From NCBI GenBank assembly GCA_964370315.1, contig CAYJIS010000002.1:35753-99752 (forward strand): a stretch of 64,000 nt of DNA, in the 5' to 3' direction. This DNA comes from an uncultured Treponemataceae bacterium (GTDB taxonomy: Bacteria > Spirochaetota > Spirochaetia > Treponematales > Treponemataceae). The position numbers and the translations under genes are program-made. This document shows, in pieces, positions 1 through 64,000 of this stretch (positions within the stretch are counted from its first letter, which is position 1; each line of letters opens with the position of its first letter). The notes below the pieces were generated by a model. That model made no database searches, was not told the origin of the DNA, and saw only the letters and a program-made list of their open reading frames with translations.

Positions 1-389
1 TCACATACAACACGTGTGATACCGCAATTTATTATTAACATAGCACATGTTCTACAAGGAGTCATTTTACAATAAACGGTTGCACCTGCAAGAGGAATAC
101 CATGCCGGGCCGCTTGACAAATTGCATTTTGCTCTGCATGCACAGTTCTAACACAGTGATTTGTTTCACTGCCGTCTTCATGTACCATCTTTTTCATTTG
201 GTGGCCAACATCGTCACAATGGGGAAATCCAACGGGTGATCCAACATAGCCTGTTACCAGTATTTGATTATCCCGAGCAATAACACAGCCTGACTTACCT
301 CTATCACAGGTTGCCCTTTTTGCAATGGTACGGGCAACTTCCATAAAATATTCATCCCATGTTGGTCGTTTTTCAGCTTCGCTCATCAT
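1..389 (-). CDS. dCMP deaminase (cytidine/deoxycytidylate deaminase family). Only the N-terminal part is present; the C-terminus lies beyond the window edge.
   Basis: Not in the ORF track because it runs off the window. My minus-strand translation from the ATG at 389 reads MMSEAEKRPTWDEYFMEVARTIAKRATCDRGKSGCVIARDNQILVTGYVGSP...VHAEQNAICQAARHGIPLAGATVYCKMTPCRTCAMLIINCGITRVVC. It carries the zinc-ligand motifs HAE and PCxxC. Confidence 0.85.
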   Translation of the reverse strand, partial: MMSEAEKRPTWDEYFMEVARTIAKRATCDRGKSGCVIARDNQILVTGYVGSPVGFPHCDDVGHQMKKMVHEDGSETNHCVRTVHAEQNAICQAARHGIPLAGATVYCKMTPCRTCAMLIINCGITRVVC

Positions 390-403
390 TATAACTCCTT
401 TTT

Positions 404-2392
404 CTATTTAAATGCTTTTTTTATTTGCTCTATTTCATCTCTCAGCAAAGCAGCTTCTTCAAATTCTAAGCGTTCTGCGTGTTCATGCATTTGCTTTTCC
501 ATAAATTTTAATAGTTTCTTGCGTTGTCCAGGAATGAACATATTTGTTGCGTCCTTTATAACAGAAAGCTCTGTAAATACCGCTTCTTTTTTCTCTTCAT
601 TTTGGCGCACTAAAATATCTTCTATGGCTTTTGCAACTGTTGCTGGGGTTATACCATGCTTTTCATTGTACTCTTCTTGTATTTTACGTCTACGCTGCGT
701 TTCTTCTATTGCATCTTTCATTGCAGGACTCATTTTATCGGCGTACATTACAACTCGCCCTTCACTATTTCTGGCAGCCCGTCCTATAATCTGAACCAAA
801 CTTGTTGTAGAGCGTAAAAAGCCAATTTTGTCGGCGTCCAAAATAGCAATAAATGATACTTCTGGAAGGTCAATTCCTTCTCTTAAAAGGTTAATTCCTA
901 CAAGGACATCGAACTCACCCGCACGAAGACCTTTTAAGATTTCAACACGTTCAATCGTCTCAACTTCTGAGTGAATATATTTTACCTTGAGGTTTAATTC
1001 GTCAAGATAGTCTGTTAAGTCTTCTGCCATTTTTTTAGTGAGTGTTAGAATCAAACTTCTTTCGTTTCTTTCTATACGCCTTTTGACCTCAAGATAAATG
1101 TCTTGCATTTGCCCTTCGCTTGGTCGGACTTCTACAAGAGGATCTAAAAGTCCAGTTGGGCGAATTAGCTGTTCAACTACTCGCACACTTTTTTGAAGCT
1201 CCATATCTCTAGGAGTTGCAGAAACATATAAGGTTTGATTTAGTTTTTCTTCAAACTCTGCAAATCGTAATGGCCGATTATCTAGGGCACTTGGAAGCCT
1301 AAATCCAAAGTTTACAAGGTTTGTTTTTCTGCTTTTATCACCTTCATACATAGCACCAATTTGCGAAAGAGTTACGTGAGATTCATCAACAATACATAAA
1401 AAGTCATCGGGAAAATAATGCAACAGTGTTGCAGGTGGTTGTCCAGAGGTGCGCCCCGTAATAGGACCTGAATAATTTTCGATACCTGGGCAGTAACCCA
1501 TTTCACTCATCATTTCAAGGTCGTAGGTGGTGCGAGTTTTTAAACGTTCTGCTTCCATAATTTTTCCCTGGCTTTGAAAAAACTCAACTTGCATTTCCAT
1601 TTCATTACGTATACGCTCTTCTGCTTCTTTGATCATTTCGGGAGGAACAATAAAGTGCTTAGCTGGGTACAGCATAAGTTCATCCATGTCTTCTCGAATA
1701 TCGCCCGAAATGGGGTCAAAACGGCGGATTCTCACCACTTCTTCCCAGTCAAGCTCAATGCGATAGGCTTCATGCATGTAAGCAGGAAAAATCTCAAGCA
1801 CATCGCCTCGAATTCTAAAGTTTCCGCGCTCTAAAATAGCATCATTTCTGTCATACTGTAGGCTTACCAGCTTTCGAGCAAATTTTTCAGGCGTAAGCGT
1901 GTGCCCCTTTTCAATATGAATGCTTAAATCTCGATAGATTTCGGGCATTCCTAAACCGTAAATACACGAAACCGTTGCGATTACAATAACGTCGCGGCGC
2001 TCTACAAGCGAATATGTTGCACTAAGGCGCAAACGATCTATTTCGTCATTAATTGATGCATCTTTTTCTATATACAGATCGCGTGCAGGCACATAAGCTT
2101 CCGGCTGATAGTAATCGTAATATGATACAAAGTACTCAACAGCATTATTTGGAAAAAAACTTTTAAACTCGCGATACAACTGTGCAGAAAGTGTTTTATT
2201 GTGACTAATAACAAGAGTAGGACGTTGAACCTTTTCAATTACCTTTGCCATGGTAAAGGTTTTTCCGGAGCCCGTTACCCCTTTTAAGGTTTGTGCTTTA
2301 TCTCCATTAATAAAACCTTGTGCTAAGGCTTCAATAGCGGCGGGCTGATCCCCTGATGGCTCAAAACTTGATTCTACTTTAAATGGTCTCAT
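404..2392 (-). CDS. uvrB: Excinuclease ABC subunit B
   Basis: 662 aa. Walker A GVTGSGKT, helicase motifs (DESH, beta-hairpin region YYDYYQPEAY) and a C-terminal UVR domain (EEAALLRDEIEQIKK). Confidence 0.97.
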   Translation of the reverse strand: MRPFKVESSFEPSGDQPAAIEALAQGFINGDKAQTLKGVTGSGKTFTMAKVIEKVQRPTLVISHNKTLSAQLYREFKSFFPNNAVEYFVSYYDYYQPEAYVPARDLYIEKDASINDEIDRLRLSATYSLVERRDVIVIATVSCIYGLGMPEIYRDLSIHIEKGHTLTPEKFARKLVSLQYDRNDAILERGNFRIRGDVLEIFPAYMHEAYRIELDWEEVVRIRRFDPISGDIREDMDELMLYPAKHFIVPPEMIKEAEERIRNEMEMQVEFFQSQGKIMEAERLKTRTTYDLEMMSEMGYCPGIENYSGPITGRTSGQPPATLLHYFPDDFLCIVDESHVTLSQIGAMYEGDKSRKTNLVNFGFRLPSALDNRPLRFAEFEEKLNQTLYVSATPRDMELQKSVRVVEQLIRPTGLLDPLVEVRPSEGQMQDIYLEVKRRIERNERSLILTLTKKMAEDLTDYLDELNLKVKYIHSEVETIERVEILKGLRAGEFDVLVGINLLREGIDLPEVSFIAILDADKIGFLRSTTSLVQIIGRAARNSEGRVVMYADKMSPAMKDAIEETQRRRKIQEEYNEKHGITPATVAKAIEDILVRQNEEKKEAVFTELSVIKDATNMFIPGQRKKLLKFMEKQMHEHAERLEFEEAALLRDEIEQIKKAFK

Positions 2393-2395
2393 ATA

Positions 2396-3658
2396 TCAAC
2401 TCTCATTTGCAGCGGATAACCTCAATGTAATTGAAAGCTCTTGTCGCCCTCTTTGAACTCCAAGTGTAACGCTGTCACCTTGTTTTTTGCTTTCTAAAAG
2501 TGAATAGTAATCTGCAAATGAACTAATCGCAGCTCCATCAATTGATGTAATTACATCTCCGCCAAGATAAATAATTACCGCATTTCTCCCGCTTCCATAA
2601 CGAACACCTTCTGTTCCGGCTTTCAAACCAGCCCTTTCTGCTGCACCTCCCTCAGTGAGCTCTGAAACTAAAAGTCCATGTGATACGGAAAGCTTTGCAT
2701 AAGAAGCAATAGAATTTGTTACTTGCACTAAGCGGACATTTGGATCTATAACACCTCTTTTCACAACTCCATGCTCTATAAGATCAGCAACAACTCTTTT
2801 TGCCGTATCAATTGGGACTGCAAATCCAATACCCGAGGACACCCCACTCGATGAAAAAATTATAGTATTTACACCCACCATTTTTCCCTGCGAATCTAAG
2901 AGAGGCCCTCCTGAATTTCCCGGGTTTATCGCAGTATCTGTTTGAACCATATCTCGAATAATTGTTTGGTTAGAAGTTTGTATGGGTCGTCCAAGAGCTG
3001 AAACTATTCCCGTAGTCATAGTTCTTTCAAAACCAAAAGGATTTCCAATTGCTATTACTTTTTGTCCAACAACTAAATCTCCAGAACTACCAAAATCTAT
3101 TGTAGGAAGAGCTAACCCTTGTGGTGGATCAAACTTTAACACTGCTAAATCACTTGCCCTATCTGTTCCAATTACTTCACCTTCATATTGCGTGCCATCT
3201 GACAAAGAAATATAAATTCTATAGGCATCTTCAATTACGTGTACATTTGTAACAACATATCCACGAGAATCAATTATAGACCCAGACCCAGATCCACCTT
3301 CATATGGCATAGCTTCCAAAAACCAATTTATCCCCATAATTTCGGTTGTAATATTTACAACAGCTGGGGCATTCTGCTCGTATATACGTATATTTTGAAT
3401 TTCATCTTGCGTGTAATCTTGATAATTTATAACCGGCTGGGCATGATCTTGTATACTGCTAATTTCAGGATCTGAACCCTTAAAAGGATACAAGCTATTT
3501 TCTAAAGCTACAATTTGTTTTTGAAGATCTTCAAGTGTATGTTGTGCATCTTTACTACTATTTCCAAAAAGCACAGCGCCGAGAATAAGCCCAACTACCA
3601 TAAAACTTGCACAAATAATAAGTGTAAAAAGAATGTGTTTTTTTAGATACCGTCGCAT
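2396..3658 (-). CDS. htrA: HtrA/DegP-family (S1C) serine protease with one PDZ domain and an N-terminal membrane anchor
   Basis: 420 aa. Catalytic triad contexts VVTNVHVIED, DLAVLK and GNSGGPLLD. PDZ-like C-terminus (GDVITSIDG). The stop lies 3 nt upstream of the uvrB start. Confidence 0.9.
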   Translation of the reverse strand: MRRYLKKHILFTLIICASFMVVGLILGAVLFGNSSKDAQHTLEDLQKQIVALENSLYPFKGSDPEISSIQDHAQPVINYQDYTQDEIQNIRIYEQNAPAVVNITTEIMGINWFLEAMPYEGGSGSGSIIDSRGYVVTNVHVIEDAYRIYISLSDGTQYEGEVIGTDRASDLAVLKFDPPQGLALPTIDFGSSGDLVVGQKVIAIGNPFGFERTMTTGIVSALGRPIQTSNQTIIRDMVQTDTAINPGNSGGPLLDSQGKMVGVNTIIFSSSGVSSGIGFAVPIDTAKRVVADLIEHGVVKRGVIDPNVRLVQVTNSIASYAKLSVSHGLLVSELTEGGAAERAGLKAGTEGVRYGSGRNAVIIYLGGDVITSIDGAAISSFADYYSLLESKKQGDSVTLGVQRGRQELSITLRLSAANES

Positions 3659-3731
3659 ATATATAGTATACTACTCAAACGTAAAAATTTCCAGTACTAA
3701 ACTTGCTGTTTTCTAAACCTCTAACAACTTC

Positions 3732-3760
3732 TTGCGCACTCGGTATTTATGGTTTATACT
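3732..3760 (+). promoter_or_regulatory. Putative sigma70-type promoter for the first LA_2272-like gene
   Basis: TTGCGC, a 17-nt spacer, then TATACT. RBS AAGAGG lies 5 nt before the ATG at 3777. Confidence 0.4.
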
Positions 3761-3776
3761 TACCTAAGAGGCTGAT

Positions 3777-5186
3777 ATGAAAAAAATACTTATTTTTATT
3801 ACTTTACTTTACCTAACGAACACCTTAATAGCTCAAGAAAAAGAAAGAACCTTTCAGTTTAGCTTAGTGACCCCCTTAGGAACAAACTGGACAGATTCAC
3901 ACCTATACACTAACATATGGTCTCTTAATTTAATTGGTGGCTATAGTTATGCAAACACACTTTTTGAACTAGGTGGTATTTATAATATTAATACAGGTTA
4001 TACAAAAGGAACTCAAATTGCAGGTGTTTTCAATTACACCTCACACGCGGAAAACTTATTGCAATTTGCGGGAGGGGCAAATCTCGCCTTTGGGGGAAAC
4101 AATATTTTTCAATCAGCTCTAGGAGGAAATATTGCAAACAAAATTACTGGTGGTCAAATATCTGGCCTTGCGAATCTTTCAGGGGTGACACAAGGTTTTC
4201 AAATTTCGCAGTTTGGAAACCTCTCTCAATCCCTATATGGATTTCAGTTATCGGCCGTAAATTTATCAAACAATGCCATGGGACTACAAACAGCATGGAT
4301 AATGAATGCCGTAGCAGAAACTTTTCTAGGAGCCCAAATTGGTGTTGGTGCAAATGTACTTGGGGAAGGGGCAGGCGTTCAAATTGCAGGCGCAAAAAAC
4401 TATGCTGGTCAATTTTCAGGACTTCAAGTATCTGGATTTACAAATATTACAGGTAGTTTTACAGGATTGCAAATTGCTGGACTAGGAAACCTTACCTATT
4501 CTGTTGAAGGAGTACAGATAGCCGCATTGGCAAATCTGGGTGAAGCAGCAAAAGGATTACAACTAGCGGCCATTGTCAACACTTCAGTAGATATGCAAGG
4601 TAGTCAAATCGCTGGTATTTTTAATTTTGCAAAATCAATGCATGGTTTACAATTAGGCTTGATAAACTATGCAGAAACGACAAACGGTCTACAGATAGGC
4701 TTAGTTAACATTGTAAGATATGAAGGCAAAAAAGACCTAGAATTTTCTTATTCAGAGGCATTAGATACTACAGTTAGCTTCAAACTTGGCAGTAATCCTT
4801 TTTATACCATTTTTTCAGCAGGGATAAATTATATTAGTGAACCTCTTGAGTATGCTTGTGGTATAGGATTTGGAACTCAATTAAATTGGAACTATGGCTT
4901 TAGCAATCAAATTGAAGCAATTGCATACCAATTAACAGAAGATGGCCAATTTTCAAATGCACTCAACATGCTTACACAAGTGAAACTTTTAACTTCAAAG
5001 CAACTTGTTGGCGGATTAAATGCATTTGTTGGCCCTACATGGAATATGACAATTTCTCAGCACAAAGATGAAAATGGAAATATTGGTGCATCATTAAAAC
5101 CTTGGTCTTTATGGCAAAAAAACACCACTAATACCCACTTAAATATGTGGATTGGCTTTAGCGCAGGACTTTTCTATAGATTTTAA
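3777..5186 (+). CDS. LA_2272-like surface repeat protein (signal peptide, about 15-aa G-x-Q-[IL]-[AS]-G-x-x-N repeats, C-terminal barrel-like domain)
   Basis: 469 aa. N-terminal signal peptide MKKILIFITLLYLTNTLIAQ. Many tandem units such as GLQVSGFTNITGSFT, GLQIAGLGNLTYSVE, GVQIAALANLGEAAK, GLQLAAIVNTSVDMQ and GSQIAGIFNFAKSMH. Ends in the aromatic residues ...GLFYRF. Confidence 0.75.
   Translation: MKKILIFITLLYLTNTLIAQEKERTFQFSLVTPLGTNWTDSHLYTNIWSLNLIGGYSYANTLFELGGIYNINTGYTKGTQIAGVFNYTSHAENLLQFAGGANLAFGGNNIFQSALGGNIANKITGGQISGLANLSGVTQGFQISQFGNLSQSLYGFQLSAVNLSNNAMGLQTAWIMNAVAETFLGAQIGVGANVLGEGAGVQIAGAKNYAGQFSGLQVSGFTNITGSFTGLQIAGLGNLTYSVEGVQIAALANLGEAAKGLQLAAIVNTSVDMQGSQIAGIFNFAKSMHGLQLGLINYAETTNGLQIGLVNIVRYEGKKDLEFSYSEALDTTVSFKLGSNPFYTIFSAGINYISEPLEYACGIGFGTQLNWNYGFSNQIEAIAYQLTEDGQFSNALNMLTQVKLLTSKQLVGGLNAFVGPTWNMTISQHKDENGNIGASLKPWSLWQKNTTNTHLNMWIGFSAGLFYRF
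3858..3957 (+). repeat. 100-nt block perfectly identical to 5368-5467 (5' coding module shared by the tandem paralogs)
   Basis: Direct comparison of the two gene starts. I counted about 7 mismatches in the first roughly 186 nt, and 100 consecutive identical nt. Identity drops sharply after codon 61. Confidence 0.9.
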
Positions 5187-5232
5187 TTATACTCGTTAAT
5201 ATTGACTCGTTACTAAAACATTTTTTCTTTAC

Positions 5233-5261
5233 TTGAATAATAGAACTTTTTAGATTATACT
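5233..5261 (+). promoter_or_regulatory. Putative sigma70-type promoter for the second LA_2272-like gene
   Basis: TTGAAT, a 17-nt spacer, then TATACT. RBS TAGGAG lies upstream of the ATG at 5287. Confidence 0.4.
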
Positions 5262-5286
5262 TTATATATAGATATAGGAGACTATT

Positions 5287-6336
5287 ATGAAAAAAGTACT
5301 TATTTTTATTGCCTTACTTTACCTAACGAGCACCTTAGTAGCTCAAGAAAAAGAGAGAACCTTTCAATTTAGCTTAGTGACCCCCTTAGGAACAAACTGG
5401 ACAGATTCACACCTATACACTAACATATGGTCTCTTAATTTAATTGGTGGCTATAGTTATGCAAACAAAGCCGTTGAACTGGGAGGGTTATACAACTTCA
5501 ACTCGGGATTTACACAAGGTTTTCAAGCAGCAGGATTATTAAATTATACCGGAAATAGTGTAAACGCATTTCAGCTTGCAGGATTTGCAAACCTTTCCTT
5601 ATCTGGTAATTCAAGTCTTCAACTTGCAGGAATTGGAAACTTGGGCGAAAACACAACAGGCCTGCAGGGTGCAGGAATCATCAATATAGGAGCAAATATT
5701 ACAGGCGTACAAGTGGCAGGTGTAATGAACTTTGCAGATTATGTTACCGGAATACAGATAGCTCCAACTTTTAATATTGCAAAGTCTGTAAAAGGTGTTC
5801 AAGTTGGTCTTGTAAATTATGCCGAAGACATTGATGGGGTCCAAATTGGACTTATAAATGTTGTTGAAAACGGAGGAAAACAAGAAATAGAGATTTCTTC
5901 TTCTGAAGTCTTACACGGTGTTATTTCCTTTAAACTTGGAACAGATACCTTATATACTATTTTTTCCAGTGGTACTTACTTCTTGAATTATGATTTTGAA
6001 TACGGAGCAGGTATTGGCTTTGGCACACAATTAAACTGGAACAATGGGTGGAATAACCAAATCGAAGCAATTCATTATGCTATTTCGAGGGATGCAAGTT
6101 TTGAAACAATTCCCAATTCGCTTAATCAGGTAAAACTGTTAACAAGCAAAAACCTTATTGGTGGATTAAATATTTTTGCGGGCCCTGTTTTCAATTTAGA
6201 AATTCTTTATAAGTACAAAGTGGATGGAAGCTTCGGTGAATCGATTGCCCCTTGGGTTTTCTGGAACGTAAAAAATGAGCAAAACCACTTTAATATGTGG
6301 GTTGGATTTAACGTAGGCTTATCATATAGACTATAA
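5287..6336 (+). CDS. LA_2272-like surface repeat protein, shorter paralog
   Basis: 349 aa. The first 61 residues are nearly identical to the 3777 gene. It has the same GxQxAGxxN repeat type but fewer units. The C-terminal domain is homologous (GFGTQLNWN..NQIEAI...VKLLTSK) and ends ...GLSYRL. Confidence 0.75.
   Translation: MKKVLIFIALLYLTSTLVAQEKERTFQFSLVTPLGTNWTDSHLYTNIWSLNLIGGYSYANKAVELGGLYNFNSGFTQGFQAAGLLNYTGNSVNAFQLAGFANLSLSGNSSLQLAGIGNLGENTTGLQGAGIINIGANITGVQVAGVMNFADYVTGIQIAPTFNIAKSVKGVQVGLVNYAEDIDGVQIGLINVVENGGKQEIEISSSEVLHGVISFKLGTDTLYTIFSSGTYFLNYDFEYGAGIGFGTQLNWNNGWNNQIEAIHYAISRDASFETIPNSLNQVKLLTSKNLIGGLNIFAGPVFNLEILYKYKVDGSFGESIAPWVFWNVKNEQNHFNMWVGFNVGLSYRL
5368..5467 (+). repeat. 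Second copy of the 100-nt identical block (see 3858-3957)
   Basis: Same as 3858-3957. Confidence 0.9.
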
Positions 6337-6339
6337 AAC

Positions 6340-6642
6340 ATGAAAGAAGACTTTGATTCTCTTGCCCTTGCCATTGTAGAAGAGATTCCACTTGGCAAGG
6401 TTTCAACCTACGGCTATATTGCAAGCCTTATGGGCTACCCCAAAAATTCCCGACATGTCGGTAAGGCATGCTCAAATGCATCCTATTATGGAGAGTTTCC
6501 GTGTCACAGGGTAGTAAACTCACAAGGAAGATGCGCCCCTAGTTGGGATGAGCAACGTTTTTTATTAGAAGATGAAGGCGTGCGATTTAAAGAAAACGGT
6601 TGTGTAGATTTGAAAGAGCACTTATGGACAGGAGAGCAATGA
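6340..6642 (+). CDS. MGMT-family protein (methylated-DNA-[protein]-cysteine methyltransferase DNA-binding domain only)
   Basis: 100 aa. VSTYGYIA...PCHRVVNSQG contains the PCHRV active-site motif with the Cys retained. There is no N-terminal Ada/Ogt domain. Confidence 0.8.
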   Translation: MKEDFDSLALAIVEEIPLGKVSTYGYIASLMGYPKNSRHVGKACSNASYYGEFPCHRVVNSQGRCAPSWDEQRFLLEDEGVRFKENGCVDLKEHLWTGEQ

Positions 6643-6650
6643 TATAAAAC

Positions 6651-7859
6651 CTATCCTTTCCTCTCCTTATTTCTACCCTTTTTAAACTCATACATCCTGC
6701 TGTCTGCCAAATCAATTAATGAATCAATTGAAAGCTTATTCGTTTTATCTATCACAACAACACCATAACTAATTGAAGTGTCATATTCTTTTTTGTGTTT
6801 TTCTTTAAGTCTTACAACAGCCTCATGGCAATCTTGGGCGCTCTGCATCACATCAAGCTGCCTTATTTTGTTGCCTATAACGAGAAATTCATCTCCTCCA
6901 ATTCGAGCAATAATATCATAAGAAAAGCTTTCTTTTATACACTTTGTAGCATTTTTAATATACCAATCACCCTCTTCATGGCCATACGTATCATTAACTA
7001 TTTTTAATCCATCTAAATCGAGATACACCACATAGCAGTACTCTTTTTTTCCTATACTTTTTTGCAAAACATCCATTGCTATTTTTTTAACATAAAATCC
7101 CGTACAAAAATCTGTCTTCGCTTCTTCATTTAGTCTTTTTATCGTAACATTTTCAGACTCAATTTCAGCAGACGTGTCTTCGTACGTTTTAGATGCTTTT
7201 TTTAAGTTCGAATAAATAAAAACAATAAGCATAACAATTACAAAACTAATTAATGCTAAAAGCCCCGTTCTTATTTGATATATTGCATTAAAATGCCAAT
7301 CTCCTGTACCTATGTATAATGTTGGAATTGTTAATAGCTGCGTTATAGCTATAGCGCTTAATAATACACATGCTAATGTTAAGGTTGTTTTATCTTTAAA
7401 AATATAGATAACTGTATTTGAAATTAGTATTTTACTACTTATTAATATATAAGGGGTAACAATGATAAAAACAATAGCTGTTATCAAAATCTTATTATCT
7501 ATTACAGATAATATATCAATAATATCTTGCTGCCTATAAAGAGAAAAAATACCAATTACTAAAACCTTTAGACCAAAAAAGTTTATGATAAAGCACAGAA
7601 TAGAAGAAAGCGTAGTCATAAAGGGTTGTTTATATATTAGTTGCACTTCTACACCTAACACTAGAAAAAAAACTATCATAAACAATTCTTCGTGAATAAA
7701 GTTAAAACTAAAAAAAGGCGTATAAATCAAAAAACTATTCAAAATAATAACTAATATCACATTTTGAATTTTTGCCATTGCAATACCATAAATTCGAGAA
7801 AGCCAAAACATAACACACAACATATACATTACATATGCAACACAAGTAAAAATAAACAT
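6651..7859 (-). CDS. Polytopic membrane GGDEF-domain diguanylate cyclase, type A (no I-site)
   Basis: 402 aa. The N-terminal half of about 220 aa is multi-TM, followed by a coiled linker. GGDEF domain: LDLDGLKIVNDTYGHEEGDWY...ARIGGDEFLV. The residues 5 positions upstream of GGDEF read FSYD, not RxxD. The start lies 1 nt after the stop of the upstream gene. Confidence 0.88.
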   Translation of the reverse strand: MFIFTCVAYVMYMLCVMFWLSRIYGIAMAKIQNVILVIILNSFLIYTPFFSFNFIHEELFMIVFFLVLGVEVQLIYKQPFMTTLSSILCFIINFFGLKVLVIGIFSLYRQQDIIDILSVIDNKILITAIVFIIVTPYILISSKILISNTVIYIFKDKTTLTLACVLLSAIAITQLLTIPTLYIGTGDWHFNAIYQIRTGLLALISFVIVMLIVFIYSNLKKASKTYEDTSAEIESENVTIKRLNEEAKTDFCTGFYVKKIAMDVLQKSIGKKEYCYVVYLDLDGLKIVNDTYGHEEGDWYIKNATKCIKESFSYDIIARIGGDEFLVIGNKIRQLDVMQSAQDCHEAVVRLKEKHKKEYDTSISYGVVVIDKTNKLSIDSLIDLADSRMYEFKKGRNKERKG

Positions 7860-7860
7860 G

Positions 7861-9078
7861 CTATGTTCTCCTTTTCCTATAATAAAACTCTTTATCTTTT
7901 TTCATAAGATTATCAACTATATCTAAAACCTCTGTCCTTGTTTTTTTCTTCTCTCCCATCGCAAAGTACTTGTATCCTAAATTTGCATGCACAGTAAATA
8001 TTTCTTTTTCATCATGTTCTTTAATTAAATGTTGCATGCGATTAATGATAGATTGCAATATTTCATCCGTAACATCTGTTAAAATTACCACAAACTCATC
8101 TCCTCCTACCCGAGCCGAAAAATCGTCTTCTCGTATAGTCGCTCTCACAATGTTTGCAATGTCTATTAGGTACCGGTCACCTACTTTATGCCCAAAGGTA
8201 TCATTCACTGATTTTAAACCTGCCAAATCTGCATAAATTAGCCCAAAGTTATTATCTGAACTTTCACAAAGCTCATCAATTTTTCTATATATAAAACGCC
8301 TATTATAAAGCTTTGTTAAGTCATCGGTATATAGCTTATATTCTGTAGCAAGTTTCTTTTTTATTACTTGTCCATGTAAGGTAACTGCTTCATCGGCTTT
8401 TCGTTTGTAAGGATGTAAAACCATTATAAATGTATTAAAAAAGAACAGACTATAATACATAAGCAAAACAAAAAGAATTGTAATTACTGATGATAGGAAA
8501 AATTCTACAGTGTGAGGATTATTTGCTAGCACCCATGAATCTAACAAAACCACAAAAAATAAAAAACTTGATGTTCCGCCCATAATCTCTGAGTAAATCT
8601 TTGCAGTAGAAACCTCAAGTAACTTTGCAGCCGAAAGATATTTCTTTGCTAGTTCTAGAACTCCTATAAGAATTAAATACGTGATTGATAATGTTTGAAA
8701 AAATAATGAATGGTTATCATACATTTCTACCAATGTCATATTCAAAACTGCCCCAGTTATAATTAGAACAAGAAGATGTATAGAGGCTAGATTTATTAGA
8801 TAACTCGATGTTCCAAACAGAATTTGTCTAAAAGGAGCCTTTGAAACAAGTTTAAAAGTCACAAAATAAACCACATACGAAGCAATATACAAAGCAAAAA
8901 AAGGTAGGCCAAGATAGTACACAAAAGCGAAAACAAAAGTATTTATTACTGGAACAATAAAAAAAATTATTTTTCTTTTCGTCGGATATTTTAAAAGCGG
9001 TATAGCGAAGTGAAAAATAAAAAAACTATGGAGTATATAGATTGAAAAACCTATAAATTCAAAAACACGCACATTCAA
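7861..9078 (-). CDS. Polytopic membrane GGDEF-domain diguanylate cyclase, type B (RxxD I-site present)
   Basis: 405 aa. Multi-TM N-terminal half. DDLTKLYNRR...ADLAGLKSVNDTFGHKVGDRY...REDDFSARVGGDEFVV. TTG start preceded by AAGGA. Confidence 0.88.
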   Translation of the reverse strand: MNVRVFEFIGFSIYILHSFFIFHFAIPLLKYPTKRKIIFFIVPVINTFVFAFVYYLGLPFFALYIASYVVYFVTFKLVSKAPFRQILFGTSSYLINLASIHLLVLIITGAVLNMTLVEMYDNHSLFFQTLSITYLILIGVLELAKKYLSAAKLLEVSTAKIYSEIMGGTSSFLFFVVLLDSWVLANNPHTVEFFLSSVITILFVLLMYYSLFFFNTFIMVLHPYKRKADEAVTLHGQVIKKKLATEYKLYTDDLTKLYNRRFIYRKIDELCESSDNNFGLIYADLAGLKSVNDTFGHKVGDRYLIDIANIVRATIREDDFSARVGGDEFVVILTDVTDEILQSIINRMQHLIKEHDEKEIFTVHANLGYKYFAMGEKKKTRTEVLDIVDNLMKKDKEFYYRKRRT

Positions 9079-9340
9079 AATAAAATCCTTTAAATTGCCA
9101 GCAATTTAAAAAGTCAAAGCTTTTACGAATAATAGTCACAAATAACTTTTGTGATCTCAAGTGATAATCAAAGGTAAAAAATAATACCTTTTACCTATTT
9201 TCATCTTAAGAATACCGTTATTGTAAAAATTTGAGGATACTCATTATTTAAGTACAGTAATACCTCTGTGCGTGTTTTTCGATATTTGTTATATTATATA
9301 TCAATTATGTTTAAAAGTAAACCTACTAATTTTTAATGAA

Positions 9341-9967
9341 TTATATATCTTTTAACCCTGTAATAAGATTTTTCGCATATGGCAAACCTTCAATCCATTC
9401 ACAAAAAGTATGCCATTCGTTTAGCTTATGATTTTTTCTTGAATAATAAATATTTATAAGCGTTTCATAATTCATTGTGCAGGTGCGAAGCTGATTATAG
9501 CTTGACGGTAAAAGCTGAATCATATCGTGCCAGTATGACTTATCTTTGGTTTCTACAAAAGAAAGGCGTGCTTTTTCTAAAAAGTCGATAAGGATTTGCA
9601 TTTGCTCCTTTGCTGCTTCACTCATTTTATCCGTACTAAAATCGTCCATGCTAAAAGGCTTTGAGTGTATTTTATGCATCGTGCTTGTGGAATTTGCAAC
9701 GGTCGAAACTTTATAAGTATCGTATTCTTTCCACCAATACATAGGAGCTGTTACATCAACAGAAACAAAAATCTGCCGTATAAATTTGCGATGATCGCTT
9801 CCTGATTTACAAAGGCGCCCTGCAAGATCTAAGTCTTTTTCTCCAAGAACATAGTTTCCCTTGTCATCATAGTAACTATCAGATCTCTCCCAACTATTCA
9901 TTGGATTTCTTGCACCCCTAATAGCATTTTCTATATTCATAACTGAATCGTTTGAAATTGTTAACAT
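9341..9967 (-). CDS. ThyX-fold (Thy1-like) protein lacking the canonical RHRxxSxxxxSxR signature; function unknown
   Basis: 208 aa. By eye it is collinear with ThyX as I remember it: AIRGARNP.. matches [37 protein letters not shown] matches [60 protein letters not shown] matches [33 protein letters not shown]. All signature Arg and His residues are replaced. Confidence 0.55.
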   Translation of the reverse strand: [208 protein letters not shown]

Positions 9968-10032
9968 TCTTTTTCTCCCACTTCGTTTGCTTTTATTAGT
10001 ATATCAAAAAGGGGGTGGCTCGACAATAGATT

Positions 10033-11286
10033 TTACTGAGAATATTTTTGTTTACGCTCTTTATTTCTCATCTTTTTAAAGGTATACATTTTATCATCAG
10101 TTAGTTCAATTAACTCCTCTGCTGTAAAAATGTTTGAACTATCAACTTCTGTTACTCCATAACTAATAGATGTTTCATACTCTTTCTTATTTTTCTCTTT
10201 GAGTTTTAATACAGATGCATAACAACGCTGAACCTTATCGTTTATTGAAGACGAATCATTTCCTACTAGCAAGAATTCGTCCCCTCCAATACGGGCAACA
10301 GTATCTGCAGAAAACACACTTTGTATTTCTTTTGATACTTCTTGAATATACCAATCACCCTCTTCATGGCCATAGGTATCATTTACTATTTTCAATCCGT
10401 CTAAATCAAGATAAACAATGTAGCATTTTTCACGCTCAGATAAAAACTTTTGCAACTTTTTCACCGCAACACTTCTAACATAAAATCCAGTAAAAAAATC
10501 AGTTTTTACCTCTGCTTCTAAACGTGCTACGGTTGAGTTTTCCATTTTTATTTTTTCAGAAGTAACTTCATACGTAACAGAAGCTTGTTTTAGTTTTGAA
10601 TAAATAAATACAATCACCATAATAAGAATAAAACTTATAAGGGCTAGTAAGCTTATCATTATTTGAAAACTGCTATTTAAAAGAGGATCCTCTGTTTCAA
10701 TATAAAGTGTTGGTAAAGCAAGTATTTGACTTATACAGGATATTCCTAATAATACCGCTGCTAATTTTAAGCTTGGAATATCACTAAATAAAAATTTAAT
10801 TACCTTTGAAATAAGTATCCTACTGCTAACAAGTATGTAAGGCGCTAAAATAAGAAATGTAATTGCTGTTATCTTAATTCTGTTATCAATATCACCAATC
10901 ATTTCAACGATTTGTTGACCCGAATTATAAGCAAAGATTCCTATTAGTAAAACTCTAATACCAAAATAATTTATGGTAAAACATAATACTGCAGATACTG
11001 TTTGTACCAGTGACTGTTTATACGTTAACGCAATCTGCATTCCAATAACAATAAAATATATAAACATCATTAGCCATTCTAACTTAAAGTCAGTTATATA
11101 AATCGGCACATAAACCAAAAAAGAGTTAATTATAATAAGGAAAAGCAACCTTGTTACGCTTACCATAGGAACACCAAAAATGCAAGCAAAATAATAGAAT
11201 ACAAAAATAATATAAGTGATATAAAATAAGTATGTAGCTATCAACACTCTAAAAACCCCCTTTTTTATAAAAGATTTTTTTATCAT
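10033..11286 (-). CDS. Polytopic membrane GGDEF-domain diguanylate cyclase, type A paralog (no I-site)
   Basis: 417 aa, collinear with 6651-7859. LDLDGLKIVNDTYGHEEGDWY...ARIGGDEFLL. FSAD occupies the I-site position. Its 5' end overlaps the upstream gene by 38 nt. Confidence 0.88.
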   Translation of the reverse strand: MIKKSFIKKGVFRVLIATYLFYITYIIFVFYYFACIFGVPMVSVTRLLFLIIINSFLVYVPIYITDFKLEWLMMFIYFIVIGMQIALTYKQSLVQTVSAVLCFTINYFGIRVLLIGIFAYNSGQQIVEMIGDIDNRIKITAITFLILAPYILVSSRILISKVIKFLFSDIPSLKLAAVLLGISCISQILALPTLYIETEDPLLNSSFQIMISLLALISFILIMVIVFIYSKLKQASVTYEVTSEKIKMENSTVARLEAEVKTDFFTGFYVRSVAVKKLQKFLSEREKCYIVYLDLDGLKIVNDTYGHEEGDWYIQEVSKEIQSVFSADTVARIGGDEFLLVGNDSSSINDKVQRCYASVLKLKEKNKKEYETSISYGVTEVDSSNIFTAEELIELTDDKMYTFKKMRNKERKQKYSQ

Positions 11287-12460
11287 GTTTCATGAGTTCA
11301 TCAACTTTTTCTAAAACATCCGTCCTTGAAAGACCATCTATTGTTTCAAAGCACTTGTATCCCAAATTTGCATGCACCGTAAACTCTTCTTTTTCATCAA
11401 TCTTGCGAATTGAGTTTTTTATTCTTCTAATTATTTCTTCCATCTCATTGTGTGTAACAGAAGTTAATATTATAACAAACTCATCTCCTCCGATTCGAGC
11501 AGGAAAATCCTCATCACGTATTGATTTTTGCAAAACTCTTGCTACATCCAATATATAGCGATCTCCAACCTTATGCCCATACGTATCATTAACATACTTT
11601 AGTGCAACGAGATCTGCATATACTACAGCAAAGCTACAATTCTTAGCCTCACACAATTCATCTATTTTTTGATGCACAAAGCGTTTGTTATAAAGATTTG
11701 TTAGATCGTCGCTATAAAGCTTGTACTCAGTAGCAATTTTCTTTTTAATGATTTTACCATGCAATGTTTTTGCTTCATCTGCTTTTCGTTTATAAGGATG
11801 AAGAACCGTTATATTTGCATTAAAATAAAACAGTACATAAAACATTGCCATTACAAAAAAGATTGTTGCAAGAGCCGAAATTGGAAAAAGAGGTTGATAA
11901 TGAGCTTTCATAAGAAACCATGACTCTGCACAAAGGGCTGCAAATAAAAAGGTTGATTGTGAAGACATTATCTCAGAGTATACTTTTGCAGTTGATATTT
12001 CTACAAATTTTGAAATAGGAATATATTTTTCATAAACTTTTATTAAGACAATAAGAATTGTACAACTCACCACTACGGTTTGAAAAAGTAATGGGACATT
12101 TACATAGATGTCACCTAAGGATTCGCGCAAGATCAAGCTATACAAAAGCAAAACGGTAAGATGAACCGCAACCATACTTAATAGATATGAAGTAATAAAA
12201 AACCAAACTTGTCTGAAGGTTGTTTTAGTGCAAAGGCGAAGTTCAACAAAATAGCCGAAATACCCAATAACGTATAGCACAGCCCAAGGAACCCCGCAAA
12301 AATATAACACAATAAAAGTACACGTGTTAAAGAGCGTAAAAAAAATCAGTAAAAGGGTATTCTTTTTAGAGTATTTGAGAATTTTTAAAGCAAACTGCAA
12401 AATAGAAAAGCAATATGTGGCATAAGATAAAAAGCCTAATGCAATCCAAAAATTCGTCAA
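11249..12460 (-). CDS. Polytopic membrane GGDEF-domain diguanylate cyclase, type B paralog (RxxD I-site present)
   Basis: 403 aa, collinear with 7861-9078. DDLTNLYNKR...ADLVALKYVNDTYGHKVGDRY...RDEDFPARIGGDEFVI. TTG start 6 nt after AAGGAG. Confidence 0.88.
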   Translation of the reverse strand: MTNFWIALGFLSYATYCFSILQFALKILKYSKKNTLLLIFFTLFNTCTFIVLYFCGVPWAVLYVIGYFGYFVELRLCTKTTFRQVWFFITSYLLSMVAVHLTVLLLYSLILRESLGDIYVNVPLLFQTVVVSCTILIVLIKVYEKYIPISKFVEISTAKVYSEIMSSQSTFLFAALCAESWFLMKAHYQPLFPISALATIFFVMAMFYVLFYFNANITVLHPYKRKADEAKTLHGKIIKKKIATEYKLYSDDLTNLYNKRFVHQKIDELCEAKNCSFAVVYADLVALKYVNDTYGHKVGDRYILDVARVLQKSIRDEDFPARIGGDEFVIILTSVTHNEMEEIIRRIKNSIRKIDEKEEFTVHANLGYKCFETIDGLSRTDVLEKVDELMKHDKKIFYKKGGF

Positions 12461-12608
12461 GCAATACTCCTTTCAATAATCTTACCCTAAATTATATAAG
12501 AAAACCGTATTTATGTAAATAATGCTAGCTTTGCAAAATGAATATTCTTCTATAAAATAATTATTAAATGTATCCCACATAATTCATATAAATATCTTAA
12601 GTTTGCAC

Positions 12609-12637
12609 TTGCACTTTTATGTTATAGAGTTTACAAT
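12609..12637 (+). promoter_or_regulatory. Putative promoter for lpd
   Basis: Tandem TTGCAC TTGCAC. The second copy is followed by a 17-nt spacer and TACAAT. RBS AGGAGA lies before the ATG at 12674. Confidence 0.35.
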
Positions 12638-12673
12638 ATTCAATATTAAAACCTTGTTCGTTAGGAGAAAACA

Positions 12674-14041
12674 ATGTACGATATTATTGTTATAGGCGCA
12701 GGCCCTGCAGGATATCTTGGTGCAGAGCGATTAGCACAAAAGGGAAAAAAAGTTCTGCTCATAGAAAAACAGAGCATTGGAGGAACTTGCCTAAATATAG
12801 GTTGCATCCCTACTAAATCATTACTAAATTCGGCAAAATACTATAAGCATGCCAAAGATTCTTCACAATTTGGAGTACATTCTACTGACGTAACGTATAG
12901 TTTCCCAGAAATGATGGCATGGAAGAATAAAACTGTAACAACACTTGTCGGTGGCGTTACCTCTATGCTAAAAAAACAGGGTGTTGAGGTAGTAAAGGGA
13001 ACAGGGCAAATCATTAATGCAAATGAAGTAAAAATTTTGGAAACAGAGCAAAGCTTTGAAACAAAGGCTATCCTTATTGCAACAGGATCTGAGTCTGCAA
13101 TGCCCCCAATTGAAGGAGCTCTTAATAACTCTTTTGTCCTCAATTCTACAGACCTTTTAAATATCGACAATGTACCAGACAGTATTTGTATTATTGGCGG
13201 AGGCGTAATTGGAATAGAATTTGCAAGTCTTTTTTCAACCCTAGGTAGTAAGGTTTCGGTTATAGAAATGATGGATGAAATAATTCCTGTTATGGATAAA
13301 GATCATGCCCCCATACTAAGAAAATCTCTTTCGGATATTACTTTTAATCTGAGCTGCTCTGTAGAAAAAATAGAACAAAATACTGTTTTCTTTAAAACAA
13401 AAGATGGAAGCACCGACTCTGTGCAAGCAAGTATTATTTTAATGGCGGCAGGTAGAAAACCAGAAATGTCATCTCTACTTGCAGAAAATATGACTATTAA
13501 CATTACTAATGGTGCCATTACGGTCGATGAAAAAATGAAAACCAACATCCCTGGCATATGGGCGGCAGGGGATGTAAACGCTAAGAATATGCTTGCACAT
13601 AGCGCATATAGAATGGCAGAAGTTGCAGTAAGTGATATTTGTGCTTTCTTAGAGAGAAAAGAAGAAAGCAATAACATGATGCGATACAATGCCATTCCTT
13701 GGGTTGTGTATTCAAATCCAGAGGTTGCAGGATGCGGGATAACTGAACAAGAGGCTTCTTCTCAAGGAATAGAGATACAAGTAGCCTCAGTGCCAATGGT
13801 TATGTCTGGTCGATTCGTTGCAGAAAACGGATTGCGCGCCCCTGGGACAGTAAAGGTTATTGCTTCGAAAGCCGATGGGAAAATAATTGGTATTCATTTA
13901 TTAGGTCCATATGCATCTGAAATTATTTGGGGCGCTGCGCTACTACTTGAAAAAGGAAGTACTATTCAAGAAATAAAAGAAATGATTTTTCCCCATCCTA
14001 CCGTAAGTGAAGTAATTCGCGAAGCAGTTTGGATGATGTAA
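12674..14041 (+). CDS. lpdA: Dihydrolipoyl dehydrogenase (class I pyridine nucleotide-disulfide oxidoreductase)
   Basis: 455 aa. FAD fold GAGPAGY, redox-active disulfide GGTCLNIGCIPTK, NAD fold GGGVIGIEFA, and HPT..E in the C-terminal interface domain. Confidence 0.9.
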   Translation: MYDIIVIGAGPAGYLGAERLAQKGKKVLLIEKQSIGGTCLNIGCIPTKSLLNSAKYYKHAKDSSQFGVHSTDVTYSFPEMMAWKNKTVTTLVGGVTSMLKKQGVEVVKGTGQIINANEVKILETEQSFETKAILIATGSESAMPPIEGALNNSFVLNSTDLLNIDNVPDSICIIGGGVIGIEFASLFSTLGSKVSVIEMMDEIIPVMDKDHAPILRKSLSDITFNLSCSVEKIEQNTVFFKTKDGSTDSVQASIILMAAGRKPEMSSLLAENMTINITNGAITVDEKMKTNIPGIWAAGDVNAKNMLAHSAYRMAEVAVSDICAFLERKEESNNMMRYNAIPWVVYSNPEVAGCGITEQEASSQGIEIQVASVPMVMSGRFVAENGLRAPGTVKVIASKADGKIIGIHLLGPYASEIIWGAALLLEKGSTIQEIKEMIFPHPTVSEVIREAVWMM

Positions 14042-14081
14042 GATGGAAATAGGATTACAATAATACACGAATTGTAAGAGC

Positions 14082-14114
14082 AAGAGTTATCACTTATGTG
14101 ATAACTCTTTTTTA
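14082..14114. terminator. Rho-independent terminator between convergent lpd and the rluA-family gene
   Basis: 12-bp perfect stem AAGAGTTATCAC / GTGATAACTCTT with loop TTAT, followed by a T-run. Confidence 0.7.
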
Positions 14115-14867
14115 TTCCTCACATTGCAAAGGGTCTACCCCATACAACTTTGCCAATTGCTTTCTCAAAGAATCCATATCCTTTGAATACGGTGCAATAA
14201 AACTCATTTTCTTGCCCGTTGAAGGATGCTCAAACTCTAGACTATAAGCATGGAGGGCAAGCCTGTTCAAGAGAGGTCTTTCTGTAAAAACATCCCCTTT
14301 CCATGACCGTTTAATATCTGAAAGTTTAATTGCTTTTTGATTTCCTCCATAGAGAGGATCGCATACAATTTGAAATCCTTCATGCAATAAATGAGCCCTA
14401 ATTTGATGTGTTCTACCTGTTATTGGTCGAGCCTCAATCCAAGAAAAAGCATTGCAAGAACCAAGAAACTTTAATTCTGTCTTTGAAGGCTTCCCCTGCC
14501 TCTTATTTACAACACTCCTATGTTTTGCATCCCCATCAATCATAAGAGCTGCATCACATAAATATTCTTCCCAAAGAGGTCTCCCATACACAAGTGCATG
14601 ATATACTTTTTTTACATCTTTTTTTTCAAAAGCCATGCTTAAAGAACGATGAGATTCCTTTGTCTTTGCGTACACAATTAGCCCCGAAGTATCTTTATCT
14701 ATCCTATGTACTGCCAGTAGTTTTCCGTGTTTTTCCTCTGCCAAAACATCTAGTCTGGGCGCATCATTATCATAACGGTCTGCTGCAGTTAGAATTCCTG
14801 AAGCTTTATTAAACACAATAATATCTGAATCTTCAAAAACCACTGTAAATTTTTCTTTTATTTTCAT
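14112..14867 (-). CDS. RluA-family pseudouridine synthase (no S4 domain)
   Basis: 251 aa. Catalytic motif HRIDKDTSGLIVYAKT and RTHQIRAHL. Confidence 0.88.
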   Translation of the reverse strand: MKIKEKFTVVFEDSDIIVFNKASGILTAADRYDNDAPRLDVLAEEKHGKLLAVHRIDKDTSGLIVYAKTKESHRSLSMAFEKKDVKKVYHALVYGRPLWEEYLCDAALMIDGDAKHRSVVNKRQGKPSKTELKFLGSCNAFSWIEARPITGRTHQIRAHLLHEGFQIVCDPLYGGNQKAIKLSDIKRSWKGDVFTERPLLNRLALHAYSLEFEHPSTGKKMSFIAPYSKDMDSLRKQLAKLYGVDPLQCEE

Positions 14868-14872
14868 GCTCG

Positions 14873-15742
14873 TTATTTATCTCCATCATGAATTACAATT
14901 TGATTAAACGGAATTTCAATTTTCTCTTCATCAAATACTTTTTTTATTGCTATATATACCTGATTTCGCGCATCAATATAGTCATCTTTATTTATCCAAA
15001 CACCTAATACAATATCAATCCCTGATGCTCCAAATCCATCAAAATAAGCAACCGGCTCGGGATCAGCGATTGTTAACGGACACATGCCTGGAACTTTTAA
15101 TAATGTATTATACGCTTTTTCTAAGTCAGTTTCATACGCAACCGAGACACGTACTGTTACCCGTCGAATTGGATAATACGTTGTATTTTTTAGATTTGCT
15201 TTTATTATTGTTTCATTTGGAACACGAATTAATTGGTTATCCCTCGTTAATATTTTTACAGAAAGCAAGTCAATTGAGTGTACCGTTCCAATTACATCCT
15301 GAATAGTTACAAAGTCACCTATTTTTATTGTATTTTCACTTAAAACAAAAAATCCACTTATTATATTACTAAATGATGTTTGTGCGGCAAAACCAACTGC
15401 AACACCCACAATACCTGCTGCACCAAGCAAGGCATTTAAATTTACTCCAAATACATCCAAAATATATAAGGCTATTAATACATAAAAAGTGTATTTAATA
15501 CCCTTTTCTACAAGCAAGGCCGCTTGAGGCTTAAGCTTTTCTTTAGCTACTTTTCTATATAATTTTAACAATACTCTGTAAGTAATATATAATAAAACAA
15601 TTGCAGCAACAAAACTTATTGCCTTAAAAAGAAAGTCAAGTGTAAAAACACTTTTTAATCCTTCTAGGTTTTTTGATACATCAAACACAGAGTTTATGGC
15701 ATTCTCAGCAGCTCCAATTACGTCTTCTGTTACTTCATTCAT
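14873..15742 (-). CDS. Small-conductance mechanosensitive channel (MscS family)
   Basis: The track ORF extends to 15802. The ATG at 15742 (MNEVTEDV...) lies 7 nt after AAGGAG and removes the overlap with nth. TM helices are followed by the MscS beta-domain (IKIGDFVTIQDVIGTVHSIDLLSVKILT). Confidence 0.85.
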   Translation of the reverse strand: MNEVTEDVIGAAENAINSVFDVSKNLEGLKSVFTLDFLFKAISFVAAIVLLYITYRVLLKLYRKVAKEKLKPQAALLVEKGIKYTFYVLIALYILDVFGVNLNALLGAAGIVGVAVGFAAQTSFSNIISGFFVLSENTIKIGDFVTIQDVIGTVHSIDLLSVKILTRDNQLIRVPNETIIKANLKNTTYYPIRRVTVRVSVAYETDLEKAYNTLLKVPGMCPLTIADPEPVAYFDGFGASGIDIVLGVWINKDDYIDARNQVYIAIKKVFDEEKIEIPFNQIVIHDGDK

Positions 15743-15762
15743 AGCTATCTCCTTTTCAAAAT

Positions 15763-16419
15763 TTACACACCATTTTTTTTGCAAATATCTTCGATAATGC
15801 ACTCGTCACATTTAGGGTTTCTCGCCACACAAGTATAACGCCCTTGTAAAATAAGCCAATGGTGTGCGTGATCTAAAAATCTCTCAGGAATGCACTCTAA
15901 AAGATCTTTTTCAACCTGCTCAGGAGTTATCCCCGTCGACAAGCCTATTCTTGGTGATATTCTTAAAAGATGAGTATCTACAGGCATTGTGGGTTCTCCA
16001 TAAACCACATTCAACACAACATTTGCAGTTTTTCTTCCAACACCAGGAAGACTCTCTAAATCCTCTCTTTTTTGTGGAACGTTACTTTGAAAGTTATCAA
16101 TGAGCATTTGGCTCAACTTAATTACATTTCTTGCCTTATTTCTATACAGCCCTATCGTACGAATATATTCAACTAACCTTTCTTCACCTAATGAAACCAT
16201 TAACTCTGGGGTATCTGCGATTTTATACAGAGGCTCTGTCGCCTTATTAACACCCTTATCAGTGGTTTGTGCTGATAAGACAACCGATACCAAACAGGTA
16301 TACGGACTATGAAAAACTAAGTCAGATTTTGGCTCAGGATTTTGCTTTTTAAAACGAGTAAAAACTTCTATAATTTCATCTTCTGCTAACATTAGCATAG
16401 AAGAATACCGTTTAGCCAT
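15763..16419 (-). CDS. nth: Endonuclease III
   Basis: 218 aa. HhH-GPD motif LPGVGRKTANVVL and the C-terminal 4Fe-4S ligand pattern CVARNPKCDECIIEDIC. Confidence 0.93.
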   Translation of the reverse strand: MAKRYSSMLMLAEDEIIEVFTRFKKQNPEPKSDLVFHSPYTCLVSVVLSAQTTDKGVNKATEPLYKIADTPELMVSLGEERLVEYIRTIGLYRNKARNVIKLSQMLIDNFQSNVPQKREDLESLPGVGRKTANVVLNVVYGEPTMPVDTHLLRISPRIGLSTGITPEQVEKDLLECIPERFLDHAHHWLILQGRYTCVARNPKCDECIIEDICKKNGV

Positions 16420-16427
16420 ACCAACCC

Positions 16428-17594
16428 CTATTTTATTGCTTTTAATAAGGCCTCTGTTTTGTCAAGTTTTTCCCATGAAAATTCACTTCGTCCAAAATGT
16501 CCATACACGGAAGTTGCTTGATATACAGGCTTCTTTAGATCAAGTGTATCAATAATTCCTCTAGGAGTACAATCAAAAACATCATAAATTGCTTTAGATA
16601 ATGCAACTTCCTCCACCCTTCCTGTCCCAAAGGTATCAACCATTATTGAAACAGGAAAAGGAACTCCTATGGCATACGCAAGCTGGACTTCACATCTATC
16701 CGCTAGTTTTGCACCAACTATGTTTTTTGCTATGTATCGAGCCATATAAGCAGCCGAACGGTCAACCTTTGAAGGATCTTTACCACTAAAAGCACCACCC
16801 CCATGCCGACCCATTCCTCCATACGTATCAACAATAATTTTTCGCCCCGTGAGACCCGTATCTCCGTAAGGTCCTCCCGTTACAAAACGCCCTGTAGGAT
16901 TTATAAAAAATTTTGTATGGACATCCAGTAAACCACTAGTGTTTAAAACAGGTTTTATTATTTCTTCAATAACACATTCTTTAATTGCATCATGTTCTAT
17001 ATCAGGATCATGCTGGTGAGAGACAACTACAGAGTCAACTCGTAATGGCTTATGTCCTTCATATTCTATAGTTACTTGGCTTTTTGCATCTGGTCTAAGC
17101 CATGGTATTGTTTTGTTTTTTCTTAGTTCTGTTGCCAAACGAAGAATATCATGTGAAAATGTAATTGGCGCTGGCATCAATTCTGGTGTTTCATTACACG
17201 CGAAGCCAAACATCATTCCCTGATCCCCAGCCCCTTGTTGCCCCTTATACTCATCCAAGCCAAGCCCTACGACACCCTGGTTAATGTCTGGTGACTGTGA
17301 GTGAATAACGTTTAATACTGCCATTGAGTTACAATCAAGCCCATACTCAGCATTTGTATAGCCAATTTCTCCTGCTATATTTCTTGCAACTTCTGGAATA
17401 TCTACAAATGCAGTCGTTGTAATTTCACCGCCTACTAAAATAAGGGCTGTTGAAGCAAATGTTTCGCACGCTACATGGCTTTCTGGATCTACTTTTAAGC
17501 AAGCATCTAATACGGCATCAGATATTTGATCACATAGTTTATCAGGATGGCCTTCACCCACAGATTCTGAGGTGAATAGGTATTTTCCTTTCAT
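16428..17594 (-). CDS. metK: S-adenosylmethionine synthetase
   Basis: 388 aa. [32 protein letters not shown]. Confidence 0.97.
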
Positions 17595-17713
17595 TGCACC
17601 TACCTACATTGATGTTTTATATAGTATAATATAAAAACAAAACTTCAACAAGTGTCGTTATCTACAGTTACTATTAAGAATCTTCAATTATACTGTAAAT
17701 AACAAAAAAAACC

Positions 17714-17742
17714 TTGACACTCTCTTTAAAAGACTTTAAACT
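17714..17742 (+). promoter_or_regulatory. Putative sigma70-type promoter for the two-lipoprotein operon
   Basis: TTGACA, a 17-nt spacer, then TAAACT, about 35 nt upstream of the ATG at 17778. Confidence 0.4.
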
Positions 17743-17777
17743 AAAAAAAATTAATACAAAAAGCAAGAGTTTATATT

Positions 17778-19361
17778 ATGAAAAAAATTATTTTTATTAT
17801 TTTATCTGTGATATTATTGTCTTCCTGTAAACTGTTTAACACTACCGAAAATAGATATGTAGGCTTACAACGACCGGAAGTTCCAAAAGAATTTGCACCT
17901 CCTCCAGAAGATGCAAATCCGAATGGAGTTATTCTTGTATACGAAGACGGAAGCTTAATGTTACCCCCTAAAGAAGAACGACCACAAGGCAAAAGCTTAT
18001 ACTCCGTACATGTTTATGTAGCTCCAAATGATACGTATACCCCAAACCTTACTAGCGCATATTCTAACTTTGGCATGCAATTAAAAACAACAGGTACTCC
18101 TCCTACCAATGCTCAATCGTTATCATCCCACAACTCAGAGTTAGAAAGCTCCCTGCAAACTATTGCGTTTGATAATGACTTATATACTCATCCTTACACC
18201 CACCCAGAAAGTACTGGAGAAAATATATACTTTCAAAGTGAGCAATCTAGCAGCAATTATAACCTCGTTAACAGCCGCGCTTTTATAGGAGAACAACAAA
18301 GCATCACAACTGGTGGTCAGGGTGGCAGTGATATTAGAAATATCACTATCGAATGTGTAGCTTCAACGGCCCACGCTGATTTTTTTATAGAGACTGCTTA
18401 TAAATCGTCCTTTGAAAAATATAAAACAGAATACGCAAATAGATTTGAGTCACATTACAATAAAATGATAACAGATTTTCGAAGTCCCACATCAAGAGTA
18501 AAAGTAATGATTGTACTCTACCCTTCAGGTATTAGTGGAACAATTGAAAATGGCGGTGTTAGTGTAAACATTAACGAGCTATTATATGGTAATGGGGTCG
18601 TAGGATCTGATTATGATGACTTAGTTGGACTTTCTGTTGCAACAGTTTTTCATGAAATGCAGCATATGATTTTTAGACAAGCAAGAGGTGCCATGGAGCT
18701 TTCATCTGGTGCTATATGGCTCGAAGAAGGATTATCGGAGTATGCAAGAGATATTACCTCTTTTGATAAAGAAAATGATGTAAGACTCTTATTTGGGAGC
18801 TTGGGAACAAAAGGCTTACTGAGCTTTGGTGGAAGTGTTCCGAGTGATGTGAGAAACAGCTATAGTTTAAGTTATTTATTTGTCCAATACCTCATAGACA
18901 GGTTTGGGATAGGTATAATTGATGAGCTTTATGAACCAGGCCCTCCTCTGGGTAGCGAGGCTGATACAAAACCACGTAGTGATGGGGTGCATCCTTTAAG
19001 TGCTGCAACTGGAATTTATTTTGATGAATTATATTTTGATTTTGCAATAGCCGTTGCCATCCATGGATTAAAAGCGTATGATGCAAATATTCCAGCTAAG
19101 TATAGGTTTACAACACCTTTTAGAAAAACAGATAGAGATGGTAATTTTGTAGATGATGAGCTTGTAACGGTTGTGGCTATTCCTGCTGATGCTGGTGGCA
19201 CGGGAGAAATAGAAGGTGGAATTCGCCAAGTAAAAAATCACTTAAACCCATTTGCCGTTAAAGTATATAAATGGGAAGGGGATGTCGATACCATAGAGGT
19301 TCCTGTTCCTTTAAATAAAAATTACGCAATTATCAAAAGCGCTGTGTTTTACGCAGATTAA
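17778..19361 (+). CDS. Lipoprotein with a gluzincin-type zinc metalloprotease motif
   Basis: 527 aa. Lipobox LLSSC. HEMQH is followed about 20 residues later by WLEEGLSEY (an HExxH...E arrangement). Confidence 0.65.
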   Translation: MKKIIFIILSVILLSSCKLFNTTENRYVGLQRPEVPKEFAPPPEDANPNGVILVYEDGSLMLPPKEERPQGKSLYSVHVYVAPNDTYTPNLTSAYSNFGMQLKTTGTPPTNAQSLSSHNSELESSLQTIAFDNDLYTHPYTHPESTGENIYFQSEQSSSNYNLVNSRAFIGEQQSITTGGQGGSDIRNITIECVASTAHADFFIETAYKSSFEKYKTEYANRFESHYNKMITDFRSPTSRVKVMIVLYPSGISGTIENGGVSVNINELLYGNGVVGSDYDDLVGLSVATVFHEMQHMIFRQARGAMELSSGAIWLEEGLSEYARDITSFDKENDVRLLFGSLGTKGLLSFGGSVPSDVRNSYSLSYLFVQYLIDRFGIGIIDELYEPGPPLGSEADTKPRSDGVHPLSAATGIYFDELYFDFAIAVAIHGLKAYDANIPAKYRFTTPFRKTDRDGNFVDDELVTVVAIPADAGGTGEIEGGIRQVKNHLNPFAVKVYKWEGDVDTIEVPVPLNKNYAIIKSAVFYAD

Positions 19362-19373
19362 AAAAGAGAAAAT

Positions 19374-20939
19374 ATGAAAAAATTATGTCTAATACCCCTT
19401 TTATGTCTCCTTTTAAGTAGTTGTCCTTCATTATTTGAGAAAACAACAGGAGCAAATCCAAACGATTATGATATACACATCTATTCAGCCCAAGACCTCA
19501 TGGACTTTCGAGATGATGCAAATGCAAATAGAAATGGTGCTCGAAGTGCTAGTGTTCTATTAATGAATAATATAACACTACCTAAAACAAACTGGGTGCC
19601 AATAAGTACATTTAGTGGTATATTTAATGGAAATGATTACACCATTTTTGGTTTGTATTTTTTAGATGGAAAGGATGAAAACACAAGCAACATAGGCTTA
19701 TTCAATACAATTGACAAAGGTGGTGGAATTAATACAGAAATTAAAAATCTCACAATTGAAGATGCTTATATTAATGCACATGACCGAGTAGGAGCCATTG
19801 CCTCAAGAATAGAGTATGATGTAAAAATAACAAATACAAAAGTAGTCTTTTCATACATAATTGGTAATAACCAGGTTGGTGGCTTTGTTGGTAGCAGTGA
19901 TGGAATAATCGATAATTGCTTTAATTACGCTTATGTAGAAGGCTTTTCTGAGGTTGGCGGAATCGCTGGAGAAAAAGGCAATCACAGCAACGATAATGTA
20001 TGGAAAACTCGAATTACAAACACAATTCATGCAGGAATTGTGCAGGGTAACTTAACGTTTGATAGCTCTTATGTAGGAGGCATAGTTGGCAATAGCGTGT
20101 ATGCAACAGTAATACAAAATTGCAAAAACATTGGAGAAGTTACAGCAGTCGGCGGTAATGTAGGTGGGATTACTGGAAAATCAGAAAGTGACCAAATAAT
20201 TAACTGTAGCAACGAAGGTTTAGTACAGGGTTCTGCAAGATATGTAGGCGGCATCACAGGTCATATAGGAGAAAAAGACGATTGGGCTGCAACCAAAATT
20301 GTTTCATGTGTAAATGAAGGACTCGTTATCGGTGACAATAAATCCATCGGGGGTATTGCTGGGGCAAATTGGCGAGACAGTATAATCGAAGGTTCTTATA
20401 ATATTGGAACAGTGCGAAGCACAGGCTTAAACCCTCCAAAAAACAGTGAACCTGGAGCTGCTGCTGGATTAGCAGGAGAAAACCTCGGTAGAATTCAAGG
20501 TTCTTTTAATGCAGGAAAAGTAGAAGCTCTTGGTGGATCTGAAGGAGATATTAGAACAAGCTATATAGCAGGTCTTGTAGGAAGCAACAGTGGTACTATT
20601 ATTGCTGCTTATAATATAGGTTTTATTTATGAAGCAGTAAAGGCAAAAGAGGGTGGCTCTCTAGTAGGTGAAAACACAGGAACTTTAATTTCAACGTACA
20701 ATGCAGGCCTTCTAAACAGCGGAAATAGCAGACAAATTGTTGGTCTTAATTCTGGGAGACTTGAAAACACTTATTTTGCAGATCCGACATCAAATGAAGA
20801 AGGTGCCCTACCATCAGTTGGCTCTATTAATAATAAAATTGGTGTAATGAATGAATCTATATCCAATTATAACGCTGGTTCAGTAGACCACCGTTTTAGA
20901 CTTGGAAACAACGCTCCATCTCTATACAAACTAGATTAA
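19374..20939 (+). CDS. Lipoprotein with GLUG-motif repeats
   Basis: 521 aa. Lipobox LLSSC. Repeated units every 20-25 aa: VGGFVG, VGGIAG, VGGIVG, VGGITG, VGGITG, IGGIAG, AAGLAG, IAGLVG. Confidence 0.65.
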   Translation: MKKLCLIPLLCLLLSSCPSLFEKTTGANPNDYDIHIYSAQDLMDFRDDANANRNGARSASVLLMNNITLPKTNWVPISTFSGIFNGNDYTIFGLYFLDGKDENTSNIGLFNTIDKGGGINTEIKNLTIEDAYINAHDRVGAIASRIEYDVKITNTKVVFSYIIGNNQVGGFVGSSDGIIDNCFNYAYVEGFSEVGGIAGEKGNHSNDNVWKTRITNTIHAGIVQGNLTFDSSYVGGIVGNSVYATVIQNCKNIGEVTAVGGNVGGITGKSESDQIINCSNEGLVQGSARYVGGITGHIGEKDDWAATKIVSCVNEGLVIGDNKSIGGIAGANWRDSIIEGSYNIGTVRSTGLNPPKNSEPGAAAGLAGENLGRIQGSFNAGKVEALGGSEGDIRTSYIAGLVGSNSGTIIAAYNIGFIYEAVKAKEGGSLVGENTGTLISTYNAGLLNSGNSRQIVGLNSGRLENTYFADPTSNEEGALPSVGSINNKIGVMNESISNYNAGSVDHRFRLGNNAPSLYKLD

Positions 20940-20982
20940 TAATTTGATGGTGGTCGCAAAAAAAGAGTATTGGTGAAAATAA

Positions 20983-21636
20983 TTGGCGAATAATAACTAT
21001 GATCTTTTATTTCATGAAGAAATAGAATCAATAATAAAAAACCCTCTATACAAAGAAAAGCAACCAAGGTTACTCTTGCATGTCTGTTGCGCTCCATGTT
21101 CTTCAGCTGTATTAGAACGCCTTAGAGGCTATTTCGATATTACGGTATACTATTACAACCCGAACATACATCCTGAAACTGAATACACCAGGCGCTTAAA
21201 TGAGCTAAAAGACTTTTTAGATGCAATAGTTGAAAAAAGCACAACTATTTCACTTGAAAAACTCAAATATATTGTTACAGATTACAACCCTGAAGACTAT
21301 TTTAACGCTGTTGAGACAGAAAAAAAGCCAGAAAGAAAAACAGAAAGAGAAAGAGGAGAACGCTGCCTTTCTTGTTACTCATTCCGCCTAAGAAAAACAG
21401 CTCAGTATGCTAATGAAAATGGTTTCGATTATTTTACTACAGTTCTTTCTATTAGCCCACACAAAGATGCAGAAGCAATAAACACAATCGGTAAAAAATT
21501 AGAAAATGAATTTAATTGTTCTTTTTTGTATGCAGATTTTAAAAAAAGAAATGGATACAAAAGAAGCCTTGAATTATCAGCCGAGTTTGAATTGTACAGA
21601 CAAAAATATTGCGGTTGTGTTTTCTCACAACGTTAA
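20983..21636 (+). CDS. queH: Epoxyqueuosine reductase QueH (DUF208 family)
   Basis: 217 aa. LLLHVCCAPCSS plus C-terminal CxxC-type cysteines (CLSCY, YCGCVFS). The TTG start is uncertain. Confidence 0.8.
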   Translation: MANNNYDLLFHEEIESIIKNPLYKEKQPRLLLHVCCAPCSSAVLERLRGYFDITVYYYNPNIHPETEYTRRLNELKDFLDAIVEKSTTISLEKLKYIVTDYNPEDYFNAVETEKKPERKTERERGERCLSCYSFRLRKTAQYANENGFDYFTTVLSISPHKDAEAINTIGKKLENEFNCSFLYADFKKRNGYKRSLELSAEFELYRQKYCGCVFSQR

Positions 21637-21646
21637 ATCCTTAATA

Positions 21647-21686
21647 TAAAAAGGGCGATGTGTTTTACTACACATCGCCCTTTTCA
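21647..21686. terminator. Bidirectional rho-independent terminator between convergent queH and hydA
   Basis: 12-bp perfect stem AAGGGCGATGTG / CACATCGCCCTT (21651-21662 and 21671-21682), with an A-run on one side and a T-run on the other. Confidence 0.8.
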
Positions 21687-21702
21687 TTAGAATAACAACC
21701 TC

Positions 21703-23442
21703 TTAGTTATACAAATCGCGCTTTGTATAGGTTGTGTGAAAGAGATGATGCGCTTTTCCTTTATTTGGTTCTCCAAAATAATCCTTATAAGCTTTTAAGA
21801 CAAGTGGATTCTTATGTGAAACGCGAATTTCACTTAATTTATCGTCCTTATAAAGACCACCTGCTCGCATTTTTCGGATTTCATCAGTTGCCCCATATGG
21901 TTGTCCACCACCAGCAACACATCCACCACGGCAAGCCATCACTTCGATAAAGTGATATGAAGGCTCTTTTCCTTCTGCTATCTCTTGTCTAATTTGCTTT
22001 ACAACTTTGTCAACATTACCTAGCTGGTGGATTACAGCAACTTTTACCTTTACATCACCAACTTGTACTTCAGCCCCTTTTACACCATCAAGACCTCGCA
22101 CTGGATGATAATCAAGATCTGCAAGTTCATCTTTTGTAACAAAATTGTATGCAGACCTAATCGCTGCTTCCATAACCCCACCAGTTGCTCCAAAAATGGT
22201 ACCTGCACCTGAGTATGGGCCAAGTGGATTATCTGGCTCTGAATCTTCAAGATCAGTAAAATCGATTCCTGCTTGACGAATAAGACGAGCAAACTCTCTT
22301 GTAGTAATTACTTCATCAACATCTGGAGTCCCAGTTGAATTCATTGTTTCATTTCTATGAGCTTCATATTTTTTTGCCGTACAAGGCATAATAGATAAAC
22401 TGAAAATTTCTTCCGGTTTTAACCCTACTTGCTCTGCCCAGTAGTTCTTAATAGTTGCACCCATTATTTGTTGTGGACTCTTTGCACTTGAAAGGTTAGG
22501 AAGCATATCATGATAATTTTTTTCACAATAGTCTACCCATCCCGGACAACAACTTGTAAACAGAGGTAAAACACCTCCAGTTGTTAATCGCTCTACAAAC
22601 TCTGTTGCTTCTTCCATAATAGTAAGGTCTGCAGAATAATTTGTATCAAAAACATAATTAAACCCTATTCTTCGTAGAGCTGTATAAATTTTCTTTGTAG
22701 AAATTTCACCTGGTGCAAGACCAAATTCTTCTCCGATTGCAACACGAACAGAAGGAGCCATTTGAACTACACAAGTGAATTTTTCATCACCAAGTCTATC
22801 CCAAATTTTTCTATTTGAATGAGTTGAAGCAATTGCTCCTGTTGGACAGTGTACAGCACATTGTCCACAACGAATACATGGACTGTTTGCAAGGTTTACT
22901 CCGGAAACAGGCCCAATCATCGTCTTGTTTCCACGTCCGGTATATTCAAGAGCCCAAACGTTTTGTAATTTTTGACAAGATTCTACACAACGACCACAGT
23001 TAATACATTTATTTCTATCCAATACAATAGCATCATTAGAATCATCTATAGGTTGATCTTTTAAGATTTTTTCAAATCGTACTTCCCTAAGACCAAAGTC
23101 AGCAGCAAGGTCTTGCAATTCACATTTTCCGCTTCTAACACACTTCAGACAATCATCTGGATGATTTGAAAGTATAAGCTCAAGAACTGTTCTTCTTGAT
23201 TGCACAATTTCAGGGTCATGTGTTATTAAATCCATTCCCTCTGTTACCTCCGTACAACACGCTCTCATCATACGGGCAGTACCAGCTGCACGAACAACAC
23301 AAATACCACATGATGCCCATGCTGGAAGATCCGGGTTGTGACATAGTGTTGGTATTTGGACATTTAATTTTTTTGCAGCATCTAAAATTGAAGAACCTTT
23401 AGGCACTTGAACTTCTTTGCCGTTTATTTTTAAGTTTACCAT
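21703..23442 (-). CDS. hydA: [FeFe] hydrogenase catalytic subunit (HydA, M3-type with N-terminal 2Fe-2S and 4Fe-4S domains)
   Basis: 579 aa. H-cluster motifs TSCCPGW, MPCTAKKYE and EVMACRGGCVAGGGQP. N-terminal ferredoxin-like Cys clusters (CINCGRCVESC, CIRCGQCAVHCP). Confidence 0.95.
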   Translation of the reverse strand: MVNLKINGKEVQVPKGSSILDAAKKLNVQIPTLCHNPDLPAWASCGICVVRAAGTARMMRACCTEVTEGMDLITHDPEIVQSRRTVLELILSNHPDDCLKCVRSGKCELQDLAADFGLREVRFEKILKDQPIDDSNDAIVLDRNKCINCGRCVESCQKLQNVWALEYTGRGNKTMIGPVSGVNLANSPCIRCGQCAVHCPTGAIASTHSNRKIWDRLGDEKFTCVVQMAPSVRVAIGEEFGLAPGEISTKKIYTALRRIGFNYVFDTNYSADLTIMEEATEFVERLTTGGVLPLFTSCCPGWVDYCEKNYHDMLPNLSSAKSPQQIMGATIKNYWAEQVGLKPEEIFSLSIMPCTAKKYEAHRNETMNSTGTPDVDEVITTREFARLIRQAGIDFTDLEDSEPDNPLGPYSGAGTIFGATGGVMEAAIRSAYNFVTKDELADLDYHPVRGLDGVKGAEVQVGDVKVKVAVIHQLGNVDKVVKQIRQEIAEGKEPSYHFIEVMACRGGCVAGGGQPYGATDEIRKMRAGGLYKDDKLSEIRVSHKNPLVLKAYKDYFGEPNKGKAHHLFHTTYTKRDLYN

Positions 23443-23456
23443 AACGTCTTCTCCTA

Positions 23457-25238
23457 TTAGCCTTTATCAATTGCATTAAATTTACAGGTTCTTTCGCATT
23501 CACCACATTTAATACATTTTGCTTGGTCAATAACATGGCGCTCTTTTCTTTCGCCAGCAATACAATTAACAGGGCATTTTCTTGCACAGGCTGTACAACC
23601 AATACATTTTTCATTAATAACGAACGATGTAAGATTTTTACATTTTCCTGCATCACATTTTTTATCAGTAATGTGTGAAAGGTATTCATTTCTAAACTTT
23701 TTTAGTGTTGAAATTGTTGGGTTTGGAGCAGACTGACCAAGAGCACAAAGTGAAGACTTTCTCATTGCAAGGGCTATATCTTCAAGTCTTTCAATATCGT
23801 CTAGCTCTCCTTGCCCTTTTGAAATCTTATCAAGAATGCCATATAACTGCCTTGTACCAATACGACACGGTGAACATTTTCCACATGATTCATCAACACA
23901 GAATTCCATATAAAATTTAGCAACGTCAACTACACAGTCGTCCTCGTCCATAACAATCATACCACCTGAGCCCATCATAGACCCAAGTTTTACCAAAGCT
24001 CCAAAATCAATAGGTGTATCCAAATGTTCTTCAGTGATAATACCACCAGAAGGGCCGCCTGTTTGAACTCCCTTAAATTTTTTACCATCCTTGATGCCAC
24101 CACCAATTTCGAAAATAATTTCTCTCAAAGTAGTTCCCATCGGAACTTCAACAAGACCAGAGTTTTCAATTTTTCCAGTAAGGGCAAAAACTTTTGTGCC
24201 TTTTGAATCTTCTGTTCCAATAGAACTAAACCAATCTGCACCTTTCGTAATAATTACAGGTATATTTGCCCATGTTTCAACATTGTTAATAATTGTTGGT
24301 TTTCCCCACAATCCAGATTGAGCCGGAAACGGAGGCTTAGGCGTTGGCATACCACGAAGACCTTCGATTGACCGTAAAAGAGCCGTCTCTTCACCGCAAA
24401 CAAAAGCCCCAGCACCAAGTCTGATTTCAATATCAAAATCAAAACCTGAACCAAGAATATTTTGGCCTAAAAGTCCATTTTCCTGAGCTTGCTCCATGGC
24501 AATCTTTAGTCGATCAATAGCTAAAGGGTATTCTGCTCGTATATATACAAAGCCTTTGTTTGCCCCTATTGCTTTACCACAAATAGTCATAGCTTCAATA
24601 ACTGAATGCGGATCACCTTCAATTGTTGATCGGTCCATATAGGCACCTGGGTCACCCTCATCTGCATTACAAACTACGTATTTTTCATCTCCGGGTGCTT
24701 TAAAACATGCATCCCATTTAAAGCCGGTAGGAAAACCACCGCCACCGCGACCCTTTAATCCTGATTTAAGAACTTCTTGTATTATTTCTTCTTGACTCAT
24801 ATCAAAAAGAGCTTTTTCAAGTGCTAAGTACCCATCACGAGCAATATACTCTGTAATATCCTCTGGGTTGATTAAACCACAGTTTCTTAACACAATTCGT
24901 AATTGCTTTTGATAAAACTCTATCTCGTGAGATTCGCCGCCAGATTTTTTCTCTTTACTATACAAAAGACGTTCTACTTCGCGCCCTTTTACTATTTGCT
25001 CTGCAATAATATCTTTTGCATCTTCGGGTTTTACCTCCACATAAAAAGAATCTTCTGGTAAAACTTTAACTATAGGTCCTTTTTCACAAAAACCAAAACA
25101 ACCAGTTTTTACTATTTGCACCTTGTTTTCTACGCCGAAATTTTTTGCTTCAGCGTGTAAATTATTATAAATTGCGTCTGCACTGGTGGATTCGCATGCG
25201 GTTCCACCACAAACTAAAATATAGTGTGTGTAAGCCAT
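23457..25238 (-). CDS. hydB: NuoF-like NAD(P)H-binding flavoprotein subunit of a bifurcating hydrogenase (HydB)
   Basis: 593 aa. GRGGGGFPTGFKW (FMN site), CGEETALLRSIEG, CGKCSPCR, and a C-terminal 2x[4Fe-4S] domain (CIGCTACARKCP, CIKCGECERTC). Confidence 0.93.
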   Translation of the reverse strand: MAYTHYILVCGGTACESTSADAIYNNLHAEAKNFGVENKVQIVKTGCFGFCEKGPIVKVLPEDSFYVEVKPEDAKDIIAEQIVKGREVERLLYSKEKKSGGESHEIEFYQKQLRIVLRNCGLINPEDITEYIARDGYLALEKALFDMSQEEIIQEVLKSGLKGRGGGGFPTGFKWDACFKAPGDEKYVVCNADEGDPGAYMDRSTIEGDPHSVIEAMTICGKAIGANKGFVYIRAEYPLAIDRLKIAMEQAQENGLLGQNILGSGFDFDIEIRLGAGAFVCGEETALLRSIEGLRGMPTPKPPFPAQSGLWGKPTIINNVETWANIPVIITKGADWFSSIGTEDSKGTKVFALTGKIENSGLVEVPMGTTLREIIFEIGGGIKDGKKFKGVQTGGPSGGIITEEHLDTPIDFGALVKLGSMMGSGGMIVMDEDDCVVDVAKFYMEFCVDESCGKCSPCRIGTRQLYGILDKISKGQGELDDIERLEDIALAMRKSSLCALGQSAPNPTISTLKKFRNEYLSHITDKKCDAGKCKNLTSFVINEKCIGCTACARKCPVNCIAGERKERHVIDQAKCIKCGECERTCKFNAIDKG

Positions 25239-25247
25239 GTGAATCTC

Positions 25248-25643
25248 CTAGTTTTTTACAATATCAATTGACGGTCGGTCAATGATATGTTTATCTAACA
25301 TACTTTTATTGATTATATGTTGTTCAACAATCCGCCCAACAACATCTGCAGTTACATCGCCATAAATTACAGCCGGCATATCAGGAACGATAACTTCAAC
25401 TGTTGGCTCTTTTGCACAAGCACCCATACAACCAGTTTGACGAATATTTGCATTATCGTTTAAACCTTTTTTTTGTAGTTCACTTATAAATGCTTCCAGT
25501 GTTTCTTTTGCCCCTGCTGCAATACCACATGTACCCATACCGACAATAATCTGGACCGTCTTTCCATCTGTATCTCGTCGGTTAATTTCGATTTGTTTTT
25601 CTCCACGAAGTTTTCTTAATTCTTCAAGAGACATTTTTGCCAT
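25248..25643 (-). CDS. Thioredoxin-like [2Fe-2S] ferredoxin
   Basis: 131 aa. Cys pairs in GMGTCGIAAGA and QTGCMGACAKEP. Lies within the hyd operon. Confidence 0.8.
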   Translation of the reverse strand: MAKMSLEELRKLRGEKQIEINRRDTDGKTVQIIVGMGTCGIAAGAKETLEAFISELQKKGLNDNANIRQTGCMGACAKEPTVEVIVPDMPAVIYGDVTADVVGRIVEQHIINKSMLDKHIIDRPSIDIVKN

Positions 25644-25682
25644 AATCTTCTCCTTAGATTAATTATTGTACCGTCTTTCGTC

Positions 25683-26228
25683 TTAATCTTCTTCTTGACT
25701 TTGAATATAATCTCCTAACAAAGCCAATTCTCCAACTGATTCTAATCCGCCAAGTGCGTCCAATAATTCAGTTTTTCTTAAACAATATTCCAGGTTATTT
25801 GTTGCCGTTTCTTTTTTTCTAGTAATTATTAACTCATAATCACCTGGTAGCGTTAAAATCTGTCTAAATAACCCTTGTACATTTCCAATGGGAGGTGTAT
25901 CAATGTTACCTAAATCAAAGAGCATTGAAACTTTTGTCCCTACGCTTTCTTTAGATATAATATCCCACTCACCGTTTGTACTCATTGCTGTTTGCATTAA
26001 AAAAGGAATCCCCAATCCAACTTTTCGGTTTGGGTGCTTAATTCCATCGGTATAAAAAGGATCTTTTACCCGTTTTAATGTTTCAGCACTCATGCCTATT
26101 CCATTATCTTTTATAACAATACTAAGATTTTTCTCTGTTTCAAAAAAGTCGACTTCTATTAGTGAAGAATGTGCTTCTGTAGAGTTTTGTGTTAGGTCGG
26201 CGATTAGATCACAGAGGGTGTAATGCAT
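25683..26228 (-). CDS. Stand-alone GHKL (histidine-kinase-like) ATPase domain protein within the hyd operon
   Basis: 181 aa. N-box-like DLTQNSTEA, G1 DNGIGM, G2 GLGIPF. No HisKA or phospho-acceptor His region. Confidence 0.75.
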   Translation of the reverse strand: MHYTLCDLIADLTQNSTEAHSSLIEVDFFETEKNLSIVIKDNGIGMSAETLKRVKDPFYTDGIKHPNRKVGLGIPFLMQTAMSTNGEWDIISKESVGTKVSMLFDLGNIDTPPIGNVQGLFRQILTLPGDYELIITRKKETATNNLEYCLRKTELLDALGGLESVGELALLGDYIQSQEED

Positions 26229-26229
26229 G

Positions 26230-26712
26230 TTATGCAGTTTTATATTTATCTAGAACTTCTGACATTTGCCCTTTAACAAGCTTCCCATATACATCTCCAT
26301 TTACTGTTAACACAGGAGCAAGCCCGCAGCAGCCAATGCATCGTACTGGTTCAACAGAAAACAATCCATCTGCAGTTGCTGCATCTTCAGGATCAAGTCC
26401 AAGAAGATCTCTCGCTTCATCAATAAGGTCTTGCCCACCTTTTAGATAACAAGCTGTTCCTAAGCAAACACTAATTCTGTTTTTACCGGGTTTTTTTGTT
26501 TTAAAGAAATGATAGAAAGACATAACACCATACACTCTCGCCAAGTGACTTCCTGTTCTGTCTGCAACTGCCTGAGCTGCTTCTTTAGAAATATAACCTT
26601 GTTCTTCCTGAACTCTATGAAGAACCATGATTAGATTGCCTGGCTTTTCGTTCCATTCGTCAATAAAAGCCTCAAGCTCTTTTGAAAAGCCAGCATCCGT
26701 CATCTGTGCCAT
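26230..26712 (-). CDS. hydC: NuoE-like [2Fe-2S] subunit (HydC)
   Basis: 160 aa. CLGTACYLKGG ... CIGCCGLAPV. Confidence 0.9.
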   Translation of the reverse strand: MAQMTDAGFSKELEAFIDEWNEKPGNLIMVLHRVQEEQGYISKEAAQAVADRTGSHLARVYGVMSFYHFFKTKKPGKNRISVCLGTACYLKGGQDLIDEARDLLGLDPEDAATADGLFSVEPVRCIGCCGLAPVLTVNGDVYGKLVKGQMSEVLDKYKTA

Positions 26713-26751
26713 ATAACTCTCCTTTAATGTATATTTTTTTATCTTTTCTAT

Positions 26752-26780
26752 AGTATAGCTATCTTATCTTATTTAGTCAA
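26752..26780 (-). promoter_or_regulatory. Putative promoter of the hyd operon
   Basis: The minus strand reads TTGACT, a 17-nt spacer, then TATACT. RBS AAAGGAGAG lies before the ATG at 26712. Confidence 0.45.
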
Positions 26781-26813
26781 GGTTATAAATTGGCTATAAT
26801 GATTAACTGTCTC

Positions 26814-27533
26814 TTACCACTCAAGATTAAGATTTATTTCTGAAGTATTAACCAAAAAGCTTAAAAGAGAAATATCTACTCTTGCGGTGTTTTCAGAATA
26901 TTTAATTTCACCAATTGTTTCTGGATAAAGCTGTGCATTTTTAATACTTTTTGGAACCTCCATATCAAAAGAAATGATACTATCGGTTAAGTCTTCTAGT
27001 ATTGCAGGGCCATAAATAGAGCTCATAAAAGAAAGATACTCTTCTTCGCTCATTTTTTCTCCTGTAAAAACAGGCGCCATAAGCAACTCAAGATAAACAA
27101 GGTTTTCACTTCCCATTAAAGAAAGAAGGGCATCTAATGTTTCGTTATTAATATGCAAATCCATCTTTCCACCAGCAGAAGTGTTTTCAAAAGCAATTAA
27201 CTGGTCTCCAGTTGGAACAATTTCATTTATATCTTTTATTTTTCCAGAAAGCATAATATCAGCCGTTCCTACGGATGAAACACTTACTAAATCGATTTCT
27301 GACATCTCAAAACTTTTTTCGATAACACTTTTATCAAAAACACTCACAGATTGCCCCGCACCAGCAAAAGAGCGAATCAAACTTTCAACATTTTTACTCG
27401 CGGTTGTTTTGTACGAAAAATCTGCTGCTGAGCTTTCGTTTATCGACACAGTTGCATTTGTTGTGCAAGAAAGAAAAACAATCCCTGCAAATAAAAGAAT
27501 AAAACTATTTTTCAAAACATTATTTTTTTTCAT
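26814..27533 (-). CDS. Hypothetical lipoprotein
   Basis: 239 aa. Signal peptide with lipobox VFLSC. No motif recognised. Confidence 0.6.
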   Translation of the reverse strand: MKKNNVLKNSFILLFAGIVFLSCTTNATVSINESSAADFSYKTTASKNVESLIRSFAGAGQSVSVFDKSVIEKSFEMSEIDLVSVSSVGTADIMLSGKIKDINEIVPTGDQLIAFENTSAGGKMDLHINNETLDALLSLMGSENLVYLELLMAPVFTGEKMSEEEYLSFMSSIYGPAILEDLTDSIISFDMEVPKSIKNAQLYPETIGEIKYSENTARVDISLLSFLVNTSEINLNLEW

Positions 27534-27568
27534 ACCAATCCTTATTCTCCACTAGTACATATTACTAA

Positions 27569-28633
27569 CTAAAAAAAACTTGACCCACCAAAGGTTAAAC
27601 GAACCCCGGTAGAAAAAACAAGCCCAGCAACAATAGAGTGTCCTATCGGCAGGGCAGAATTATCAGTTTTATTAAAAACGGTCCATGCAACATCTTGTAC
27701 AAAAGACAGTCCCACTTTATCAATCGTTGCACTTGGACTCTGCCACGAAAAACCAAGTATTCCAGGAAAAACGGATGAACTTATTCGCTGCGAGTTTCCA
27801 ATTAATTTAGGGTTGCCAAATGTTAACACAGGCCCTGCATAGAGGCGAAACCCATACGGAACCGAAACGGTAAAGTGAATCGGCACTTGAACAATCCCCA
27901 TCCTAGGCTCAAATCGAAGTTCAAGCCCAATACCTGGCTGAGTAACCCATCCAGTATATTTTATATGCGCTTGCAATGAAGCGCCCCTTATATTGAACAA
28001 AAAACTATCGGTGCTATAGAAATTCCATAACATGGTTGCACTAAAATCAATAGTTGTGTCATCGAGAAAATCTTGTAAATCATGTTGTGGCACCGTAGAA
28101 CCATCCGGCATGGTAGGCTCCACTTTTTCTACAGGAGGTACATCTTCAACAGGAAGAGAGGCAGGCAAAAACTGGCCAACACCAGCATATGAATTTTTCC
28201 ATGTTGTTTGTTTTAAAGAAGAAACAATAACCCCTGTATTAGGCCCGTCACTCGCTGAATGAATAAATTGTTCATTTCCAATATAAATACCTGCATGCGA
28301 AACGCTATTTCCAACCGTTACAAAAAAAAGAACATCTCCGACTTCCTTTTTTTCATTAGGAACAATACGCATAAAACCATACATAGCCTCAACCGTCCTA
28401 GGAAGCTGAATGCCAACAGAATTACGAACTGTTGTGTAAATAAACCCAGAACAATCCATCCCCGAAGTCGTTGTACCTCCCCATGCATAAGGAACCCCAA
28501 CATATTTTTTTGCTTCAGTTACAACTTTTTGGCGAAGCGCAATAGCATCTTCTTGAGCTGCCTGTGAATAAAGAGGAAAAGATAGTACAATAAAAAAAAG
28601 TATGGCAAAGAAACCATATTTGGTATATTTCAT
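27569..28633 (-). CDS. NlpC/P60-family peptidoglycan endopeptidase fused to a C-terminal beta-rich domain
   Basis: 354 aa. Signal peptide. GVPYAWGGTTTSGMDCSGFIY ... HAGIYIG (Cys-His catalytic pair). The C-terminal roughly 170 aa show an alternating hydrophobic pattern and end ...TFGGSSFF. Confidence 0.8.
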   Translation of the reverse strand: MKYTKYGFFAILFFIVLSFPLYSQAAQEDAIALRQKVVTEAKKYVGVPYAWGGTTTSGMDCSGFIYTTVRNSVGIQLPRTVEAMYGFMRIVPNEKKEVGDVLFFVTVGNSVSHAGIYIGNEQFIHSASDGPNTGVIVSSLKQTTWKNSYAGVGQFLPASLPVEDVPPVEKVEPTMPDGSTVPQHDLQDFLDDTTIDFSATMLWNFYSTDSFLFNIRGASLQAHIKYTGWVTQPGIGLELRFEPRMGIVQVPIHFTVSVPYGFRLYAGPVLTFGNPKLIGNSQRISSSVFPGILGFSWQSPSATIDKVGLSFVQDVAWTVFNKTDNSALPIGHSIVAGLVFSTGVRLTFGGSSFF

Positions 28634-28726
28634 AATGCTTCTATATTATCGGCGATTTTAAAGAAAGTCACAAGTACCCACACCCCTTTATTGCAAATTC
28701 TCAAGAAAAACGGTATAGTTATAGAA

Positions 28727-29464
28727 ATGAATATTGTTCTTTTTTCAAAACGTGATAATTGCTTTTTTTCTCTTGATGACGAGCGCTCAATTCATATTCT
28801 TTCTGTCTTAAAAAAACAAGAAGGAAGCACCTTTGAAGCTGGAATAGAAAACGGCTCAGCCGGAGAAGCACTTATTACAAAAATTACAGAACAAGGAATT
28901 TTTTTTGATTTTAAGCCAACCTCGGATGGAAAACCCCTTTTTCCTATAGAAATGATTATTGGCTTTGTTCGACCAATTCAGTTAAAAAGGATTTTTAGAG
29001 ATATTGCAAGCTTGGGTGTTCAAAAAATTCACTTAGTAGGAACAGACCTTGGAGAAAAATCATATATGAATTCAAAATTAGTTGAAAGAGGAACGGCATA
29101 CAATGCTCTAAAAGAAGGTAGCATACAAGCTAAAAGCACACACATACCACAATTATTTATTCATGCATCAGTAAAAGATTGTCTAAATTCGCTTTCTTTA
29201 AAAACCAATGATGTTACTGTCTGCCTTGATAACATAGATTCAACAACATCTCTTTTTAAACACCTTCAAAAAAATACAGCTCAAACTGTTTATGCTGCAA
29301 TTGGCAGTGAACGTGGCTGGAGTGAAAATGAAAGGGCTCTCTTTAACAAAAAAGGATTTATCCTTTGTGGAATGGGAAAAAGAGTTCTTCGAACAGAAAC
29401 CGCAACAACAGTTGCTCTGAGCATTATATTACAATCCATGGGAGAACTAGATGAACCAAGATAG
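28727..29464 (+). CDS. rsmE: 16S rRNA (uracil1498-N3)-methyltransferase
   Basis: The track ORF starts at a TTG at 28691. The ATG at 28727 (MNIVLFSK...) fits the family N-terminus. C-terminal IGSERGWSENE and RTETA motifs. Confidence 0.8.
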   Translation: MNIVLFSKRDNCFFSLDDERSIHILSVLKKQEGSTFEAGIENGSAGEALITKITEQGIFFDFKPTSDGKPLFPIEMIIGFVRPIQLKRIFRDIASLGVQKIHLVGTDLGEKSYMNSKLVERGTAYNALKEGSIQAKSTHIPQLFIHASVKDCLNSLSLKTNDVTVCLDNIDSTTSLFKHLQKNTAQTVYAAIGSERGWSENERALFNKKGFILCGMGKRVLRTETATTVALSIILQSMGELDEPR

Positions 29465-30254
29465 AGTTAAAGAAATACTATTAGATATCAAAAATACAAA
29501 CCTTGAGTTTTCTCTCATATTTACAGGAAAAGAAAGCAAGCGTGTAAACGGATTATACAAACCTGAAAGCAAAGAAATTCTTTTACATAACAAAAATTTT
29601 ACCACTGATAATCAACTTATCTATACTGCTATTCATGAATATGCTCACCATATAATGAATGAACAAATACTAGACAGATCTGCAGGACTTGAGCATCTAA
29701 AAGGCAGGGCTCATACAATAGATTTTTGGGCAACTTTTCACCAATTATTAAACATAGCAGAAGAAAAAGGTTATTATGTAATGGGATTAGAAGAATGTCC
29801 AGAACTTGCAGAACTCACAGAAAATATTCGAAAAAATTACCTTGAAAAAAATGGCCTTTTGATGCAAGAATTTGGACAATTATTATCAAAAGCTCATCAA
29901 CTATGTATTGAAGCGCATATACGCTATGAGGACTATATAGATCGCTGCTTAAAAATACCACGACAGGCTGCCAAAAACATAAGCAAAGTAGGAGCAGTAG
30001 AGATTAATCCTTCCATAGGGTATGAAAACATGAAAATAATTGCCTCAATGGCTTCTGCAGATAAGCGTGCCTTAGCTCAGGAAGAACTTCTATCAGGAAA
30101 AAGCCCAGACACCGTTCGCTTTTCAATGAAAAAACCTTCTCCAGAAGTAGACCCAAAAGAAAGTCTCGAAAAAGAAAAAATACGGCTAGAAAAAACAATA
30201 GTACAGTTAACTAATAAACTCGAAATGGTGGAGGAAAAACTTGCAAATTTCTAA
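29451..30254 (+). CDS. Hypothetical protein with a DUF45/SprT-like HExxH...H..FW metallohydrolase motif and a C-terminal coiled coil
   Basis: 267 aa. IYTAIHEYAHHIMNE ... GRAHTIDFWATF. Overlaps the rsmE stop by 14 nt. Confidence 0.6.
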   Translation: MNQDRVKEILLDIKNTNLEFSLIFTGKESKRVNGLYKPESKEILLHNKNFTTDNQLIYTAIHEYAHHIMNEQILDRSAGLEHLKGRAHTIDFWATFHQLLNIAEEKGYYVMGLEECPELAELTENIRKNYLEKNGLLMQEFGQLLSKAHQLCIEAHIRYEDYIDRCLKIPRQAAKNISKVGAVEINPSIGYENMKIIASMASADKRALAQEELLSGKSPDTVRFSMKKPSPEVDPKESLEKEKIRLEKTIVQLTNKLEMVEEKLANF

Positions 30255-31227
30255 AAACAGCAAACCTATCCTAATTAGTTTTTTCTTTTTGCCCTTGTTC
30301 TTATTTTCACAAAGTGTTCAACCTCCGACAATCCCTACAATAACAGTTCCCTCTGTTGCAGCACCAACTATGCCAAATGCGCCTATTGTTACCACACCCA
30401 CTCTTTCCGAGTCTTCAATTCCGCAGATTCCTGCGATACCAACAATAACAACCCCTTCGCCAAGTAACTCAACATCGACTATTAATCCAAACTTAGAAGA
30501 AAGCAATCTCCCAGAGAATTCTACAATACGAACCACAACGACAACAAGCAGTCCGCAAGGCACAACGATTCCAAGCAGTTTAACATCAGAACTAAGTGCA
30601 ACGGCCATAGAAACACTATCAACCCTTTTTTCAAATGATACAAACGCAATAGGGGAAAATCCTCTCGCAAGCATATCTTCTTTGAGTGGCTTATCTTCTT
30701 TATTAGACACTAACCAGACCACAAACACAACAGGGGCTAATACCGTTTCAACAAATGCCTTGCTGCAAGAAGTGCTCACAAAACTTCAGGAACTTGAAGC
30801 AAGGATAGACACAACACAAACCACTGCGAGTTCTAAAAATAATACCCCTATACAAAACTCATCTTCAATTTTGCGTTTCTCAGCTTCATACGGTCAAAAC
30901 AATGAATCACAAAACATATTAAATTCGATAAAGAAAGTTTATATTTCTAAACCTGAAAAAGATGGAACATTTTTACTTACCTGCGATAGAGTCTATGCGG
31001 TCGCAAATACTGTCTATCAAGAAACATTCTATATGCTATTTAAATCAGTAAAATCCGATACATTTGAAGTTGCCTTAAGCGCACAAGGAAAAGATACTAA
31101 CTCTGTTTTACAACAAATTGCACTAGACTCACCTTTTAGTGCAACAAGAACAGGAAACCTTGTATCAATTAACATTTACAATAGTAAACAACAACTAGAA
31201 GTCCTGTTAGATATAGACTTTAACTAA
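30241..31227 (+). CDS. Secreted Pro/Thr/Ser-rich hypothetical protein
   Basis: 328 aa. TTG start overlapping the previous gene. Signal peptide. A low-complexity P/T/S region of about 170 aa is followed by a globular domain of about 130 aa. Confidence 0.55.
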   Translation: MQISKNSKPILISFFFLPLFLFSQSVQPPTIPTITVPSVAAPTMPNAPIVTTPTLSESSIPQIPAIPTITTPSPSNSTSTINPNLEESNLPENSTIRTTTTTSSPQGTTIPSSLTSELSATAIETLSTLFSNDTNAIGENPLASISSLSGLSSLLDTNQTTNTTGANTVSTNALLQEVLTKLQELEARIDTTQTTASSKNNTPIQNSSSILRFSASYGQNNESQNILNSIKKVYISKPEKDGTFLLTCDRVYAVANTVYQETFYMLFKSVKSDTFEVALSAQGKDTNSVLQQIALDSPFSATRTGNLVSINIYNSKQQLEVLLDIDFN

Positions 31228-31239
31228 TAAAAGGAATAC

Positions 31240-31920
31240 ATGAAAAACAAACTTAAAGAAGGCTTAGAAAGCATAGGAATTTATGACACCACAAAAGCAG
31301 AAAAACTTTTTCAGTATGCAAAAGAACTGGAGTTATCAAGTGAAGAATTTGGTCTAAGCACTATTGTTGATATAGAAGAAATAATAGTTAGGCATATCTT
31401 TGACAGTCTTGTTGCTGTTCCACATATACAAAGCATAAAAACCAAAATGCTCTTAAAAGAACCTCTTAAAAAAAGTGACTTTACTATTGCAGATATAGGC
31501 TCTGGCGGAGGAATTCCTGGCATCCCTCTTTCTATTATTCTTGACGACACCAACTTTGTTTTAGCCGAAAGAATGACAAAACGCTGCTCTTTTTTATCAC
31601 GATGCAAAGAAAATCTACAGTTAAAAAATGTTTCCATTGAAACAATAGAAGCAGAAAGAATAGCACAAAAAAGATTTGATATTTGTGTTTTTAGAGCTTT
31701 TCGCCCGCTAGATAAAAAAATGACTCGCGTGCTTCTTCGAATATTAAAAGAAGACGGGAGCCTTGTCGCATATAAAGCGAAAAAAGAAAAAATAACAGAA
31801 GAAATGTCCTCTATCCAACAATGGGTGCAAAGCTATGAGGTTATTCCCCTGCAAGTACCTTTTTTAGAAAATCATGAACGCCATCTTGTTGTAATAAAAA
31901 AACCTAATAGTAATAATTAG
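31240..31920 (+). CDS. rsmG: 16S rRNA (guanine527-N7)-methyltransferase
   Basis: 226 aa. SAM motif DIGSGGGIPGIPL. Confidence 0.88.
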   Translation: MKNKLKEGLESIGIYDTTKAEKLFQYAKELELSSEEFGLSTIVDIEEIIVRHIFDSLVAVPHIQSIKTKMLLKEPLKKSDFTIADIGSGGGIPGIPLSIILDDTNFVLAERMTKRCSFLSRCKENLQLKNVSIETIEAERIAQKRFDICVFRAFRPLDKKMTRVLLRILKEDGSLVAYKAKKEKITEEMSSIQQWVQSYEVIPLQVPFLENHERHLVVIKKPNSNN

Positions 31921-31921
31921 T

Positions 31922-33268
31922 TTAACTCGCTGCAACCTTATTGAACAACTTTAACAAAGCCTCTTTGTCAATCAAGTCAATAGGGCGCCCCTCCACAAAT
32001 TTTTTGGTATCACTTGTAAAGCTTCCTGCAGTAAAACAAATACCCCTTCCAGCTTTTAAATCCCGAATTCTCCCATGAAAATCACGAATAACAAATTCCC
32101 CAGTAACACCTGTATTTCTGTAGAACCTAAAAACCACATAATCTTCCCACTTTGCGGTTTCAATTTCGGCTTGTATTTCAACTACATCGGGCTTTGCATC
32201 CATACCAATAATTTTAACTTGAGAATTAGCATAAAAAGATGAAACAATTTTTCTACACATCGCTAAAAATTCACTACTCCCTGAAACCAAGTATGTTTTT
32301 AGGCTTGCATTTTGATTCATTTCTTGGTAGCGCGAAATAAGTGCGTTTGTATCTTTGTATCCAGGGCTTGATGCATTTACTATTTGTAATAAACTTAAGG
32401 CCTCAGAGATATTATTTGTTTGTAAATAGGTTTGCGCTAAATTATATCTAATCGAAGTAAGTATATCTAAAGGAACATCCGTATGTTTTAATCCAATTTC
32501 ATAATCTTTTACCGCTTTTTCATACTGCTTTTGCTTTTCATGAGCAGCACCTGCGTATAAACAGGCCTTCGCCCCAAATTCTGGATCAGCACGCAAATGT
32601 GAAAAAACAGGTAAAGATTTATCGATTCTGCCACAATGATATAAAGATTCTGCCATGGAAAATAAAACTTTTTTGTTCTCTGGATTAGTTTCAAAAGCAA
32701 CTTTTAAATGAGGAAAAGCTTGTTTGTAAGCTTGCTGTTGATGAAGAGCAAGTCCTAAATACTCATGAACAAGAGCATTTTCTCTGTTAAGGGCGAGGGC
32801 TTTATTAAAAAACGGAATCGCTTTTTCTGCCTGGTTATCGCTCAGGTATACCTGACCTAAATAAAAATTTATTTCAAAGTTATCAGGCATCTTGCTTCGC
32901 GCTATTAGTAAGTTTTTAAAAGCTGCTTCGACTCTTTTTGTTTTTAAGGCACATACACCAGCTTTATATGAAGCATTTGTAATATCAACCTCTGGATTCA
33001 GAGGAGCAACTTCAATAAGAGTATTAAATAAGTCTAAAGCTTTTTCCCATTCATTTTCTTCAAAATATAATTCTGCAAGAGGCAATAACCCACGGGGATT
33101 ACGTTGATCTTGTTTTAATTTTTTTTGTGCCTCTTTAATAAGAGCTTGCCTGGATTTTCTATTCTTAGCACCCTGTGTCTTGGGGTTTTTTGAGGCTGTC
33201 GTAAAAAAAACTATAAAAGCCGCTATTACAACCGCAGCAGCAATTATTATTGGAACAATAAAATTCAT
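31922..33268 (-). CDS. Membrane-anchored TPR-repeat protein with a C-terminal Mrr_cat-like (restriction-endonuclease-fold) domain
   Basis: 448 aa. One N-terminal TM helix and about 6 TPR-like units. The C-terminus FLAMCRKIV...DVVEIQAE...YVVFRFYR...GICFTAGSFTSDTKKFVEGRPIDLIDKEALLKLF resembles the Mrr catalytic-domain layout. Confidence 0.65.
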   Translation of the reverse strand: MNFIVPIIIAAAVVIAAFIVFFTTASKNPKTQGAKNRKSRQALIKEAQKKLKQDQRNPRGLLPLAELYFEENEWEKALDLFNTLIEVAPLNPEVDITNASYKAGVCALKTKRVEAAFKNLLIARSKMPDNFEINFYLGQVYLSDNQAEKAIPFFNKALALNRENALVHEYLGLALHQQQAYKQAFPHLKVAFETNPENKKVLFSMAESLYHCGRIDKSLPVFSHLRADPEFGAKACLYAGAAHEKQKQYEKAVKDYEIGLKHTDVPLDILTSIRYNLAQTYLQTNNISEALSLLQIVNASSPGYKDTNALISRYQEMNQNASLKTYLVSGSSEFLAMCRKIVSSFYANSQVKIIGMDAKPDVVEIQAEIETAKWEDYVVFRFYRNTGVTGEFVIRDFHGRIRDLKAGRGICFTAGSFTSDTKKFVEGRPIDLIDKEALLKLFNKVAAS

Positions 33269-33363
33269 ACTATATATATTATGCCCTTATTCATTATTTC
33301 TGTCAATGCATTTTAATCCTATACTCATAGACTACTACCCATTTTTACTGTATACTATATACT

Positions 33364-34254
33364 ATGAGTACAAAAACAGCAGTTGTTGCCATTATAGGCC
33401 GACCTTCAGCAGGAAAGTCAACTTTTTTAAACACCGCAAGTGGAGAAAAAATTTCTATTGTTTCTGAAATTCCACAAACTACAAGGAATGCCGTTAAGGG
33501 CATTGTAAACACATCCTTTGGGCAGCTTGTGTTTATTGATACCCCTGGGTACCATAATTCAGAAAAAAAGCTTAACTTAAAATTAAAAACAATTACACAA
33601 GACCAGCTCTCAGACGCAGACCTTATTTTGTACATGCTCGATTCAACAAGACCCGCTGGTGAGGAAGAAAAACTCACCGCAGAATTAATTTTACCCTTTA
33701 CAGAGAAAACCGTCATTGGCATAAATAAAATTGATGACAAACATTCAAAGGCCTCTCTTTGTAGAACATTCATTGAAAAAACATTTGAAAACTTCCCTGA
33801 AAGCCGTGCATTAGAAATTTCTGCAAAAGAAGACACTGGTATAAACGAGCTTTTAAAAGCTTTATATGATCTTGCACCTGAAGCACCTAATTTATACCCA
33901 GAAGAATACTATACCGACCAAGAAGTAGATTTTCGCATTGCAGAAATTGTAAGAGAGCAAGCAATAAATCGCCTTAGGGATGAAATTCCCCACTCTATTT
34001 ATGTAGATATTTCTGACATGGAATGGAGAAAAAATGGCAAAGAGCTTTGGGTGCGTGCCTTTTTAGTGGTAGAAAGAGAAAGTCAAAAAGGCATGGTAAT
34101 TGGAAAAGGTGCAACTATGATTAGAACAATCCGTGTAGAATCCATTAAAGAACTTAGAAAACTTTTTGACTATAGAATTGACCTTGACTTACAAGTTAAA
34201 GTAAATAAAAACTGGCGCAAAAAAGATGGTGTGCTAACAAAAATACTCCGCTAA
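33364..34254 (+). CDS. era: GTPase Era
   Basis: 296 aa. G1 GRPSAGKST, G3 DTPG, G4 NKID, and a KH domain (ERESQKGMVIGKGATMI). Confidence 0.95.
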   Translation: MSTKTAVVAIIGRPSAGKSTFLNTASGEKISIVSEIPQTTRNAVKGIVNTSFGQLVFIDTPGYHNSEKKLNLKLKTITQDQLSDADLILYMLDSTRPAGEEEKLTAELILPFTEKTVIGINKIDDKHSKASLCRTFIEKTFENFPESRALEISAKEDTGINELLKALYDLAPEAPNLYPEEYYTDQEVDFRIAEIVREQAINRLRDEIPHSIYVDISDMEWRKNGKELWVRAFLVVERESQKGMVIGKGATMIRTIRVESIKELRKLFDYRIDLDLQVKVNKNWRKKDGVLTKILR

Positions 34255-34264
34255 GGTTGTTTTC

Positions 34265-35131
34265 ATGACAAAAATAATTTCAAATGAGTTTTTAACTGTA
34301 GCAATTAATTCTCTTGGGGCTGAAATAACCTCAATAAAAACAAAATCTAATCAAGAGATTCTCTGGCAAAAACAAGACGAAATATGGGACAGCCAAGCTC
34401 CTTTCTTATTTCCTTGGACAGGTCGAATTCTAAACAAAACCTTCCTGCATGAAGGGAAAAAATTTTTTGCTCCAAATCATGGCTTCCTTAAAGAAGAAAA
34501 TCACTCATTAATAGAAAGTTTTGAAAAAAACAAAGCTCAATTTAGTTTTTCTCATATAAATCTGGATAAATTTCCGTTCCCGTTTTTTATCCATCACACT
34601 TTTACACTTAATGAAAAAAATCTTAGACACTCTATTGCAATAACCAACACTGGCTCATCTGACATGCCTTTTGGGCTTGGCTTCCACCCTGGTTTTATCT
34701 GTCCCTTTGATAGCAAAAAGAAAGCGTCTGATTACACGCTTTCTTTTGACACACCACAAGAACCACAAATTGTCTTGATGGAAGGTGGGCATCCAAATAA
34801 AAAAACAGAGTCGTATAATAGCACAATTACTTTAAGGGATTCTTTTTTTGTAAACGATTCACTTTGTTTAACGAATTTAAAAGCTAAAACTATTTCCTTG
34901 CAAGAAAAGGGGACAGAAAACAAAATTGTTATTAACATAGAAAACTTTCCGTATGTTTTATTATGGAGCGCCCCTACCCCAACCTTACAGTTTATTTGCA
35001 TAGAACCATGGCTTACATTGCCAGATTTTATAAATGCTCCTGCTGAATGGACACAAAAAGAAAACTTGTTATCATTACAGCCAAATACCACTAGAGAAGT
35101 TTTTTTAAATATGAATTTTTCCTTTAAGTAA
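34265..35131 (+). CDS. Aldose 1-epimerase family protein
   Basis: 288 aa. GFHPGF and EPW motifs typical of galactose-mutarotase-like proteins. Confidence 0.75.
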   Translation: MTKIISNEFLTVAINSLGAEITSIKTKSNQEILWQKQDEIWDSQAPFLFPWTGRILNKTFLHEGKKFFAPNHGFLKEENHSLIESFEKNKAQFSFSHINLDKFPFPFFIHHTFTLNEKNLRHSIAITNTGSSDMPFGLGFHPGFICPFDSKKKASDYTLSFDTPQEPQIVLMEGGHPNKKTESYNSTITLRDSFFVNDSLCLTNLKAKTISLQEKGTENKIVINIENFPYVLLWSAPTPTLQFICIEPWLTLPDFINAPAEWTQKENLLSLQPNTTREVFLNMNFSFK

Positions 35132-35181
35132 ATTATCTTCCATATAACACAACTATGTATGTTGCAAAATAAAGAGTTTTC

Positions 35182-35874
35182 ATGTATTCTGTCTCTATGC
35201 AAATAAAACAACTTTTGTTCGACATGGACAACACCCTTTATCCAGAAGCTAGTTTAATAGATAAAAACTTAACACACAGAATACTGTCATTTGTTTCTTC
35301 TTTTTTTTCCGTTTCTATAGAAAATGCAATTGAAAAAAGAAAAGAAGGCCTTACTCGCCATGGAACAACATTAGAATGGCTTTTAACAGAACATGGACTT
35401 AAAGACACAAAATCTTATTTTGAATTTTTGCACCCTTCTTGCGAAAAAGAAGAAGTCGACTTTGATCCAAACTTACGTCCTTTTTTACTACGTTTAAAGG
35501 AACACTTTCATTTAACAGTCTTAACAAACGCCCCTACAATACATGCCAACTGTATCCTTAATCACTTACAAGTATACGATTTATTTGAAGGCATATACGA
35601 CCTAGAAGATAATAATTTTTTAGGAAAACCTCATAAAGAGGCCTACCTAATGGCAATAGAGAAACAAGGCTTTTCTATTGAAGAAACCCTTTTTTTTGAT
35701 GATCACCCTAAATACATAAAAGGTTTTTCTGATATTGGCGGAAAAGGTATCTTAATAGACCTCCTAGATCGATATAATAAAGAAGATATTGAAAAATGCA
35801 ACGCTTTTGCCAAAATAAAAACTATATATGAAATACCTTCATTATTGAAAAACGCTTATAGCTTATCAGTTTAG
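35182..35874 (+). CDS. HAD-superfamily hydrolase (pyrimidine 5'-nucleotidase-like)
   Basis: 230 aa. Motif I FDMDNTLY, motif II LTNA, motif IV FFDD. Confidence 0.8.
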   Translation: MYSVSMQIKQLLFDMDNTLYPEASLIDKNLTHRILSFVSSFFSVSIENAIEKRKEGLTRHGTTLEWLLTEHGLKDTKSYFEFLHPSCEKEEVDFDPNLRPFLLRLKEHFHLTVLTNAPTIHANCILNHLQVYDLFEGIYDLEDNNFLGKPHKEAYLMAIEKQGFSIEETLFFDDHPKYIKGFSDIGGKGILIDLLDRYNKEDIEKCNAFAKIKTIYEIPSLLKNAYSLSV

Positions 35875-35963
35875 ATTTTTTATCTATATTAAAAAACTTA
35901 AACAACACTGTTATACGCTCTATCTTTTTATCTAAAAACACTCTCCAAAACCACTCTTTTCCC

Positions 35964-35992
35964 TTGACAGACATAAAAAACAATGCAATAAT
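35964..35992 (+). promoter_or_regulatory. Putative promoter of the mgl operon
   Basis: TTGACA, a 17-nt spacer, then AATAAT, about 75 nt upstream of the ATG at 36068. RBS AGGAGG. Confidence 0.45.
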
Positions 35993-36037
35993 TACTGTTA
36001 GGCGTGTGTATTCACGCAATTAACTCTTTAGCACTAA

Positions 36038-37270
<1,233 letters not shown>

Positions 37271-37303
37271 TAGTCCTGTAAATCCTGAATTCGAATTACG
37301 ATG

Positions 37304-37336
37304 AAAAACTGTGGTACTTTGGTGCCACAGTTTTTC
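37304..37336 (+). terminator. Intra-operon hairpin and T-run between mglB and mglA (attenuator or partial terminator)
   Basis: 14-bp stem AAAAACTGTGGTAC / GTGCCACAGTTTTT with one G-U pair and loop TTTG. Lies 20 nt before the mglA ATG. Confidence 0.65.
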
Positions 37337-37356
37337 GATTATACAAAGGAAATCTG

Positions 37357-38850
37357 ATGGATGATGTAGTATTAGAAATTAAAAATCTTTCAAAATCATT
37401 TGCAAAAAATAAAGTTCTAGATGGTATCAATTTATCTGTAAAAAAAGGTAGCGTCGTTGGGCTCATGGGTGAAAACGGAGCCGGCAAATCAACAATGATG
37501 AAATGCCTTTTTGGAATTTATGCAAAAGACGAAGGACAATTCGCCTTTCTTGGAAAAAACATTAATTTTAAGAGCCCTAAAGAGGCCTTGGAAAATCATG
37601 TAGCAATGGTTCACCAAGAACTTAATCAATGCTTAGACAGAACTGTTACAGACAATATTTTTCTTGGAAGATACCCTACGAAAGGGGGTGTTATTGATGA
37701 ACACAGAATGTTTACAGAAACAACAAAGCTATTTGCTTCTTTAAATATGAATGTTAATCCGAAAACAGTTATGCGCACAATGTCTGTTTCTCAAAGACAA
37801 ATGGTTGAAATTGCAAAAGCAGTTTCATATGATGCAAAAATAATTGTTTTAGATGAGCCAACTTCTTCTCTAACAGAAGTTGAAATAAAAAAACTTTTTT
37901 CAATTGTTAACGACCTAAGAAACAAGGGTGTTTCTTTTATATATATATCTCACAAAATGGATGAAATCTTTGAAATATGTGATGAAGTTGTTGTTTTACG
38001 CGATGGAAAAATGATTATGGCGAAACCAACAAAAGAAACAAATATGAATGAGCTTATTGCAGCCATGGTTGGTAGATCGTTGGACAACCGCTTTCCAGAA
38101 GTGAACAACACTCCAGGCAAAGATTACTTAGAAGTTAAAAGTATTACGACAAAATTTGAACCAATTCTTAATGAAATTTCTTTTTCTGTAAAAAAAGGTG
38201 AGATATTTGGTCTGTATGGCTTAGTTGGAGCAGGAAGAAGCGAACTCTTAGAAGCAATGTTTGGCATTAGGACTATTGCGTCGGGAGAGATAGTGCTTGA
38301 TGGGAAAAAGCTTCGTTTTAAAAACAGTAAAGAAGCAATGTCATACAACTTTGCGTTAGTTACAGAGGAGAGAAAATTTAATGGGATGTTTGGTAAGGCT
38401 TCTATTAAATTTAACACAACTATTACAAATCTTGGGAGCTATAAAACCTTTGGACTTTTATCTGAAAGAAAAATGTCGGAAGCTGCAAATCATGAAGCTA
38501 AGGTAATGCGAACAAAATGTGTTTCTGTTGAAGATATCATTACTTCTTTAAGTGGAGGAAATCAACAAAAAGTAATAATTGGAAAATGGCTTGAAAGACA
38601 GCCCCAAGTATTTTTATTAGATGAACCTACACGCGGTATTGACGTCGGTGCAAAATATGAGATTTACCAGCTAATTATAAAAATGGCAAAAGAAGGAAAA
38701 ACTATTATCGTAGTTTCTAGTGAAATGCCAGAAATATTAGGTATAACAAATAGAATTGCAGTTATGTCTAATCACAAGATTGCTGGTGTTGTAAACACAA
38801 AAGAAACTAACCAAGAAGAGTTGTTGAGATTATCAGCAAAATACTTATAA
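37357..38850 (+). CDS. mglA: Sugar ABC transporter ATP-binding protein with duplicated ABC domains
   Basis: 497 aa. Walker A GENGAGKST, signature SVSQRQ / LSGGNQQK, Walker B VLDEPT / LLDEPT. Confidence 0.92.
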   Translation: MDDVVLEIKNLSKSFAKNKVLDGINLSVKKGSVVGLMGENGAGKSTMMKCLFGIYAKDEGQFAFLGKNINFKSPKEALENHVAMVHQELNQCLDRTVTDNIFLGRYPTKGGVIDEHRMFTETTKLFASLNMNVNPKTVMRTMSVSQRQMVEIAKAVSYDAKIIVLDEPTSSLTEVEIKKLFSIVNDLRNKGVSFIYISHKMDEIFEICDEVVVLRDGKMIMAKPTKETNMNELIAAMVGRSLDNRFPEVNNTPGKDYLEVKSITTKFEPILNEISFSVKKGEIFGLYGLVGAGRSELLEAMFGIRTIASGEIVLDGKKLRFKNSKEAMSYNFALVTEERKFNGMFGKASIKFNTTITNLGSYKTFGLLSERKMSEAANHEAKVMRTKCVSVEDIITSLSGGNQQKVIIGKWLERQPQVFLLDEPTRGIDVGAKYEIYQLIIKMAKEGKTIIVVSSEMPEILGITNRIAVMSNHKIAGVVNTKETNQEELLRLSAKYL

Positions 38851-38865
38851 AAAGGATGAGTAAAA

Positions 38866-40560
38866 ATGTCAGATCAAAACCAAACTGTTAATGCACTAGA
38901 AACCAATCAAAGATTACAAGATTATCAAAAAAAACTTTTTGAGCTTAGAAAAGATGGTGTAAATAGGGTTTTAGAGCTAAAACAAGAGCTGTTTATAGCT
39001 AAAAAAAACAAAATGCTCGATGCCGTTCAAAAACAACGGGTTGTATCAGAGCACAAAGATAATATTGCTCTTGCTAAAGTTATAGCAAAAAAAAATAGGG
39101 CAGAAGAAAAAAGGCTTGAAAAAGAATCCGTTTCACATGCAAATGCAATTGCAAAAAAATATAACGCAGATGTCATTGCAGAGCAAAATGCAAAAATAGC
39201 AAAAACAAAAGTAGAATACAAAAGAGAAATAGCTGATATTAAAAAAGCTGGAGCAGAAGGTATTCAAAAAATCCGTTCTGCGTATATCGGAAAGCCAACA
39301 AAAGTAGATGTAACTGCCCTCAAAGAAGATATTTCTGCATACAAATATGAAATACAATCTGCACTCTTTGATGCAAAAAACCACTTTTCTACTAAAATTT
39401 CCCTTTGTAAAGCCGAAAAAAAGCAAGCCTTTGTTGACCACGTTCAATTAAATAGAACTTTAAGAAATGGAAAGGCAGCTTTTTGTGAAGATGTCGTACT
39501 TAATGCAAAAGATTATGTTTACAATTTTACTGGGTCAAAATTTTTACTCGAAAACGGACTGTACCTCGCTATTATAATTTTCTTTATTGTCTGTATTATC
39601 GTGGCTCCTATTTCAGGCAGAGGAAACCTACTTTCACTTCCTAATATTTTTACAATTTTAGAACAATCATCTACTCGTATGTTTTTTGCACTTGGTGTAG
39701 CTGGCCTTATTTTATTAGCTGGTACGGACTTAAGTGTAGGACGAATGGTTGCACTCGGTGCAGTAGTTACAGGATTAATATTACATCCCGGCATGAATAT
39801 TGTAACTGTTTTTGGTATGGGACCTTGGGATTTTTCAGCAATCCCAATGATTTGGCGTCTTTTAATGGCCTTAAGCCTCTCTGTTTCACTTTGTGTAATG
39901 TTTAGTGCCTTTGCTGGTGTTTTTTCTGCTAAGCTTAAAATTCACCCATTTATTTCAACCTTAGCAACACAACTAATTATTTATGGTCTTTTGTTTTTTG
40001 GAACAAGAGGAACTCCTGTTGGCTCAATTGATGGAGAAATTAAAGATTTACTAGGTGGACGATGGATGATGGGCGTTATTAATGGAGAACTTGTAACATT
40101 TCCAAAACTAATTGTTCCTGCTGCCATTGCCGTAATTGTAGCTTGGTTTATTTGGAACAAAACAATCTTTGGTAAAAACATGTATGCAGTTGGTGGAAAC
40201 GCTGAAGCAGCTAGTGTTAGTGGAATAAGCGTAACAAAGGTTACCATGGGTGTCTTTATTATGGCAAGCGTGTTTTATGGCTTTGGTGCTTTTTTCGAAG
40301 CGTTTAGAGCAAATGCCAGTGCTGGTACGGGCCAAGGGTATGAATTAGATGCCATCGCAGCTTGTGTTGTTGGTGGGATTTCATTCAGTGGTGGTATAGG
40401 CAAAATAGGAGGAGCGGTACTTGGTGTTATCATTTTCACTGGTCTTACATACTGTTTAACATTCCTTGGAATTGATACAAACCTTCAGTTTGTATTTAAA
40501 GGTCTTATCATTATCGCAGCTGTTGCTCTTGACAGTGTTAAATACCTAAAGAAAAAATAA
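38866..40560 (+). CDS. mglC: Sugar ABC transporter permease (MglC/RbsC family) with an N-terminal lysine-rich extension of about 225 aa
   Basis: 564 aa. Residues from about 230 to 564 are a typical 10-TM permease (GTDLSVGRMVAL, GGISFSGGIGKIGGA). Residues 1 to about 225 are helical, K/E/A-rich and have no TM segment. Confidence 0.85.
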   Translation: MSDQNQTVNALETNQRLQDYQKKLFELRKDGVNRVLELKQELFIAKKNKMLDAVQKQRVVSEHKDNIALAKVIAKKNRAEEKRLEKESVSHANAIAKKYNADVIAEQNAKIAKTKVEYKREIADIKKAGAEGIQKIRSAYIGKPTKVDVTALKEDISAYKYEIQSALFDAKNHFSTKISLCKAEKKQAFVDHVQLNRTLRNGKAAFCEDVVLNAKDYVYNFTGSKFLLENGLYLAIIIFFIVCIIVAPISGRGNLLSLPNIFTILEQSSTRMFFALGVAGLILLAGTDLSVGRMVALGAVVTGLILHPGMNIVTVFGMGPWDFSAIPMIWRLLMALSLSVSLCVMFSAFAGVFSAKLKIHPFISTLATQLIIYGLLFFGTRGTPVGSIDGEIKDLLGGRWMMGVINGELVTFPKLIVPAAIAVIVAWFIWNKTIFGKNMYAVGGNAEAASVSGISVTKVTMGVFIMASVFYGFGAFFEAFRANASAGTGQGYELDAIAACVVGGISFSGGIGKIGGAVLGVIIFTGLTYCLTFLGIDTNLQFVFKGLIIIAAVALDSVKYLKKK

Positions 40561-40580
40561 TTAATCTATGTATTCCTATA

Positions 40581-40612
40581 AAAAACCACTTTGAAAAAAG
40601 TGGTTTTTTTTT
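40581..40612 (+). terminator. Rho-independent terminator of the mgl operon
   Basis: 11-bp perfect stem AAAAACCACTT / AAGTGGTTTTT followed by a T-run. Confidence 0.8.
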
Positions 40613-40622
40613 CAAAATTTAC

Positions 40623-40651
40623 TTGACTATTTGAGTCCACATGCATATAAT
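40623..40651 (+). promoter_or_regulatory. Near-consensus sigma70-type promoter for the cheY-cheX-kinase operon
   Basis: TTGACT, a 17-nt spacer, then TATAAT. Confidence 0.55.
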
Positions 40652-40678
40652 CTAGCATACTAATTCAACCCTAGGAAA

Positions 40679-41059
40679 ATGGAAATAAATATGAAAAAAA
40701 TTTTAATTGTAGATGATTCTCAAATTATGAGAAACATGCTAAAAGATTCCTTTTCGGCCTTGAACATCCCATGCCAATACATTGAAGCTGAAAACGGTCG
40801 CGAAGCTTTTTTTGCTCTAGAAGATAGCGATATCGATTTAGTTTTTTTAGACTGGAACATGCCTCAGCTTTCTGGATTAGACTTTGTAAAAAAAACAAGA
40901 TTAATTAAAAAATTTGATAATCTTCCAATAGTTATGGTGACGAGTGAAGCTGCAAACTATAATGTAATTGAAGCCTTAAAATCTGGAGTAACAGCATACC
41001 TCGTAAAGCCCATCTGTTCTGAAAAATTTGCAAAAACTGTTGCGACTCTAAACTTTTAA
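40679..41059 (+). CDS. cheY: CheY-like single-domain response regulator
   Basis: 126 aa. ILIVDDS, phospho-acceptor context LVFLDWNMP, T/S MVTSEA, and K in YLVKP. The start may instead be the ATG at 40691 (MKKILIVDD). Confidence 0.88.
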   Translation: MEINMKKILIVDDSQIMRNMLKDSFSALNIPCQYIEAENGREAFFALEDSDIDLVFLDWNMPQLSGLDFVKKTRLIKKFDNLPIVMVTSEAANYNVIEALKSGVTAYLVKPICSEKFAKTVATLNF

Positions 41060-41091
41060 CAACACTCGAAATAACACAAAAGGATAAAAAA

Positions 41092-41562
41092 GTGGAAAAA
41101 TACATTCAACCTTTTATTACAACTTGTCAAAAAGTTTTTCGTGATTTTGTTGGATTGGAAATCATTGCTTGTACTCCCTACTTTATTGATACCGAAGAAA
41201 AACCTCACTGGGATATCTCTGGCATTATCGGCCTGGCCGGAGAAGCACAGGGTGCAATTGTTCTTTCCTTAAAAAAAGAGCTTGCTTTAAAAATTACTGA
41301 ATCACTAACTAAGCAACCACAAGATGATATAACAAACATTGTTTTTGACGCTGTAGGCGAAATCATTAATATCATAGCTGGTAATGTTAAAAAAGAACTT
41401 GAGTCGATGTTTAAATTATATATATCTCTTCCAACAATCATCGAAGGACAAAGCCATGATATGGCTTGTTTAAAATCACGTGGGGCTTATCAAATTTGCA
41501 TTCCATTTAAAGTACAAGATAGACATTCTTTTTCTCTAACTATCACGCTACAACAATGCTAA
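41092..41562 (+). CDS. cheX: CheX-type (CheC/CheX/FliY family) CheY-P phosphatase
   Basis: 156 aa. GTG start. The N-terminus YIQPFITTCQKVFRDFVG and the D/S-xxxE-xxN-like segment AVGEIINIIAGNV are typical of CheX. Confidence 0.75.
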   Translation: MEKYIQPFITTCQKVFRDFVGLEIIACTPYFIDTEEKPHWDISGIIGLAGEAQGAIVLSLKKELALKITESLTKQPQDDITNIVFDAVGEIINIIAGNVKKELESMFKLYISLPTIIEGQSHDMACLKSRGAYQICIPFKVQDRHSFSLTITLQQC

Positions 41563-41586
41563 GCTTATATTGAGGAGTATATTACG

Positions 41587-43590
41587 ATGGCAGAAAACGA
41601 ATCAATATCAATTAGCAAAAACGAAGCCTTAAGACGCGTAACACTGCGCTTTTTGTCTGTTGGCCAATATGAACCTGGCATTGCAGACGTAAAACGAATG
41701 GACTCCGTAACACAACTAGTCATTTTAAATCTTTTTATCTTAACTGGACTAGCTATTGCTATACCTTATACTATAATGCTTTTTCTTGACCCAGAAATAA
41801 ATATTAGGGTCTCTCTTACAATCCTTGTTTTTTGTATAATACTAGGAGTATCTTATTTTTTAATTCGAATAAAAGTTTCTTTTAAGCCTATAGGAGTATT
41901 TCTAGTTTATACATATACAGTACTTGTATGTTATCTGTTAATTTTACATCCTGCAGGAGGCCCTGGAACTGCGTTATGGAGCATGATTTTACCACCATTG
42001 GCTTATTATATATTGGGACACCTCGGATTAATCCCCTCTTTAATAGTTTCACTTGCAATGATTTATGCCTTTTACACTGACACACGCTTTTATGACTATG
42101 AGTACGCATCAAGATTTACAGCAATTTTTATTTTTTTAATAGCCTTTTCAGGTGTTTCATACAAAAGGATGCAAAATCTTTCAAAGGCTCTGATGAGAAG
42201 TCGATTCTTGTTGAGAAAAGAACTTATTGAAGTTTCTACAATGAAAGAAAACATTGATGCTGGAATTTTTATACTAAACAAAGACTTTGAAATACAACCA
42301 TATTATTCTCACAAGTTTTCAAGCATCCTTAACAAACAAAACCTTGACAATGTTTGCTTTTTATCATTATTTAAATCATCATTAAAAGAAAAGGAAAAAG
42401 ACCTCTTAAAAGCTTATCTTGAAATGGTTATTGCTGCTACTCATGACAAAGAAACACTACAAAACATAAACCCTCTACAAAAATTTTCTTTCTTTACAGA
42501 AAGCGGCCAAGAAAAAATACTTAACTTCACTTTTTCACATATAAAAAGACAAACTGGCGAAGATGTGCTTTTAGGAATTGCACGAGATATTACCTATGAA
42601 AGCAAGCTTGAAGAACGTGTTAATGCAGAGGAAAAATTACGTCAGCAAGAAATGAACACTTTGTTTGAGGTTATGCACATAAAACCTCAAAACCTTCAAG
42701 AATTTCTAGATGAAATCGACTATGAATTTGAAAGAATGAATTCCGTTTTAAAAGAGTCCTCTAGAAGCGGAAAAGCAATAATCAGTGATTTATATCAAGG
42801 TGTACATGCAATGAAATCGAATGCCCTTGTTATAGGATTAGAATCAACCGCTGAAAAGTTGCATGAGTTTGAAAACAAATTGGCAACCTTGATGAATGAA
42901 GAGATTGTTCCTTACGAAAACATCGTAGATATAGTTTTTAATCTTCAAGAGGTTATGTCGATTGCCGACAATCTCAAAACCGTTTTAGCTAAAATGGAAA
43001 CATTTTCAAAAGTATCTCAGCAAGTACAAACCTCAAGGGAAATTTTCCTTCAATCAATTCGAAACGCAATTTCAAAAGGCACGGCTGAAACACAAAAAAA
43101 AGCCATTCTCGAGCCAAAAGAAATACATTGGGAAGAAATAGATATTACACAAAGACGTATACTAAAAGATGCTATTATGCAACTTGTGAGAAACTCGTTG
43201 GCACATGGTATTGAACCCCCCTCTGAAAGATTAACAAAGGGTAAAAATGAAGAAGGTGTAATTACACTAGAAATAATAAAAAATGAAAAAACTTCTAAAA
43301 TTAACATGGTATATGCAGATGACGGTGCAGGAGTTGATTTCAAAAAAATAAAAGAAGTTGCGTTAGAAAAAAAATTAATTACTGATGCAGACGAAGCTGA
43401 TAACCAAGCCGTATTGATAAAAACTTTATTTAGACCAGGTTTTTCAACATCAAAAAATCTATCAATGCAAGCTGGTAGAGGCATAGGATTAAGCTTGGTT
43501 TCTGATCGAATAAATGAACACAAAGGAAAAATTAAAGTAAAAAGCTCCCCCGATAAAGGAACAATGTTTATAATTACCTTGCCGTGCTAA
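41587..43590 (+). CDS. Membrane-anchored CheA-type histidine kinase (multi-TM N-terminus, PAS-like region, Hpt, CheA-class HATPase) with no CheW-like P5 domain
   Basis: 667 aa. About 5-6 TM helices in residues 50-190. Hpt site GVHAMKSNALVIGLE. CheA-type N box LVRNSLAHGIEPPSERLTKGKNEEGVITL, G1 DDGAGVD, F FRPGFSTS, G2 GRGIGLSLV. The protein ends about 30 aa after G2. Confidence 0.8.
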   Translation: MAENESISISKNEALRRVTLRFLSVGQYEPGIADVKRMDSVTQLVILNLFILTGLAIAIPYTIMLFLDPEINIRVSLTILVFCIILGVSYFLIRIKVSFKPIGVFLVYTYTVLVCYLLILHPAGGPGTALWSMILPPLAYYILGHLGLIPSLIVSLAMIYAFYTDTRFYDYEYASRFTAIFIFLIAFSGVSYKRMQNLSKALMRSRFLLRKELIEVSTMKENIDAGIFILNKDFEIQPYYSHKFSSILNKQNLDNVCFLSLFKSSLKEKEKDLLKAYLEMVIAATHDKETLQNINPLQKFSFFTESGQEKILNFTFSHIKRQTGEDVLLGIARDITYESKLEERVNAEEKLRQQEMNTLFEVMHIKPQNLQEFLDEIDYEFERMNSVLKESSRSGKAIISDLYQGVHAMKSNALVIGLESTAEKLHEFENKLATLMNEEIVPYENIVDIVFNLQEVMSIADNLKTVLAKMETFSKVSQQVQTSREIFLQSIRNAISKGTAETQKKAILEPKEIHWEEIDITQRRILKDAIMQLVRNSLAHGIEPPSERLTKGKNEEGVITLEIIKNEKTSKINMVYADDGAGVDFKKIKEVALEKKLITDADEADNQAVLIKTLFRPGFSTSKNLSMQAGRGIGLSLVSDRINEHKGKIKVKSSPDKGTMFIITLPC

Positions 43591-43608
43591 GAAACAATAT
43601 CTAGATAT

Positions 43609-43636
43609 TGACCCATAAAAACATTAATTATATAAT
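43609..43636 (+). promoter_or_regulatory. Putative promoter of tRNA-Thr
   Basis: TTGACC, a 16-nt spacer, then TATAAT. The -10 element ends 10 nt before the tRNA 5' end. Confidence 0.5.
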
Positions 43637-43646
43637 TAAAAAACAA

Positions 43647-43719
43647 GCCAACTTAGCTCACCTGGTAGAGCAGCACATTCGTAACGTGCAGGTAGTGGGT
43701 TCAAGTCCCACAGTTGGCT
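43647..43719 (+). tRNA. tRNA-Thr (anticodon CGT)
   Basis: Hand-folded cloverleaf: acceptor GCCAACT/AGTTGGC, D arm GCTC-ACCTGGTA-GAGC, anticodon arm GCACA-TTCGTAA-CGTGC (one A-C mismatch), T arm GTGGG-TTCAAGT-CCCAC, discriminator T. CCA is not encoded. Confidence 0.9.
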
Positions 43720-43741
43720 AACAAAAAGGCACAATAACCTC

Positions 43742-43787
43742 TGTAGTGAATCCCGTCAATTGTATCCAGCAAACGGGGTTCACTACA
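43742..43787. terminator. Long hairpin between tRNA-Thr and the convergent PilZ gene (probable shared terminator or processing structure)
   Basis: 15-bp stem TGTAGTGAATCCCGT / ACGGGGTTCACTACA with one G-T pair and a 16-nt loop. No adjacent T-run on either strand. Confidence 0.45.
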
Positions 43788-43805
43788 AACCTTCAAGCCT
43801 TTTTG

Positions 43806-44681
43806 TTAATTACCTTCAGAACTTTCCGCAATAAGAAACGCTTCATCTGAGTCGCCCGCTATTGCGGACTTTTGTCTTTTAGAATAATTTTCACTATCAA
43901 GTGGCATATTTTTTATGCGAGCATCTATTCTGCTTTGAAGTAGGTTACGTACATATATGTCAATTGCAGATTTTGCTGAAAATGAAAGATCCTCAGTAAA
44001 TAATAACACCAAAAATAATTTTTCATTTTCAATATATGTTCTGTAAATAGTAACGTTTGCTTTTGTTTTTTGTCCTTTTATATTAATTATAAAATTATTT
44101 AAAAGTTTTTTATTTGTAAACAAGGCTTGAGCAACAGGAAAGGTCTCGCAAAGAATTCCGGCTGAACTAATATTGCTTATTTTCAATGAATGATGAAAAC
44201 CTTTTACTTCATACTCACCAGCAAGGTCTTTTTCTTCTTCGCAGTTTGCTCGTACAAAGTTCCTTCTTCCTTTTGCTTCATTGATATTAAGAATGCTATG
44301 AATATAATCATGAATTATTTCATCACTTTGTGAGAGAGAAACGAAACCGCCTGGTATTGAAGCATTAAGTAAAAAGTGATCCTTTTCTTTTTGCCCTGCG
44401 TAAGTCGACATAATACCAAGGATAACATTTTGAAAATTCTTATCATTAGAAATAGAGGATACAAAATTATACCATTCATCTATTAATAGCTCTGAATCGA
44501 TACAAATAAAAAAAACTGCACTTGGGTATTCGCGTAAAATCGATTTTGCATATTTATAACTAGACAAAACATATAACTCATACCCCGATGTCGCTAACAT
44601 TGGAATTATTGTGTCTTGAAATTTTGTTGGTGCATTTAGGAAAAAAATTTTTCTTCCTAAATCCAAAGCTCCTGATTCCAT
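43806..44681 (-). CDS. PilZ-domain c-di-GMP receptor with an uncharacterised N-terminal domain
   Basis: The track ORF starts at a TTG at 44699. The ATG at 44681 follows GGAGGG. PilZ motifs RRNFVR and NISSAGI (RxxxR ... [D/N]xSxxG) lie in the C-terminal half. Confidence 0.78.
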   Translation of the reverse strand: MESGALDLGRKIFFLNAPTKFQDTIIPMLATSGYELYVLSSYKYAKSILREYPSAVFFICIDSELLIDEWYNFVSSISNDKNFQNVILGIMSTYAGQKEKDHFLLNASIPGGFVSLSQSDEIIHDYIHSILNINEAKGRRNFVRANCEEEKDLAGEYEVKGFHHSLKISNISSAGILCETFPVAQALFTNKKLLNNFIINIKGQKTKANVTIYRTYIENEKLFLVLLFTEDLSFSAKSAIDIYVRNLLQSRIDARIKNMPLDSENYSKRQKSAIAGDSDEAFLIAESSEGN

Positions 44682-44792
44682 ACATCCCTCCAGTCGCAAA
44701 AATCATTTAAAATAAACAATTATCATTACTACTTTTATGTTAACATGCATACCTAAAGATAACAAGAGGTTTTATATCAAAATTGCAAATGT

Positions 44793-45374
44793 TTATAAAA
44801 AAAGTGATATTGCGCAGTATACAAGAAGCAACGCCATAATTGTATTTGTAATCTTTGCATACTTAGAAAACAATTTTTCAAATAGCTTTCCAAAACTAGT
44901 CCAACAAAAGGTGGAAACAAAGGTAATAAGAACTAATATAAAAGCAAACAGAGTAATTCTTAAGGCGTCTCCAGAAAAAAAAGGCAATACATACATCTCC
45001 ATAGAAACTATTGAATATATATATGCCTTAGGATTAATAAACTGTAGCATCACACCAACCAAAAAGCTCGTGTTGCGATTGTTTTCAATAATTTCGCCCT
45101 TACTTGTTACGGTTTTAAATGCTAAATAAAGTATATAAAGTGCTCCTATCATTGTCATTGGAACTCGTATTTTAGGAATAAAATGACTAAGGGTGGTGCC
45201 CAGCCATGCACTCACGAGCAATAAAACAAAAACTCCAAGTGATACCCCGAAATTAAACGAAAGCGACTTTTTAATACCCGCATGTTTTCCATTTGTCATA
45301 CAAATAACATTATTCGGGCCTGGCGTTATTGATGTTACAACCGCATATACAAAAAAATTAAACCAATTAAACAA
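44793..45374 (-). CDS. LysE-family amino-acid exporter
   Basis: 193 aa, about 6 TM helices. N-terminal ITPGPNN motif. TTG start. Confidence 0.78.
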   Translation of the reverse strand: MFNWFNFFVYAVVTSITPGPNNVICMTNGKHAGIKKSLSFNFGVSLGVFVLLLVSAWLGTTLSHFIPKIRVPMTMIGALYILYLAFKTVTSKGEIIENNRNTSFLVGVMLQFINPKAYIYSIVSMEMYVLPFFSGDALRITLFAFILVLITFVSTFCWTSFGKLFEKLFSKYAKITNTIMALLLVYCAISLFL

Positions 45375-45572
45375 AACTGCCTCTTTTTTAAAATACTTTA
45401 TTGGAGTATATAGTGTAATAGCACTAATGTCAATTTAATATACTTCCTTGACATTACATATAGAACTATATATAGTATCTAATACAGTATTTGATACTGC
45501 TTTTTTTTCAAATCACCTTGAAAACAGATTGAAAAAATATTTTTCAGTGCACTACAGCCTAAAGGGTATAAA

Positions 45573-46898
45573 ATGAGTGAAAATAAAATTTCTACCGAAT
45601 TTAGTTTTGGTGGCTTATTAAAGTATGCCTTCCCATCTACCATTATGATGATGTTTATTTCTTCATATACAATAGTGGACGGTCTTTTTGTTGCTCGTTT
45701 TGTAAGCACAGATGCTCTTTCTGCAATAAACATTGTATTCCCTCTACAACAATTATTTGGCTCAGTAGCATTTATGTTTTCTACAGGTGGAAGTGCTTTA
45801 ATTGGAGCTTTACTAGGTCAAAAAAAAGACTTCGAAGCAAACAGAATTTTTTCTCTTCTTACCTTAACAATTTTTCTTTTTACCGTAGTTTGCATTATTG
45901 TTGTGTTTATTTTTGCTGAACACCTAACACTCCTTCTTGGAGCAGACGAGATACTTTTACCGTATGCAGTAACATATTTGCGAATATTTGTTTTACTTGC
46001 CCCAGCTCAGGCTCTGCAGTTCATATTTCAAAGTTTTTTTATCACTGCTGGAAAACCAACTCTCGGCTTAGTAACCACCGTGGCGGCAGGTTTATTTAAC
46101 ATTCTTTTTGACTATATTTTTATTGTTCCTCTCAACATGGGCATAGCTGGTGCTGCACTTGCAACAGGACTTGGGGCTTTTATTCCAACAACCGCAGGTC
46201 TAATATTTTTCTTTTCAAACAAAAAAGGCTTACACTTTCAACCTCCTGCAATAGCCCTTTGGGCAATAAAAAAAACATGTACAAACGGTTCTTCTGAAAT
46301 GGTAACAAACCTTTCTGGAGCCATCACAACACTTGTATTTAATCTTCTAATGATGCGTTTTGCAGGGTCAGATGGGGTTGCATCTCTTACTGCAGTTTTG
46401 TATGCTCAGTTTGTTTTTACAGCCCTTTTCATTGGCTTTTCTATGGGAGTTGCCCCTGTTATTAGCTACCATTTTGGAGCTGAAAACAAAAAATATTTAC
46501 ACAAAATACAAACCCAATGTTTTATATTTATTATAGTTGCCTCTATAATAATGTTTTCCTTAGCTTTTTTTGGATCATCTCTAGTAGCCCTTGCTTTTGC
46601 GAACAAAGGGTCAAGTGTTTACTCCTTAATTGAACATGGCATGAAACTCTTTTCTTTCTCTTTTCTTTTTTCAGGAATTAATATTTTTGCATCAAGCCAT
46701 TTTACAGCATTGTCAGATGGAAAAACATCTGCCCTTATTTCTTTTTCAAGAACCTTTGTTTTTATTGTACTTGGAATTATTATTATGGCTAAACTATTTC
46801 AAATAAATGGAATGTGGCTTTCTATTCCATTTGCAGAAGCGATGACAATAATCCTCGTTGCTTATGTATATAAAAGAAAGTCAAAAAAAGATTGCTAA
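45573..46898 (+). CDS. MATE-family efflux transporter
   Basis: 441 aa, 12 TM helices. The N-terminus LLKYAFPSTIMMMFISSYTIVDGLFVARFV is typical of MATE proteins. Confidence 0.85.
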   Translation: MSENKISTEFSFGGLLKYAFPSTIMMMFISSYTIVDGLFVARFVSTDALSAINIVFPLQQLFGSVAFMFSTGGSALIGALLGQKKDFEANRIFSLLTLTIFLFTVVCIIVVFIFAEHLTLLLGADEILLPYAVTYLRIFVLLAPAQALQFIFQSFFITAGKPTLGLVTTVAAGLFNILFDYIFIVPLNMGIAGAALATGLGAFIPTTAGLIFFFSNKKGLHFQPPAIALWAIKKTCTNGSSEMVTNLSGAITTLVFNLLMMRFAGSDGVASLTAVLYAQFVFTALFIGFSMGVAPVISYHFGAENKKYLHKIQTQCFIFIIVASIIMFSLAFFGSSLVALAFANKGSSVYSLIEHGMKLFSFSFLFSGINIFASSHFTALSDGKTSALISFSRTFVFIVLGIIIMAKLFQINGMWLSIPFAEAMTIILVAYVYKRKSKKDC

Positions 46899-46976
46899 AT
46901 CGCATTTGCAACCATTATATTCTCCCCTTGTCAACTTATAGGGTTTATGTTAGAATAAAAGTACATAGGAGGAGCT

Positions 46977-47942
46977 GTGAAAGTACTTGTAATTGGTGGC
47001 GCAGGCTACATCGGAAGCCATGTTGTAAAAGAATTGATGGCTGAAAACCATTCTGTATGTGTTTTTGACAATTTTTCTTCTGGATTAAAAGAAAATCTTT
47101 TTTCTCAAAATGAACTTATTGAAGGTGATATACTAAAGACAGAGGATCTTGACGCAGCTTTTACTAAAAACTTTGATGCCTTTATACATTTAGCAGCATT
47201 CAAAGCTGCAGGCGAATCAATGATTATCCCTGAAAAATATTCTGTAAATAATATAACAGGAACCTTAAACATACTTAACTCTGCTGTAAAACATAACTGC
47301 AAATATATGGTTTTTTCTTCTTCAGCGGCCATATTCGGAGAACCTCAGTATTTACCTATGGATGAAAAACATCCTAAAAACCCAGAAAACTATTATGGGT
47401 TCACAAAGCTTGATATTGAATCCTATATGGACTGGTATGATAAACTTAAAGATTTAAAATTTGCGTCTCTGCGCTATTTTAATGCTGCAGGATATGATCC
47501 AGACGGCGTACTTACTGGCTTAGAAAAAAACCCTGCGAACTTACTGCCAGTAATTATGGAAGTTGCTTGTGGAATGAGAAAAGAACTTCAAGTTTTTGGA
47601 CAAGATTATGACACAAGAGATGGCACATGCATAAGAGATTATGTTCATGTAAAAGACTTAGCAATAGCACACGTAAAAGCATTAGATTATATTAAAAGCA
47701 AAAACGAAAGCATAAAAGTTAACTTAGGAAGCGAAGTTGGAATTACGGTTACAGAAATGCTTGAAACTGCGCGACGAATAACAGGAAAAGAAATACCAAC
47801 AAAATACGTTGAGCGCAGAGCAGGAGATCCTGCATGCTTGTATGCAACATCTGCCTATGCAAGAGAAAAACTCAACTGGAAAGCAGAGTGCTCTGATGTT
47901 GAAGCCTTAGTTAGTTCAACATGGAATGTCTATAATAAATAA
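46977..47942 (+). CDS. galE: UDP-glucose 4-epimerase
   Basis: 321 aa. GTG start 6 nt after AGGAGG. GGAGYIGSH; catalytic SSS...YGFTK; RYFNAAG. Confidence 0.9.
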   Translation: MKVLVIGGAGYIGSHVVKELMAENHSVCVFDNFSSGLKENLFSQNELIEGDILKTEDLDAAFTKNFDAFIHLAAFKAAGESMIIPEKYSVNNITGTLNILNSAVKHNCKYMVFSSSAAIFGEPQYLPMDEKHPKNPENYYGFTKLDIESYMDWYDKLKDLKFASLRYFNAAGYDPDGVLTGLEKNPANLLPVIMEVACGMRKELQVFGQDYDTRDGTCIRDYVHVKDLAIAHVKALDYIKSKNESIKVNLGSEVGITVTEMLETARRITGKEIPTKYVERRAGDPACLYATSAYAREKLNWKAECSDVEALVSSTWNVYNK

Positions 47943-47947
47943 AGGTT

Positions 47948-49186
47948 TTGCAAGTGGAAGCGCAAGCATTTAAAACTGTTTTTACTTACCTTGAAAACAG
48001 TAAAGATACAGTTATTGAGTTACAATCTCTTTTAACTTCAATAAAGGCCATAGCACCAGAAAGCAATGGGGACGGAGAAATTGAAAAATGCATTGCCCTT
48101 GAAAAATGGTTGGTTAAAAATGGAATAACCAATCTAGAGCGCTTTGATGCACCAGATTCTCGTGTTTCTTCTGGCATTCGACCAAACCTTCTTGCTACAA
48201 TTGAAGGAGAAAACAGAGAAAACCGAATTTGGATTATGGCACACATGGATGTTGTGCCCGAAGGTGATATTTCTCTTTGGAATTCAAATCCGTGGGAACT
48301 TGTAGAAAAAAATGAAATTCTTTATGGACGAGGCGTTGAAGATAATCATCAAGGCTTAGTGTCTGGAATCATTGCAGCACTTGCATTTACAAAAAACCAA
48401 ATTAAACCCAAGAACACCATAAAACTGCTTTTTGTTGCAGATGAAGAAGTAGGTTCTGCGTACGGTATTCAGTATTTGTTAGAAAAGCACTCCTTATTTA
48501 AAAATACAGATATAATAATTATACCTGATGCGGGAGATGCAAAAGGCGAAACAATTGAAGTTGCTGAAAAAACAGGATTGCTACTCAAATTTATAGTAAA
48601 AGGACAACAAGCCCACGGCTCTCGTCCCGACTTAGGTTCAAATGCATGCATTGCAGGTTCGGCTCTTGCTCTTTTATTGCATGATTTAGAAAACCACTTT
48701 AACCAAAAAGATGATATTTTTGAATCAAATTACTCTACCTTTCAACCTACAAAGCGAGAAGCAAATGTACCAAATATAAACACCATTCCTGCGGAGGATA
48801 TTTTTTACATGGACTGTAGAGTTCTACCTTGTTATGAAATAGATAACATCCGCACAGAAATAAAATCTCGAAGCAAAAAGATAGAAACCCAATATAATGT
48901 AACAGTGAAATTTGAAGAAGAAAAAACAAAAAAAACACCACCAACACCAATTGATGCACCCGTAGTAAAGGCTCTAACAAAGGCCCTAAAAGAGCTTAGA
49001 GGCATTACAGCGAGACCAATTGGCATTGGAGGAGGAACGGTTGGTGCCTTTCTCAGATTAAAAGGCTATGATGTAGCAGTATGGTCAACACTTGATGATA
49101 CATGCCACATGCCAAATGAAAGTAGTTCAATAAAAAATACAATTGAGGATGCAAAGGTTTTTGCATATATGTTTGGAGGTAAATAA
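47948..49186 (+). CDS. M20-family metallopeptidase/deacylase (ArgE/DapE-like)
   Basis: 412 aa. HMDVVPEG, ADEEVGS, GRGVEDN. The start is ambiguous: TTG at 47948, or GTG at 47954, which has better RBS spacing. Confidence 0.82.
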   Translation: MQVEAQAFKTVFTYLENSKDTVIELQSLLTSIKAIAPESNGDGEIEKCIALEKWLVKNGITNLERFDAPDSRVSSGIRPNLLATIEGENRENRIWIMAHMDVVPEGDISLWNSNPWELVEKNEILYGRGVEDNHQGLVSGIIAALAFTKNQIKPKNTIKLLFVADEEVGSAYGIQYLLEKHSLFKNTDIIIIPDAGDAKGETIEVAEKTGLLLKFIVKGQQAHGSRPDLGSNACIAGSALALLLHDLENHFNQKDDIFESNYSTFQPTKREANVPNINTIPAEDIFYMDCRVLPCYEIDNIRTEIKSRSKKIETQYNVTVKFEEEKTKKTPPTPIDAPVVKALTKALKELRGITARPIGIGGGTVGAFLRLKGYDVAVWSTLDDTCHMPNESSSIKNTIEDAKVFAYMFGGK

Positions 49187-49187
49187 C

Positions 49188-49784
49188 ATGAAAAAAGTAT
49201 TTGGTCTTGTATTAGCAATAGCATTATTAGCAGGATGCACTTCTATGAACGTTGAGCGAATAGACGCTAGTACACAAACAGATTTGAGTGGCTATTGGAA
49301 TGACACAGATGTACGTTTAGTAGCAGATTCACTCGTAAAAGAATGTGTTTCTGCTGCAGCTATAACAAATTACATTCGAGAAAATCAAGAATTACCCGTA
49401 GTAATTGTTGGTTCCTTTAGAAATCAAAGCGATGAGCATATTGATACATCAATTTTGTCTCAAAAATTTGAAGTAGCTCTTGTTAACAGCGGCAGAGTTG
49501 ACTTTGTTGCTGATGCAGAACAAAGGGAAGATCTTCGTCAAGAAAGAGTAGAACAACAAGAATGGGCAAGCGAAGAAACCGCTAGCCGTCTTGCCAATGA
49601 AACCGGAGCAGATTTTATGCTCGTGGGTACAGTAAAAACAATTGTCGATGCCTATGATAACGAATCTACTAGAACGTACTTTATAACAGCCGAATTAATC
49701 GATATCGAAACTAACAGAAAACTCTGGATTGGAGAAAATTCTGAAATAAAGAAGTTTATTACGAAGCCCCGAGCTCGTTTTTAA
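49188..49784 (+). CDS. LpoB-like (COG3417-type) lipoprotein, putative penicillin-binding-protein activator
   Basis: The track ORF starts at 49143. The ATG at 49188 follows GGAGGT and gives MKKVFGLVLAIALLAGC (lipobox). The VVIVGSFRNQSDEHID and ADFMLVGTV segments resemble LpoB. Confidence 0.65.
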   Translation: MKKVFGLVLAIALLAGCTSMNVERIDASTQTDLSGYWNDTDVRLVADSLVKECVSAAAITNYIRENQELPVVIVGSFRNQSDEHIDTSILSQKFEVALVNSGRVDFVADAEQREDLRQERVEQQEWASEETASRLANETGADFMLVGTVKTIVDAYDNESTRTYFITAELIDIETNRKLWIGENSEIKKFITKPRARF

Positions 49785-49787
49785 TGT

Positions 49788-51179
49788 ATGCCGAAAACAC
49801 AGGATATAGTACATAAAACATGTATCTCAAATATAAAGGAGTTTTTTTTATTTAAAAAAAGACTCCTTCTAATCCTGTGTTCTTTTCTTTTCTTTTCCTG
49901 TTCGTCTACCAGAGAATTTAATACTATAGACAACAATGCCTTCTCGGGCAATTTTTCGCAAGCACAAACACATTTAGAAGAAAACAAAGAAAGTCTGTAC
50001 TTAAAAACAGACCAAGTTTTATATAACCTAGATTCAGGAATGTTATTTCATTTCGAAGGTAACTATGCAGAATCAAACATGAGGTTATCCCAAGCAGAGA
50101 GATTAATCGAAGACTATTATGCAGTAAGCATTACACAATCAATAGGATCATATATGCTAAACGATAACATAATAGACTATGCTGGTGAGGACTTCGAAGA
50201 TATCTATACAAACCTATTTATGTCAATTAATTACATTCAATTGGGAGAAACTGACTCTGCCTTTGTAGAAATAAGAAGGTTTAACAACAAGCTTCAACTA
50301 CTATCACAAAAGTATTCTCAGGCTCTTGTGGAGGCCCGAAATCAAGTTGCTTTACAAGGCTATAATGCTGAAGGCCTCCTCCCTCAAGGGATAGAAAATC
50401 AAACAATCGAATTTTACGATTCGGCATTTGCAAGATATGTAAGTATGCTCTTATATAGATCTCAAGGGAACCTTGATTCGGCCCAAATAGATAAAAAGTT
50501 TATAGAAACAGCATTTGCAACACAATCGCAACTATACCCCTTTCCGGTGCCCGAAGCAGTTGATGAAGAGTTGAATATCCCAAGAAACAAAGAAAGACTA
50601 AACTTTTTTACTTACACGGGATTAGCCCCTGAAAAAGAAGAAGAAATTATTCGCCTTTCTGGACTTGTTGGAGGAAGTTGGTTTAAACTTGCCCTCCCTA
50701 TTATGAAAAAAAAACCTTCGATTGTTTCTTCAATAACGGTTCATGCAACAGATGAAAATGGAAATGTTTTTACTGATAATCTAGAAATAATTGAAAGCAT
50801 TGAAAATATAGCGACAGACACATTTCAGCAGCGACAAGGATTAATTTACTTAAAAACCCTTGTTCGTTCAATTTCAAAAACTGCAGTCAATTCAACAATA
50901 ACAAGTGCAATTTACCAAAGCGAGGCAAGCAGTTTGGCTCTTTTGTATAATTTGGCAGCCGATGTTTTTATAGAAGTTTCAGAAACGGCAGACCTAAGAT
51001 CATCTAGGTATTTTCCAGCCAATGTATGGGTCGGGGGAATTAACCTAGACACAGGAACATACACGGTACAAGTGACAGGTTTTGACAGTTTTAACAACAT
51101 AGTGTATGATACAATAACAGAAAATGTTGAAGTTAAAGCAAATAAGGTTAACTTAGTGGAGAGCGTATGCTTACAATAA
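49788..51179 (+). CDS. Hypothetical lipoprotein (COG3014-like)
   Basis: 463 aa. Lipobox FFSC at residues 35-38, preceded by an unusually long n-region. No catalytic motif recognised. Confidence 0.6.
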   Translation: MPKTQDIVHKTCISNIKEFFLFKKRLLLILCSFLFFSCSSTREFNTIDNNAFSGNFSQAQTHLEENKESLYLKTDQVLYNLDSGMLFHFEGNYAESNMRLSQAERLIEDYYAVSITQSIGSYMLNDNIIDYAGEDFEDIYTNLFMSINYIQLGETDSAFVEIRRFNNKLQLLSQKYSQALVEARNQVALQGYNAEGLLPQGIENQTIEFYDSAFARYVSMLLYRSQGNLDSAQIDKKFIETAFATQSQLYPFPVPEAVDEELNIPRNKERLNFFTYTGLAPEKEEEIIRLSGLVGGSWFKLALPIMKKKPSIVSSITVHATDENGNVFTDNLEIIESIENIATDTFQQRQGLIYLKTLVRSISKTAVNSTITSAIYQSEASSLALLYNLAADVFIEVSETADLRSSRYFPANVWVGGINLDTGTYTVQVTGFDSFNNIVYDTITENVEVKANKVNLVESVCLQ

Positions 51180-52201
51180 ATAAAATATTACCATTCATAA
51201 TACTATCAAGTTTTGTAACACTTGTATCCTGCACAAGCACAAAAATGCAGTCGTCAACAACACCACCTGATTGGGTAATAAACACATCGTCTGCTTACCC
51301 TGAAAGTGAATATATAGCAGCGGTAGGGTTTTCAACAGATAGAAACTCGGCTGAAGCACAGGCTATTTCTAATGTAAGTAAAATAATACGCCAAAAAGTA
51401 GAGGCCCAAAGTACAGCTACACAAGTATTTGAAAACAATTTAACAGAACAAACAAACACCCTTGAAACTAATGTAAAAACAAGTACCATTTTAGACGAAA
51501 TAAGTGGCATAAAAATACAAGAAATATGGATAAACAACACAGGAACAGTGTACGCCTTAGCAACAATAAACAAAAATGAAACAGGTGCATATTACAGAAA
51601 TAAAATCAAAGACAATGAAGCTGCAATTAATGCATTAATTAATGTTATGTTAAACAACGAGGCAACATTTGAGGGAATAGATGCAATTGAAAAGGCATTG
51701 GCTATAGCAAAGGAAAACGCAATCTACATAGACATGCTGGCTGTTATTAATCCTTCAATGTATAAAAGCCTCTCTTTAGCGTATCAAAGTGACACAGCCC
51801 TTGAAGTGGTTGCTCAAAAGGAAAGAGAAAAAATTGTAGTTAGTATTTTTGTTCAAAATGACTCTAACGGCAGAATTGCATCAATGCTTAGCACCCTATT
51901 TTCTAACAATGGATATAAAACCAGCATTGCAACTTCAAGCAATGAAAACTCTTACGCCTACACCCTCAGCGCAAACCTTTCAGTAGAAGACCTTGAAATG
52001 ACCTCAACCCAAAACAATGAATACGTGCGCTTTGTATTAGATACAAAACTTATAAACAAAGCTGGGAAAACACTTCTTGCTTGGAACACAAACGGCAGAG
52101 AAGCACACTTTACACACAACGAAGCCGCCCAAAGGGCAATTAGAACAATCGAAGAAAGAATTCAAAAAGAATATAAAAAAGAATTAGAAAAATTTCTATA
52201 A
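51167..52201 (+). CDS. LPP20-like lipoprotein
   Basis: 344 aa. Lipobox LVSC. YPESEYIAAVGFSTDRNSAEAQAISNVSKII resembles the LPP20/FlgT-type N-terminal domain. Overlaps the previous gene by 13 nt. Confidence 0.55.
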   Translation: MLTINKILPFIILSSFVTLVSCTSTKMQSSTTPPDWVINTSSAYPESEYIAAVGFSTDRNSAEAQAISNVSKIIRQKVEAQSTATQVFENNLTEQTNTLETNVKTSTILDEISGIKIQEIWINNTGTVYALATINKNETGAYYRNKIKDNEAAINALINVMLNNEATFEGIDAIEKALAIAKENAIYIDMLAVINPSMYKSLSLAYQSDTALEVVAQKEREKIVVSIFVQNDSNGRIASMLSTLFSNNGYKTSIATSSNENSYAYTLSANLSVEDLEMTSTQNNEYVRFVLDTKLINKAGKTLLAWNTNGREAHFTHNEAAQRAIRTIEERIQKEYKKELEKFL

Positions 52202-52334
52202 AAAGGGCAGTTCCTCAAGCAAGCTTGAGGTCGCGCTTTTCGCCTTTGCGTTTCACTCCATTCGTCGCCATATCCATAATCGACGAACGCCTTCGGCGAG
52301 GCTACAATCGCTACTGCTCTCTGCAAACCAAGAA
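52202..52334. other. GC-rich hairpin-dense intergenic island between convergent genes (possible small RNA or compound terminator)
   Basis: Hairpins: CCTCAAG-caag-CTTGAGG (52212-52229), TTCGTCG/CGACGAA (52260-52266 and 52280-52286), CGCC-ttc-GGCG (52287-52297). Composition is clearly more GC-rich than the flanks. Confidence 0.3.
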
Positions 52335-53993
52335 CTAATACACTATAGCGTAAATATCACCTGTTTCGCGTTCAATGCGTTTACTTATTTCAACGGTACA
52401 AGACAGTGCTTCTGCATGTTTTACAAAATATTTGGGGTCTTGACTATACGGACTTAATAGATCATCTGGGTGATAATTTAATTGTACTGTTGTTTCTTTT
52501 CCCTCTGCTATATAGCTTGAAATAGCAGCATTTAAATCAATTACATCAAGAAAAAAACGAATAAGATGCTTAAGATTCATTTTTGTATATACTTTTTTAA
52601 CAAATTCTTTTTGTAATAAAACTATTTCTTCAAAAGAAATCTTTTTTTTCTTTGAAACACCTTTCTCTTTTAAGAATATCATGAATTCAAACAAAACCTG
52701 TGAAGGTTTCTTTTGAATTCCTTTAACTAATGATAAAAACCATGGTACGGCTCTTCCTTGAGTATAAAAAAGTGCCGCAGCAAATGAAAAGTCTACTGCT
52801 TTTTCAATGTCTTTTTTTGAAAAGGTAGAAGTTTCTTGCACCAAGTAAGGAGCCTCTTTCATAAATGTAAGATGCAATTCATTTGCCCTATCAAATAAAT
52901 CAGTACCAGGTAAAACAGCTAATTGAAAAATTTCTACATGGTTTGGATATAATTCTAAAGCAAAATCAATACTCTTAAGAAAAGATTCATACGTTTCACC
53001 AGGTAATCCATAGATTATATCAAAGCCAAAAACAACTCCAGCTTCATTTAACAAACCAATATTTCTCACAAACTCTTTTTTATTAAAAGGCCTCTTAACC
53101 AATGCCAATACTTTTTCATTTGATGATTGTAATCCAATTTGAAGGGAGCATAATATTTTTGAAAAAGCCTGTACCAGTGATTTATCTAAAAGCTCAGCTC
53201 TGCATTCAAAGTGAAAAAATATATTTGCCTCTTTCTTTTCAATATACCGAAGTAATTCTAAGGCCCTGTTTTTTTCGACATTATATGTTGGGTCTAAAAC
53301 AAACACTTGTGCAATATCAGCCTTCACAAAACTATCTAATTCTTCATATAATCGTTTTTTTGGAAAATATCGCACCTTTTTTTCACCCTTAGACTCATAA
53401 CAGTAAGAACAAGAATAAGGACATCCACGAGCAAGCTCCCAAAGAGCTCCAGAATACTTTGTAGCATCAAGTGTTTTATCTAAATAAGGAGAAGAAAGAG
53501 ATTCAAGGTCACATGTTTTAGCAAATATTACGTTTTCGGTTGGTTTTTTGTTTTCTTTTAAAAAAGTCTTTATAATACTGCTAGTTGCAACTTCTCCTTC
53601 TCCACAAACTACGCAATCGAATATGGTATGAGGTTTTTTTAGAAAACTGGTTGCATTCGCACTAATCTCTGGGCCACCTGCAATCAAAAAAACAGTGGGA
53701 CAGCTTTTTTTTACAATTCCAGCTACCTCATAAAGAAGATGTCTGTTCCAAACATATACGGAAAAACATACTACTTGCGGTTTTTTTTCAATAATTTCTT
53801 TGGCAATAATCTCTGCTTGCTTTTCAAGGGGTTTGTGCATTAAAGATTCTTGTTCAGGCGAGAAATCAAGTATTTCTACATCAATCCCTGATACACTTTT
53901 TTTTAGAGCAGAAGCTACACAAGCAGCACCCAAAGGAAGAGCTTGTGGAGAAGTTTCAACGAGAATCGTCGTGCATATTACCAATTGTTTCAT
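52335..53993 (-). CDS. B12-binding-domain radical SAM protein
   Basis: About 552 aa. The N-terminal Rossmann-like B12-binding region is followed by ARGCPYSCSYCYES (CxxxCxxC). The start is the ATG at 53993 or the TTG at 54011. Confidence 0.82.
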   Translation of the reverse strand: MKQLVICTTILVETSPQALPLGAACVASALKKSVSGIDVEILDFSPEQESLMHKPLEKQAEIIAKEIIEKKPQVVCFSVYVWNRHLLYEVAGIVKKSCPTVFLIAGGPEISANATSFLKKPHTIFDCVVCGEGEVATSSIIKTFLKENKKPTENVIFAKTCDLESLSSPYLDKTLDATKYSGALWELARGCPYSCSYCYESKGEKKVRYFPKKRLYEELDSFVKADIAQVFVLDPTYNVEKNRALELLRYIEKKEANIFFHFECRAELLDKSLVQAFSKILCSLQIGLQSSNEKVLALVKRPFNKKEFVRNIGLLNEAGVVFGFDIIYGLPGETYESFLKSIDFALELYPNHVEIFQLAVLPGTDLFDRANELHLTFMKEAPYLVQETSTFSKKDIEKAVDFSFAAALFYTQGRAVPWFLSLVKGIQKKPSQVLFEFMIFLKEKGVSKKKKISFEEIVLLQKEFVKKVYTKMNLKHLIRFFLDVIDLNAAISSYIAEGKETTVQLNYHPDDLLSPYSQDPKYFVKHAEALSCTVEISKRIERETGDIYAIVY

Positions 53994-54057
53994 TCCTATA
54001 GTATACCACAAAAAAGAGCTTTTGTCTTTTTTTCGTCTTTCGCATGCATGTCAGAAA

Positions 54058-54090
54058 CAAAAAAAAACGAGGTCTACAACCTCGCTTTTT
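54058..54090 (-). terminator. Rho-independent terminator after the 54103-55767 gene
   Basis: The minus strand reads GCGAGGT-tgtag-ACCTCG followed by T9. Confidence 0.65.
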
Positions 54091-54102
54091 ATATTAGTTT
54101 TT

Positions 54103-55767
54103 TTATTCTTGATTAAATTCTGTATTATCAAACGAAATGACCCTTATAATTCCATCATCCGTTTCATAATATGAAATATCTATATTATCACCTACCTGAC
54201 TCAAAGATAACTCTACACTAAGTTCTTGGGCAGCATAAAAAATCTTATTTTCCATGCCTTCAATAATAAAGTTGTAATTTTGACCAAATTCTGCACTTTC
54301 ACTAGCTATTCGTAAAATTGTACCAGCAGTAAAAACTTCTTGCCCAGATTCTTGAGCAAAACTATTTGTAGCCCCTATATCGCTATTATAATCTCTTAAT
54401 GCTTCTGTAATGGTGTCTCCTGTTCCAACTAAGGTTACGTTTTCAACAGATACAAATGCATATTGTTTTATAAGGCCTGAATTATCTTTTAATGTTATAA
54501 AATACGTAGGGATGCCATTATGATTAATAATGATAGGCGATGTTGCAAAATAGCCAAATTGTTGAACCGCCCCTTGTGCAGAAAGCATAGCGGCATATTC
54601 TGTTGCTCCACTAATTCTGTACAACTTTGATTCCTTGGTAACCATATCAACCATTAAAAACCCAATGGCAGACTCATCAGCTCCAACTGAAGTTAAGCCA
54701 GTAAAAAGAAAACAGTTACCTTCTTGATACACGATTGCCATTTGACTACTAGACATAAACTTATCTCTATTAGAAAAGTTAAAAATACCATGGACATATT
54801 TACCTTGGTTATTAATTTGATCAACAATATATTCTTCTGGCTGAACTCGATCAACCCATGAAGGGATTTCATCCATGCTATATTTAGCAGTTTCACCTGT
54901 AGTTGCATTTAAGGTAACGACACCTGTTGCTTCTGGCAAAGAGTACAACCATTTATTTTTATACATAGTTATAATCCAAAAAGCGTCCCCATCATCTGAA
55001 ATTTCAAAAGAATAATCAGTTAAACCGCTAAACAAATGCCCCCGTAAAAGCCTTACATATCTGTTTATATCATCAAAAAAGTAAGAGTTTGGCTGGTATT
55101 TAATTGGAGTATTTACTAACTCTATGTCCTGCAAATTAGTTGCAGATACCTTAATATATCCTCGAGCACCAGACATATTATTTAACCACATAAAAAATCC
55201 TGAGTGGTGTAAAGGAACGGCCCAAACAAGCTCTCCATTTATTTGCTGAATAACAGGTTCACCAACAAAAACTTGAGAACCCAAGCCTGGATCTTCACCT
55301 AATTTTCTGTCAGCTAAAGTTCTCGCTAAAACTTTATCTACAATAGGAACTTGATTTAAGTCTACAAGTTGTACATCATCAGAAAAATCTGTTAGCACAC
55401 TTTCTCCGAATTGATCCCGATAAGCACGATAGTTAAAAATTGCTGTTGATGCTATTGAAACAACAAAAAAAGCAAGCCAAAAAACAGCGAGTGTTACAAC
55501 TCTCTTTTTTGCTTTAATAAGAGTTGGTGTTATGTTTACCTGTCCTTTTCCTGTAGAAGCCCCTAATAAATTTAATCCTTTTAGTACATCTAGTGAGTTT
55601 ACAACAAAAAAAGATGAGATTAAAAGTAGCAATGTCCATGCGCTACTTGCATATGTTATGTTTATTGCAAATGGATTTACAATATACGCCAATAACCAAA
55701 AACCACCAAGAGCAATGTTTCTAGATAATTTTGTTTTTAATAATTTTTGTAAAATATTTAATAGCAT
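54103..55767 (-). CDS. Hypothetical membrane protein (3 N-terminal TM helices plus a large extracytoplasmic domain)
   Basis: 554 aa. TM segments lie within residues 15-115. The remaining 430 aa or so are soluble with no motif I recognise. Confidence 0.6.
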   Translation of the reverse strand: MLLNILQKLLKTKLSRNIALGGFWLLAYIVNPFAINITYASSAWTLLLLISSFFVVNSLDVLKGLNLLGASTGKGQVNITPTLIKAKKRVVTLAVFWLAFFVVSIASTAIFNYRAYRDQFGESVLTDFSDDVQLVDLNQVPIVDKVLARTLADRKLGEDPGLGSQVFVGEPVIQQINGELVWAVPLHHSGFFMWLNNMSGARGYIKVSATNLQDIELVNTPIKYQPNSYFFDDINRYVRLLRGHLFSGLTDYSFEISDDGDAFWIITMYKNKWLYSLPEATGVVTLNATTGETAKYSMDEIPSWVDRVQPEEYIVDQINNQGKYVHGIFNFSNRDKFMSSSQMAIVYQEGNCFLFTGLTSVGADESAIGFLMVDMVTKESKLYRISGATEYAAMLSAQGAVQQFGYFATSPIIINHNGIPTYFITLKDNSGLIKQYAFVSVENVTLVGTGDTITEALRDYNSDIGATNSFAQESGQEVFTAGTILRIASESAEFGQNYNFIIEGMENKIFYAAQELSVELSLSQVGDNIDISYYETDDGIIRVISFDNTEFNQE

Positions 55768-55799
55768 GATATACCTCTCTGCATTAAGTATACCATAAA

Positions 55800-55830
55800 A
55801 AAAATAAAAAGCACAGTGTAAACTGTGCCT
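55800..55830 (-). terminator. Rho-independent terminator of the amino-acid ABC operon
   Basis: Stem GCACAGT/ACTGTGC (55811-55828). On the minus strand it is followed by TTTTTATTTT. Confidence 0.7.
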
Positions 55831-55836
55831 TTTTAG

Positions 55837-56565
55837 CTATAATACAGATTGTAAAAACTGTTTTAAACGTGGATTTTTAGGGCTTCCAAAGATTTGTTCA
55901 GGACTTCCTTTTTCTGCAACTTGACCTTCATCCATAAAGTAAACCTCATCTGCAACTTCTCTTGCAAAACCCATCTCGTGGGTTACAACAACCATTGTCA
56001 TACCCTCTTTTGCAAGCTGTTTCATTACTTCCAAAACTTCTCCTACCATTTCAGGGTCAAGTGCACTTGTCGGCTCATCAAAAAGCATTACGTCTGGCTC
56101 CATGGCTAATGCTCTTACAATTGCTATCCTTTGCTTTTGCCCACCAGAAAGCCTTGATGGATACTCATCGGCTTTATCTGCAAGCCCAACTCTATTTAAA
56201 AGTGCTATAGCCTTTTCTTTCGCTTGCGCTTTTGTAAGCAGTTTGTGTGTTAATGGCGCCAAGGTAATATTTTGCATTACCGTTAAATGGGGGAAAAGAT
56301 TAAAATGCTGAAAAACCATCCCCATTTTTTGTCGCAACATATCGATATTTGTTTTTTGATCTGTAATATCGGTACCCTCAAAAATGATATGCCCATTTGT
56401 TGCTTCTTCTAAACGATTTAGACATCGTAAGAATGTACTTTTGCCAGAACCTGAAGGTCCAATTACAACTACACGCTGTCCCTGTTTTATAGTCTCAGTA
56501 ACATCTTTTAAAACTTCTAATTCGCCAAAGCTTTTATGTAGGTTCTTTACTTCTATCATATTCAC
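55837..56565 (-). CDS. glnQ: Polar amino-acid ABC transporter ATP-binding protein
   Basis: 242 aa. [28 protein letters not shown]. Confidence 0.92.
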
Positions 56566-56568
56566 GTG

Positions 56569-57237
56569 TTACCCCCTATCACTTTTTGCAAGGTGTTTTT
56601 CTAACTTAGAAAAGATTTTTGTTAAGCCAAGAGTCATTATTAAATATAAAATCGCAACACAAATAAGAGGAAACCACGCATTATAGGTAGCATTTCTAAT
56701 CATATCCCCTGCCTTTGTTAAATCCATAACTGCAATAAAACTAACTATTGAGGTTTCTTTTACAAGTACGATAAATTCACTTGTATAAGTCGGTAAAACA
56801 GCCTTTGCCGCTTGAGGAAAAATTATTTTTGTTAATGTTTGCCATCTGGTAAGCCCTAATGAACGACCTGCTTCCATTTGTCCAATATCAACTCCCTGAA
56901 TACCGGCTCTAAATATTTCGGTGCAATATGCCCCAGAATTAATTCCGTATGCTAATACTGCAACTGTAACCCTATCTATACCCAGAGGTGCAAAAATAAC
57001 AAAGTAAAAAATCATCAATTGTGTTGCAAGGGGAATACCTCGAATTATCGTTGTATATGCAGAAGCAAAGCCTCTAGCAAATCGGTTTTTAGATATTTTT
57101 AATATTGCAAATACACAACCTAAAACAGTCCCAATTGCAATGGCAGTAATAGCAATATAGAGAGTTGTGCCCAAGCCTTCAAATAAAAGCTTCCATCGCT
57201 CTCCTGCAATAATTGTGTCATAAAAAGATTGAAACAT
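56569..57237 (-). CDS. Polar amino-acid ABC transporter permease (His/Glu/Gln/Arg/opine family)
   Basis: 222 aa. An EAA-like loop EAGRSLGLTRWQTLTKIIFPQA. Confidence 0.9.
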   Translation of the reverse strand: MFQSFYDTIIAGERWKLLFEGLGTTLYIAITAIAIGTVLGCVFAILKISKNRFARGFASAYTTIIRGIPLATQLMIFYFVIFAPLGIDRVTVAVLAYGINSGAYCTEIFRAGIQGVDIGQMEAGRSLGLTRWQTLTKIIFPQAAKAVLPTYTSEFIVLVKETSIVSFIAVMDLTKAGDMIRNATYNAWFPLICVAILYLIMTLGLTKIFSKLEKHLAKSDRG

Positions 57238-57249
57238 CTTTTACCTCCT

Positions 57250-57279
57250 AAAAAAAAGGCACAGATTCTCCCCTGTGCT
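57250..57279 (-). terminator. Terminator-like hairpin and T8 immediately upstream of the permease RBS
   Basis: The minus strand reads AGCACAG-gggagaat-CTGTGCC, then TTTTTTTT, then AGGAGG and the ATG at 57237. Confidence 0.55.
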
Positions 57280-57297
57280 GTAAATCCTATTCATTGC

Positions 57298-57340
57298 TTT
57301 ATGAAAATAGGGCCTTTAATAAAAGCCCTATTTTCATAAA
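57298..57340 (-). promoter_or_regulatory. 16-bp perfect inverted repeat in the intergenic region between the binding-protein and permease genes
   Basis: TTTATGAAAATAGGGC - 11 nt - GCCCTATTTTCATAAA. Confidence 0.6.
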
Positions 57341-57386
57341 CAAAGACAAAACCCAGAACTAGTAATAGCCCTAGGTTTTATAATTA

Positions 57387-58163
57387 TTATTTTCTTACAA
57401 TAATAACTTGCTCTGATTCATAATATGGAATTGAAAAATCAACATTTTTCTTTCTTTCTTCTGTTACACTCATTCCTGCTGCAACAAAATCAATTACTCC
57501 TGAATCTACCGCTGCTATTAGACTGTCAAAAGCCATGTCTACAACTTCAAGAGGTTGCCCTAAATCATTAGCAATATACTGACCCATTGTGATATCAAAA
57601 CCAACAATGTCGCTTCCTTCTACATATTCAAATGGAGGGAATGCAGCATTTGTTCCAAGTTTAATTGTAGTTCCTGCTCCTGTCATTTCTACTGAAGGAA
57701 TTACAATGTTTCCATCTGTTGGCATAAATGAAAGCACCAAGGCTTCATATCCACCGTTTGATTGTAATGTTTCAATTGTTTCATTAATTGATGCAAGAAG
57801 AGCAGTGTTTCCTTTCTTAACTGCAATTGCATATTCTTCTCTTGCAAATTGATCTGTAACGATCATTAAATCATCATTGTTAGCAACAATCTCTTTTGCT
57901 GGAAGCTCGTCTAAAACAACAGCGTCAATTGTCCCATTTTTCAAATCTAATGCTGCGTCAATCCCTGATTTAAAAGAGACTAGATCTTTATCAATGATAT
58001 TTTCACTTACCCAAGTGTCCCCAGTTGTACCTGCTTGAACACCAATTTTTTTTCCTTCTAAATCACTTGCACCTGTGATTACAACTTCGTTTGTTCCACC
58101 ACAGGAAACAAAAAATGCTAGTACTAGCAATATACTTGCTAAAACTGTTACTGTCTTTTTCAT
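57387..58163 (-). CDS. Amino-acid ABC transporter substrate-binding lipoprotein
   Basis: 258 aa. Lipobox FVSCGG. Type-3 SBP features (GTNAAFPPFEY, GFDI). Confidence 0.88.
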   Translation of the reverse strand: MKKTVTVLASILLVLAFFVSCGGTNEVVITGASDLEGKKIGVQAGTTGDTWVSENIIDKDLVSFKSGIDAALDLKNGTIDAVVLDELPAKEIVANNDDLMIVTDQFAREEYAIAVKKGNTALLASINETIETLQSNGGYEALVLSFMPTDGNIVIPSVEMTGAGTTIKLGTNAAFPPFEYVEGSDIVGFDITMGQYIANDLGQPLEVVDMAFDSLIAAVDSGVIDFVAAGMSVTEERKKNVDFSIPYYESEQVIIVRK

Positions 58164-58409
58164 GAATCATCTCCATATTTTTGTTTTTATTAGTATACAA
58201 AGAATAAGACATAATGTCAATAAATTTTTGCATAAAAATGCATTTTTTTGCATATTTATACAACAAAAACTTGTTTGCATATTTTTTTAATGTTGTGAAA
58301 ATAAATTTAAAAAAAGACCATTTTTCTGTAACTTTTTGCTCTCTTGAAACTTATTCTTTTATACGTTATATTTCAATTTTATAATAAACATGAAAGGAGA
58401 CGGTAGTCT

Positions 58410-58682
58410 ATGTATGATGATGACGATGATGATTACGAAGAAGACTTTTACGCAGACATTCCAGATGAAGCTTTTTATTATGAAGAATCTGCAAGACGTT
58501 ATGGCTTAGCACTAGGATTCAAAGAAGCAAGCGAAGGAATTGACTCAGAAAGCACGCTCGACAATTTTAGATACCCAGAAGATGCAGATGACGAAATCAT
58601 TGATATTTTTAAAGAAGCATACTTTGAAGGTGTAGATAATTATAATTCTCAAGACGATGATGATGATGATGAGTGGGATTAG
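58410..58682 (+). CDS. Small, extremely acidic protein with poly-Asp termini
   Basis: 90 aa. MYDDDDDDYEEDFY ... SQDDDDDDEWD. RBS AAAGGAG lies 9 nt upstream of the ATG. Confidence 0.6.
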   Translation: MYDDDDDDYEEDFYADIPDEAFYYEESARRYGLALGFKEASEGIDSESTLDNFRYPEDADDEIIDIFKEAYFEGVDNYNSQDDDDDDEWD

Positions 58683-59521
58683 TCAAAGTTGTAATATACA
58701 CCAGCTTTTGCAAACCCCTTAAACCCATCCTCTTCTGGTTTATAATTTTCTGCTAAATCACCATAATGAGACAATAACATTTTTTCTTTTATCTCAATGG
58801 GAAGCGTTTTTAAGTTTTCATAAAAAGAATGTACTCCACCGGGAAAAAACTGACAGTCATGAAAAATTGTCTCAATGGTGGGGTATTTTTCTATAACAAA
58901 ATCAAGTAATTCCCTGTCAAAGCGTGTATCCCCAGAATATAGCACTTTCTTATCAATAAGTAAGCCACAAGAAAAAAAGGCTGCATCCCAGTCGTCTTTG
59001 CTATGTGGGATGTGCTTTGTTCTAAATGTAATAATATCCATATCCCCCAGTTTTGATTCATAAAACGGTCGAGGTGTTTTTGTAATAAGAGCCGGAGTTA
59101 TTTGATTAAAATAGTCCTCAAAACAAAAGCTTTGCCCATCAGTATTCTCTCCATAAGACAGGCCTCCCTTTAAAGAGTTGTTCCACAAAAAATCTTTATA
59201 AGAATCTGTAATAATCATATTTATTTTTTTTTGTGACTGATACATGCCAATAAGAGATAATTCTTCTAGACCTCCTATATGATCTGCATGAGAGTGTGTA
59301 ATTAATACATTGTCTATATCTGCAATTTTTGAGTTATAGCTATAAAAAGCTAGTGGGCAAAGAGAACCACAATCAACTAGAAGATGATCCTTTCCTTTTA
59401 TCAATAGAAGATTTGTTTGAGAATATTTTTTTGAAAAAGCACTTCCCGTTCCCAAAAAGAATACTTCTAGATTTCCACTGTTTTTCAATCTTATTGAATC
59501 AGAAAACTGTTTTATCTGCAT
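58679..59521 (-). CDS. MBL-fold metallo-hydrolase
   Basis: 280 aa. HSHADHIGG motif. Confidence 0.85.
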   Translation of the reverse strand: MQIKQFSDSIRLKNSGNLEVFFLGTGSAFSKKYSQTNLLLIKGKDHLLVDCGSLCPLAFYSYNSKIADIDNVLITHSHADHIGGLEELSLIGMYQSQKKINMIITDSYKDFLWNNSLKGGLSYGENTDGQSFCFEDYFNQITPALITKTPRPFYESKLGDMDIITFRTKHIPHSKDDWDAAFFSCGLLIDKKVLYSGDTRFDRELLDFVIEKYPTIETIFHDCQFFPGGVHSFYENLKTLPIEIKEKMLLSHYGDLAENYKPEEDGFKGFAKAGVYYNFD

Positions 59522-59535
59522 ACAAGTATTATACT

Positions 59536-60204
59536 CTACTTTTCTGTTGCTGTGTGAGAAAAATCCAACATTTTTTTTAGCTTGTAAACATCTTCTACCC
59601 CATCGACAAGGATTCCTCCCATGCCCATCTCTAAAGGTAGAGAAATGTCTATATCATATCGATCTCCAACTGAGATACAATTTTCTATAGGCTCTCCGGC
59701 TCTCTTTGCTGCAAGTTCAAACATTTTTATATCTGGTTTTGATACATGACAAGTATCTAAGCCTATCACCTCACTTATTACGGCATCGGCTCCTAGACAA
59801 GACAATATTTTTCTGCCAACTGATATAGGATTATTTGTTACACAAACAAGACTATAGTCTTTTGCTAATTCTGTTAAAGATTGTACAAGCTCTGTGTCTG
59901 TTGAAAGGTACTGTTCTGGAAGAATAAGCTCTTTGCGCATTTCAATACTTTGGTCAATTGAAACTCCCAAATCTACAAAAACGTTAGCAAGAGAAAGTTT
60001 TTTTCCACCATTAAGTTTTGACCATTCATCACGATAAGAAACAACCATTTTTTTTGCATCTTCAAATGCTAAACTTTTTAATTCAGCAAATCGTTTTATT
60101 TGTACCTCATTTTGAAGTGTTGCAAAGCTTGTATTTGTATAAAGCGTTGAATCAATATCAAAAATTATTGCCTTTATGTTTTGGGGTAAATGATAAATTG
60201 TCAT
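59536..60204 (-). CDS. HAD-superfamily hydrolase
   Basis: 222 aa. FDIDSTLY, VTNN, GDRYDID. Confidence 0.8.
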   Translation of the reverse strand: MTIYHLPQNIKAIIFDIDSTLYTNTSFATLQNEVQIKRFAELKSLAFEDAKKMVVSYRDEWSKLNGGKKLSLANVFVDLGVSIDQSIEMRKELILPEQYLSTDTELVQSLTELAKDYSLVCVTNNPISVGRKILSCLGADAVISEVIGLDTCHVSKPDIKMFELAAKRAGEPIENCISVGDRYDIDISLPLEMGMGGILVDGVEDVYKLKKMLDFSHTATEK

Positions 60205-60250
60205 GCGATACTCCTTATTAAACCTATTTTGGTAATAGAAGTGTTAGTTA

Positions 60251-61489
60251 TTATCCTAACTTAACCAACTTTTCGATAATTCCTCTATTATCCAACAAAT
60301 CACTTAATGATTGCCCGTGGTGGACTCTCATAATTATATTAGCAAACAAACCACTTACATCTGTGTTTATATACCATTCATAGTTCAAAAGCTCTTCATG
60401 TGAAACAGCATTTGTACCAATAATTCTATAAAAATGCCCCTTTTTATATGCTTCATCAAAAAGCTCTATAGCTTTTCCGTTAAAAAAAGGTAAGCTTATA
60501 GCAGCAATTACTTTTTTTGCGCCTTGTTCTTTTAAGAAAGCCATAGCTTTTAGGAGTGTCCCACCTGAACCAAGCATGTCATCTGCCAAAAATGCAATCT
60601 TATCCTTTACATCACCTAATAATGTAAGCGTTCTAATGTTTGTTTCTTCTGCACTTTGAGTAATAACTGAGTAATCTCGCTCTTTATAAATCATTGCCAA
60701 GGGTTTTTGCAAACCTGTTGCATAAAACTTATTTCTTTCTACTGCTCCTGTGTCTGGTGAAACAATTACAAGTTCTTCGTCCTTATCATTTATATTGACA
60801 AGTTTCATTAATTCTCTAATTATTTGATAACTCGCATGTAAGTTTTCGATGTTTAAGTTTTGAAATACATTTTCAATTTCTCGTGAGTGTATATCTAGCG
60901 TTATAATTCTCGAAACACCCATGCTTTCATAAATGTTTCCGAGCATGCTAGCGGTAAGGCCTTCTCGTCCCTTTTTTTTATCTTGTCGGCTATAGGGGTA
61001 TGTAGGTAATACAAGCGCTATGGAAGCTGCTCCAGCTCTTCTTACCGCATCTATTGTAACAAGTAAAGACATAAGGTGGTCATTTACCGACATTTCTTTT
61101 TTTAAATTCCCATCGTTTAACGTTAGTACTTGTTCGTTTGCAACATCTTGAACAATAAAAACATCTTTTCCCCGAACACACGTTTTTACCTGAGTTTTTA
61201 ATTCTCCATTTAAAAAATAAGTAAAGTCGATTTCTGTTTTAAATTTGGCAGGTCGATACTTATCGATATTTCCTTTAATATATAACTCTGAAGCTATTAG
61301 GTCGTTATAATAGTTAATATCTTTTTGTAAAGTGTTTTTATCAACGTCGTATCGTTTGGAAATAACATCTCTTTTTAACCCAAAGCGATGCTTATACATA
61401 TGTCTCAAGTGTGTTGTGATTTTATCAGCAAACAACTCTCCACCGGGGCAGGCTATAATAGCAAGTGTCGATGGTTCTGAATACGGCAT
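60251..61489 (-). CDS. prs: Ribose-phosphate pyrophosphokinase, long form with N-terminal-domain insertions
   Basis: 412 aa. VRGKDVFIVQD, YPYSRQDKK, DIHS and the PRPP loop ADDMLGSGGTL. There is an insertion of about 60 aa between the first helix and the FxxGE strand relative to the 315-aa E. coli enzyme as I remember it. Confidence 0.85.
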   Translation of the reverse strand: MPYSEPSTLAIIACPGGELFADKITTHLRHMYKHRFGLKRDVISKRYDVDKNTLQKDINYYNDLIASELYIKGNIDKYRPAKFKTEIDFTYFLNGELKTQVKTCVRGKDVFIVQDVANEQVLTLNDGNLKKEMSVNDHLMSLLVTIDAVRRAGAASIALVLPTYPYSRQDKKKGREGLTASMLGNIYESMGVSRIITLDIHSREIENVFQNLNIENLHASYQIIRELMKLVNINDKDEELVIVSPDTGAVERNKFYATGLQKPLAMIYKERDYSVITQSAEETNIRTLTLLGDVKDKIAFLADDMLGSGGTLLKAMAFLKEQGAKKVIAAISLPFFNGKAIELFDEAYKKGHFYRIIGTNAVSHEELLNYEWYINTDVSGLFANIIMRVHHGQSLSDLLDNRGIIEKLVKLG

Positions 61490-61574
61490 GGGGACTCCCT
61501 TATATTTACTATGTTTATAATATCACACTTTTTGTATTCTTTCAAGTCGCTTTACCTTTTCAATAACCGACTTT

Positions 61575-62606
61575 TTATAGTTTTATTTCTAAAGAAAGAG
61601 GCAAATGATCAGAGCTACCGTTCCCTGTATAAAGGTTAAATCGCATTGGCGTTTCAAGATCTCCGACCGTTATTGTGTTTGTAATTGTTTGAAAATCTAG
61701 AACAGTGAGGCTGTCGTTATAAAAAAAGTGGTCTATTTTTTCCCATTCTCCTTCATAATAATAAGATCCCTTTGCCGTAGTTTTTTCATCAAACGTTATC
61801 CATGGAGAAATCAAATTTATAGATTCGCCACTTCCCTGCATAACAACCCTTTCATCTGCACTATCATTTTTGTTTTCCATTTTTATAAACTCATCTAGAG
61901 TACGATTAAAGTCCCCTGTGGCTATAAAGGGATTGTTTTCGAGTATCAGTAAATCTGCAAGTAATCTTTCTTGGGTGTTTCTCCAAACCTCTGTTTCTTT
62001 TTCTCCTCCGTACTTTGATTTCCAATGGCTTGCATATATTGTAAGTGTTTTATGAGGACTAACTACCACTTGTGCTTCTAATATACTTCTCATAGAAGGT
62101 TGTTCTAGCTTTGTTCCATCTAGAATATCGCTTGAATTATTAAACATCGACAGCCCTAGCGCAACATCATAGTCAACTTGATGTACCCGTATGTTTTCTA
62201 GTGGATAGCGAGAAAAAATAGCGATACCAAGTGCATCTTCTTTTTGTTTTGAAAAACAACTATATCCATACCCTTTTTTTGTTGCTCGCAAACCAACTAG
62301 CTCATTTGCCAAGTCTTGTAGGATAGCCGAGTTTTCAATTTCTTGAAATACATAAACATCAGCTTTTGTTAACATAATAAAATTGGAAAGTGTTTTTAGC
62401 CTTTTTATATATAATTCTTCGCTCCAAGCACTATTTGAACCTTTAAAATCATAATACTCTGTACCATCTTCTTTAGAATCAAAAAAGGTTTGTACATTCC
62501 AATTAATTACAGAAAGTGTCGTTTTCTCGTTCTCTATCCCTAGCCTGTCTGAAAGCATTGTGCAGGAGGCACAAAAAAAACACAAAATAACAATGGTACT
62601 TTTCAT
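61575..62606 (-). CDS. Endonuclease/exonuclease/phosphatase (EEP)-family lipoprotein
   Basis: 343 aa. Lipobox FFCASC. NWNVQTFFD, QEIE, GDFN, SDHLP. Confidence 0.8.
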   Translation of the reverse strand: MKSTIVILCFFCASCTMLSDRLGIENEKTTLSVINWNVQTFFDSKEDGTEYYDFKGSNSAWSEELYIKRLKTLSNFIMLTKADVYVFQEIENSAILQDLANELVGLRATKKGYGYSCFSKQKEDALGIAIFSRYPLENIRVHQVDYDVALGLSMFNNSSDILDGTKLEQPSMRSILEAQVVVSPHKTLTIYASHWKSKYGGEKETEVWRNTQERLLADLLILENNPFIATGDFNRTLDEFIKMENKNDSADERVVMQGSGESINLISPWITFDEKTTAKGSYYYEGEWEKIDHFFYNDSLTVLDFQTITNTITVGDLETPMRFNLYTGNGSSDHLPLSLEIKL

Positions 62607-62730
62607 ATAAACTCCTATATATTCTTATACAGAATATATACACGTTTTATACTAAAAAAATAATGAATTTTGTGCTTTTTTTAAAAAGATATGTTTTTTA
62701 TTGTATTTTTGTTTGTTTTTTATACTACAT

Positions 62731-62825
62731 GCGCCACCGGGCGAAGCGATATACTTTTGCCCCCTTATTTTAGGGCAAAAGATTTAGCGAAGCACGGGAC
62801 GCTTTGCTTTGCAAAGCGGGCGCCA
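62731..62825 (-). other. GC-rich structured element abutting the stop codon of the 62826-63659 gene and upstream of the EEP-prs gene string
   Basis: 8-bp hairpin CGCTTTGC-ttt-GCAAAGCG (62800-62818). 9-bp hairpin CTTTTGCCC-10 nt-GGGCAAAAG (62754-62781). The GCGAAGC unit occurs twice (62741, 62787). Confidence 0.3.
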
Positions 62826-63659
62826 TTAATAATAGACAGCTGCAACTTCTTCTTCCTTTGAGCTTTCGAAGTAAAAACTGTCAAATACAGAATCAACAAG
62901 TATCCCTATCGAAATATATGGAGTAACTTCAAACTTAAATATATCTGCAATGCTGTAAAAGTCGTGTTTAGATTTGGCCTTTAAGTCTTGCCCATAATAA
63001 ACTCCATCATCACTTATGTTTTTTGTCATTCTAGAGGTGCTAAGCTGAAACATTGGAATATTCAGTTCAAGCCCGTAGCGAAAGTACACATCTGAAAACT
63101 TATGAATCATTGCTATATCAAGGCCAAGACCCATATCAAAACCAAGCATATACCCTGTATACTCTGAATATTGTAGAACGTCTGGATCAGCAGGATCTGG
63201 GGCTGTAATCAATTCAGTTGTATTATAATCTAACAAGGTCCAAAAAACTCCAAACCCTATTGTAGGAGTTATAAGAAACTCTGCATTGTCGGACACCGTT
63301 GAACTAAACGTATAACCTCTTTGAGTTGGAAAATATAAAGAATTTGAATTAAGGTTTTGAATTGTTTCTCCTTGGGGAAAAGGTATTCCAATAACCCCAT
63401 CCGTATTTTGTGCACTAAAGTTATACATAATTGCAAATTTTGAGTGTGTTTCTCCCCAAGGTCGTTCTTTTAAGGTTGATGTATACCACCCAAACAGCTG
63501 GTCATTATCTGATCTCCCTGAATCAAAAGTAGTAATGTTTGAAAATGCTAATCCTGAAAACTGAACCGTTCTCAGTTTTGTTTCATCTGTATCTCCTGGT
63601 AAAGAGAATAAAAGTGTAACACTTGCAATGAACATTGCAATAAAAACTAATTTTTTCAT
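62826..63659 (-). CDS. Hypothetical secreted protein, possibly a small outer-membrane beta-barrel
   Basis: 277 aa. Signal peptide. Alternating aromatic/hydrophobic strands. No motif recognised. Confidence 0.55.
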   Translation of the reverse strand: MKKLVFIAMFIASVTLLFSLPGDTDETKLRTVQFSGLAFSNITTFDSGRSDNDQLFGWYTSTLKERPWGETHSKFAIMYNFSAQNTDGVIGIPFPQGETIQNLNSNSLYFPTQRGYTFSSTVSDNAEFLITPTIGFGVFWTLLDYNTTELITAPDPADPDVLQYSEYTGYMLGFDMGLGLDIAMIHKFSDVYFRYGLELNIPMFQLSTSRMTKNISDDGVYYGQDLKAKSKHDFYSIADIFKFEVTPYISIGILVDSVFDSFYFESSKEEEVAAVYY

Positions 63660-63753
63660 TATTCATTCCTTATTAATAGTATTCTTTGATTATACCAAAA
63701 ACAATATTTTTTGTATGTATCTAAATCACAAACTCGTGCACTCATCTGTACAC

Positions 63754-63782
63754 AAAAAAAGCCTTGCAAGAAGGCCTTTTTA
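63754..63782. terminator. Short hairpin flanked by A7 and T5 downstream of ychF
   Basis: AAAAAAA-GCCTT-gcaag-AAGGC-CTTTTT. The stem is only 5-6 bp. Confidence 0.45.
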
Positions 63783-63799
63783 ATACATATAGCTTATTA

Positions 63800-64000
63800 T
63801 TACACGTTAAACTTAAAGAAAATAACGTCACCGTCTTGAACGATGTATTCTTTGCCTTCTAAGCGGTATTTTCCGGCTGCTTTAATTGCCGCTTCTGAAC
63901 CATATTCAACAAAATCATTGAATGAATATACTTCAGCCTTGATAAATCCGCGTTCAAAGTCTGTATGGATAACCCCTGCAGCTTTTGGAGCGGTGTCTCC
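63800..64000 (-). CDS. ychF: Redox-regulated ATPase YchF, C-terminal 66 aa only
   Basis: My minus-strand translation: [66 protein letters not shown], the conserved YchF C-terminal (TGS-like) domain. Confidence 0.9.

Follow-up and report, generated by a model that had tools for sequence, protein, structure and literature searches.

Why would a bacterium keep, side by side and in two copies, a pair of genes for membrane-bound GGDEF proteins of which only one partner carries the inhibitory site (I-site) for product feedback? The question is raised by a stretch of 64,000 nucleotides from the genome of an uncultured Treponemataceae bacterium (contig CAYJIS010000002.1), here called the window. Diguanylate cyclases are usually regarded as homodimers with equivalent protomers. 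In the window, the four cyclase genes, named A1, A2, B1 and B2, share one strand with a gene for a ThyX-like protein, and the list of open reading frames gave the same five genes, all on the minus strand and at the same coordinates, as the first-pass annotation. The features are as follows, in the order of transcription.

12491..12519, minus strand: promoter-like site TTTACA-17-TATAAT (11/12) upstream of B2; consensus match only
11249..12460, minus strand: B2, 7-TM + GGDEF putative diguanylate cyclase; 403 aa, TTG start; Pfam GGDEF E 5e-32; 49% identical to B1
10033..11247, minus strand: A2, 7-TM + GGDEF putative diguanylate cyclase, I-site-minus (FSAD); probable GTG start
10033-11286, minus strand: longest open reading frame of A2; 417 aa, ATG start
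9341..9967, minus strand: ThyX-like gene; 208 aa, ATG start; phrog_6721 family
9293..9321, minus strand: promoter-like site TTTACT-17-TATAAT (10/12) within the 262 nt that separate the ThyX-like gene from B1; consensus match only
7861..9078, minus strand: B1, 7-TM + GGDEF putative diguanylate cyclase, I-site-plus (REDD); 405 aa, TTG start
6651..7859, minus strand: A1, 7-TM + GGDEF putative diguanylate cyclase, I-site-minus (FSYD); 402 aa, ATG start

Scans for promoters and terminators gave no excess over the background in this AT-rich DNA (for promoters, 40 matches compared with 32 expected).

The GGDEF proteins and their membrane module

The A proteins are 51% identical to each other over 401 columns (E 2e-143) and the B proteins 49% over 394 columns (E 1e-141), in agreement with the earlier estimate by eye of two pairs of full-length paralogs at about half identity. 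Between A and B, BLASTP found a match confined to the GGDEF domain (31%). Alignment of the membrane halves with hhalign (probability 98.4%, E 8e-15, 223 columns) indicates that these are homologous to each other, too; the combined alignment of the A and B membrane parts is nearly gapless, and an Asn in TM2 is invariant.

Pfam GGDEF (PF00990) matched all four proteins above the gathering score, at about residues 247 to 400 (E 2e-24 to 5e-32), and TIGR00254 also matched the GGDEF proteins of the window in the NCBIfam scan. The GGDEF signature and the guanine-contact residues (K..ND..GH..GD) are kept in A1, A2, B1 and B2, as had been read from the sequence before. In both families, substitutions in GG[DE]E-x, at the metal-binding Asp or at the guanine-contact N/D are rare or absent, and the A and B proteins are predicted to be active cyclases. 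The restriction of the I-site to the B type, another claim of the first-pass annotation, proved to be a general property: B1 reads REDD-FSARV-GGDEF and B2 RDED-FPARI-GGDEF, with FSYD in A1 and FSAD in A2, and among the 30 B-A pairs described below, RxxD lies five residues before GG[DE]EF in 29 of the 30 B proteins and in none of the 30 A proteins. Near the C-terminus, the B family has an invariant Tyr where canonical GGDEF domains carry the Arg of 'GRN', and the corresponding motif of the A family is likewise noncanonical. The best PDB match of B is 4urs (E 3e-20), a T. maritima GGDEF domain whose parent protein was deposited as a diguanylate cyclase.

In each of the four proteins, a seven-helix membrane module is followed by a long helix and then by an intact GGDEF domain. 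The AF2 model of A1 (pLDDT 90.7) has seven TM helices, a continuous helix from residue 188 to residue 248 and then the GGDEF fold, and its best fold matches are coiled-coil diguanylate cyclases such as SiaD, PadC and WspR. For B1, hydropathy and the positive-inside rule give seven TM segments and an N-out, C-in orientation.

What, then, is the membrane module? The first reading had assigned it to no family, and residues 1 to 235 indeed had no match to a known Pfam sensor family (5TM-5TMR_LYT, MASE, 7TMR-DISM and others). Scans with Pfam and NCBIfam found no recurrent membrane-domain family among the 26 members of the B family and the 71 of the A family, even at an E-value of ≤10. The NCBIfam model GdpS gave weak full-length matches to B (E 5e-7 and 5e-6) that fall well short of the cut-off, PADLOC returned nothing relevant, and when the complete A1 model was compared with PDB folds, there were GGDEF and coiled-coil matches only and none to the TM part. 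A search with a 7-TM profile collected 384 representative proteins or clusters, all metagenomic and mostly of about 400 aa. Other architectures with this module are 7TM-PAS-GGDEF, 7TM-GGDEF-GAF and 7TM-GGDEF-GGDEF-EAL, and a distant member of the family (P0487) is the one 7TM-HATPase_c_5 kinase, which adjoins a Response_reg+LytTR gene. The profile scored negative bits against a sequence taken as S. aureus AgrC, from which we draw no conclusion about relatedness. Because the same module precedes PAS-GGDEF, GGDEF-EAL and AgrC-type kinase outputs, the 7-TM half appears to behave as a modular sensor or input domain. To call these cyclases "sensor-less-looking," as had been done, is misleading, as their 7-TM half is an apparent input domain found in fusions with other outputs as well. 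This domain is newly defined here and has no Pfam model; since it couples to GGDEF, PAS-GGDEF, GGDEF-EAL and HPK10 outputs, we propose it as a candidate new sensor family.

Pairing, junctions and neighbors of the B and A genes

The two genes, B first and A second, form a conserved and tightly coupled module, as the arrangement in the window had suggested, and the locus consists of two copies of this bicistronic B-A operon. In every locus surveyed (27 genome loci retrieved with the A profile, the loci L006 and L007, and the window), B lies directly upstream of a same-strand A gene. The 30 pairs compared come from 29 contigs of gut-type MAGs, and B is immediately upstream in all of them. Their gene neighborhoods are varied and unrelated, their divergence reaches down to about 25% identity, and neither the B-then-A order nor the I-site asymmetry is reversed in any pair. 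In the phylogeny, the A proteins and the B proteins each make up a monophyletic clade of their own, and the distances among the A proteins are correlated with those among the B proteins (r = 0.95).

No third conserved neighbor accompanies the pairs when PilZ, EAL, HD-GYP, exporter and regulator genes are sought; the idea of such a partner was dropped because what recurs is limited to generic ABC ATPases and response regulators, at shifting positions. Likewise, we found no ligand, effector or phosphodiesterase partner for the B-A pairs. At L007, genes for a C39 exporter and Rce1 lie upstream of the pair. They hinted at peptide sensing, an idea dropped because they occur at this locus alone.

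How closely are the two genes joined? The first-pass annotation had given a 1-nt gap for B1/A1, which stands (TAG-c-ATG, with AAGGAG upstream of the A1 ATG), and a 38-nt overlap for B2/A2, which is probably an artefact of choosing the longest open reading frame. One nucleotide past the B2 stop codon there is a GTG, at 11247 (TAG-a-GTG), with GGGGG 8 nt upstream; from this start, A2 has 404 aa, its N-terminus agrees with the family, and the junction would match that of B1/A1 in its 1-nt gap. The A2 orthologue in a relative, 71% identical to A2, is annotated with a 1-nt gap. With start codons picked by an HMM-based heuristic, a candidate A start codon lies −4 to +2 nt from the B stop in 25 of the 30 pairs. 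The TTG starts of B1 and B2 do follow strong Shine-Dalgarno-like sites, AAAGGA and AAAGGAG, respectively, as had been noted. A TTG start was rejected as a trait of the B family, since the heuristic chose ATG 19 times, TTG 6 times and GTG 5 times.

The duplication of the whole cassette predates the split of the window genome from its nearest sequenced relative, judging from the gene order that the two have in common. In this relative (locus L001), both cassettes lie between the same lpdA-like and MGMT-like genes as in the window; the identity to the window is 73% for lpdA, 71% for A2 and 59% for B1.

The same comparison bears on the ThyX-like gene, which the first reading had treated as embedded in the cyclase arrangement. 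Its description as a protein of ThyX fold without the ThyX motifs was borne out. The 208-aa protein has no match in Pfam, including Thy1 (PF02511), or in NCBIfam, and neither the protein nor its profile matched PDB sequences. A Foldseek search of the PDB returned ThyX for all of the top 50 matches (probability 1.0, E from 2e-5, TM 0.45 to 0.55; pLDDT of the AF2 model, 78). In BFVD, phage ThyX proteins rank after uncharacterized homologues, and the best fold matches of known function are ThyX. At the positions of the ThyX motif RHR...S.R, the family has an invariant DTYK...S.STMH. The protein belongs to phrog_6721 (E 8e-70) and has more than 8,000 homologues at 72 to 91% identity; a literature search for such proteins found phage annotations only.

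The gene shares the strand of the cyclase genes and lies between the cassettes, only 65 nt downstream of A2. Nevertheless, a functional part in the duplicated cyclase module is very improbable, as the gene has no fixed place: the closest relative carries it on the far side of the MGMT-like gene, outside four contiguous GGDEF genes, and the other 27 loci lack it. Elsewhere, it is very widespread as a stand-alone gene in Clostridia and has homologues in phages. By this comparison the ThyX-like gene is an unrelated neighbor of the cyclase cassettes, which probably arrived between them through a local rearrangement.

Two further statements concern other c-di-GMP genes in the window. No EAL or HD-GYP gene had been noticed, and phmmer comparison of all window open reading frames with seed domains, a search of limited sensitivity, found none either. 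The PilZ receptor proposed at 43806 (open reading frame 43806-44699) does have the RxxxR and (D/N)xSxxG motifs, in the form RRNFVR ... NISSAG; the assignment was not backed by a Pfam hit at an E-value of ≤1e-3.

How the B and A proteins might work

Why, then, are B and A kept together? On balance, and with due caution, we favor the view that the B-A operon encodes a translationally coupled, probably heterodimeric membrane cyclase made of two anciently diverged paralogs. Translation of A would be coupled to that of B, given that the two genes meet with a stop/start overlap or a gap of 1 nt. The two proteins would then assemble in the membrane, most likely as a B/A heterodimer, because c-di-GMP synthesis requires two GGDEF domains, with one GTP from each. 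We hypothesize that a signal is sensed in or at the membrane by the N-out seven-helix modules, and that the paired helices running straight out of TM7 relay it, so that the two GGDEF domains meet. The only I-site for product feedback in such a dimer would be the RxxD of B. Of the genomic marks expected of an obligate heteromeric pair, strict co-occurrence and a fixed order are seen in all 30 pairs, and a candidate start position compatible with translational coupling in 25 of them. A bolder version remains tentative, and we regard it as conceivable rather than probable: an obligate B/A heterodimer with undescribed 7-TM sensors, exactly one I-site and possibly two different ligand-sensing halves, which would be coincidence-detecting or asymmetrically feedback-controlled.

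Co-inheritance and a high mirror-tree correlation are, however, expected for any adjacent gene pair, and the closest described case, DgcA/DgcB of Listeria, argues by analogy for independence. A and B might accordingly be independent homodimeric cyclases, co-transcribed only through their origin in a tandem duplication and each with a signal of its own; the loss of the I-site in A would then leave product feedback on one enzyme and free the other from it. A homodimer of either protein could be functional because both keep complete catalytic motifs, with the GGDEF, metal-binding and guanine-contact residues intact in both. Moreover, the longer relatives of the 7-TM family are encoded by single or loosely paired genes, and the adjacent DgcA and DgcB, polytopic proteins about 30% identical to each other, are both described as having cyclase activity (PMC4125290). 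Independent enzymes should nevertheless be lost or separated occasionally, yet each of the 30 A genes has B directly upstream, the pairing holds at the largest divergence and in unrelated neighborhoods, and the order and the I-site asymmetry are constant. We rate independence as less probable than the heterodimer.

The I-site asymmetry would also suit a division of labor in which B serves chiefly for regulation or as a receptor, and its binding of c-di-GMP at the I-site controls A as the real cyclase. The near-universal I-site of B and its invariant Tyr in place of the Arg of 'GRN' are consistent with this role, and GGDEF receptors with an I-site are known, PssE being an example named in the same paper (PMC4125290). 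Nonetheless, we deem such a role improbable, as GGDEF, the metal-binding Asp and the guanine-contact residues are present in B with hardly an exception, its best PDB match was deposited as a diguanylate cyclase, and the C-terminal motif of A is noncanonical too.

Returning to the favored heterodimer, its confirmation would provide a natural heterodimeric diguanylate cyclase with the feedback site on one partner only, and hence a clean system for addressing the number of I-sites per dimer and the combination of two different sensor halves. Should A and B work separately, the locus would be no more than an ordinary tandem array of membrane diguanylate cyclases.

Comparison with known systems

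PleD, WspR, DgcZ and T. maritima TM1788 are homodimers with a helical stalk in which each protomer has an I-site; their sensor domains are soluble or of other kinds. They have the GGDEF fold and the catalytic residues in common with the proteins of the window, and the RxxD spacing is that of B; unlike them, the window-type cyclases form a conserved gene pair in which one paralog is always without the I-site. The membrane module resembles AgrC/HPK10 sensors in being polytopic with short loops, and P0487, with its HATPase_c_5 domain and LytTR neighbor, adds to this likeness. In contrast to these kinases, the outputs in the window are GGDEF domains and not kinase cores, and no peptide or AgrB-like gene was found near the window cassettes.

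The Firmicute Listeria monocytogenes has DgcA (Lmo1911) and DgcB (Lmo1912), encoded under the consecutive tags lmo1911 and lmo1912; in the passages of the paper that describe them, cyclase activity is shown for each, six or eight TM helices precede GGDEF, and the authors ascribe the two to an ancient duplication (PMC4125290). The likeness to the window pairs lies in adjacent, paralogous, polytopic GGDEF proteins, with the membrane domains compared by description only. Unlike what we see or propose for the window pairs, the same passages report no heteromer, translational coupling or I-site asymmetry (PMC4125290). RcbA and RcbB of Vibrio vulnificus are encoded by a conserved bicistronic operon and have an N-terminal domain in common, and their products interact and jointly set c-di-GMP levels (PMC12282931). 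There, the common domain is a soluble TPR domain and only RcbB is described as a diguanylate cyclase (PMC12282931), whereas both partners of the window pairs have a 7-TM module and a GGDEF domain with its catalytic residues.

Architecture of the paired GGDEF proteins

The pair formed by a B gene and the A gene that follows it, with an I-site (RxxD five residues before GGDEF) on one side only, is a conserved, self-contained module, which goes beyond what the first-pass annotation could see from the sequence alone. The window holds two such cassettes, B1/A1 (cassette 1) and B2/A2 (cassette 2), and our ORF calls recovered all five genes that had been placed on its minus strand.

6651-7859 (-), A1, 7-TM and GGDEF protein
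7861-9078 (-), B1, 7-TM and GGDEF protein
9341-9967 (-), ThyX-like gene
10033-11286 (-), A2, 7-TM and GGDEF protein, longest ORF
11249-12460 (-), B2, 7-TM and GGDEF protein

The identity of about one half estimated by eye for the paralogue pairs was accurate: full-length identity is 51% for A1 and A2 (E 2e-143) and 49% for B1 and B2 (E 1e-141). By BLASTP, the match between A and B is restricted to the GGDEF domain (31%). The proposed TTG starts of B1 and B2 each have AAAGGA(G) 6-7 nt upstream. Of the two junctions described, the 1-nt gap between B1 and A1 stands (TAG-c-ATG, with AAGGAG upstream), but the 38-nt overlap of B2 and A2 is probably an artefact of the longest ORF. A GTG at 11247, one base past the B2 stop (TAG-a-GTG), is preceded by GGGGG 8 nt upstream and gives an A2 of 404 aa, the N-terminus of which aligns with the rest of the family; the A2 orthologue of the nearest relative is called likewise, with a 1-base gap after the B2 stop. 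With this start, the junction is identical in the two cassettes.

By their motifs, A1, A2, B1 and B2 belong to a known enzyme class, the GGDEF cyclases, and their activity is predicted. Pfam identified a single GGDEF domain at about residues 247 to 400 in each and had no match to the first ~235 residues. GGDEF and LK.VNDT.GH..GD are found in all four proteins, and the I-site contrast was read correctly: REDD (B1) and RDED (B2) lie five residues before GGDEF, whereas A1 and A2 have FSYD and FSAD instead. The AF2 model of A1 (71 homologues, mean pLDDT 90.7) has seven membrane helices (2-24, 31-51, 57-76, 80-109, 120-145, 157-182 and 188 onwards), the last of which is unbroken to residue 248 and is followed by the GGDEF fold; its best PDB fold matches are the stalk-plus-GGDEF cyclases SiaD, a phytochrome-linked cyclase, WspR and DgcB. 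Hydropathy and the positive-inside rule likewise give seven segments for B1, with the N-terminus outside, GGDEF inside and K/R-rich loops facing the cytoplasm (KYPTKRK, SKAPFRQ and AKKYLSAAK). Because the membrane halves are homologous (hhalign probability 98.4%, E 8e-15, 223 aligned columns; combined alignment almost gapless, with an invariant Asn in TM2), we regard A and B as ancient paralogues of identical architecture.

The membrane halves had been left without a family, and they remain so, as no Pfam membrane family recurs among 97 family members at an E-value of ≤10; full-length B gave a weak, far sub-threshold match to the NCBIfam GdpS model. A combined A and B membrane-half profile matched 384 of 1.84 billion representative proteins at E ≤ 1e-3 and 243 at E ≤ 1e-10, and none of the sources checked had a name for these matches. 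Most are ~400 aa long with the architecture of the window proteins. The longer ones include 7TM-PAS-GGDEF, 7TM-(PAS)-GGDEF-GAF, 7TM-GGDEF-GGDEF-EAL and one 7TM-HATPase_c_5 protein, an HPK10 (AgrC-type) kinase whose gene adjoins that of a Response_reg+LytTR regulator. Such placement before several different outputs is expected of a signal-input module, and the 7-TM module is probably a sensor domain, undescribed and without a family name. The profile did not match Staphylococcus aureus AgrC, a comparison that is no more than a lead. At one locus (L088 3767-7377), the 7-TM module of the window cyclases is borne by one of two HPK10 kinases encoded in a two-component cluster; the other kinase is a soluble PAS-HPK10 protein, and the cluster also encodes a LytTR response regulator.

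Longer relatives of the 7-TM family show no tight pairing. At another locus (L091 1876-7217), one CntK_N-like gene lies between the genes of two GGDEF proteins of 728 and 738 aa, the first with an additional weak GAF match and the 738-aa protein with the 7-TM module; these genes are a loose pair without translational coupling.

Inheritance and duplication of the pair

Full-length relatives are few (~27 for B and ~73 for A among 5.8 billion proteins), and all come from MAGs. Scanning genomes with the A profile gave full-length matches at 27 loci, nearly all of them from MAG project ERP123703; the others come from two Epulopiscium MAGs and one Clostridia MAG. Every ORF of these loci was searched with membrane-half HMMs for A and B, and each A gene proved to be directly preceded by a B gene in the same orientation. 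In 25 of 30 intact pairs, a candidate start codon for A is found between -4 and +2 nt of the B stop, most commonly in a 4-nt ATGA-type overlap, and the chosen A start falls between -13 and +11 nt in all 30. We found no conserved third gene at the B-A loci, and their flanking genes vary. A neighbor-joining tree of 60 proteins separates A and B into two monophyletic groups, and A-A and B-B distances are correlated (r = 0.95); taken together, these results suggest a single ancient duplication, after which the two genes were inherited jointly. RxxD is present in 29/30 B proteins and 0/30 A proteins, whose residue at the Arg position is F, L or Y; both families retain GG[DE]E-x along with the metal-binding Asp and the residues that contact guanine. 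Judged from these alignments, the one-sided I-site is a property of the whole family and not of the window alone. At one locus (L007 2489-7845), the B-A pair has, on its upstream side, genes for two C39-peptidase ABC exporters together with an Rce1/CPBP-like gene; this arrangement would fit a peptide-signal locus and was seen there alone.

Among the loci examined, the doubled cassette is confined to the window, the nearest relative (L001, the same locus as L008) and L014. The gene order in L001 is lpdA-like, B2, A2, B1, A1, MGMT-like and ThyX-like.

Protein identity between the window and L001
lpdA-like: 73%
MGMT-like: 79%
A2: 71%
B2: 62-74%
B1: 59%
A1: 50%

The comparison indicates that the cassette was duplicated before the two genomes separated, and the identities imply faster divergence of cassette 1. 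The B2 orthologue in L001 (4618-5827, equal to L008 6784-7993) is broken into ORFs of 130 and 270 aa, which reflects either a pseudogene or a faulty assembly. Elsewhere the A/B family occurs mainly in Clostridia-type MAGs, and the record of the nearest relative is labelled Treponemataceae. The GC content is 0.31-0.33 over the cassettes (window 6000-12000) versus ~0.36 (0.35-0.38 in most of the window). Given the lower GC and the Clostridia-type distribution, the cassettes may possibly have been acquired horizontally.

The ThyX-like gene and other genes of the window

The ThyX-like gene is a fortuitous neighbour of the cassettes. In the description "embedded pseudo-ThyX", the fold name is fair, but the embedding is incidental, as the B-A pair occurs without this gene; in L001 the four GGDEF genes are contiguous with the ThyX-like gene outside, and elsewhere it is solitary among unrelated genes. 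Homologues are present in phages of Clostridium, Enterocloster, Fusobacterium and C. difficile, and in phage phiCTP1 the gene lies in a replication module between the clamp-loader and UvsX genes. The protein had no match in Pfam, NCBIfam or sequence searches of the PDB, and matches the uncharacterised phrog_6721 (E 8e-70). ThyX structures outrank all other PDB matches to its AF2 model (pLDDT 78; probability 1.0, TM 0.45-0.55, 16-18% identity), and in a viral structure library ThyX ranks directly after uncharacterised homologues of the protein. The ThyX motif RHR...S.R is replaced by an invariant DTYK...S.STMH. More than 8000 homologues, 72-79% identical, occur in Clostridia and Lachnospiraceae; given such high conservation, the protein is surely functional despite the replaced motif, and the family may be an uncharacterised enzyme of nucleotide or DNA metabolism.

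Typical chromosomal genes surround the cassettes (UvrB, HtrA-like, lpdA-like, RluA-like, MscS, MetK and FeFe hydrogenase), and an Rfam scan of the window found one tRNA and nothing beyond it. In line with the first report, no EAL or HD-GYP gene was detected in the window, here by a phmmer screen of limited sensitivity with EAL and HD-GYP seed domains. The C-terminal half of the ORF reported as a PilZ receptor carries both PilZ-like motifs (RRNFVR ... NISSAG), but Pfam gave no match at E ≤ 1e-3; if a c-di-GMP receptor, the protein would be a divergent one.

43806-44699 (-), PilZ-like ORF, 297 aa
3777-5186 (+) and 5287-6336 (+), adjacent paralogues with near-identical leader-like N-termini (MKK[IV]LIFI[TA]LLYLT...), long G/Q/A-rich repeats and no Pfam matches
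31922-33268 (-), TPR repeats and a C-terminal Mrr_cat restriction-endonuclease domain in one protein

A heterodimer or two independent cyclases

The domain architecture, the paralogy, the strict pairing in one gene order, the coupling-type junctions and the one-sided I-site are direct observations, from which the mechanism below is proposed. A GGDEF domain contributes just one of the two GTPs, and hence the enzyme must be a dimer. Because the pair is never separated or reordered, with divergence to ~25% identity, a B/A heterodimer is the simplest reading, and the gene-pair organisation suggests, without proof, an obligate heterodimeric cyclase. Translational coupling would yield equal amounts of B and A, which would assemble as a heterodimer; the two non-identical 7-TM halves would sense signals and relay them through the TM7-stalk helices, and the product would inhibit the enzyme via the single I-site of B. 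We consider this heterodimer reading slightly better than an even bet.

That B is instead a receptor-like partner would agree with its invariant I-site and with an invariant Tyr where canonical domains carry the Arg of "GRN"; however, all other catalytic residues are kept, and we deem this reading improbable. The main rival to the heterodimer, less probable than it yet a serious candidate, is that B and A form separate homodimeric cyclases that act independently and have only their transcript in common, as both appear catalytically complete. Such independence is also favoured by the most similar system described: Listeria DgcA and DgcB (PMC4125290) have consecutive locus tags, are ~30% identical, contain six or eight TM helices and were each shown to have cyclase activity.

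Follow-up and report, generated by a model that had tools for sequence, protein, structure and literature searches.

The NF gene and its immediate locus

The window, by which we mean the whole stretch of 64,000 nucleotides that was analysed, carries on its minus strand an intact open reading frame at positions 9341-9967, which encodes a protein of 208 amino acids. The assignment of this coding sequence to a ThyX-fold protein and member of the family phrog_6721 is based on the open reading frame itself, a PHROG match and an AlphaFold2 model, and its N-terminus agrees with the family consensus. The ThyX-fold family that includes the 208-aa protein of the window is labelled NF in the following.

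A ribosome-binding site, GGGAG, can be read 7 nt upstream of the ATG (positions 9975-9979, minus strand; ctccc on the plus strand). Further upstream, a consensus scan placed a promoter-like site, TTGTCG-17-TATACT with a TG before the -10 element (extended -10), at positions 9998-10026 of the minus strand, which with 9 of 12 consensus matches is a pattern match only. This putative promoter lies within the 65-bp gap that follows the upstream GGDEF gene. As judged from these signals, NF in the window is a solitary gene with a promoter-like site and a ribosome-binding site of its own. The four neighbouring genes form two pairs of paralogues, with NF between the pairs; all four encode membrane-anchored GGDEF proteins, and they look like an incidental local duplication. 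A role connected with c-di-GMP, which the sequence-only reading had proposed from the cyclase neighbours, was rejected: when neighbour genes were clustered over 76 other NF loci, GGDEF genes were absent from the recurrent clusters.

No phage genes were found in the immediate flanks examined, and the window copy of NF is chromosomal. The protein did not match any of the PADLOC anti-phage defence models at E up to 1. Furthermore, an Rfam search of 14 NF loci at the gathering threshold detected no riboswitch beside an NF-family gene, those for THF and ZTP included; elsewhere in these 14 loci, the Rfam matches were to rRNA, one tRNA, the glmS ribozyme and Clostridiales-1 RNA.

Family size, conservation and selection

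Members of the NF family are named 'hypothetical protein' in all sources, and no published description of the family was found in the literature searched, whose coverage leaves out most subscription journals. As a single sequence, the window protein has no match in Pfam and NCBIfam even at E up to 10, and a phmmer search against PDB sequences returned nothing relevant. It has a full-length match to phrog_6721, a phage family without assigned function (E = 8e-70), with residues 1-202 aligned to positions 7-215 of a profile of 218. The family is large: a word-indexed search, in which all 8,000 scored candidates were significant, gave over 8,000 clusters of homologues at 90% identity, and an exhaustive search gave 3,864 clusters at 50% identity.

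An alignment of 35 diverse members (A1) contains 13 invariant columns, mostly polar or charged, namely R20, S25, D30, D45, G56, K61, Y85, S95, P154, Y167, R177, E184 and W185; about 24 further columns are conserved at 90% or more. K61 is encoded at positions 9785-9787 of the minus strand. The same alignment contains no invariant Cys. The window protein shares 62-77% identity with orthologues from other families, and dN values of 0.21-0.35, set against a saturated dS (at least 2), give a dN/dS of about 0.07-0.17. By these estimates the NF family is under strong purifying selection, and is neither decaying nor dead.

The window copy shares 73-77% identity with copies from other lineages and 62% with those of its own taxonomic family. 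Lateral transfer is suggested because this copy is nearer to other lineages than to its own family. A sporadic distribution and lateral transfer are likewise described for ThyA and ThyX in an earlier publication (PMC2826268).

Fold and remote homology to ThyX

The AlphaFold2 model of NF is of high confidence (pLDDT 93.8, pTM 0.87), and the best 50 matches of a Foldseek search of this model against the PDB are all ThyX structures (E of about 1e-8, TM 0.6-0.7), a comparison that the sequence-only reading had proposed. Against the BFVD viral library, the model recovers uncharacterised phage members of its own family first, followed by phage ThyX-like synthases. At the profile level, the Pfam Thy1 model finds weak matches in 10 of the 35 members (best E = 3e-4), and a single family member, P0189, passes the curated Thy1 cut-off, at 29.3 bits. 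The best PDB match of the NF family profile is H. pylori ThyX, which is weak (E = 0.43). An hhalign comparison of the family with a 10-sequence ThyX alignment built from the genomes of relatives (A2) is collinear over 148 columns (E = 0.0034).

The homology between NF and ThyX is real, and it is visible at the level of profiles and structures and not by single-sequence search. The sequence-only reading had seen likeness to ThyX over the whole length in three blocks, and this is borne out by the fold match and the collinear alignment; the blocks that it named are the most conserved ones of the NF family. It had also named the lack of a significant Thy1 match as an observation that would count against this kinship, and such a lack was found for the single sequence, but not at the profile or structure level. 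Going by alignment and predicted structure, NF is a large unnamed sister family of ThyX (PF02511 Thy1, EC 2.1.1.148; T. maritima TM0449, H. pylori ThyX), with which it shares the fold, a similar length and collinear blocks. In contrast to ThyX, the window protein stays below the Pfam and NCBIfam models, and the family has specific invariants of its own (D30, D45, K61, Y85, Y167, W185). Among the current criteria of ThyX membership, the window protein has the fold and the C-terminal Arg/His residues, whereas it falls below the curated HMM threshold and does not carry the signature motif.

A rewritten active-site signature

Another difference between the two families concerns the defining ThyX signature RHR-x7-S-x-RY, in place of which NF has TYK-x8-S-x-MH. 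This segment, residues T84-H98, is encoded at positions 9674-9718 of the minus strand. In the hhalign comparison, for which T. maritima numbering was worked out from motif offsets and from mutants that PDB titles mention, R78, H79 and R80 of ThyX are replaced by T84, Y85 and K86, S88 is kept as S95, and R90 and Y91 are replaced by M97 and H98. These replacements are conserved across the NF family: in the alignment of 35 members, Y85 and S95 are invariant, and K86, T89, S93, T96, M97 and H98 are conserved at 90% or more. In the same region, R74 and Q75 are aligned with K80 and E81, and N85 with N92. The earlier observation that every Arg and His of the signature is replaced therefore stands in substance, as the replacement is real; its by-eye register, however, was one residue off, placing RHR on D-T-Y, and one of the Arg residues is conservatively exchanged for Lys (K86).

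About half of the ThyX-invariant positions survive in NF. Among the retained residues are H59, N92, S95, L153-P154, R177, H180 and E184, together with the N-terminal Arg/Ser block (R20, S25). The stretch R177-W185 (RKNHKLNEW; positions 9413-9439, minus strand) is aligned with the LR-x3-HAQ-x-E block of ThyX, and within it R177, E184 and W185 do not vary in the NF family, while H180, K181 and L182 hardly do. Among the Arg residues compared in the hhalign alignment, only R177 is retained in NF. It faces an invariant Arg (R199 in the first row of the ThyX alignment), which we take to be T. maritima R174, a residue that contacts uracil, and H180 faces H178. The second phosphate-binding Arg, which is invariant in ThyX and presumably T. 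maritima R147, is Q151 in NF. In the N-terminal half, H59 of the S57-D58-H59 stretch (positions 9791-9799, minus strand) is paired with an invariant His of the ThyX alignment (H67 in its first row); by its offset from RHR, this counterpart is T. maritima H53, which is mutated in PDB entries among the matches.

In work on ThyX, R78, H79, R80, R90, Y91 and R147 (T. maritima numbering) are treated as important residues. Canonical binding of FAD and dUMP by NF cannot be assumed, because these residues are replaced.

Distribution relative to ThyA, ThyX and Tdk

Textbooks describe two enzyme families for the synthesis of thymidylate, ThyA and ThyX, and this synthesis is essential. In the genome to which the window belongs, a bin that is 82% complete, dUTPase, SHMT and Tmk are present, and therefore only the thymidylate synthase itself is unaccounted for. 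The sequence-only reading had asked whether a bona fide thyA or thyX lies elsewhere in the genome, and neither ThyX (Thy1) nor ThyA, nor a Tdk-type thymidine kinase, was found in this 82% complete assembly. Of 151 genomes sampled across the class, 109 have ThyX and 30 have ThyA. Within the window's taxonomic family, NF is carried by the window genome and by two further genomes, G077 and G114, all three of them without ThyX and ThyA; each of the five genomes of this family without NF has ThyX. G077 and G114 are both 99% complete, and Tdk is likewise absent from them.

The same relation is seen well beyond this family. A pattern scan of GTDB species genomes yielded 80 NF loci, and 50 of these provided a set of 50 carrier genomes, many of which are metagenome bins. 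Neither ThyA nor ThyX was found in 45 of the 50. ThyX is present in one, and ThyA-like matches occur in four, one of them weak and one in two overlapping fragments that point to a frameshift. An unbiased sample was provided by 121 genomes of the family of Lachnoclostridium (L.) phytofermentans, of which 16 have NF only, 2 have NF and ThyA, 11 have ThyX without ThyA, 90 have ThyA (with or without ThyX) and no NF, and 2 have none of the three. Both known synthases are thus absent in 16 of the 18 NF carriers and in 2 of the 103 non-carriers (Fisher p = 6e-16, a value that overstates independence, since the genomes are related). The distribution of NF is complementary to that of ThyA and ThyX, and it is not strictly exclusive, as 5 of the 50 carriers have ThyA or ThyX.

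By the recognised route, thymidine salvage needs Tdk, although other kinases might also salvage thymidine. Among five NF carriers searched, Tdk is absent in four, namely G077, G114 and the isolates Johnsonella ignava ATCC 51276 and Oribacterium sinus DSM 17245, and present in the isolate L. phytofermentans. Both J. ignava and O. sinus carry NF and have neither ThyA nor ThyX, and L. phytofermentans shows the same pattern of NF without the two synthases. Judged by gene content, with salvage represented by the Tdk-type kinase, there is no recognised route to dTMP in G077, G114, J. ignava and O. sinus.

The presence of DHFR (FolA) was also compared between these groups. It is found in 21 of the 50 NF carriers and in about 17 of the 45 that have NF only (about 38%); among ThyA genomes it is found in 24 of 25, and among ThyX-only genomes of the class sample in roughly 7%. 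In their DHFR content the NF carriers are intermediate between ThyA and ThyX-only genomes, and the choice of cofactor is not settled by this comparison. FolA is absent from the majority of NF-only genomes, as it is from the majority of ThyX-only genomes.

Gene neighbourhoods and phage homologues

In 16-18 of the 76 other NF loci, a DHFR gene (PF00186, E = 9e-46) follows NF on the same strand at a median distance of 4 bp, an operon linkage that differs from the situation of ThyX, as few ThyX-only genomes of the class sample have DHFR. In about 20 NF loci, a pair of PyrK/NfnA-like and GltD/NfnB-like oxidoreductases is located after DHFR, and 12 loci have a CDF transporter downstream of NF. Recurrent in other NF loci are two genes whose products, judged by eye, resemble a MATE pump and an M23 peptidase.

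The position of NF next to folA resembles that of thyA. In 10 of 12 thyA-centred regions from ThyA-bearing relatives in the L. phytofermentans family, thyA stands before folA, with order and orientation as for NF and folA, and in Lachnospiraceae NF is found directly upstream of folA. This order mirrors that of thyA and folA, and NF therefore takes the place in the operon that belongs to thyA in relatives. The linkage of NF and folA is seen mostly within one bacterial family (Lachnospiraceae), where shared ancestry can mimic functional linkage, and it is absent in the window. With DHFR in 21 of the 50 carriers, this linkage is not a general one. The NfnA/NfnB-like pair accompanies NF and was not seen beside thyA in the 12 regions. 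In genomes that carry both NF and ThyA, folA adjoins thyA (G176, G194 and G252, as well as G168, whose thyA is apparently frameshifted); in G252, a single cluster comprises thyA, two DHFR genes, NF and the genes of the NfnA/NfnB-like pair.

With ThyA (PF00303, EC 2.1.1.45), NF thus shares the slot directly upstream of folA and, as proposed below, the net function. NF and ThyA exclude each other in 16 of the 18 NF carriers of the L. phytofermentans family. Their folds, however, are unrelated, and NF has neither a match to PF00303 nor an invariant Cys nucleophile.

Homologues of NF are also carried by 28 phage records. In the four phages inspected (phiCTP1, Fnu1, phiCD211 and PMBT24), NF is located among genes for clamp loader, DNA polymerase, primase, helicase, recombinase and dNMP kinase, and in Fnu1 it lies next to a cytosine methyltransferase. 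Occurrence in phage replication modules, as well as in genomes without ThyA, is a feature that NF has in common with ThyX.

Proposed function and alternative explanations

We consider it likely, on the basis of fold, purifying selection, gene distribution and gene neighbourhood, that NF is a functional enzyme that forms dTMP in a rewired ThyX site, and the thymidylate synthase that is otherwise missing from the genome. NF would supply dTMP in this organism, presumably by conversion of dUMP and 5,10-methylene-THF to dTMP. The protein would still have the scaffold of ThyX and some of its pyrimidine pocket (H59, N92, S95, R177, H180). T-Y-K and M-H would have taken the place of RHR and R-Y, which clamp the phosphate in ThyX, and NF would have acquired invariant residues of its own (R20, S25, D30, D45, K61, Y85, Y167, E184, W185). 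With respect to the cofactor, we lean towards reduced-flavin-dependent, ThyX-like chemistry that would still take place in a re-wired binding site. Reductant-dependent, ThyX-like chemistry without oxidation of THF is favoured because most NF-only genomes have no FolA, and a literal ThyA mechanism is excluded for NF because there is no invariant Cys.

It is rather unlikely that NF is instead a mechanistically new thymidylate synthase, which on the ThyX scaffold would have lost the RHR flavin/phosphate clamp, would have no FAD/NADPH cycle of its own and would either release dihydrofolate or be reduced externally. Such a more novel chemistry is kept alive because of the tight operon of NF and folA and because the NfnAB-like pair occurs with NF and not with thyA. 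In one version, methylene-THF would serve as both carbon donor and reductant and dihydrofolate would be released, which amounts to ThyA chemistry on a ThyX fold without a Cys; a reaction of this kind would explain the tight linkage to folA. In the other version, the electrons would be provided by the co-transcribed iron-sulfur flavoprotein pair that resembles NfnA and NfnB.

If NF is a thymidylate synthase, this would fill a real gap in metabolic models of anaerobes from the gut and of oral bacteria, among them Johnsonella and Oribacterium. Of the 121 genomes sampled from one major gut family, 18 (about 15%) carry NF, 16 of these 18 without ThyA and ThyX, and many other Clostridia in the samples searched likewise carry NF without the two. 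It would further illustrate to what extent a ThyX active site can be rewritten with its function kept, or how new chemistry can arise on that scaffold, and would bear on the response of NF-carrying bacteria to antifolates and fluoropyrimidines. In addition, a function would be assigned to a phage protein family that is now labelled as unknown (phrog_6721).

Improbable, in our assessment, is a role of NF on a pyrimidine nucleotide other than the conversion of dUMP to dTMP, for instance as a hydroxymethylase, as a methylase that acts on a different base or nucleotide, or as a ThyX relative specific for UMP or dCMP, with thymidylate being provided by unrecognised salvage or another alternative route. 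The altered nucleotide-clamping Arg residues of NF would fit such a role, and a changed nucleotide-clamping Arg goes along with changed substrate specificity in other relatives of ThyX and ThyA. Phage copies of NF belong to replication modules, base-modification enzymes are found in such modules too, and the Fnu1 copy has its cytosine methyltransferase neighbour; moreover, the 5 carriers with ThyA or ThyX would be easily accommodated. A different substrate, however, leaves unexplained why NF so closely tracks the absence of ThyA and ThyX, why Tdk is absent in four carriers and why NF takes the thyA slot before folA. Unlike phage-type hypermodification enzymes, NF also has the distribution of a cellular housekeeping gene, with more than 70% identity across families.

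The loss of the signature Arg and His had led the sequence-only reading to regard the protein as unlikely to be a thymidylate synthase and as a possible pseudoenzyme. This loss, together with the location between two pairs of GGDEF genes in the window, could also be taken to indicate a catalytically dead ThyX-fold nucleotide binder (of dUMP, FAD or c-di-GMP) whose role would be that of a regulator or sensor linked to the GGDEF cyclases. We hold this to be very improbable, and the pseudoenzyme interpretation was not supported by the wider comparison. The family is large and has a low dN/dS, its 13 invariant residues are for the most part polar or charged, and GGDEF genes do not recur at the 76 other loci. 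Its distribution is complementary to that of the real thymidylate synthases, with several carriers also devoid of Tdk, and it is found in an operon in the thyA slot before folA as well as in replication modules of lytic-type phages. A regulator of thymidylate synthesis would be expected alongside ThyA or ThyX and not in their place.

That the complementary distribution is an artefact, with NF in an unrelated housekeeping role in thymidine auxotrophs or incomplete assemblies, is scarcely credible: the window genome is incomplete, many carriers are metagenome bins and gut habitats may supply nucleosides, but G077 and G114 are almost complete, three isolates show the same pattern, four carriers are without the Tdk that thymidine salvage needs, and assembly gaps cannot yield 16 of 18 because only 2 of 103 NF-less genomes of the same sample are without both synthases.

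Fusions and insertions

Two variations of the domain architecture were observed within the family. One NF member is fused to a P-loop nucleotide-kinase domain. Long NF homologues were considered as carriers of inteins that would mark an essential active site, and this was rejected; they have instead an in-frame HNH/NUMOD4/HTH insertion, which is located in a variable loop of lower confidence (residues ~105-125).

Genomic position and possible origin of the window copy

The window copy of the ThyX-fold protein family (NF), a 208-aa protein encoded on the minus strand at 9341-9967, is flanked on each side by a tandem pair of minus-strand genes for polytopic GGDEF proteins, one at 6651-9078 and the other, on the upstream side, at 10033-12460. 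The proteins of the two pairs measure 402 and 405 aa, and 417 and 403 aa, and the genes of the upstream pair overlap by 38 nt (11249-11286). As the two pairs look like collinear paralogues, NF appears to be located between the two copies of a duplicated two-gene GGDEF cassette.

In comparisons with the NF loci L099, L100, L004 and L013, the window protein shares 73-77% identity with copies from other lineages, but only 62% with copies from its own taxonomic family, which suggests that the gene has been transferred laterally.

Two further genes are found nearby on the plus strand. The product of the first (5287-6336) is 349 aa long, begins with a sequence resembling a signal peptide and contains numerous short repeats rich in Gly, Gln and Val (e.g., GVQVAG, GIQIAP, GVQVGL and GVQIGL); a Pfam search returned no match for it at E up to 1e-5. 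The second (6340-6642) encodes a 100-aa protein which consists solely of the DNA-binding domain of O6-methylguanine-DNA methyltransferase (PF01035) and retains the PCHRV active-site motif.

Thymidylate synthase genes in NF carriers and related genomes

Some NF carriers also hold thyA. In Anaerocolumna sedimenticola (NZ_CP048000.1), thyA adjoins folA (C1:4846611-4847422) and is split by an apparent frameshift into two overlapping fragments, which could be due to decay of a redundant thyA or to sequencing error. In the 6.9-Mb genome G252, a single cluster (locus L113, C1:1996000-2009000) combines thyA, two DHFR genes, NF and the NfnA-like and NfnB-like oxidoreductase genes, and a second NF copy is present elsewhere.

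Within the class sample, three genomes of taxonomic family f15 (G014, G088 and G123) contain neither ThyX nor an NF member, and only weak, partial ThyA-like matches were obtained (E ~1e-9 to 1e-10, model positions 66-220). The matches may represent another divergent synthase.

Insertions, a fusion and an upstream RNA element

Five NF members (P0128, P0138, P0163, P0213 and P0244), with lengths of 400-478 aa, carry in frame a homing-endonuclease-like module of HNH_3, NUMOD4 and HTH, inserted in a variable loop at approximately residues 110-125 of the window protein. Another member, P0189 (379 aa), is fused C-terminally to DUF3310 and is the only one among those scanned to pass the Pfam Thy1 cut-off.

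A Clostridiales-1 RNA (RF01699, 86.9 bits), not seen in the other 13 NF loci scanned, lies approximately 130 bp upstream of NF in Eubacterium sp. AM49-13BH (locus L053, 4723-4873).

Follow-up and report, generated by a model that had tools for sequence, protein, structure and literature searches.

A widely conserved CheY-CheX module with a membrane-anchored HKIII-like kinase in an uncultured Treponemataceae bacterium

Organization of the locus

The window analysed in this study is a 64-kb (64,000-nucleotide) stretch of DNA from an uncultured Treponemataceae bacterium. The gene order at the locus is mglC, terminator, predicted promoter, cheY, cheX, kinase and tRNA-Thr, and all features from the terminator to the tRNA gene lie on the + strand. 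The upstream mglBAC unit is closed by a hairpin terminator with a 13-bp stem and a U-run (40580..40609; −14.1 kcal/mol, z = −5.27), and equal folding was found in 0 of 200 shuffled sequences. Between this terminator and cheY lies a predicted sigma-70-like promoter, TTGACT-17-TATAAT (40623..40651), which agrees with 11 of 12 consensus positions and ends 28 nt before cheY. It should be noted that the region shows no enrichment of promoter-like sites as a class (15 observed vs. 18.4 expected), and the weight of this predicted promoter comes from its place just after the terminator and shortly ahead of cheY. The original prediction had placed here a near-consensus promoter driving three genes (a CheY, a CheX and a 667-aa kinase), and we found all three ORFs, with the promoter as a consensus match.

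The downstream boundary of the module is a tRNA-Thr(CGT) gene (43646..43720), which has its own promoter-like site (43608-43636) and is followed on its 3′ side by a strong hairpin within 43722-43805 (−34.8 kcal/mol). In addition, the GC content is uniform (0.31-0.41) over 34-48 kb, and the idea of a horizontal-transfer island was rejected.

A P5/CheW HMM, which detected all 13 canonical CheAs used as positive controls, found no match in the six-frame translation of the window. Furthermore, no MCP-like ORF, no other che gene and no flagellar or pilus motility gene, including any pilT-like gene, is present in the 64 kb. Thus, the claim that no CheW or MCP gene lies nearby holds for the whole window, as judged by the HMM and an ORF scan.

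The CheY and CheX proteins

The first gene encodes a CheY-type single-domain response regulator (40679..41059; 126-aa ORF; Response_reg, 8.7e-23). The true start is likely the ATG at 40691, which would give a protein of 122 aa like those of the relatives. The phospho-acceptor Asp58 is encoded at 40850-40852, and D12, D13, D58, W59, N60, M61, P62, T88, Y107 and K110 each show a conservation of 95% or more among 59 orthologues. The chemotaxis-CheY signature is therefore complete, with equivalents of the D12/D13/D57/T87/K109 quintet, the DWNMP motif and the equivalent of Y106. In addition, the closest solved structures are all chemotaxis CheYs (3gwg, 2e-25). The NCBIfam CheY equivalog model gave a score of 74.7 against a cut-off of 189, and so we call the protein CheY-like and do not assign it as a CheY orthologue.

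The second gene, cheX (41092..41562), encodes a predicted CheY-P phosphatase of the CheC/CheX family (156 aa; PF13690, 1.3e-21). It matches the CheX structures 3hm4, 6vpw, 3hzh_B and 1xko, and the catalytic motif D86-x3-E90-x2-N93 together with P114 is conserved at 95% or above across 63 orthologues.

Domain architecture of the kinase

The third gene is an intact ORF for a kinase of 667 aa (41587..43590), and all of the kinase motifs quoted in the original prediction are present in its translation. Residues 1-222 (41587..42252) comprise a cytoplasmic N-terminus and six transmembrane (TM) helices, the sixth of which extends into the cytoplasm; hydropathy taken together with the AF2 model gave six TM helices, with helices at 35-67, 73-94, 99-120, 126-164 and 171-222. 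This TM module appears to be a divergent MASE6. The window kinase has no Pfam match to MASE6 (PF20966) at E ≤ 0.1, P0004 and P0005 reach 18 bits, and P0006, with 30.2 bits, exceeds the cut-off of 27.4. Meanwhile, MASE6 is precomputed for most of the ~120 relatives with end-to-end alignments.

The next segment, residues 223-363 (42253..42675), is a PAS-like alpha/beta domain with a linker helix and belongs to the conserved core of the family. In the AF2 model its strands lie at 225-230, 300-303, 309-320 and 326-334, with helices between them and a pLDDT of ~90. Pfam gave no PAS match in the window kinase, and in a Foldseek search with the whole model about 480 columns were aligned with PAS-helical-CA kinases (4gcz, 8a6x, 4i5s and 9a5d). 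Thus, the five to six TM helices and the PAS-like segment that had been predicted are borne out, the latter as a PAS-like fold in the model.

Residues 364-480 (42676..43026) form an Hpt (P1-like) four-helix bundle with helices at 367-389, 395-416, 419-436 and 443-480 in the AF2 model, and the putative phosphorylation site is His407 (codon 42805-42807). The Pfam Hpt score of the window kinase is 21.7 bits (370-438) against a cut-off of 24.6, and relatives score above the threshold. Since both the Hpt and the MASE6 scores of the window kinase are below threshold, the two assignments are based on profiles of the family together with the AF2 model. The family profile matches the CheA P1 structures 2ld6 (9e-6) and 1tqg (2e-5), and H407 and K410 are invariant across 106 homologues. 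By these profile matches the Hpt domain is real, in line with the phospho-site named in the original prediction.

The remaining residues, 481-667, and the stop codon (43027..43590) make up a CheA-type (P4) catalytic ATP-binding domain. Pfam detected HATPase_c at residues 527-666 (4.1e-13), and the top NCBIfam models for the kinase are CheA models, matching the P4 region only (9.6e-37). The family profile matched CheA P4 structures with E = 6e-34, compared with 2e-5 for the best classical kinase. In addition, Foldseek aligned the catalytic domain with CheA P4 (1i58, 8p3r) at TM scores of 0.77-0.86 and 27-30% identity, and the N, G1, F and G2 boxes do not vary among the homologues. On these profile and structure matches the catalytic domain is of the CheA class, as had been proposed. 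It should be noted that the AF2 model of the kinase has a pTM of 0.52, so its inter-domain geometry is uncertain.

Absence of the P2, P3 and P5 domains

The C-terminus of the kinase lies 32 residues past the G2 box (about 30 had been estimated), and no CheW, H-kinase_dim or P2 domain was matched by Pfam in the window kinase. H-kinase_dim was also without a Pfam match in 58 relatives, and neither CheW nor H-kinase_dim was matched in 50 diverse family members. We fetched 274 homologues with Hpt and CA domains, 261 of which have the PAS-like module. Among these 261, the P5 HMM had no match, and the tails past the CA domain were at most 42 aa. The earlier reading, no P5 and no obvious P2, thus stands.

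For P3, the original prediction had only expressed doubt. In the AF2 model, only 2 residues lie between the last residue of Hpt helix D (480) and the start of the first P4 helix (483), which leaves no room for a dimerisation element. The gap from Hpt to CA has a median of 11 residues across the 261 homologues. By this model and these gaps P3 is absent, and the Hpt joins the catalytic domain directly.

The reading of the protein as an artefact, a CheA shortened by a frameshift, an assembly error or pseudogenisation, would have the absence of P5 as its sole support and is negligible, since the intact ORF is followed by the tRNA gene alone with no P5 encoded downstream, the same endpoint recurs in the 261 homologues, which come from numerous assemblies and phyla, and the catalytic residues are invariant.

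Distribution and gene order of the family

The family was opened up by a homologue search with P0006, which is 36% identical to the window kinase. It contains more than 150 clusters at 50% identity and spans at least six phyla. In the spirochaete loci, CheX is encoded directly upstream of the kinase in 61 of 66 and CheY in 59 of 66. At 79 loci from other phyla (Calditrichota, Leptospirales, Verrucomicrobiota, Campylobacterota, Eremiobacterota and Bacteroidota), a single-domain receiver was found in 56 and CheX in 53. There was no CheW-like ORF within 5 kb of the kinase at any of the ~145 loci (66 spirochaete and 79 from other phyla).

The sensors are swapped on a constant PAS-like-Hpt-CA core, and dCache_1+HAMP, Reg_prop/Y_Y_Y, GAF, PAS, ROK, PilJ, CZB and HisKA_7TM are all used as input domains. 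Two paralogous kinases stand behind a single CheY-CheX pair at locus L085 and at 19 of the 79 other-phyla loci, and in related genomes sensor-kinase paralogues with differing input domains adjoin one CheY/CheX pair. Some family members, among them the Reg_prop types at L084 and L086, have neither CheY nor CheX nearby.

These data also bear on whether the kinase might still work in an array system, with P3 and P5 supplied in trans by a canonical CheA and CheW, or with its PAS-like domain docking on arrays. Split CheAs are known, such as CheA3/CheA4 of Cereibacter sphaeroides (PMC10782961), and only 64 kb of this genome are visible. However, the kinase, an integral membrane protein, carries a sensor of its own, its short Hpt-CA junction holds no dimerisation element, CheW-like ORFs are missing from the surveyed loci, and its sensors are swapped like those of classical sensor kinases. 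We regard participation in an array as very improbable.

Relation to known systems

What usually defines CheA is that it couples, through P3 and P5, to receptor arrays. The window kinase resembles canonical CheA (P1-P2-P3-P4-P5) in its P1-type Hpt, whose phospho-His sits on helix B, in the CheA-specific N, G1, F (FxPGFST) and G2 boxes of its P4, and in its predicted CheY substrate and CheX phosphatase. It differs in that P2, P3 and P5 are missing, while it has a membrane anchor, its own sensor and an Hpt fused to P4. In the survey of Berry et al. (2023, PMC10782961), dimerisation and CheW domains are present in every CheA, and thus the window kinase does not fall within the definition of CheA.

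The best full-length Foldseek matches of the kinase model are class I PAS-DHp-CA kinases (YF1 4gcz, VicK 4i5s and WalK), which share the order of sensor, PAS, helical phospho-acceptor bundle and CA. However, their phospho-acceptor is a dimeric DHp (HisKA) hairpin, whereas that of the window kinase is a monomeric Hpt four-helix bundle, and its CA domain is of the CheA class, as matches of classical kinases to the family profile are confined to the G2 region (E ≥ 2e-5).

By its parts, the module matches the class III histidine kinases (HKIII), which Adebali et al. reportedly described in 2017 as a sensor, an Hpt and a CheA-like kinase with no dimerisation or CheW domain. Their partners are said to be a single-domain response regulator and a CheX phosphatase, working independently of arrays. 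Similarly, the window kinase has a sensory input (six-TM MASE6-like and PAS-like), an Hpt and a CheA-like catalytic domain without dimerisation and CheW domains, and the module includes a cognate single-domain regulator (cheY) and CheX. An unorthodox soluble chemoreceptor (MAC-type) reportedly lies near HKIII in many instances, whereas the window has no MCP-like ORF. HKIII is also said to be linked to pilT and not to chemotaxis genes, with control of type IV pili proposed; here the host is a treponeme, which makes a type IV pilus output doubtful. Finally, the distribution of HKIII is reported to be narrow, compared with the phyla and clusters counted above, and a conserved PAS-like domain before the Hpt is not known to be part of that description. 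The assignment to HKIII is one by parts list, against the reported definition.

The novelty that the original prediction implied is not upheld. The parts list is the published HKIII definition, so the refuting case that it named, an architecture already known as a family, partly applies; to our knowledge, this class has so far been described by computation only. Our analysis confirmed that the module in the window is real and widely conserved, and by its sequence it would join this HKIII design. A search of the accessible literature on P5-less or transmembrane CheA-type kinases found no paper on the family of the window kinase.

The CheA-CheC/CheX fusions of the Leptospira F1 CheAs retain both P3 and P5 (Berry et al. 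2023, PMC10782961). Together with P0022 (7TMR-DISM_7TM + Hpt + CA + CheX), they resemble the window module in the tight coupling of a CheA-type kinase to a CheX-family phosphatase, but CheX is fused there and a separate gene here. P0022 is P5-less and is without the PAS-like module. Meanwhile, CheWS of T. denticola (PMC10653840) was rejected as a relative; it is an array protein with a CheW domain.

Proposed mechanism and output

Taken together, we consider it probable that the locus encodes an HKIII-like two-component module, in which a direct sensor kinase (MASE6-type, PAS-like, P1 and P4) signals to its own CheY and is reset by CheX. First, a membrane or membrane-proximal signal, received through the MASE6 and PAS-like domains, would alter the phosphorylation by P4 of His407 in the adjacent Hpt. 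Second, the phosphoryl group would pass from His407 to Asp58 of the co-transcribed CheY. Third, the Glu90/Asn93 site of CheX would hydrolyse CheY-P, and the signal would decay rapidly. Paralogous sensor-kinases beside one CheY/CheX pair would then each combine receptor and kinase in one polypeptide. Direct sensing, a dedicated CheY and CheX reset, which the original prediction put forward, are supported because the gene order is conserved across phyla and the sensors are swapped; as for the mechanism itself, conserved residues and the chemistry of the family are our basis for inferring autophosphorylation, phosphotransfer and CheX activity.

A chemoreceptor array, CheW, a P3 hairpin and CheB/CheR methylation have no part in the pathway as predicted from gene and domain content. 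Thus, the pathway would be parallel to, and independent of, any canonical chemotaxis array. A direct sensor with only P1 and P4 would be the minimal catalytic unit of a chemotaxis kinase, and a kinase of this type could serve as a far simpler model for the phosphorylation of P1 by P4.

A variant on the input side is that MASE6 binds no ligand and reads a partner membrane protein, with the module serving array-independent sugar taxis. By transport-coupled sensing, the partner in this clade would be MglBAC, the neighbouring sugar ABC transporter; in termite-gut treponemes it would be a stand-alone TM-Cache-TM protein. The MASE6 module is almost without periplasmic loops in the AF2 model, mglBAC lies directly upstream, and galM lies upstream and galE downstream. 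In addition, MglC of the window has an unusual N-terminal extension of ~260 aa, E. coli MglB is a ligand-binding protein of chemotaxis, and at 22 loci a TM-Cache-TM protein of 235-270 aa is encoded right after the kinase. However, the adjacency to mglBAC, which the original prediction had correctly noted, is clade-specific: it is found in the window and its five closest relatives only. The MglA proteins of these relatives are 90-93% identical, so the synteny may reflect shared ancestry. Furthermore, the terminator and the separate promoter divide mglBAC from the module, and neither neighbour is present at most family loci. We consider this variant unlikely.

Returning to the direct-sensing module, the flagellar switch seems to us the likeliest target of its output, since the host is a spirochaete with periplasmic flagella and its CheY carries the full chemotaxis signature. 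Treponemes swim by periplasmic flagella, and we know of no type IV pili in them. It is a tentative proposal that an HKIII-type module in treponemes sends CheY-P straight to the flagellar switch in an array-free and methylation-free taxis or kinesis. If true, a single CheY/CheX pair would collect the signals of paralogous sensor-kinases (MASE6, dCache and others), and through MASE6 the family might also sense transporters or Cache proteins as partners. In that case HKIII would not be bound to pilus motility, and the family would be a minimal system of general use in place of the chemotaxis array.

An output away from the flagellar switch, namely type IV pilus-like machinery, a c-di-GMP/PilZ behaviour or modulation of the canonical pathway as a phosphate sink, is also conceivable, though less likely. 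HKIII is, as noted above, reportedly tied to pilT rather than to chemotaxis genes, and some family members occur in lineages or contexts without motility genes nearby. The window also holds four tandem GGDEF genes and, on the opposite strand and convergent to the module, an ORF (43806-44699) assigned to PilZ by its motifs, which is conserved in the window clade and had no match in Pfam, NCBIfam or PDB sequences. Against this, the signature of CheY is complete (DWNMP, T88, Y107, K110), its nearest structures are motor-binding CheYs, and the host group is one of periplasmic flagella; moreover, the PilZ-motif gene is confined to the closest relatives. The presence of the module in flagellated spirochaetes bears on the single published functional hypothesis for HKIII, type IV pilus control.

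Phylogeny and annotation of the family

In a neighbour-joining tree of P4 domains, the split between the family and canonical CheAs had a bootstrap of 39/100. The P5-less kinases P0020-22 clustered with the canonical CheAs, apart from the window family, and a simple division of the tree into family and canonical CheAs was rejected. The HKIII-type class appears large here, with a conserved PAS-like domain that was previously unremarked. These results also matter for genome annotation: family proteins are at present labelled 'ATP-binding protein', 'hypothetical' or, misleadingly, 'CheA'.

Domain architecture of the kinase

Pfam annotation, the check proposed along with the original prediction, placed HATPase_c at residues 527-666 of the 667-aa kinase, gave a sub-threshold match to Hpt (21.7 bits) and found no match to CheW, H-kinase_dim or P2. 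The top NCBIfam models were those of CheA, restricted to the catalytic P4 region. In addition, a family profile built from six full-length homologues matched CheA P4 crystal structures (E = 6e-34) and the CheA P1 (Hpt) structures 2ld6 and 1tqg (about 1e-5), while classical kinases matched it at 2e-5 or worse and only around the G2 box.

In the AlphaFold2 model (106 homologues, mean pLDDT 86.6, pTM 0.52), transmembrane (TM) helices lie at residues 35-67, 73-94, 99-120, 126-164 (kinked, two spans) and 171-222, the last of which runs on into the cytoplasm. They are followed by an alpha/beta PAS-like domain (225-334), a linker helix (336-363) and a four-helix bundle (367-389, 395-416, 419-436 and 443-480) with His407 on its second helix. 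Helix 1 of the catalytic domain starts at 483, two residues past the bundle, which leaves no room for a P3 dimerisation hairpin. The C-terminus is 32 residues past G2. Foldseek superposed the catalytic domain onto CheA P4 (TM 0.77-0.86, 27-30% identity) and aligned the whole chain over about 480 columns to the PAS-helical-CA sensor kinases YF1, LOV-HK, VicK and WalK. Thus, from the domain order and these alignments, the kinase is wired as a classical sensor kinase and its phospho-acceptor and catalytic domains are those of CheA.

The membrane module is predicted to be a divergent MASE6 sensor domain. Its Pfam match was sub-threshold in the kinase itself and above the cut-off in the homologue P0006, and most relatives carry a precomputed MASE6 domain.

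These results agree with the original prediction of a CheA-class core and an Hpt-type phospho-site behind TM helices and a PAS-like segment, with a stop about 30 residues after the G2 box, no P5 and no obvious P2. The P3 region, which it had called doubtful, is absent.

Conservation of the architecture

The family profile was run with HMMER in full against 1.84 billion representative proteins. The best 150 matches all had E ≤ 1e-78, and most of them aligned to residues ~195-668 of the query as far as their own C-terminus, with total lengths of 312-1475 aa. The PAS-like, Hpt and CA module was found in 261 of 290 fetched proteins, and a PAS-like domain was present in 261 of the 274 that had Hpt and CA. 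No P5 was detected in any of the 261 module-bearing homologues by an HMM that recognises 13/13 canonical CheAs of the same set. Furthermore, their tails past the catalytic domain were at most 42 aa, and the gap from Hpt to CA had a median of 11 aa. His407, Lys410 and the N, G1, F and G2 boxes were invariant in 106 sequences. The N-terminal sensors of 50 long members varied (dCache_1 with HAMP, Reg_prop/Y_Y_Y propellers, GAF, PAS, ROK, PilJ, CZB, HisKA_7TM and others), and these 50 gave zero Pfam matches to CheW and H-kinase_dim. On these comparative grounds, the P5-less PAS-like, Hpt and CA architecture is genuine. We suspect that the PAS-like domain is a built-in regulatory element and not a variable sensor. 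In public databases the family proteins are named 'ATP-binding protein', 'hypothetical protein' or 'CheA'.

The search of representative proteins also gave P0250, a protein of 4858 aa that the kinase profile matched in 24 separate places. It represents a giant protein with many kinase units, or else an error of assembly or gene calling.

Conserved partner genes

The gene 1 product is a single-domain receiver (Pfam Response_reg, 8.7e-23), and the solved structures that match it best are without exception those of chemotaxis CheYs: H. pylori CheY1 (2e-25), followed by the CheYs of V. cholerae and E. coli. Residues D12, D13, D58, W59-N60-M61-P62, T88, Y107 and K110 were each at least 95% conserved in 59 orthologues, which amounts to the full CheY signature. 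The gene 2 product is CheX (PF13690, 1.3e-21). It matches the CheX structures 3hm4, 6vpw, 3hzh_B and 1xko, and its catalytic motif D86-x3-E90-x2-N93 was conserved in 63 orthologues.

Scanning species-representative genomes gave about 65 loci in Treponemataceae and Spirochaetaceae, among them that of the isolate Breznakiella homolactica; the protein matches added the isolates Spirochaeta lutea, Gracilinema caldarium and Treponema sp. J25. Immediately upstream of the kinase, CheX was found in 61 and CheY in 59 of 66 loci, and no other neighbour was as conserved across these loci. A second scan, using only the PAS-like and Hpt region of non-treponeme members as query, yielded 151 relatives. The 79 loci retrieved belong to Calditrichota, Leptospirales, Verrucomicrobiota, Campylobacterota, Eremiobacterota and Bacteroidota. 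These included a single-domain receiver (56/79), CheX (53/79) or two or more paralogous kinases side by side (19/79); a CheW-like ORF was found in none of the 79. Some family members of the Reg_prop type stand alone.

In locus L085 (1151-7424), from a Treponema MAG, cheY and cheX are followed by the gene for a MASE6 kinase, one for a small TM-Cache-TM protein and one for a paralogous kinase with dCache_1. A single CheY-CheX pair here precedes two paralogous P5-less kinases with different sensors (MASE6-like, then dCache_1), as it also does in L047. Meanwhile, 22 termite-gut Treponema loci encode a TM-Cache-like-TM protein of 235-270 aa without an output domain directly downstream of the MASE6 kinase (for example, L016 6557-7267 and L085 4085-4783, with 20 more loci). 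In L016 a full-length MCP has a similar sensor part, and the TM-Cache-like-TM protein may be a co-sensor.

Two other variants were observed. P0022 (L006 6001-9300), of 1099 aa, combines 7TMR-DISM_7TM, Hpt, a CheA-type HATPase and a C-terminal CheX in one chain, with no receiver gene nearby at L006. P0021 (L007 3961-7683, and L008) is an Hpt-CA kinase of 560 aa and is soluble. Its operon also encodes a receiver, a FIST-domain protein and, in the place of CheX, a 162-aa protein with no Pfam match.

Operon structure

The three ORFs (cheY 40679-41059, cheX 41092-41562 and the kinase gene 41587-43590) all lie on the + strand with intergenic gaps of 32 and 24 nt, and a site scan found no terminator-like site in either gap. 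The start of gene 1 is probably the ATG at 40691, giving 122 aa as in relatives. Upstream, mglC ends at 40560 and is followed by a hairpin with a 13-bp stem and a U-run (40580-40609, -14.1 kcal/mol, z -5.3). The predicted TTGACT-17-TATAAT site ahead of the three genes is present at 40623-40651 with 11/12 consensus matches. Promoter-like sites as a class were not enriched in the region (15 found vs 18.4 expected), and we call this one a promoter because of its position and quality. Downstream of the kinase gene, the sole feature is a tRNA-Thr(CGT) (43646-43720) with a promoter-like site of its own. With the hairpin and promoter-like site in front and the tRNA-Thr behind, cheY, cheX and the kinase gene look like a separate three-gene operon. 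The reported position directly after mglBAC is real, but this adjacency is kept only in the five closest relatives and the terminator divides the two units.

A very stable nested hairpin (43722-43805, -34.8 kcal/mol, z -9), presumably a bidirectional terminator, lies between the tRNA-Thr and a convergent 297-aa ORF (43806-44699, - strand). Searches of Pfam, NCBIfam and PDB sequences gave no match for this ORF, which occurs only in the closest relatives. It contains the PilZ-type c-di-GMP-binding motifs KG[KR]RNFVRA and, about 26 residues on, N[IV]S[SC]AG, conserved in 4/4 homologues, and its N-terminal half is receiver-like in look.

Comparison with CheA and class III histidine kinases

In a survey of 13,673 CheAs, all had dimerisation and CheW domains, and the working criterion for a CheA is HATPase_c together with CheW (PMC10782961). 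Unlike canonical CheA, the kinase has HATPase_c without CheW. Therefore, it is partly CheA-like in its working, yet it is no CheA. In a neighbour-joining tree of P4, with a bootstrap of only 39/100, the canonical CheAs and three other P5-less kinases without the PAS-like module (P0020-22) were placed apart from the kinase family.

Adebali et al. in 2017 reportedly described class III histidine kinases (HKIIIs) as carrying sensory domains without a dimerisation domain and using a single-domain response regulator and CheX, often with a soluble chemoreceptor. Their phyletic distribution is said to be narrow, and their genomes are said to lack chemotaxis genes and always to have pilT, with control of type IV pilus motility as the proposed role. 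Every structural and partner feature reported for HKIIIs is found in the kinase system; however, no soluble receptor was found in the 64-kb window. The architecture falls within a class that has been named and described computationally, so the kinase is a further member of it. The breadth of the family, the conserved PAS-like core and the abundance in flagellated treponemes may go beyond the published record, and this abundance is awkward for a pilus-only role.

Putative mechanism

By the established chemistry of two-component and chemotaxis systems, the sensor would modulate autophosphorylation from P4 to His407, the phosphate would pass to Asp58 of CheY, and CheX would remove it from CheY. 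The conserved CheY and CheX partners and the interchangeable sensors lend comparative support to this mechanism, as first proposed, of direct sensing and transfer to a dedicated CheY reset by CheX. In addition, the window contains no CheB or CheR, and no other neighbour is conserved across the loci; therefore, the pathway would work without adaptation by methylation.

As predicted, no CheW or MCP gene was found in the 64-kb window, nor were flagellar, pilus or further che genes. Because this CheY resembles those that bind the motor and comes from a spirochaete, we favour the flagellar switch as its target with modest confidence. A transporter-coupled input to the kinase is speculative; it is consistent with the almost absent periplasmic surface of MASE6 in the AlphaFold2 model and with the genes for Cache-only partners that other treponemes carry.

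Other observations in the window

MglC (38866-40560, + strand) has 564 aa, and its BPD_transp_2 permease domain covers only residues 260-553. The extension of about 260 aa ahead of it is Lys/Glu-rich, probably coiled-coil, and is kept in relatives, whose MglC has 562-564 aa (L001 and L002). A tandem array of four paralogues, about 400 aa each, occupies 6651-12460 on the - strand (6651-7859, 7861-9078, 10033-11286 and 11249-12460), each encoding a C-terminal GGDEF and an N-terminal part of about 250 aa without assignment; a 208-aa ORF without a match breaks the run. A metallo-beta-lactamase-fold protein (58679-59521, - strand) scored 109.9 bits against the Pfam anti-Pycsar Apyc1 model (cut-off 50), in an apparently chromosomal context. 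Finally, an [FeFe]-hydrogenase cluster (21703-26712, - strand) encodes HydA-like (579 aa), NuoF-like (593 aa) and 2Fe-2S thioredoxin-like (160 aa) proteins and holds a stand-alone HATPase_c protein of 181 aa at 25683-26228.
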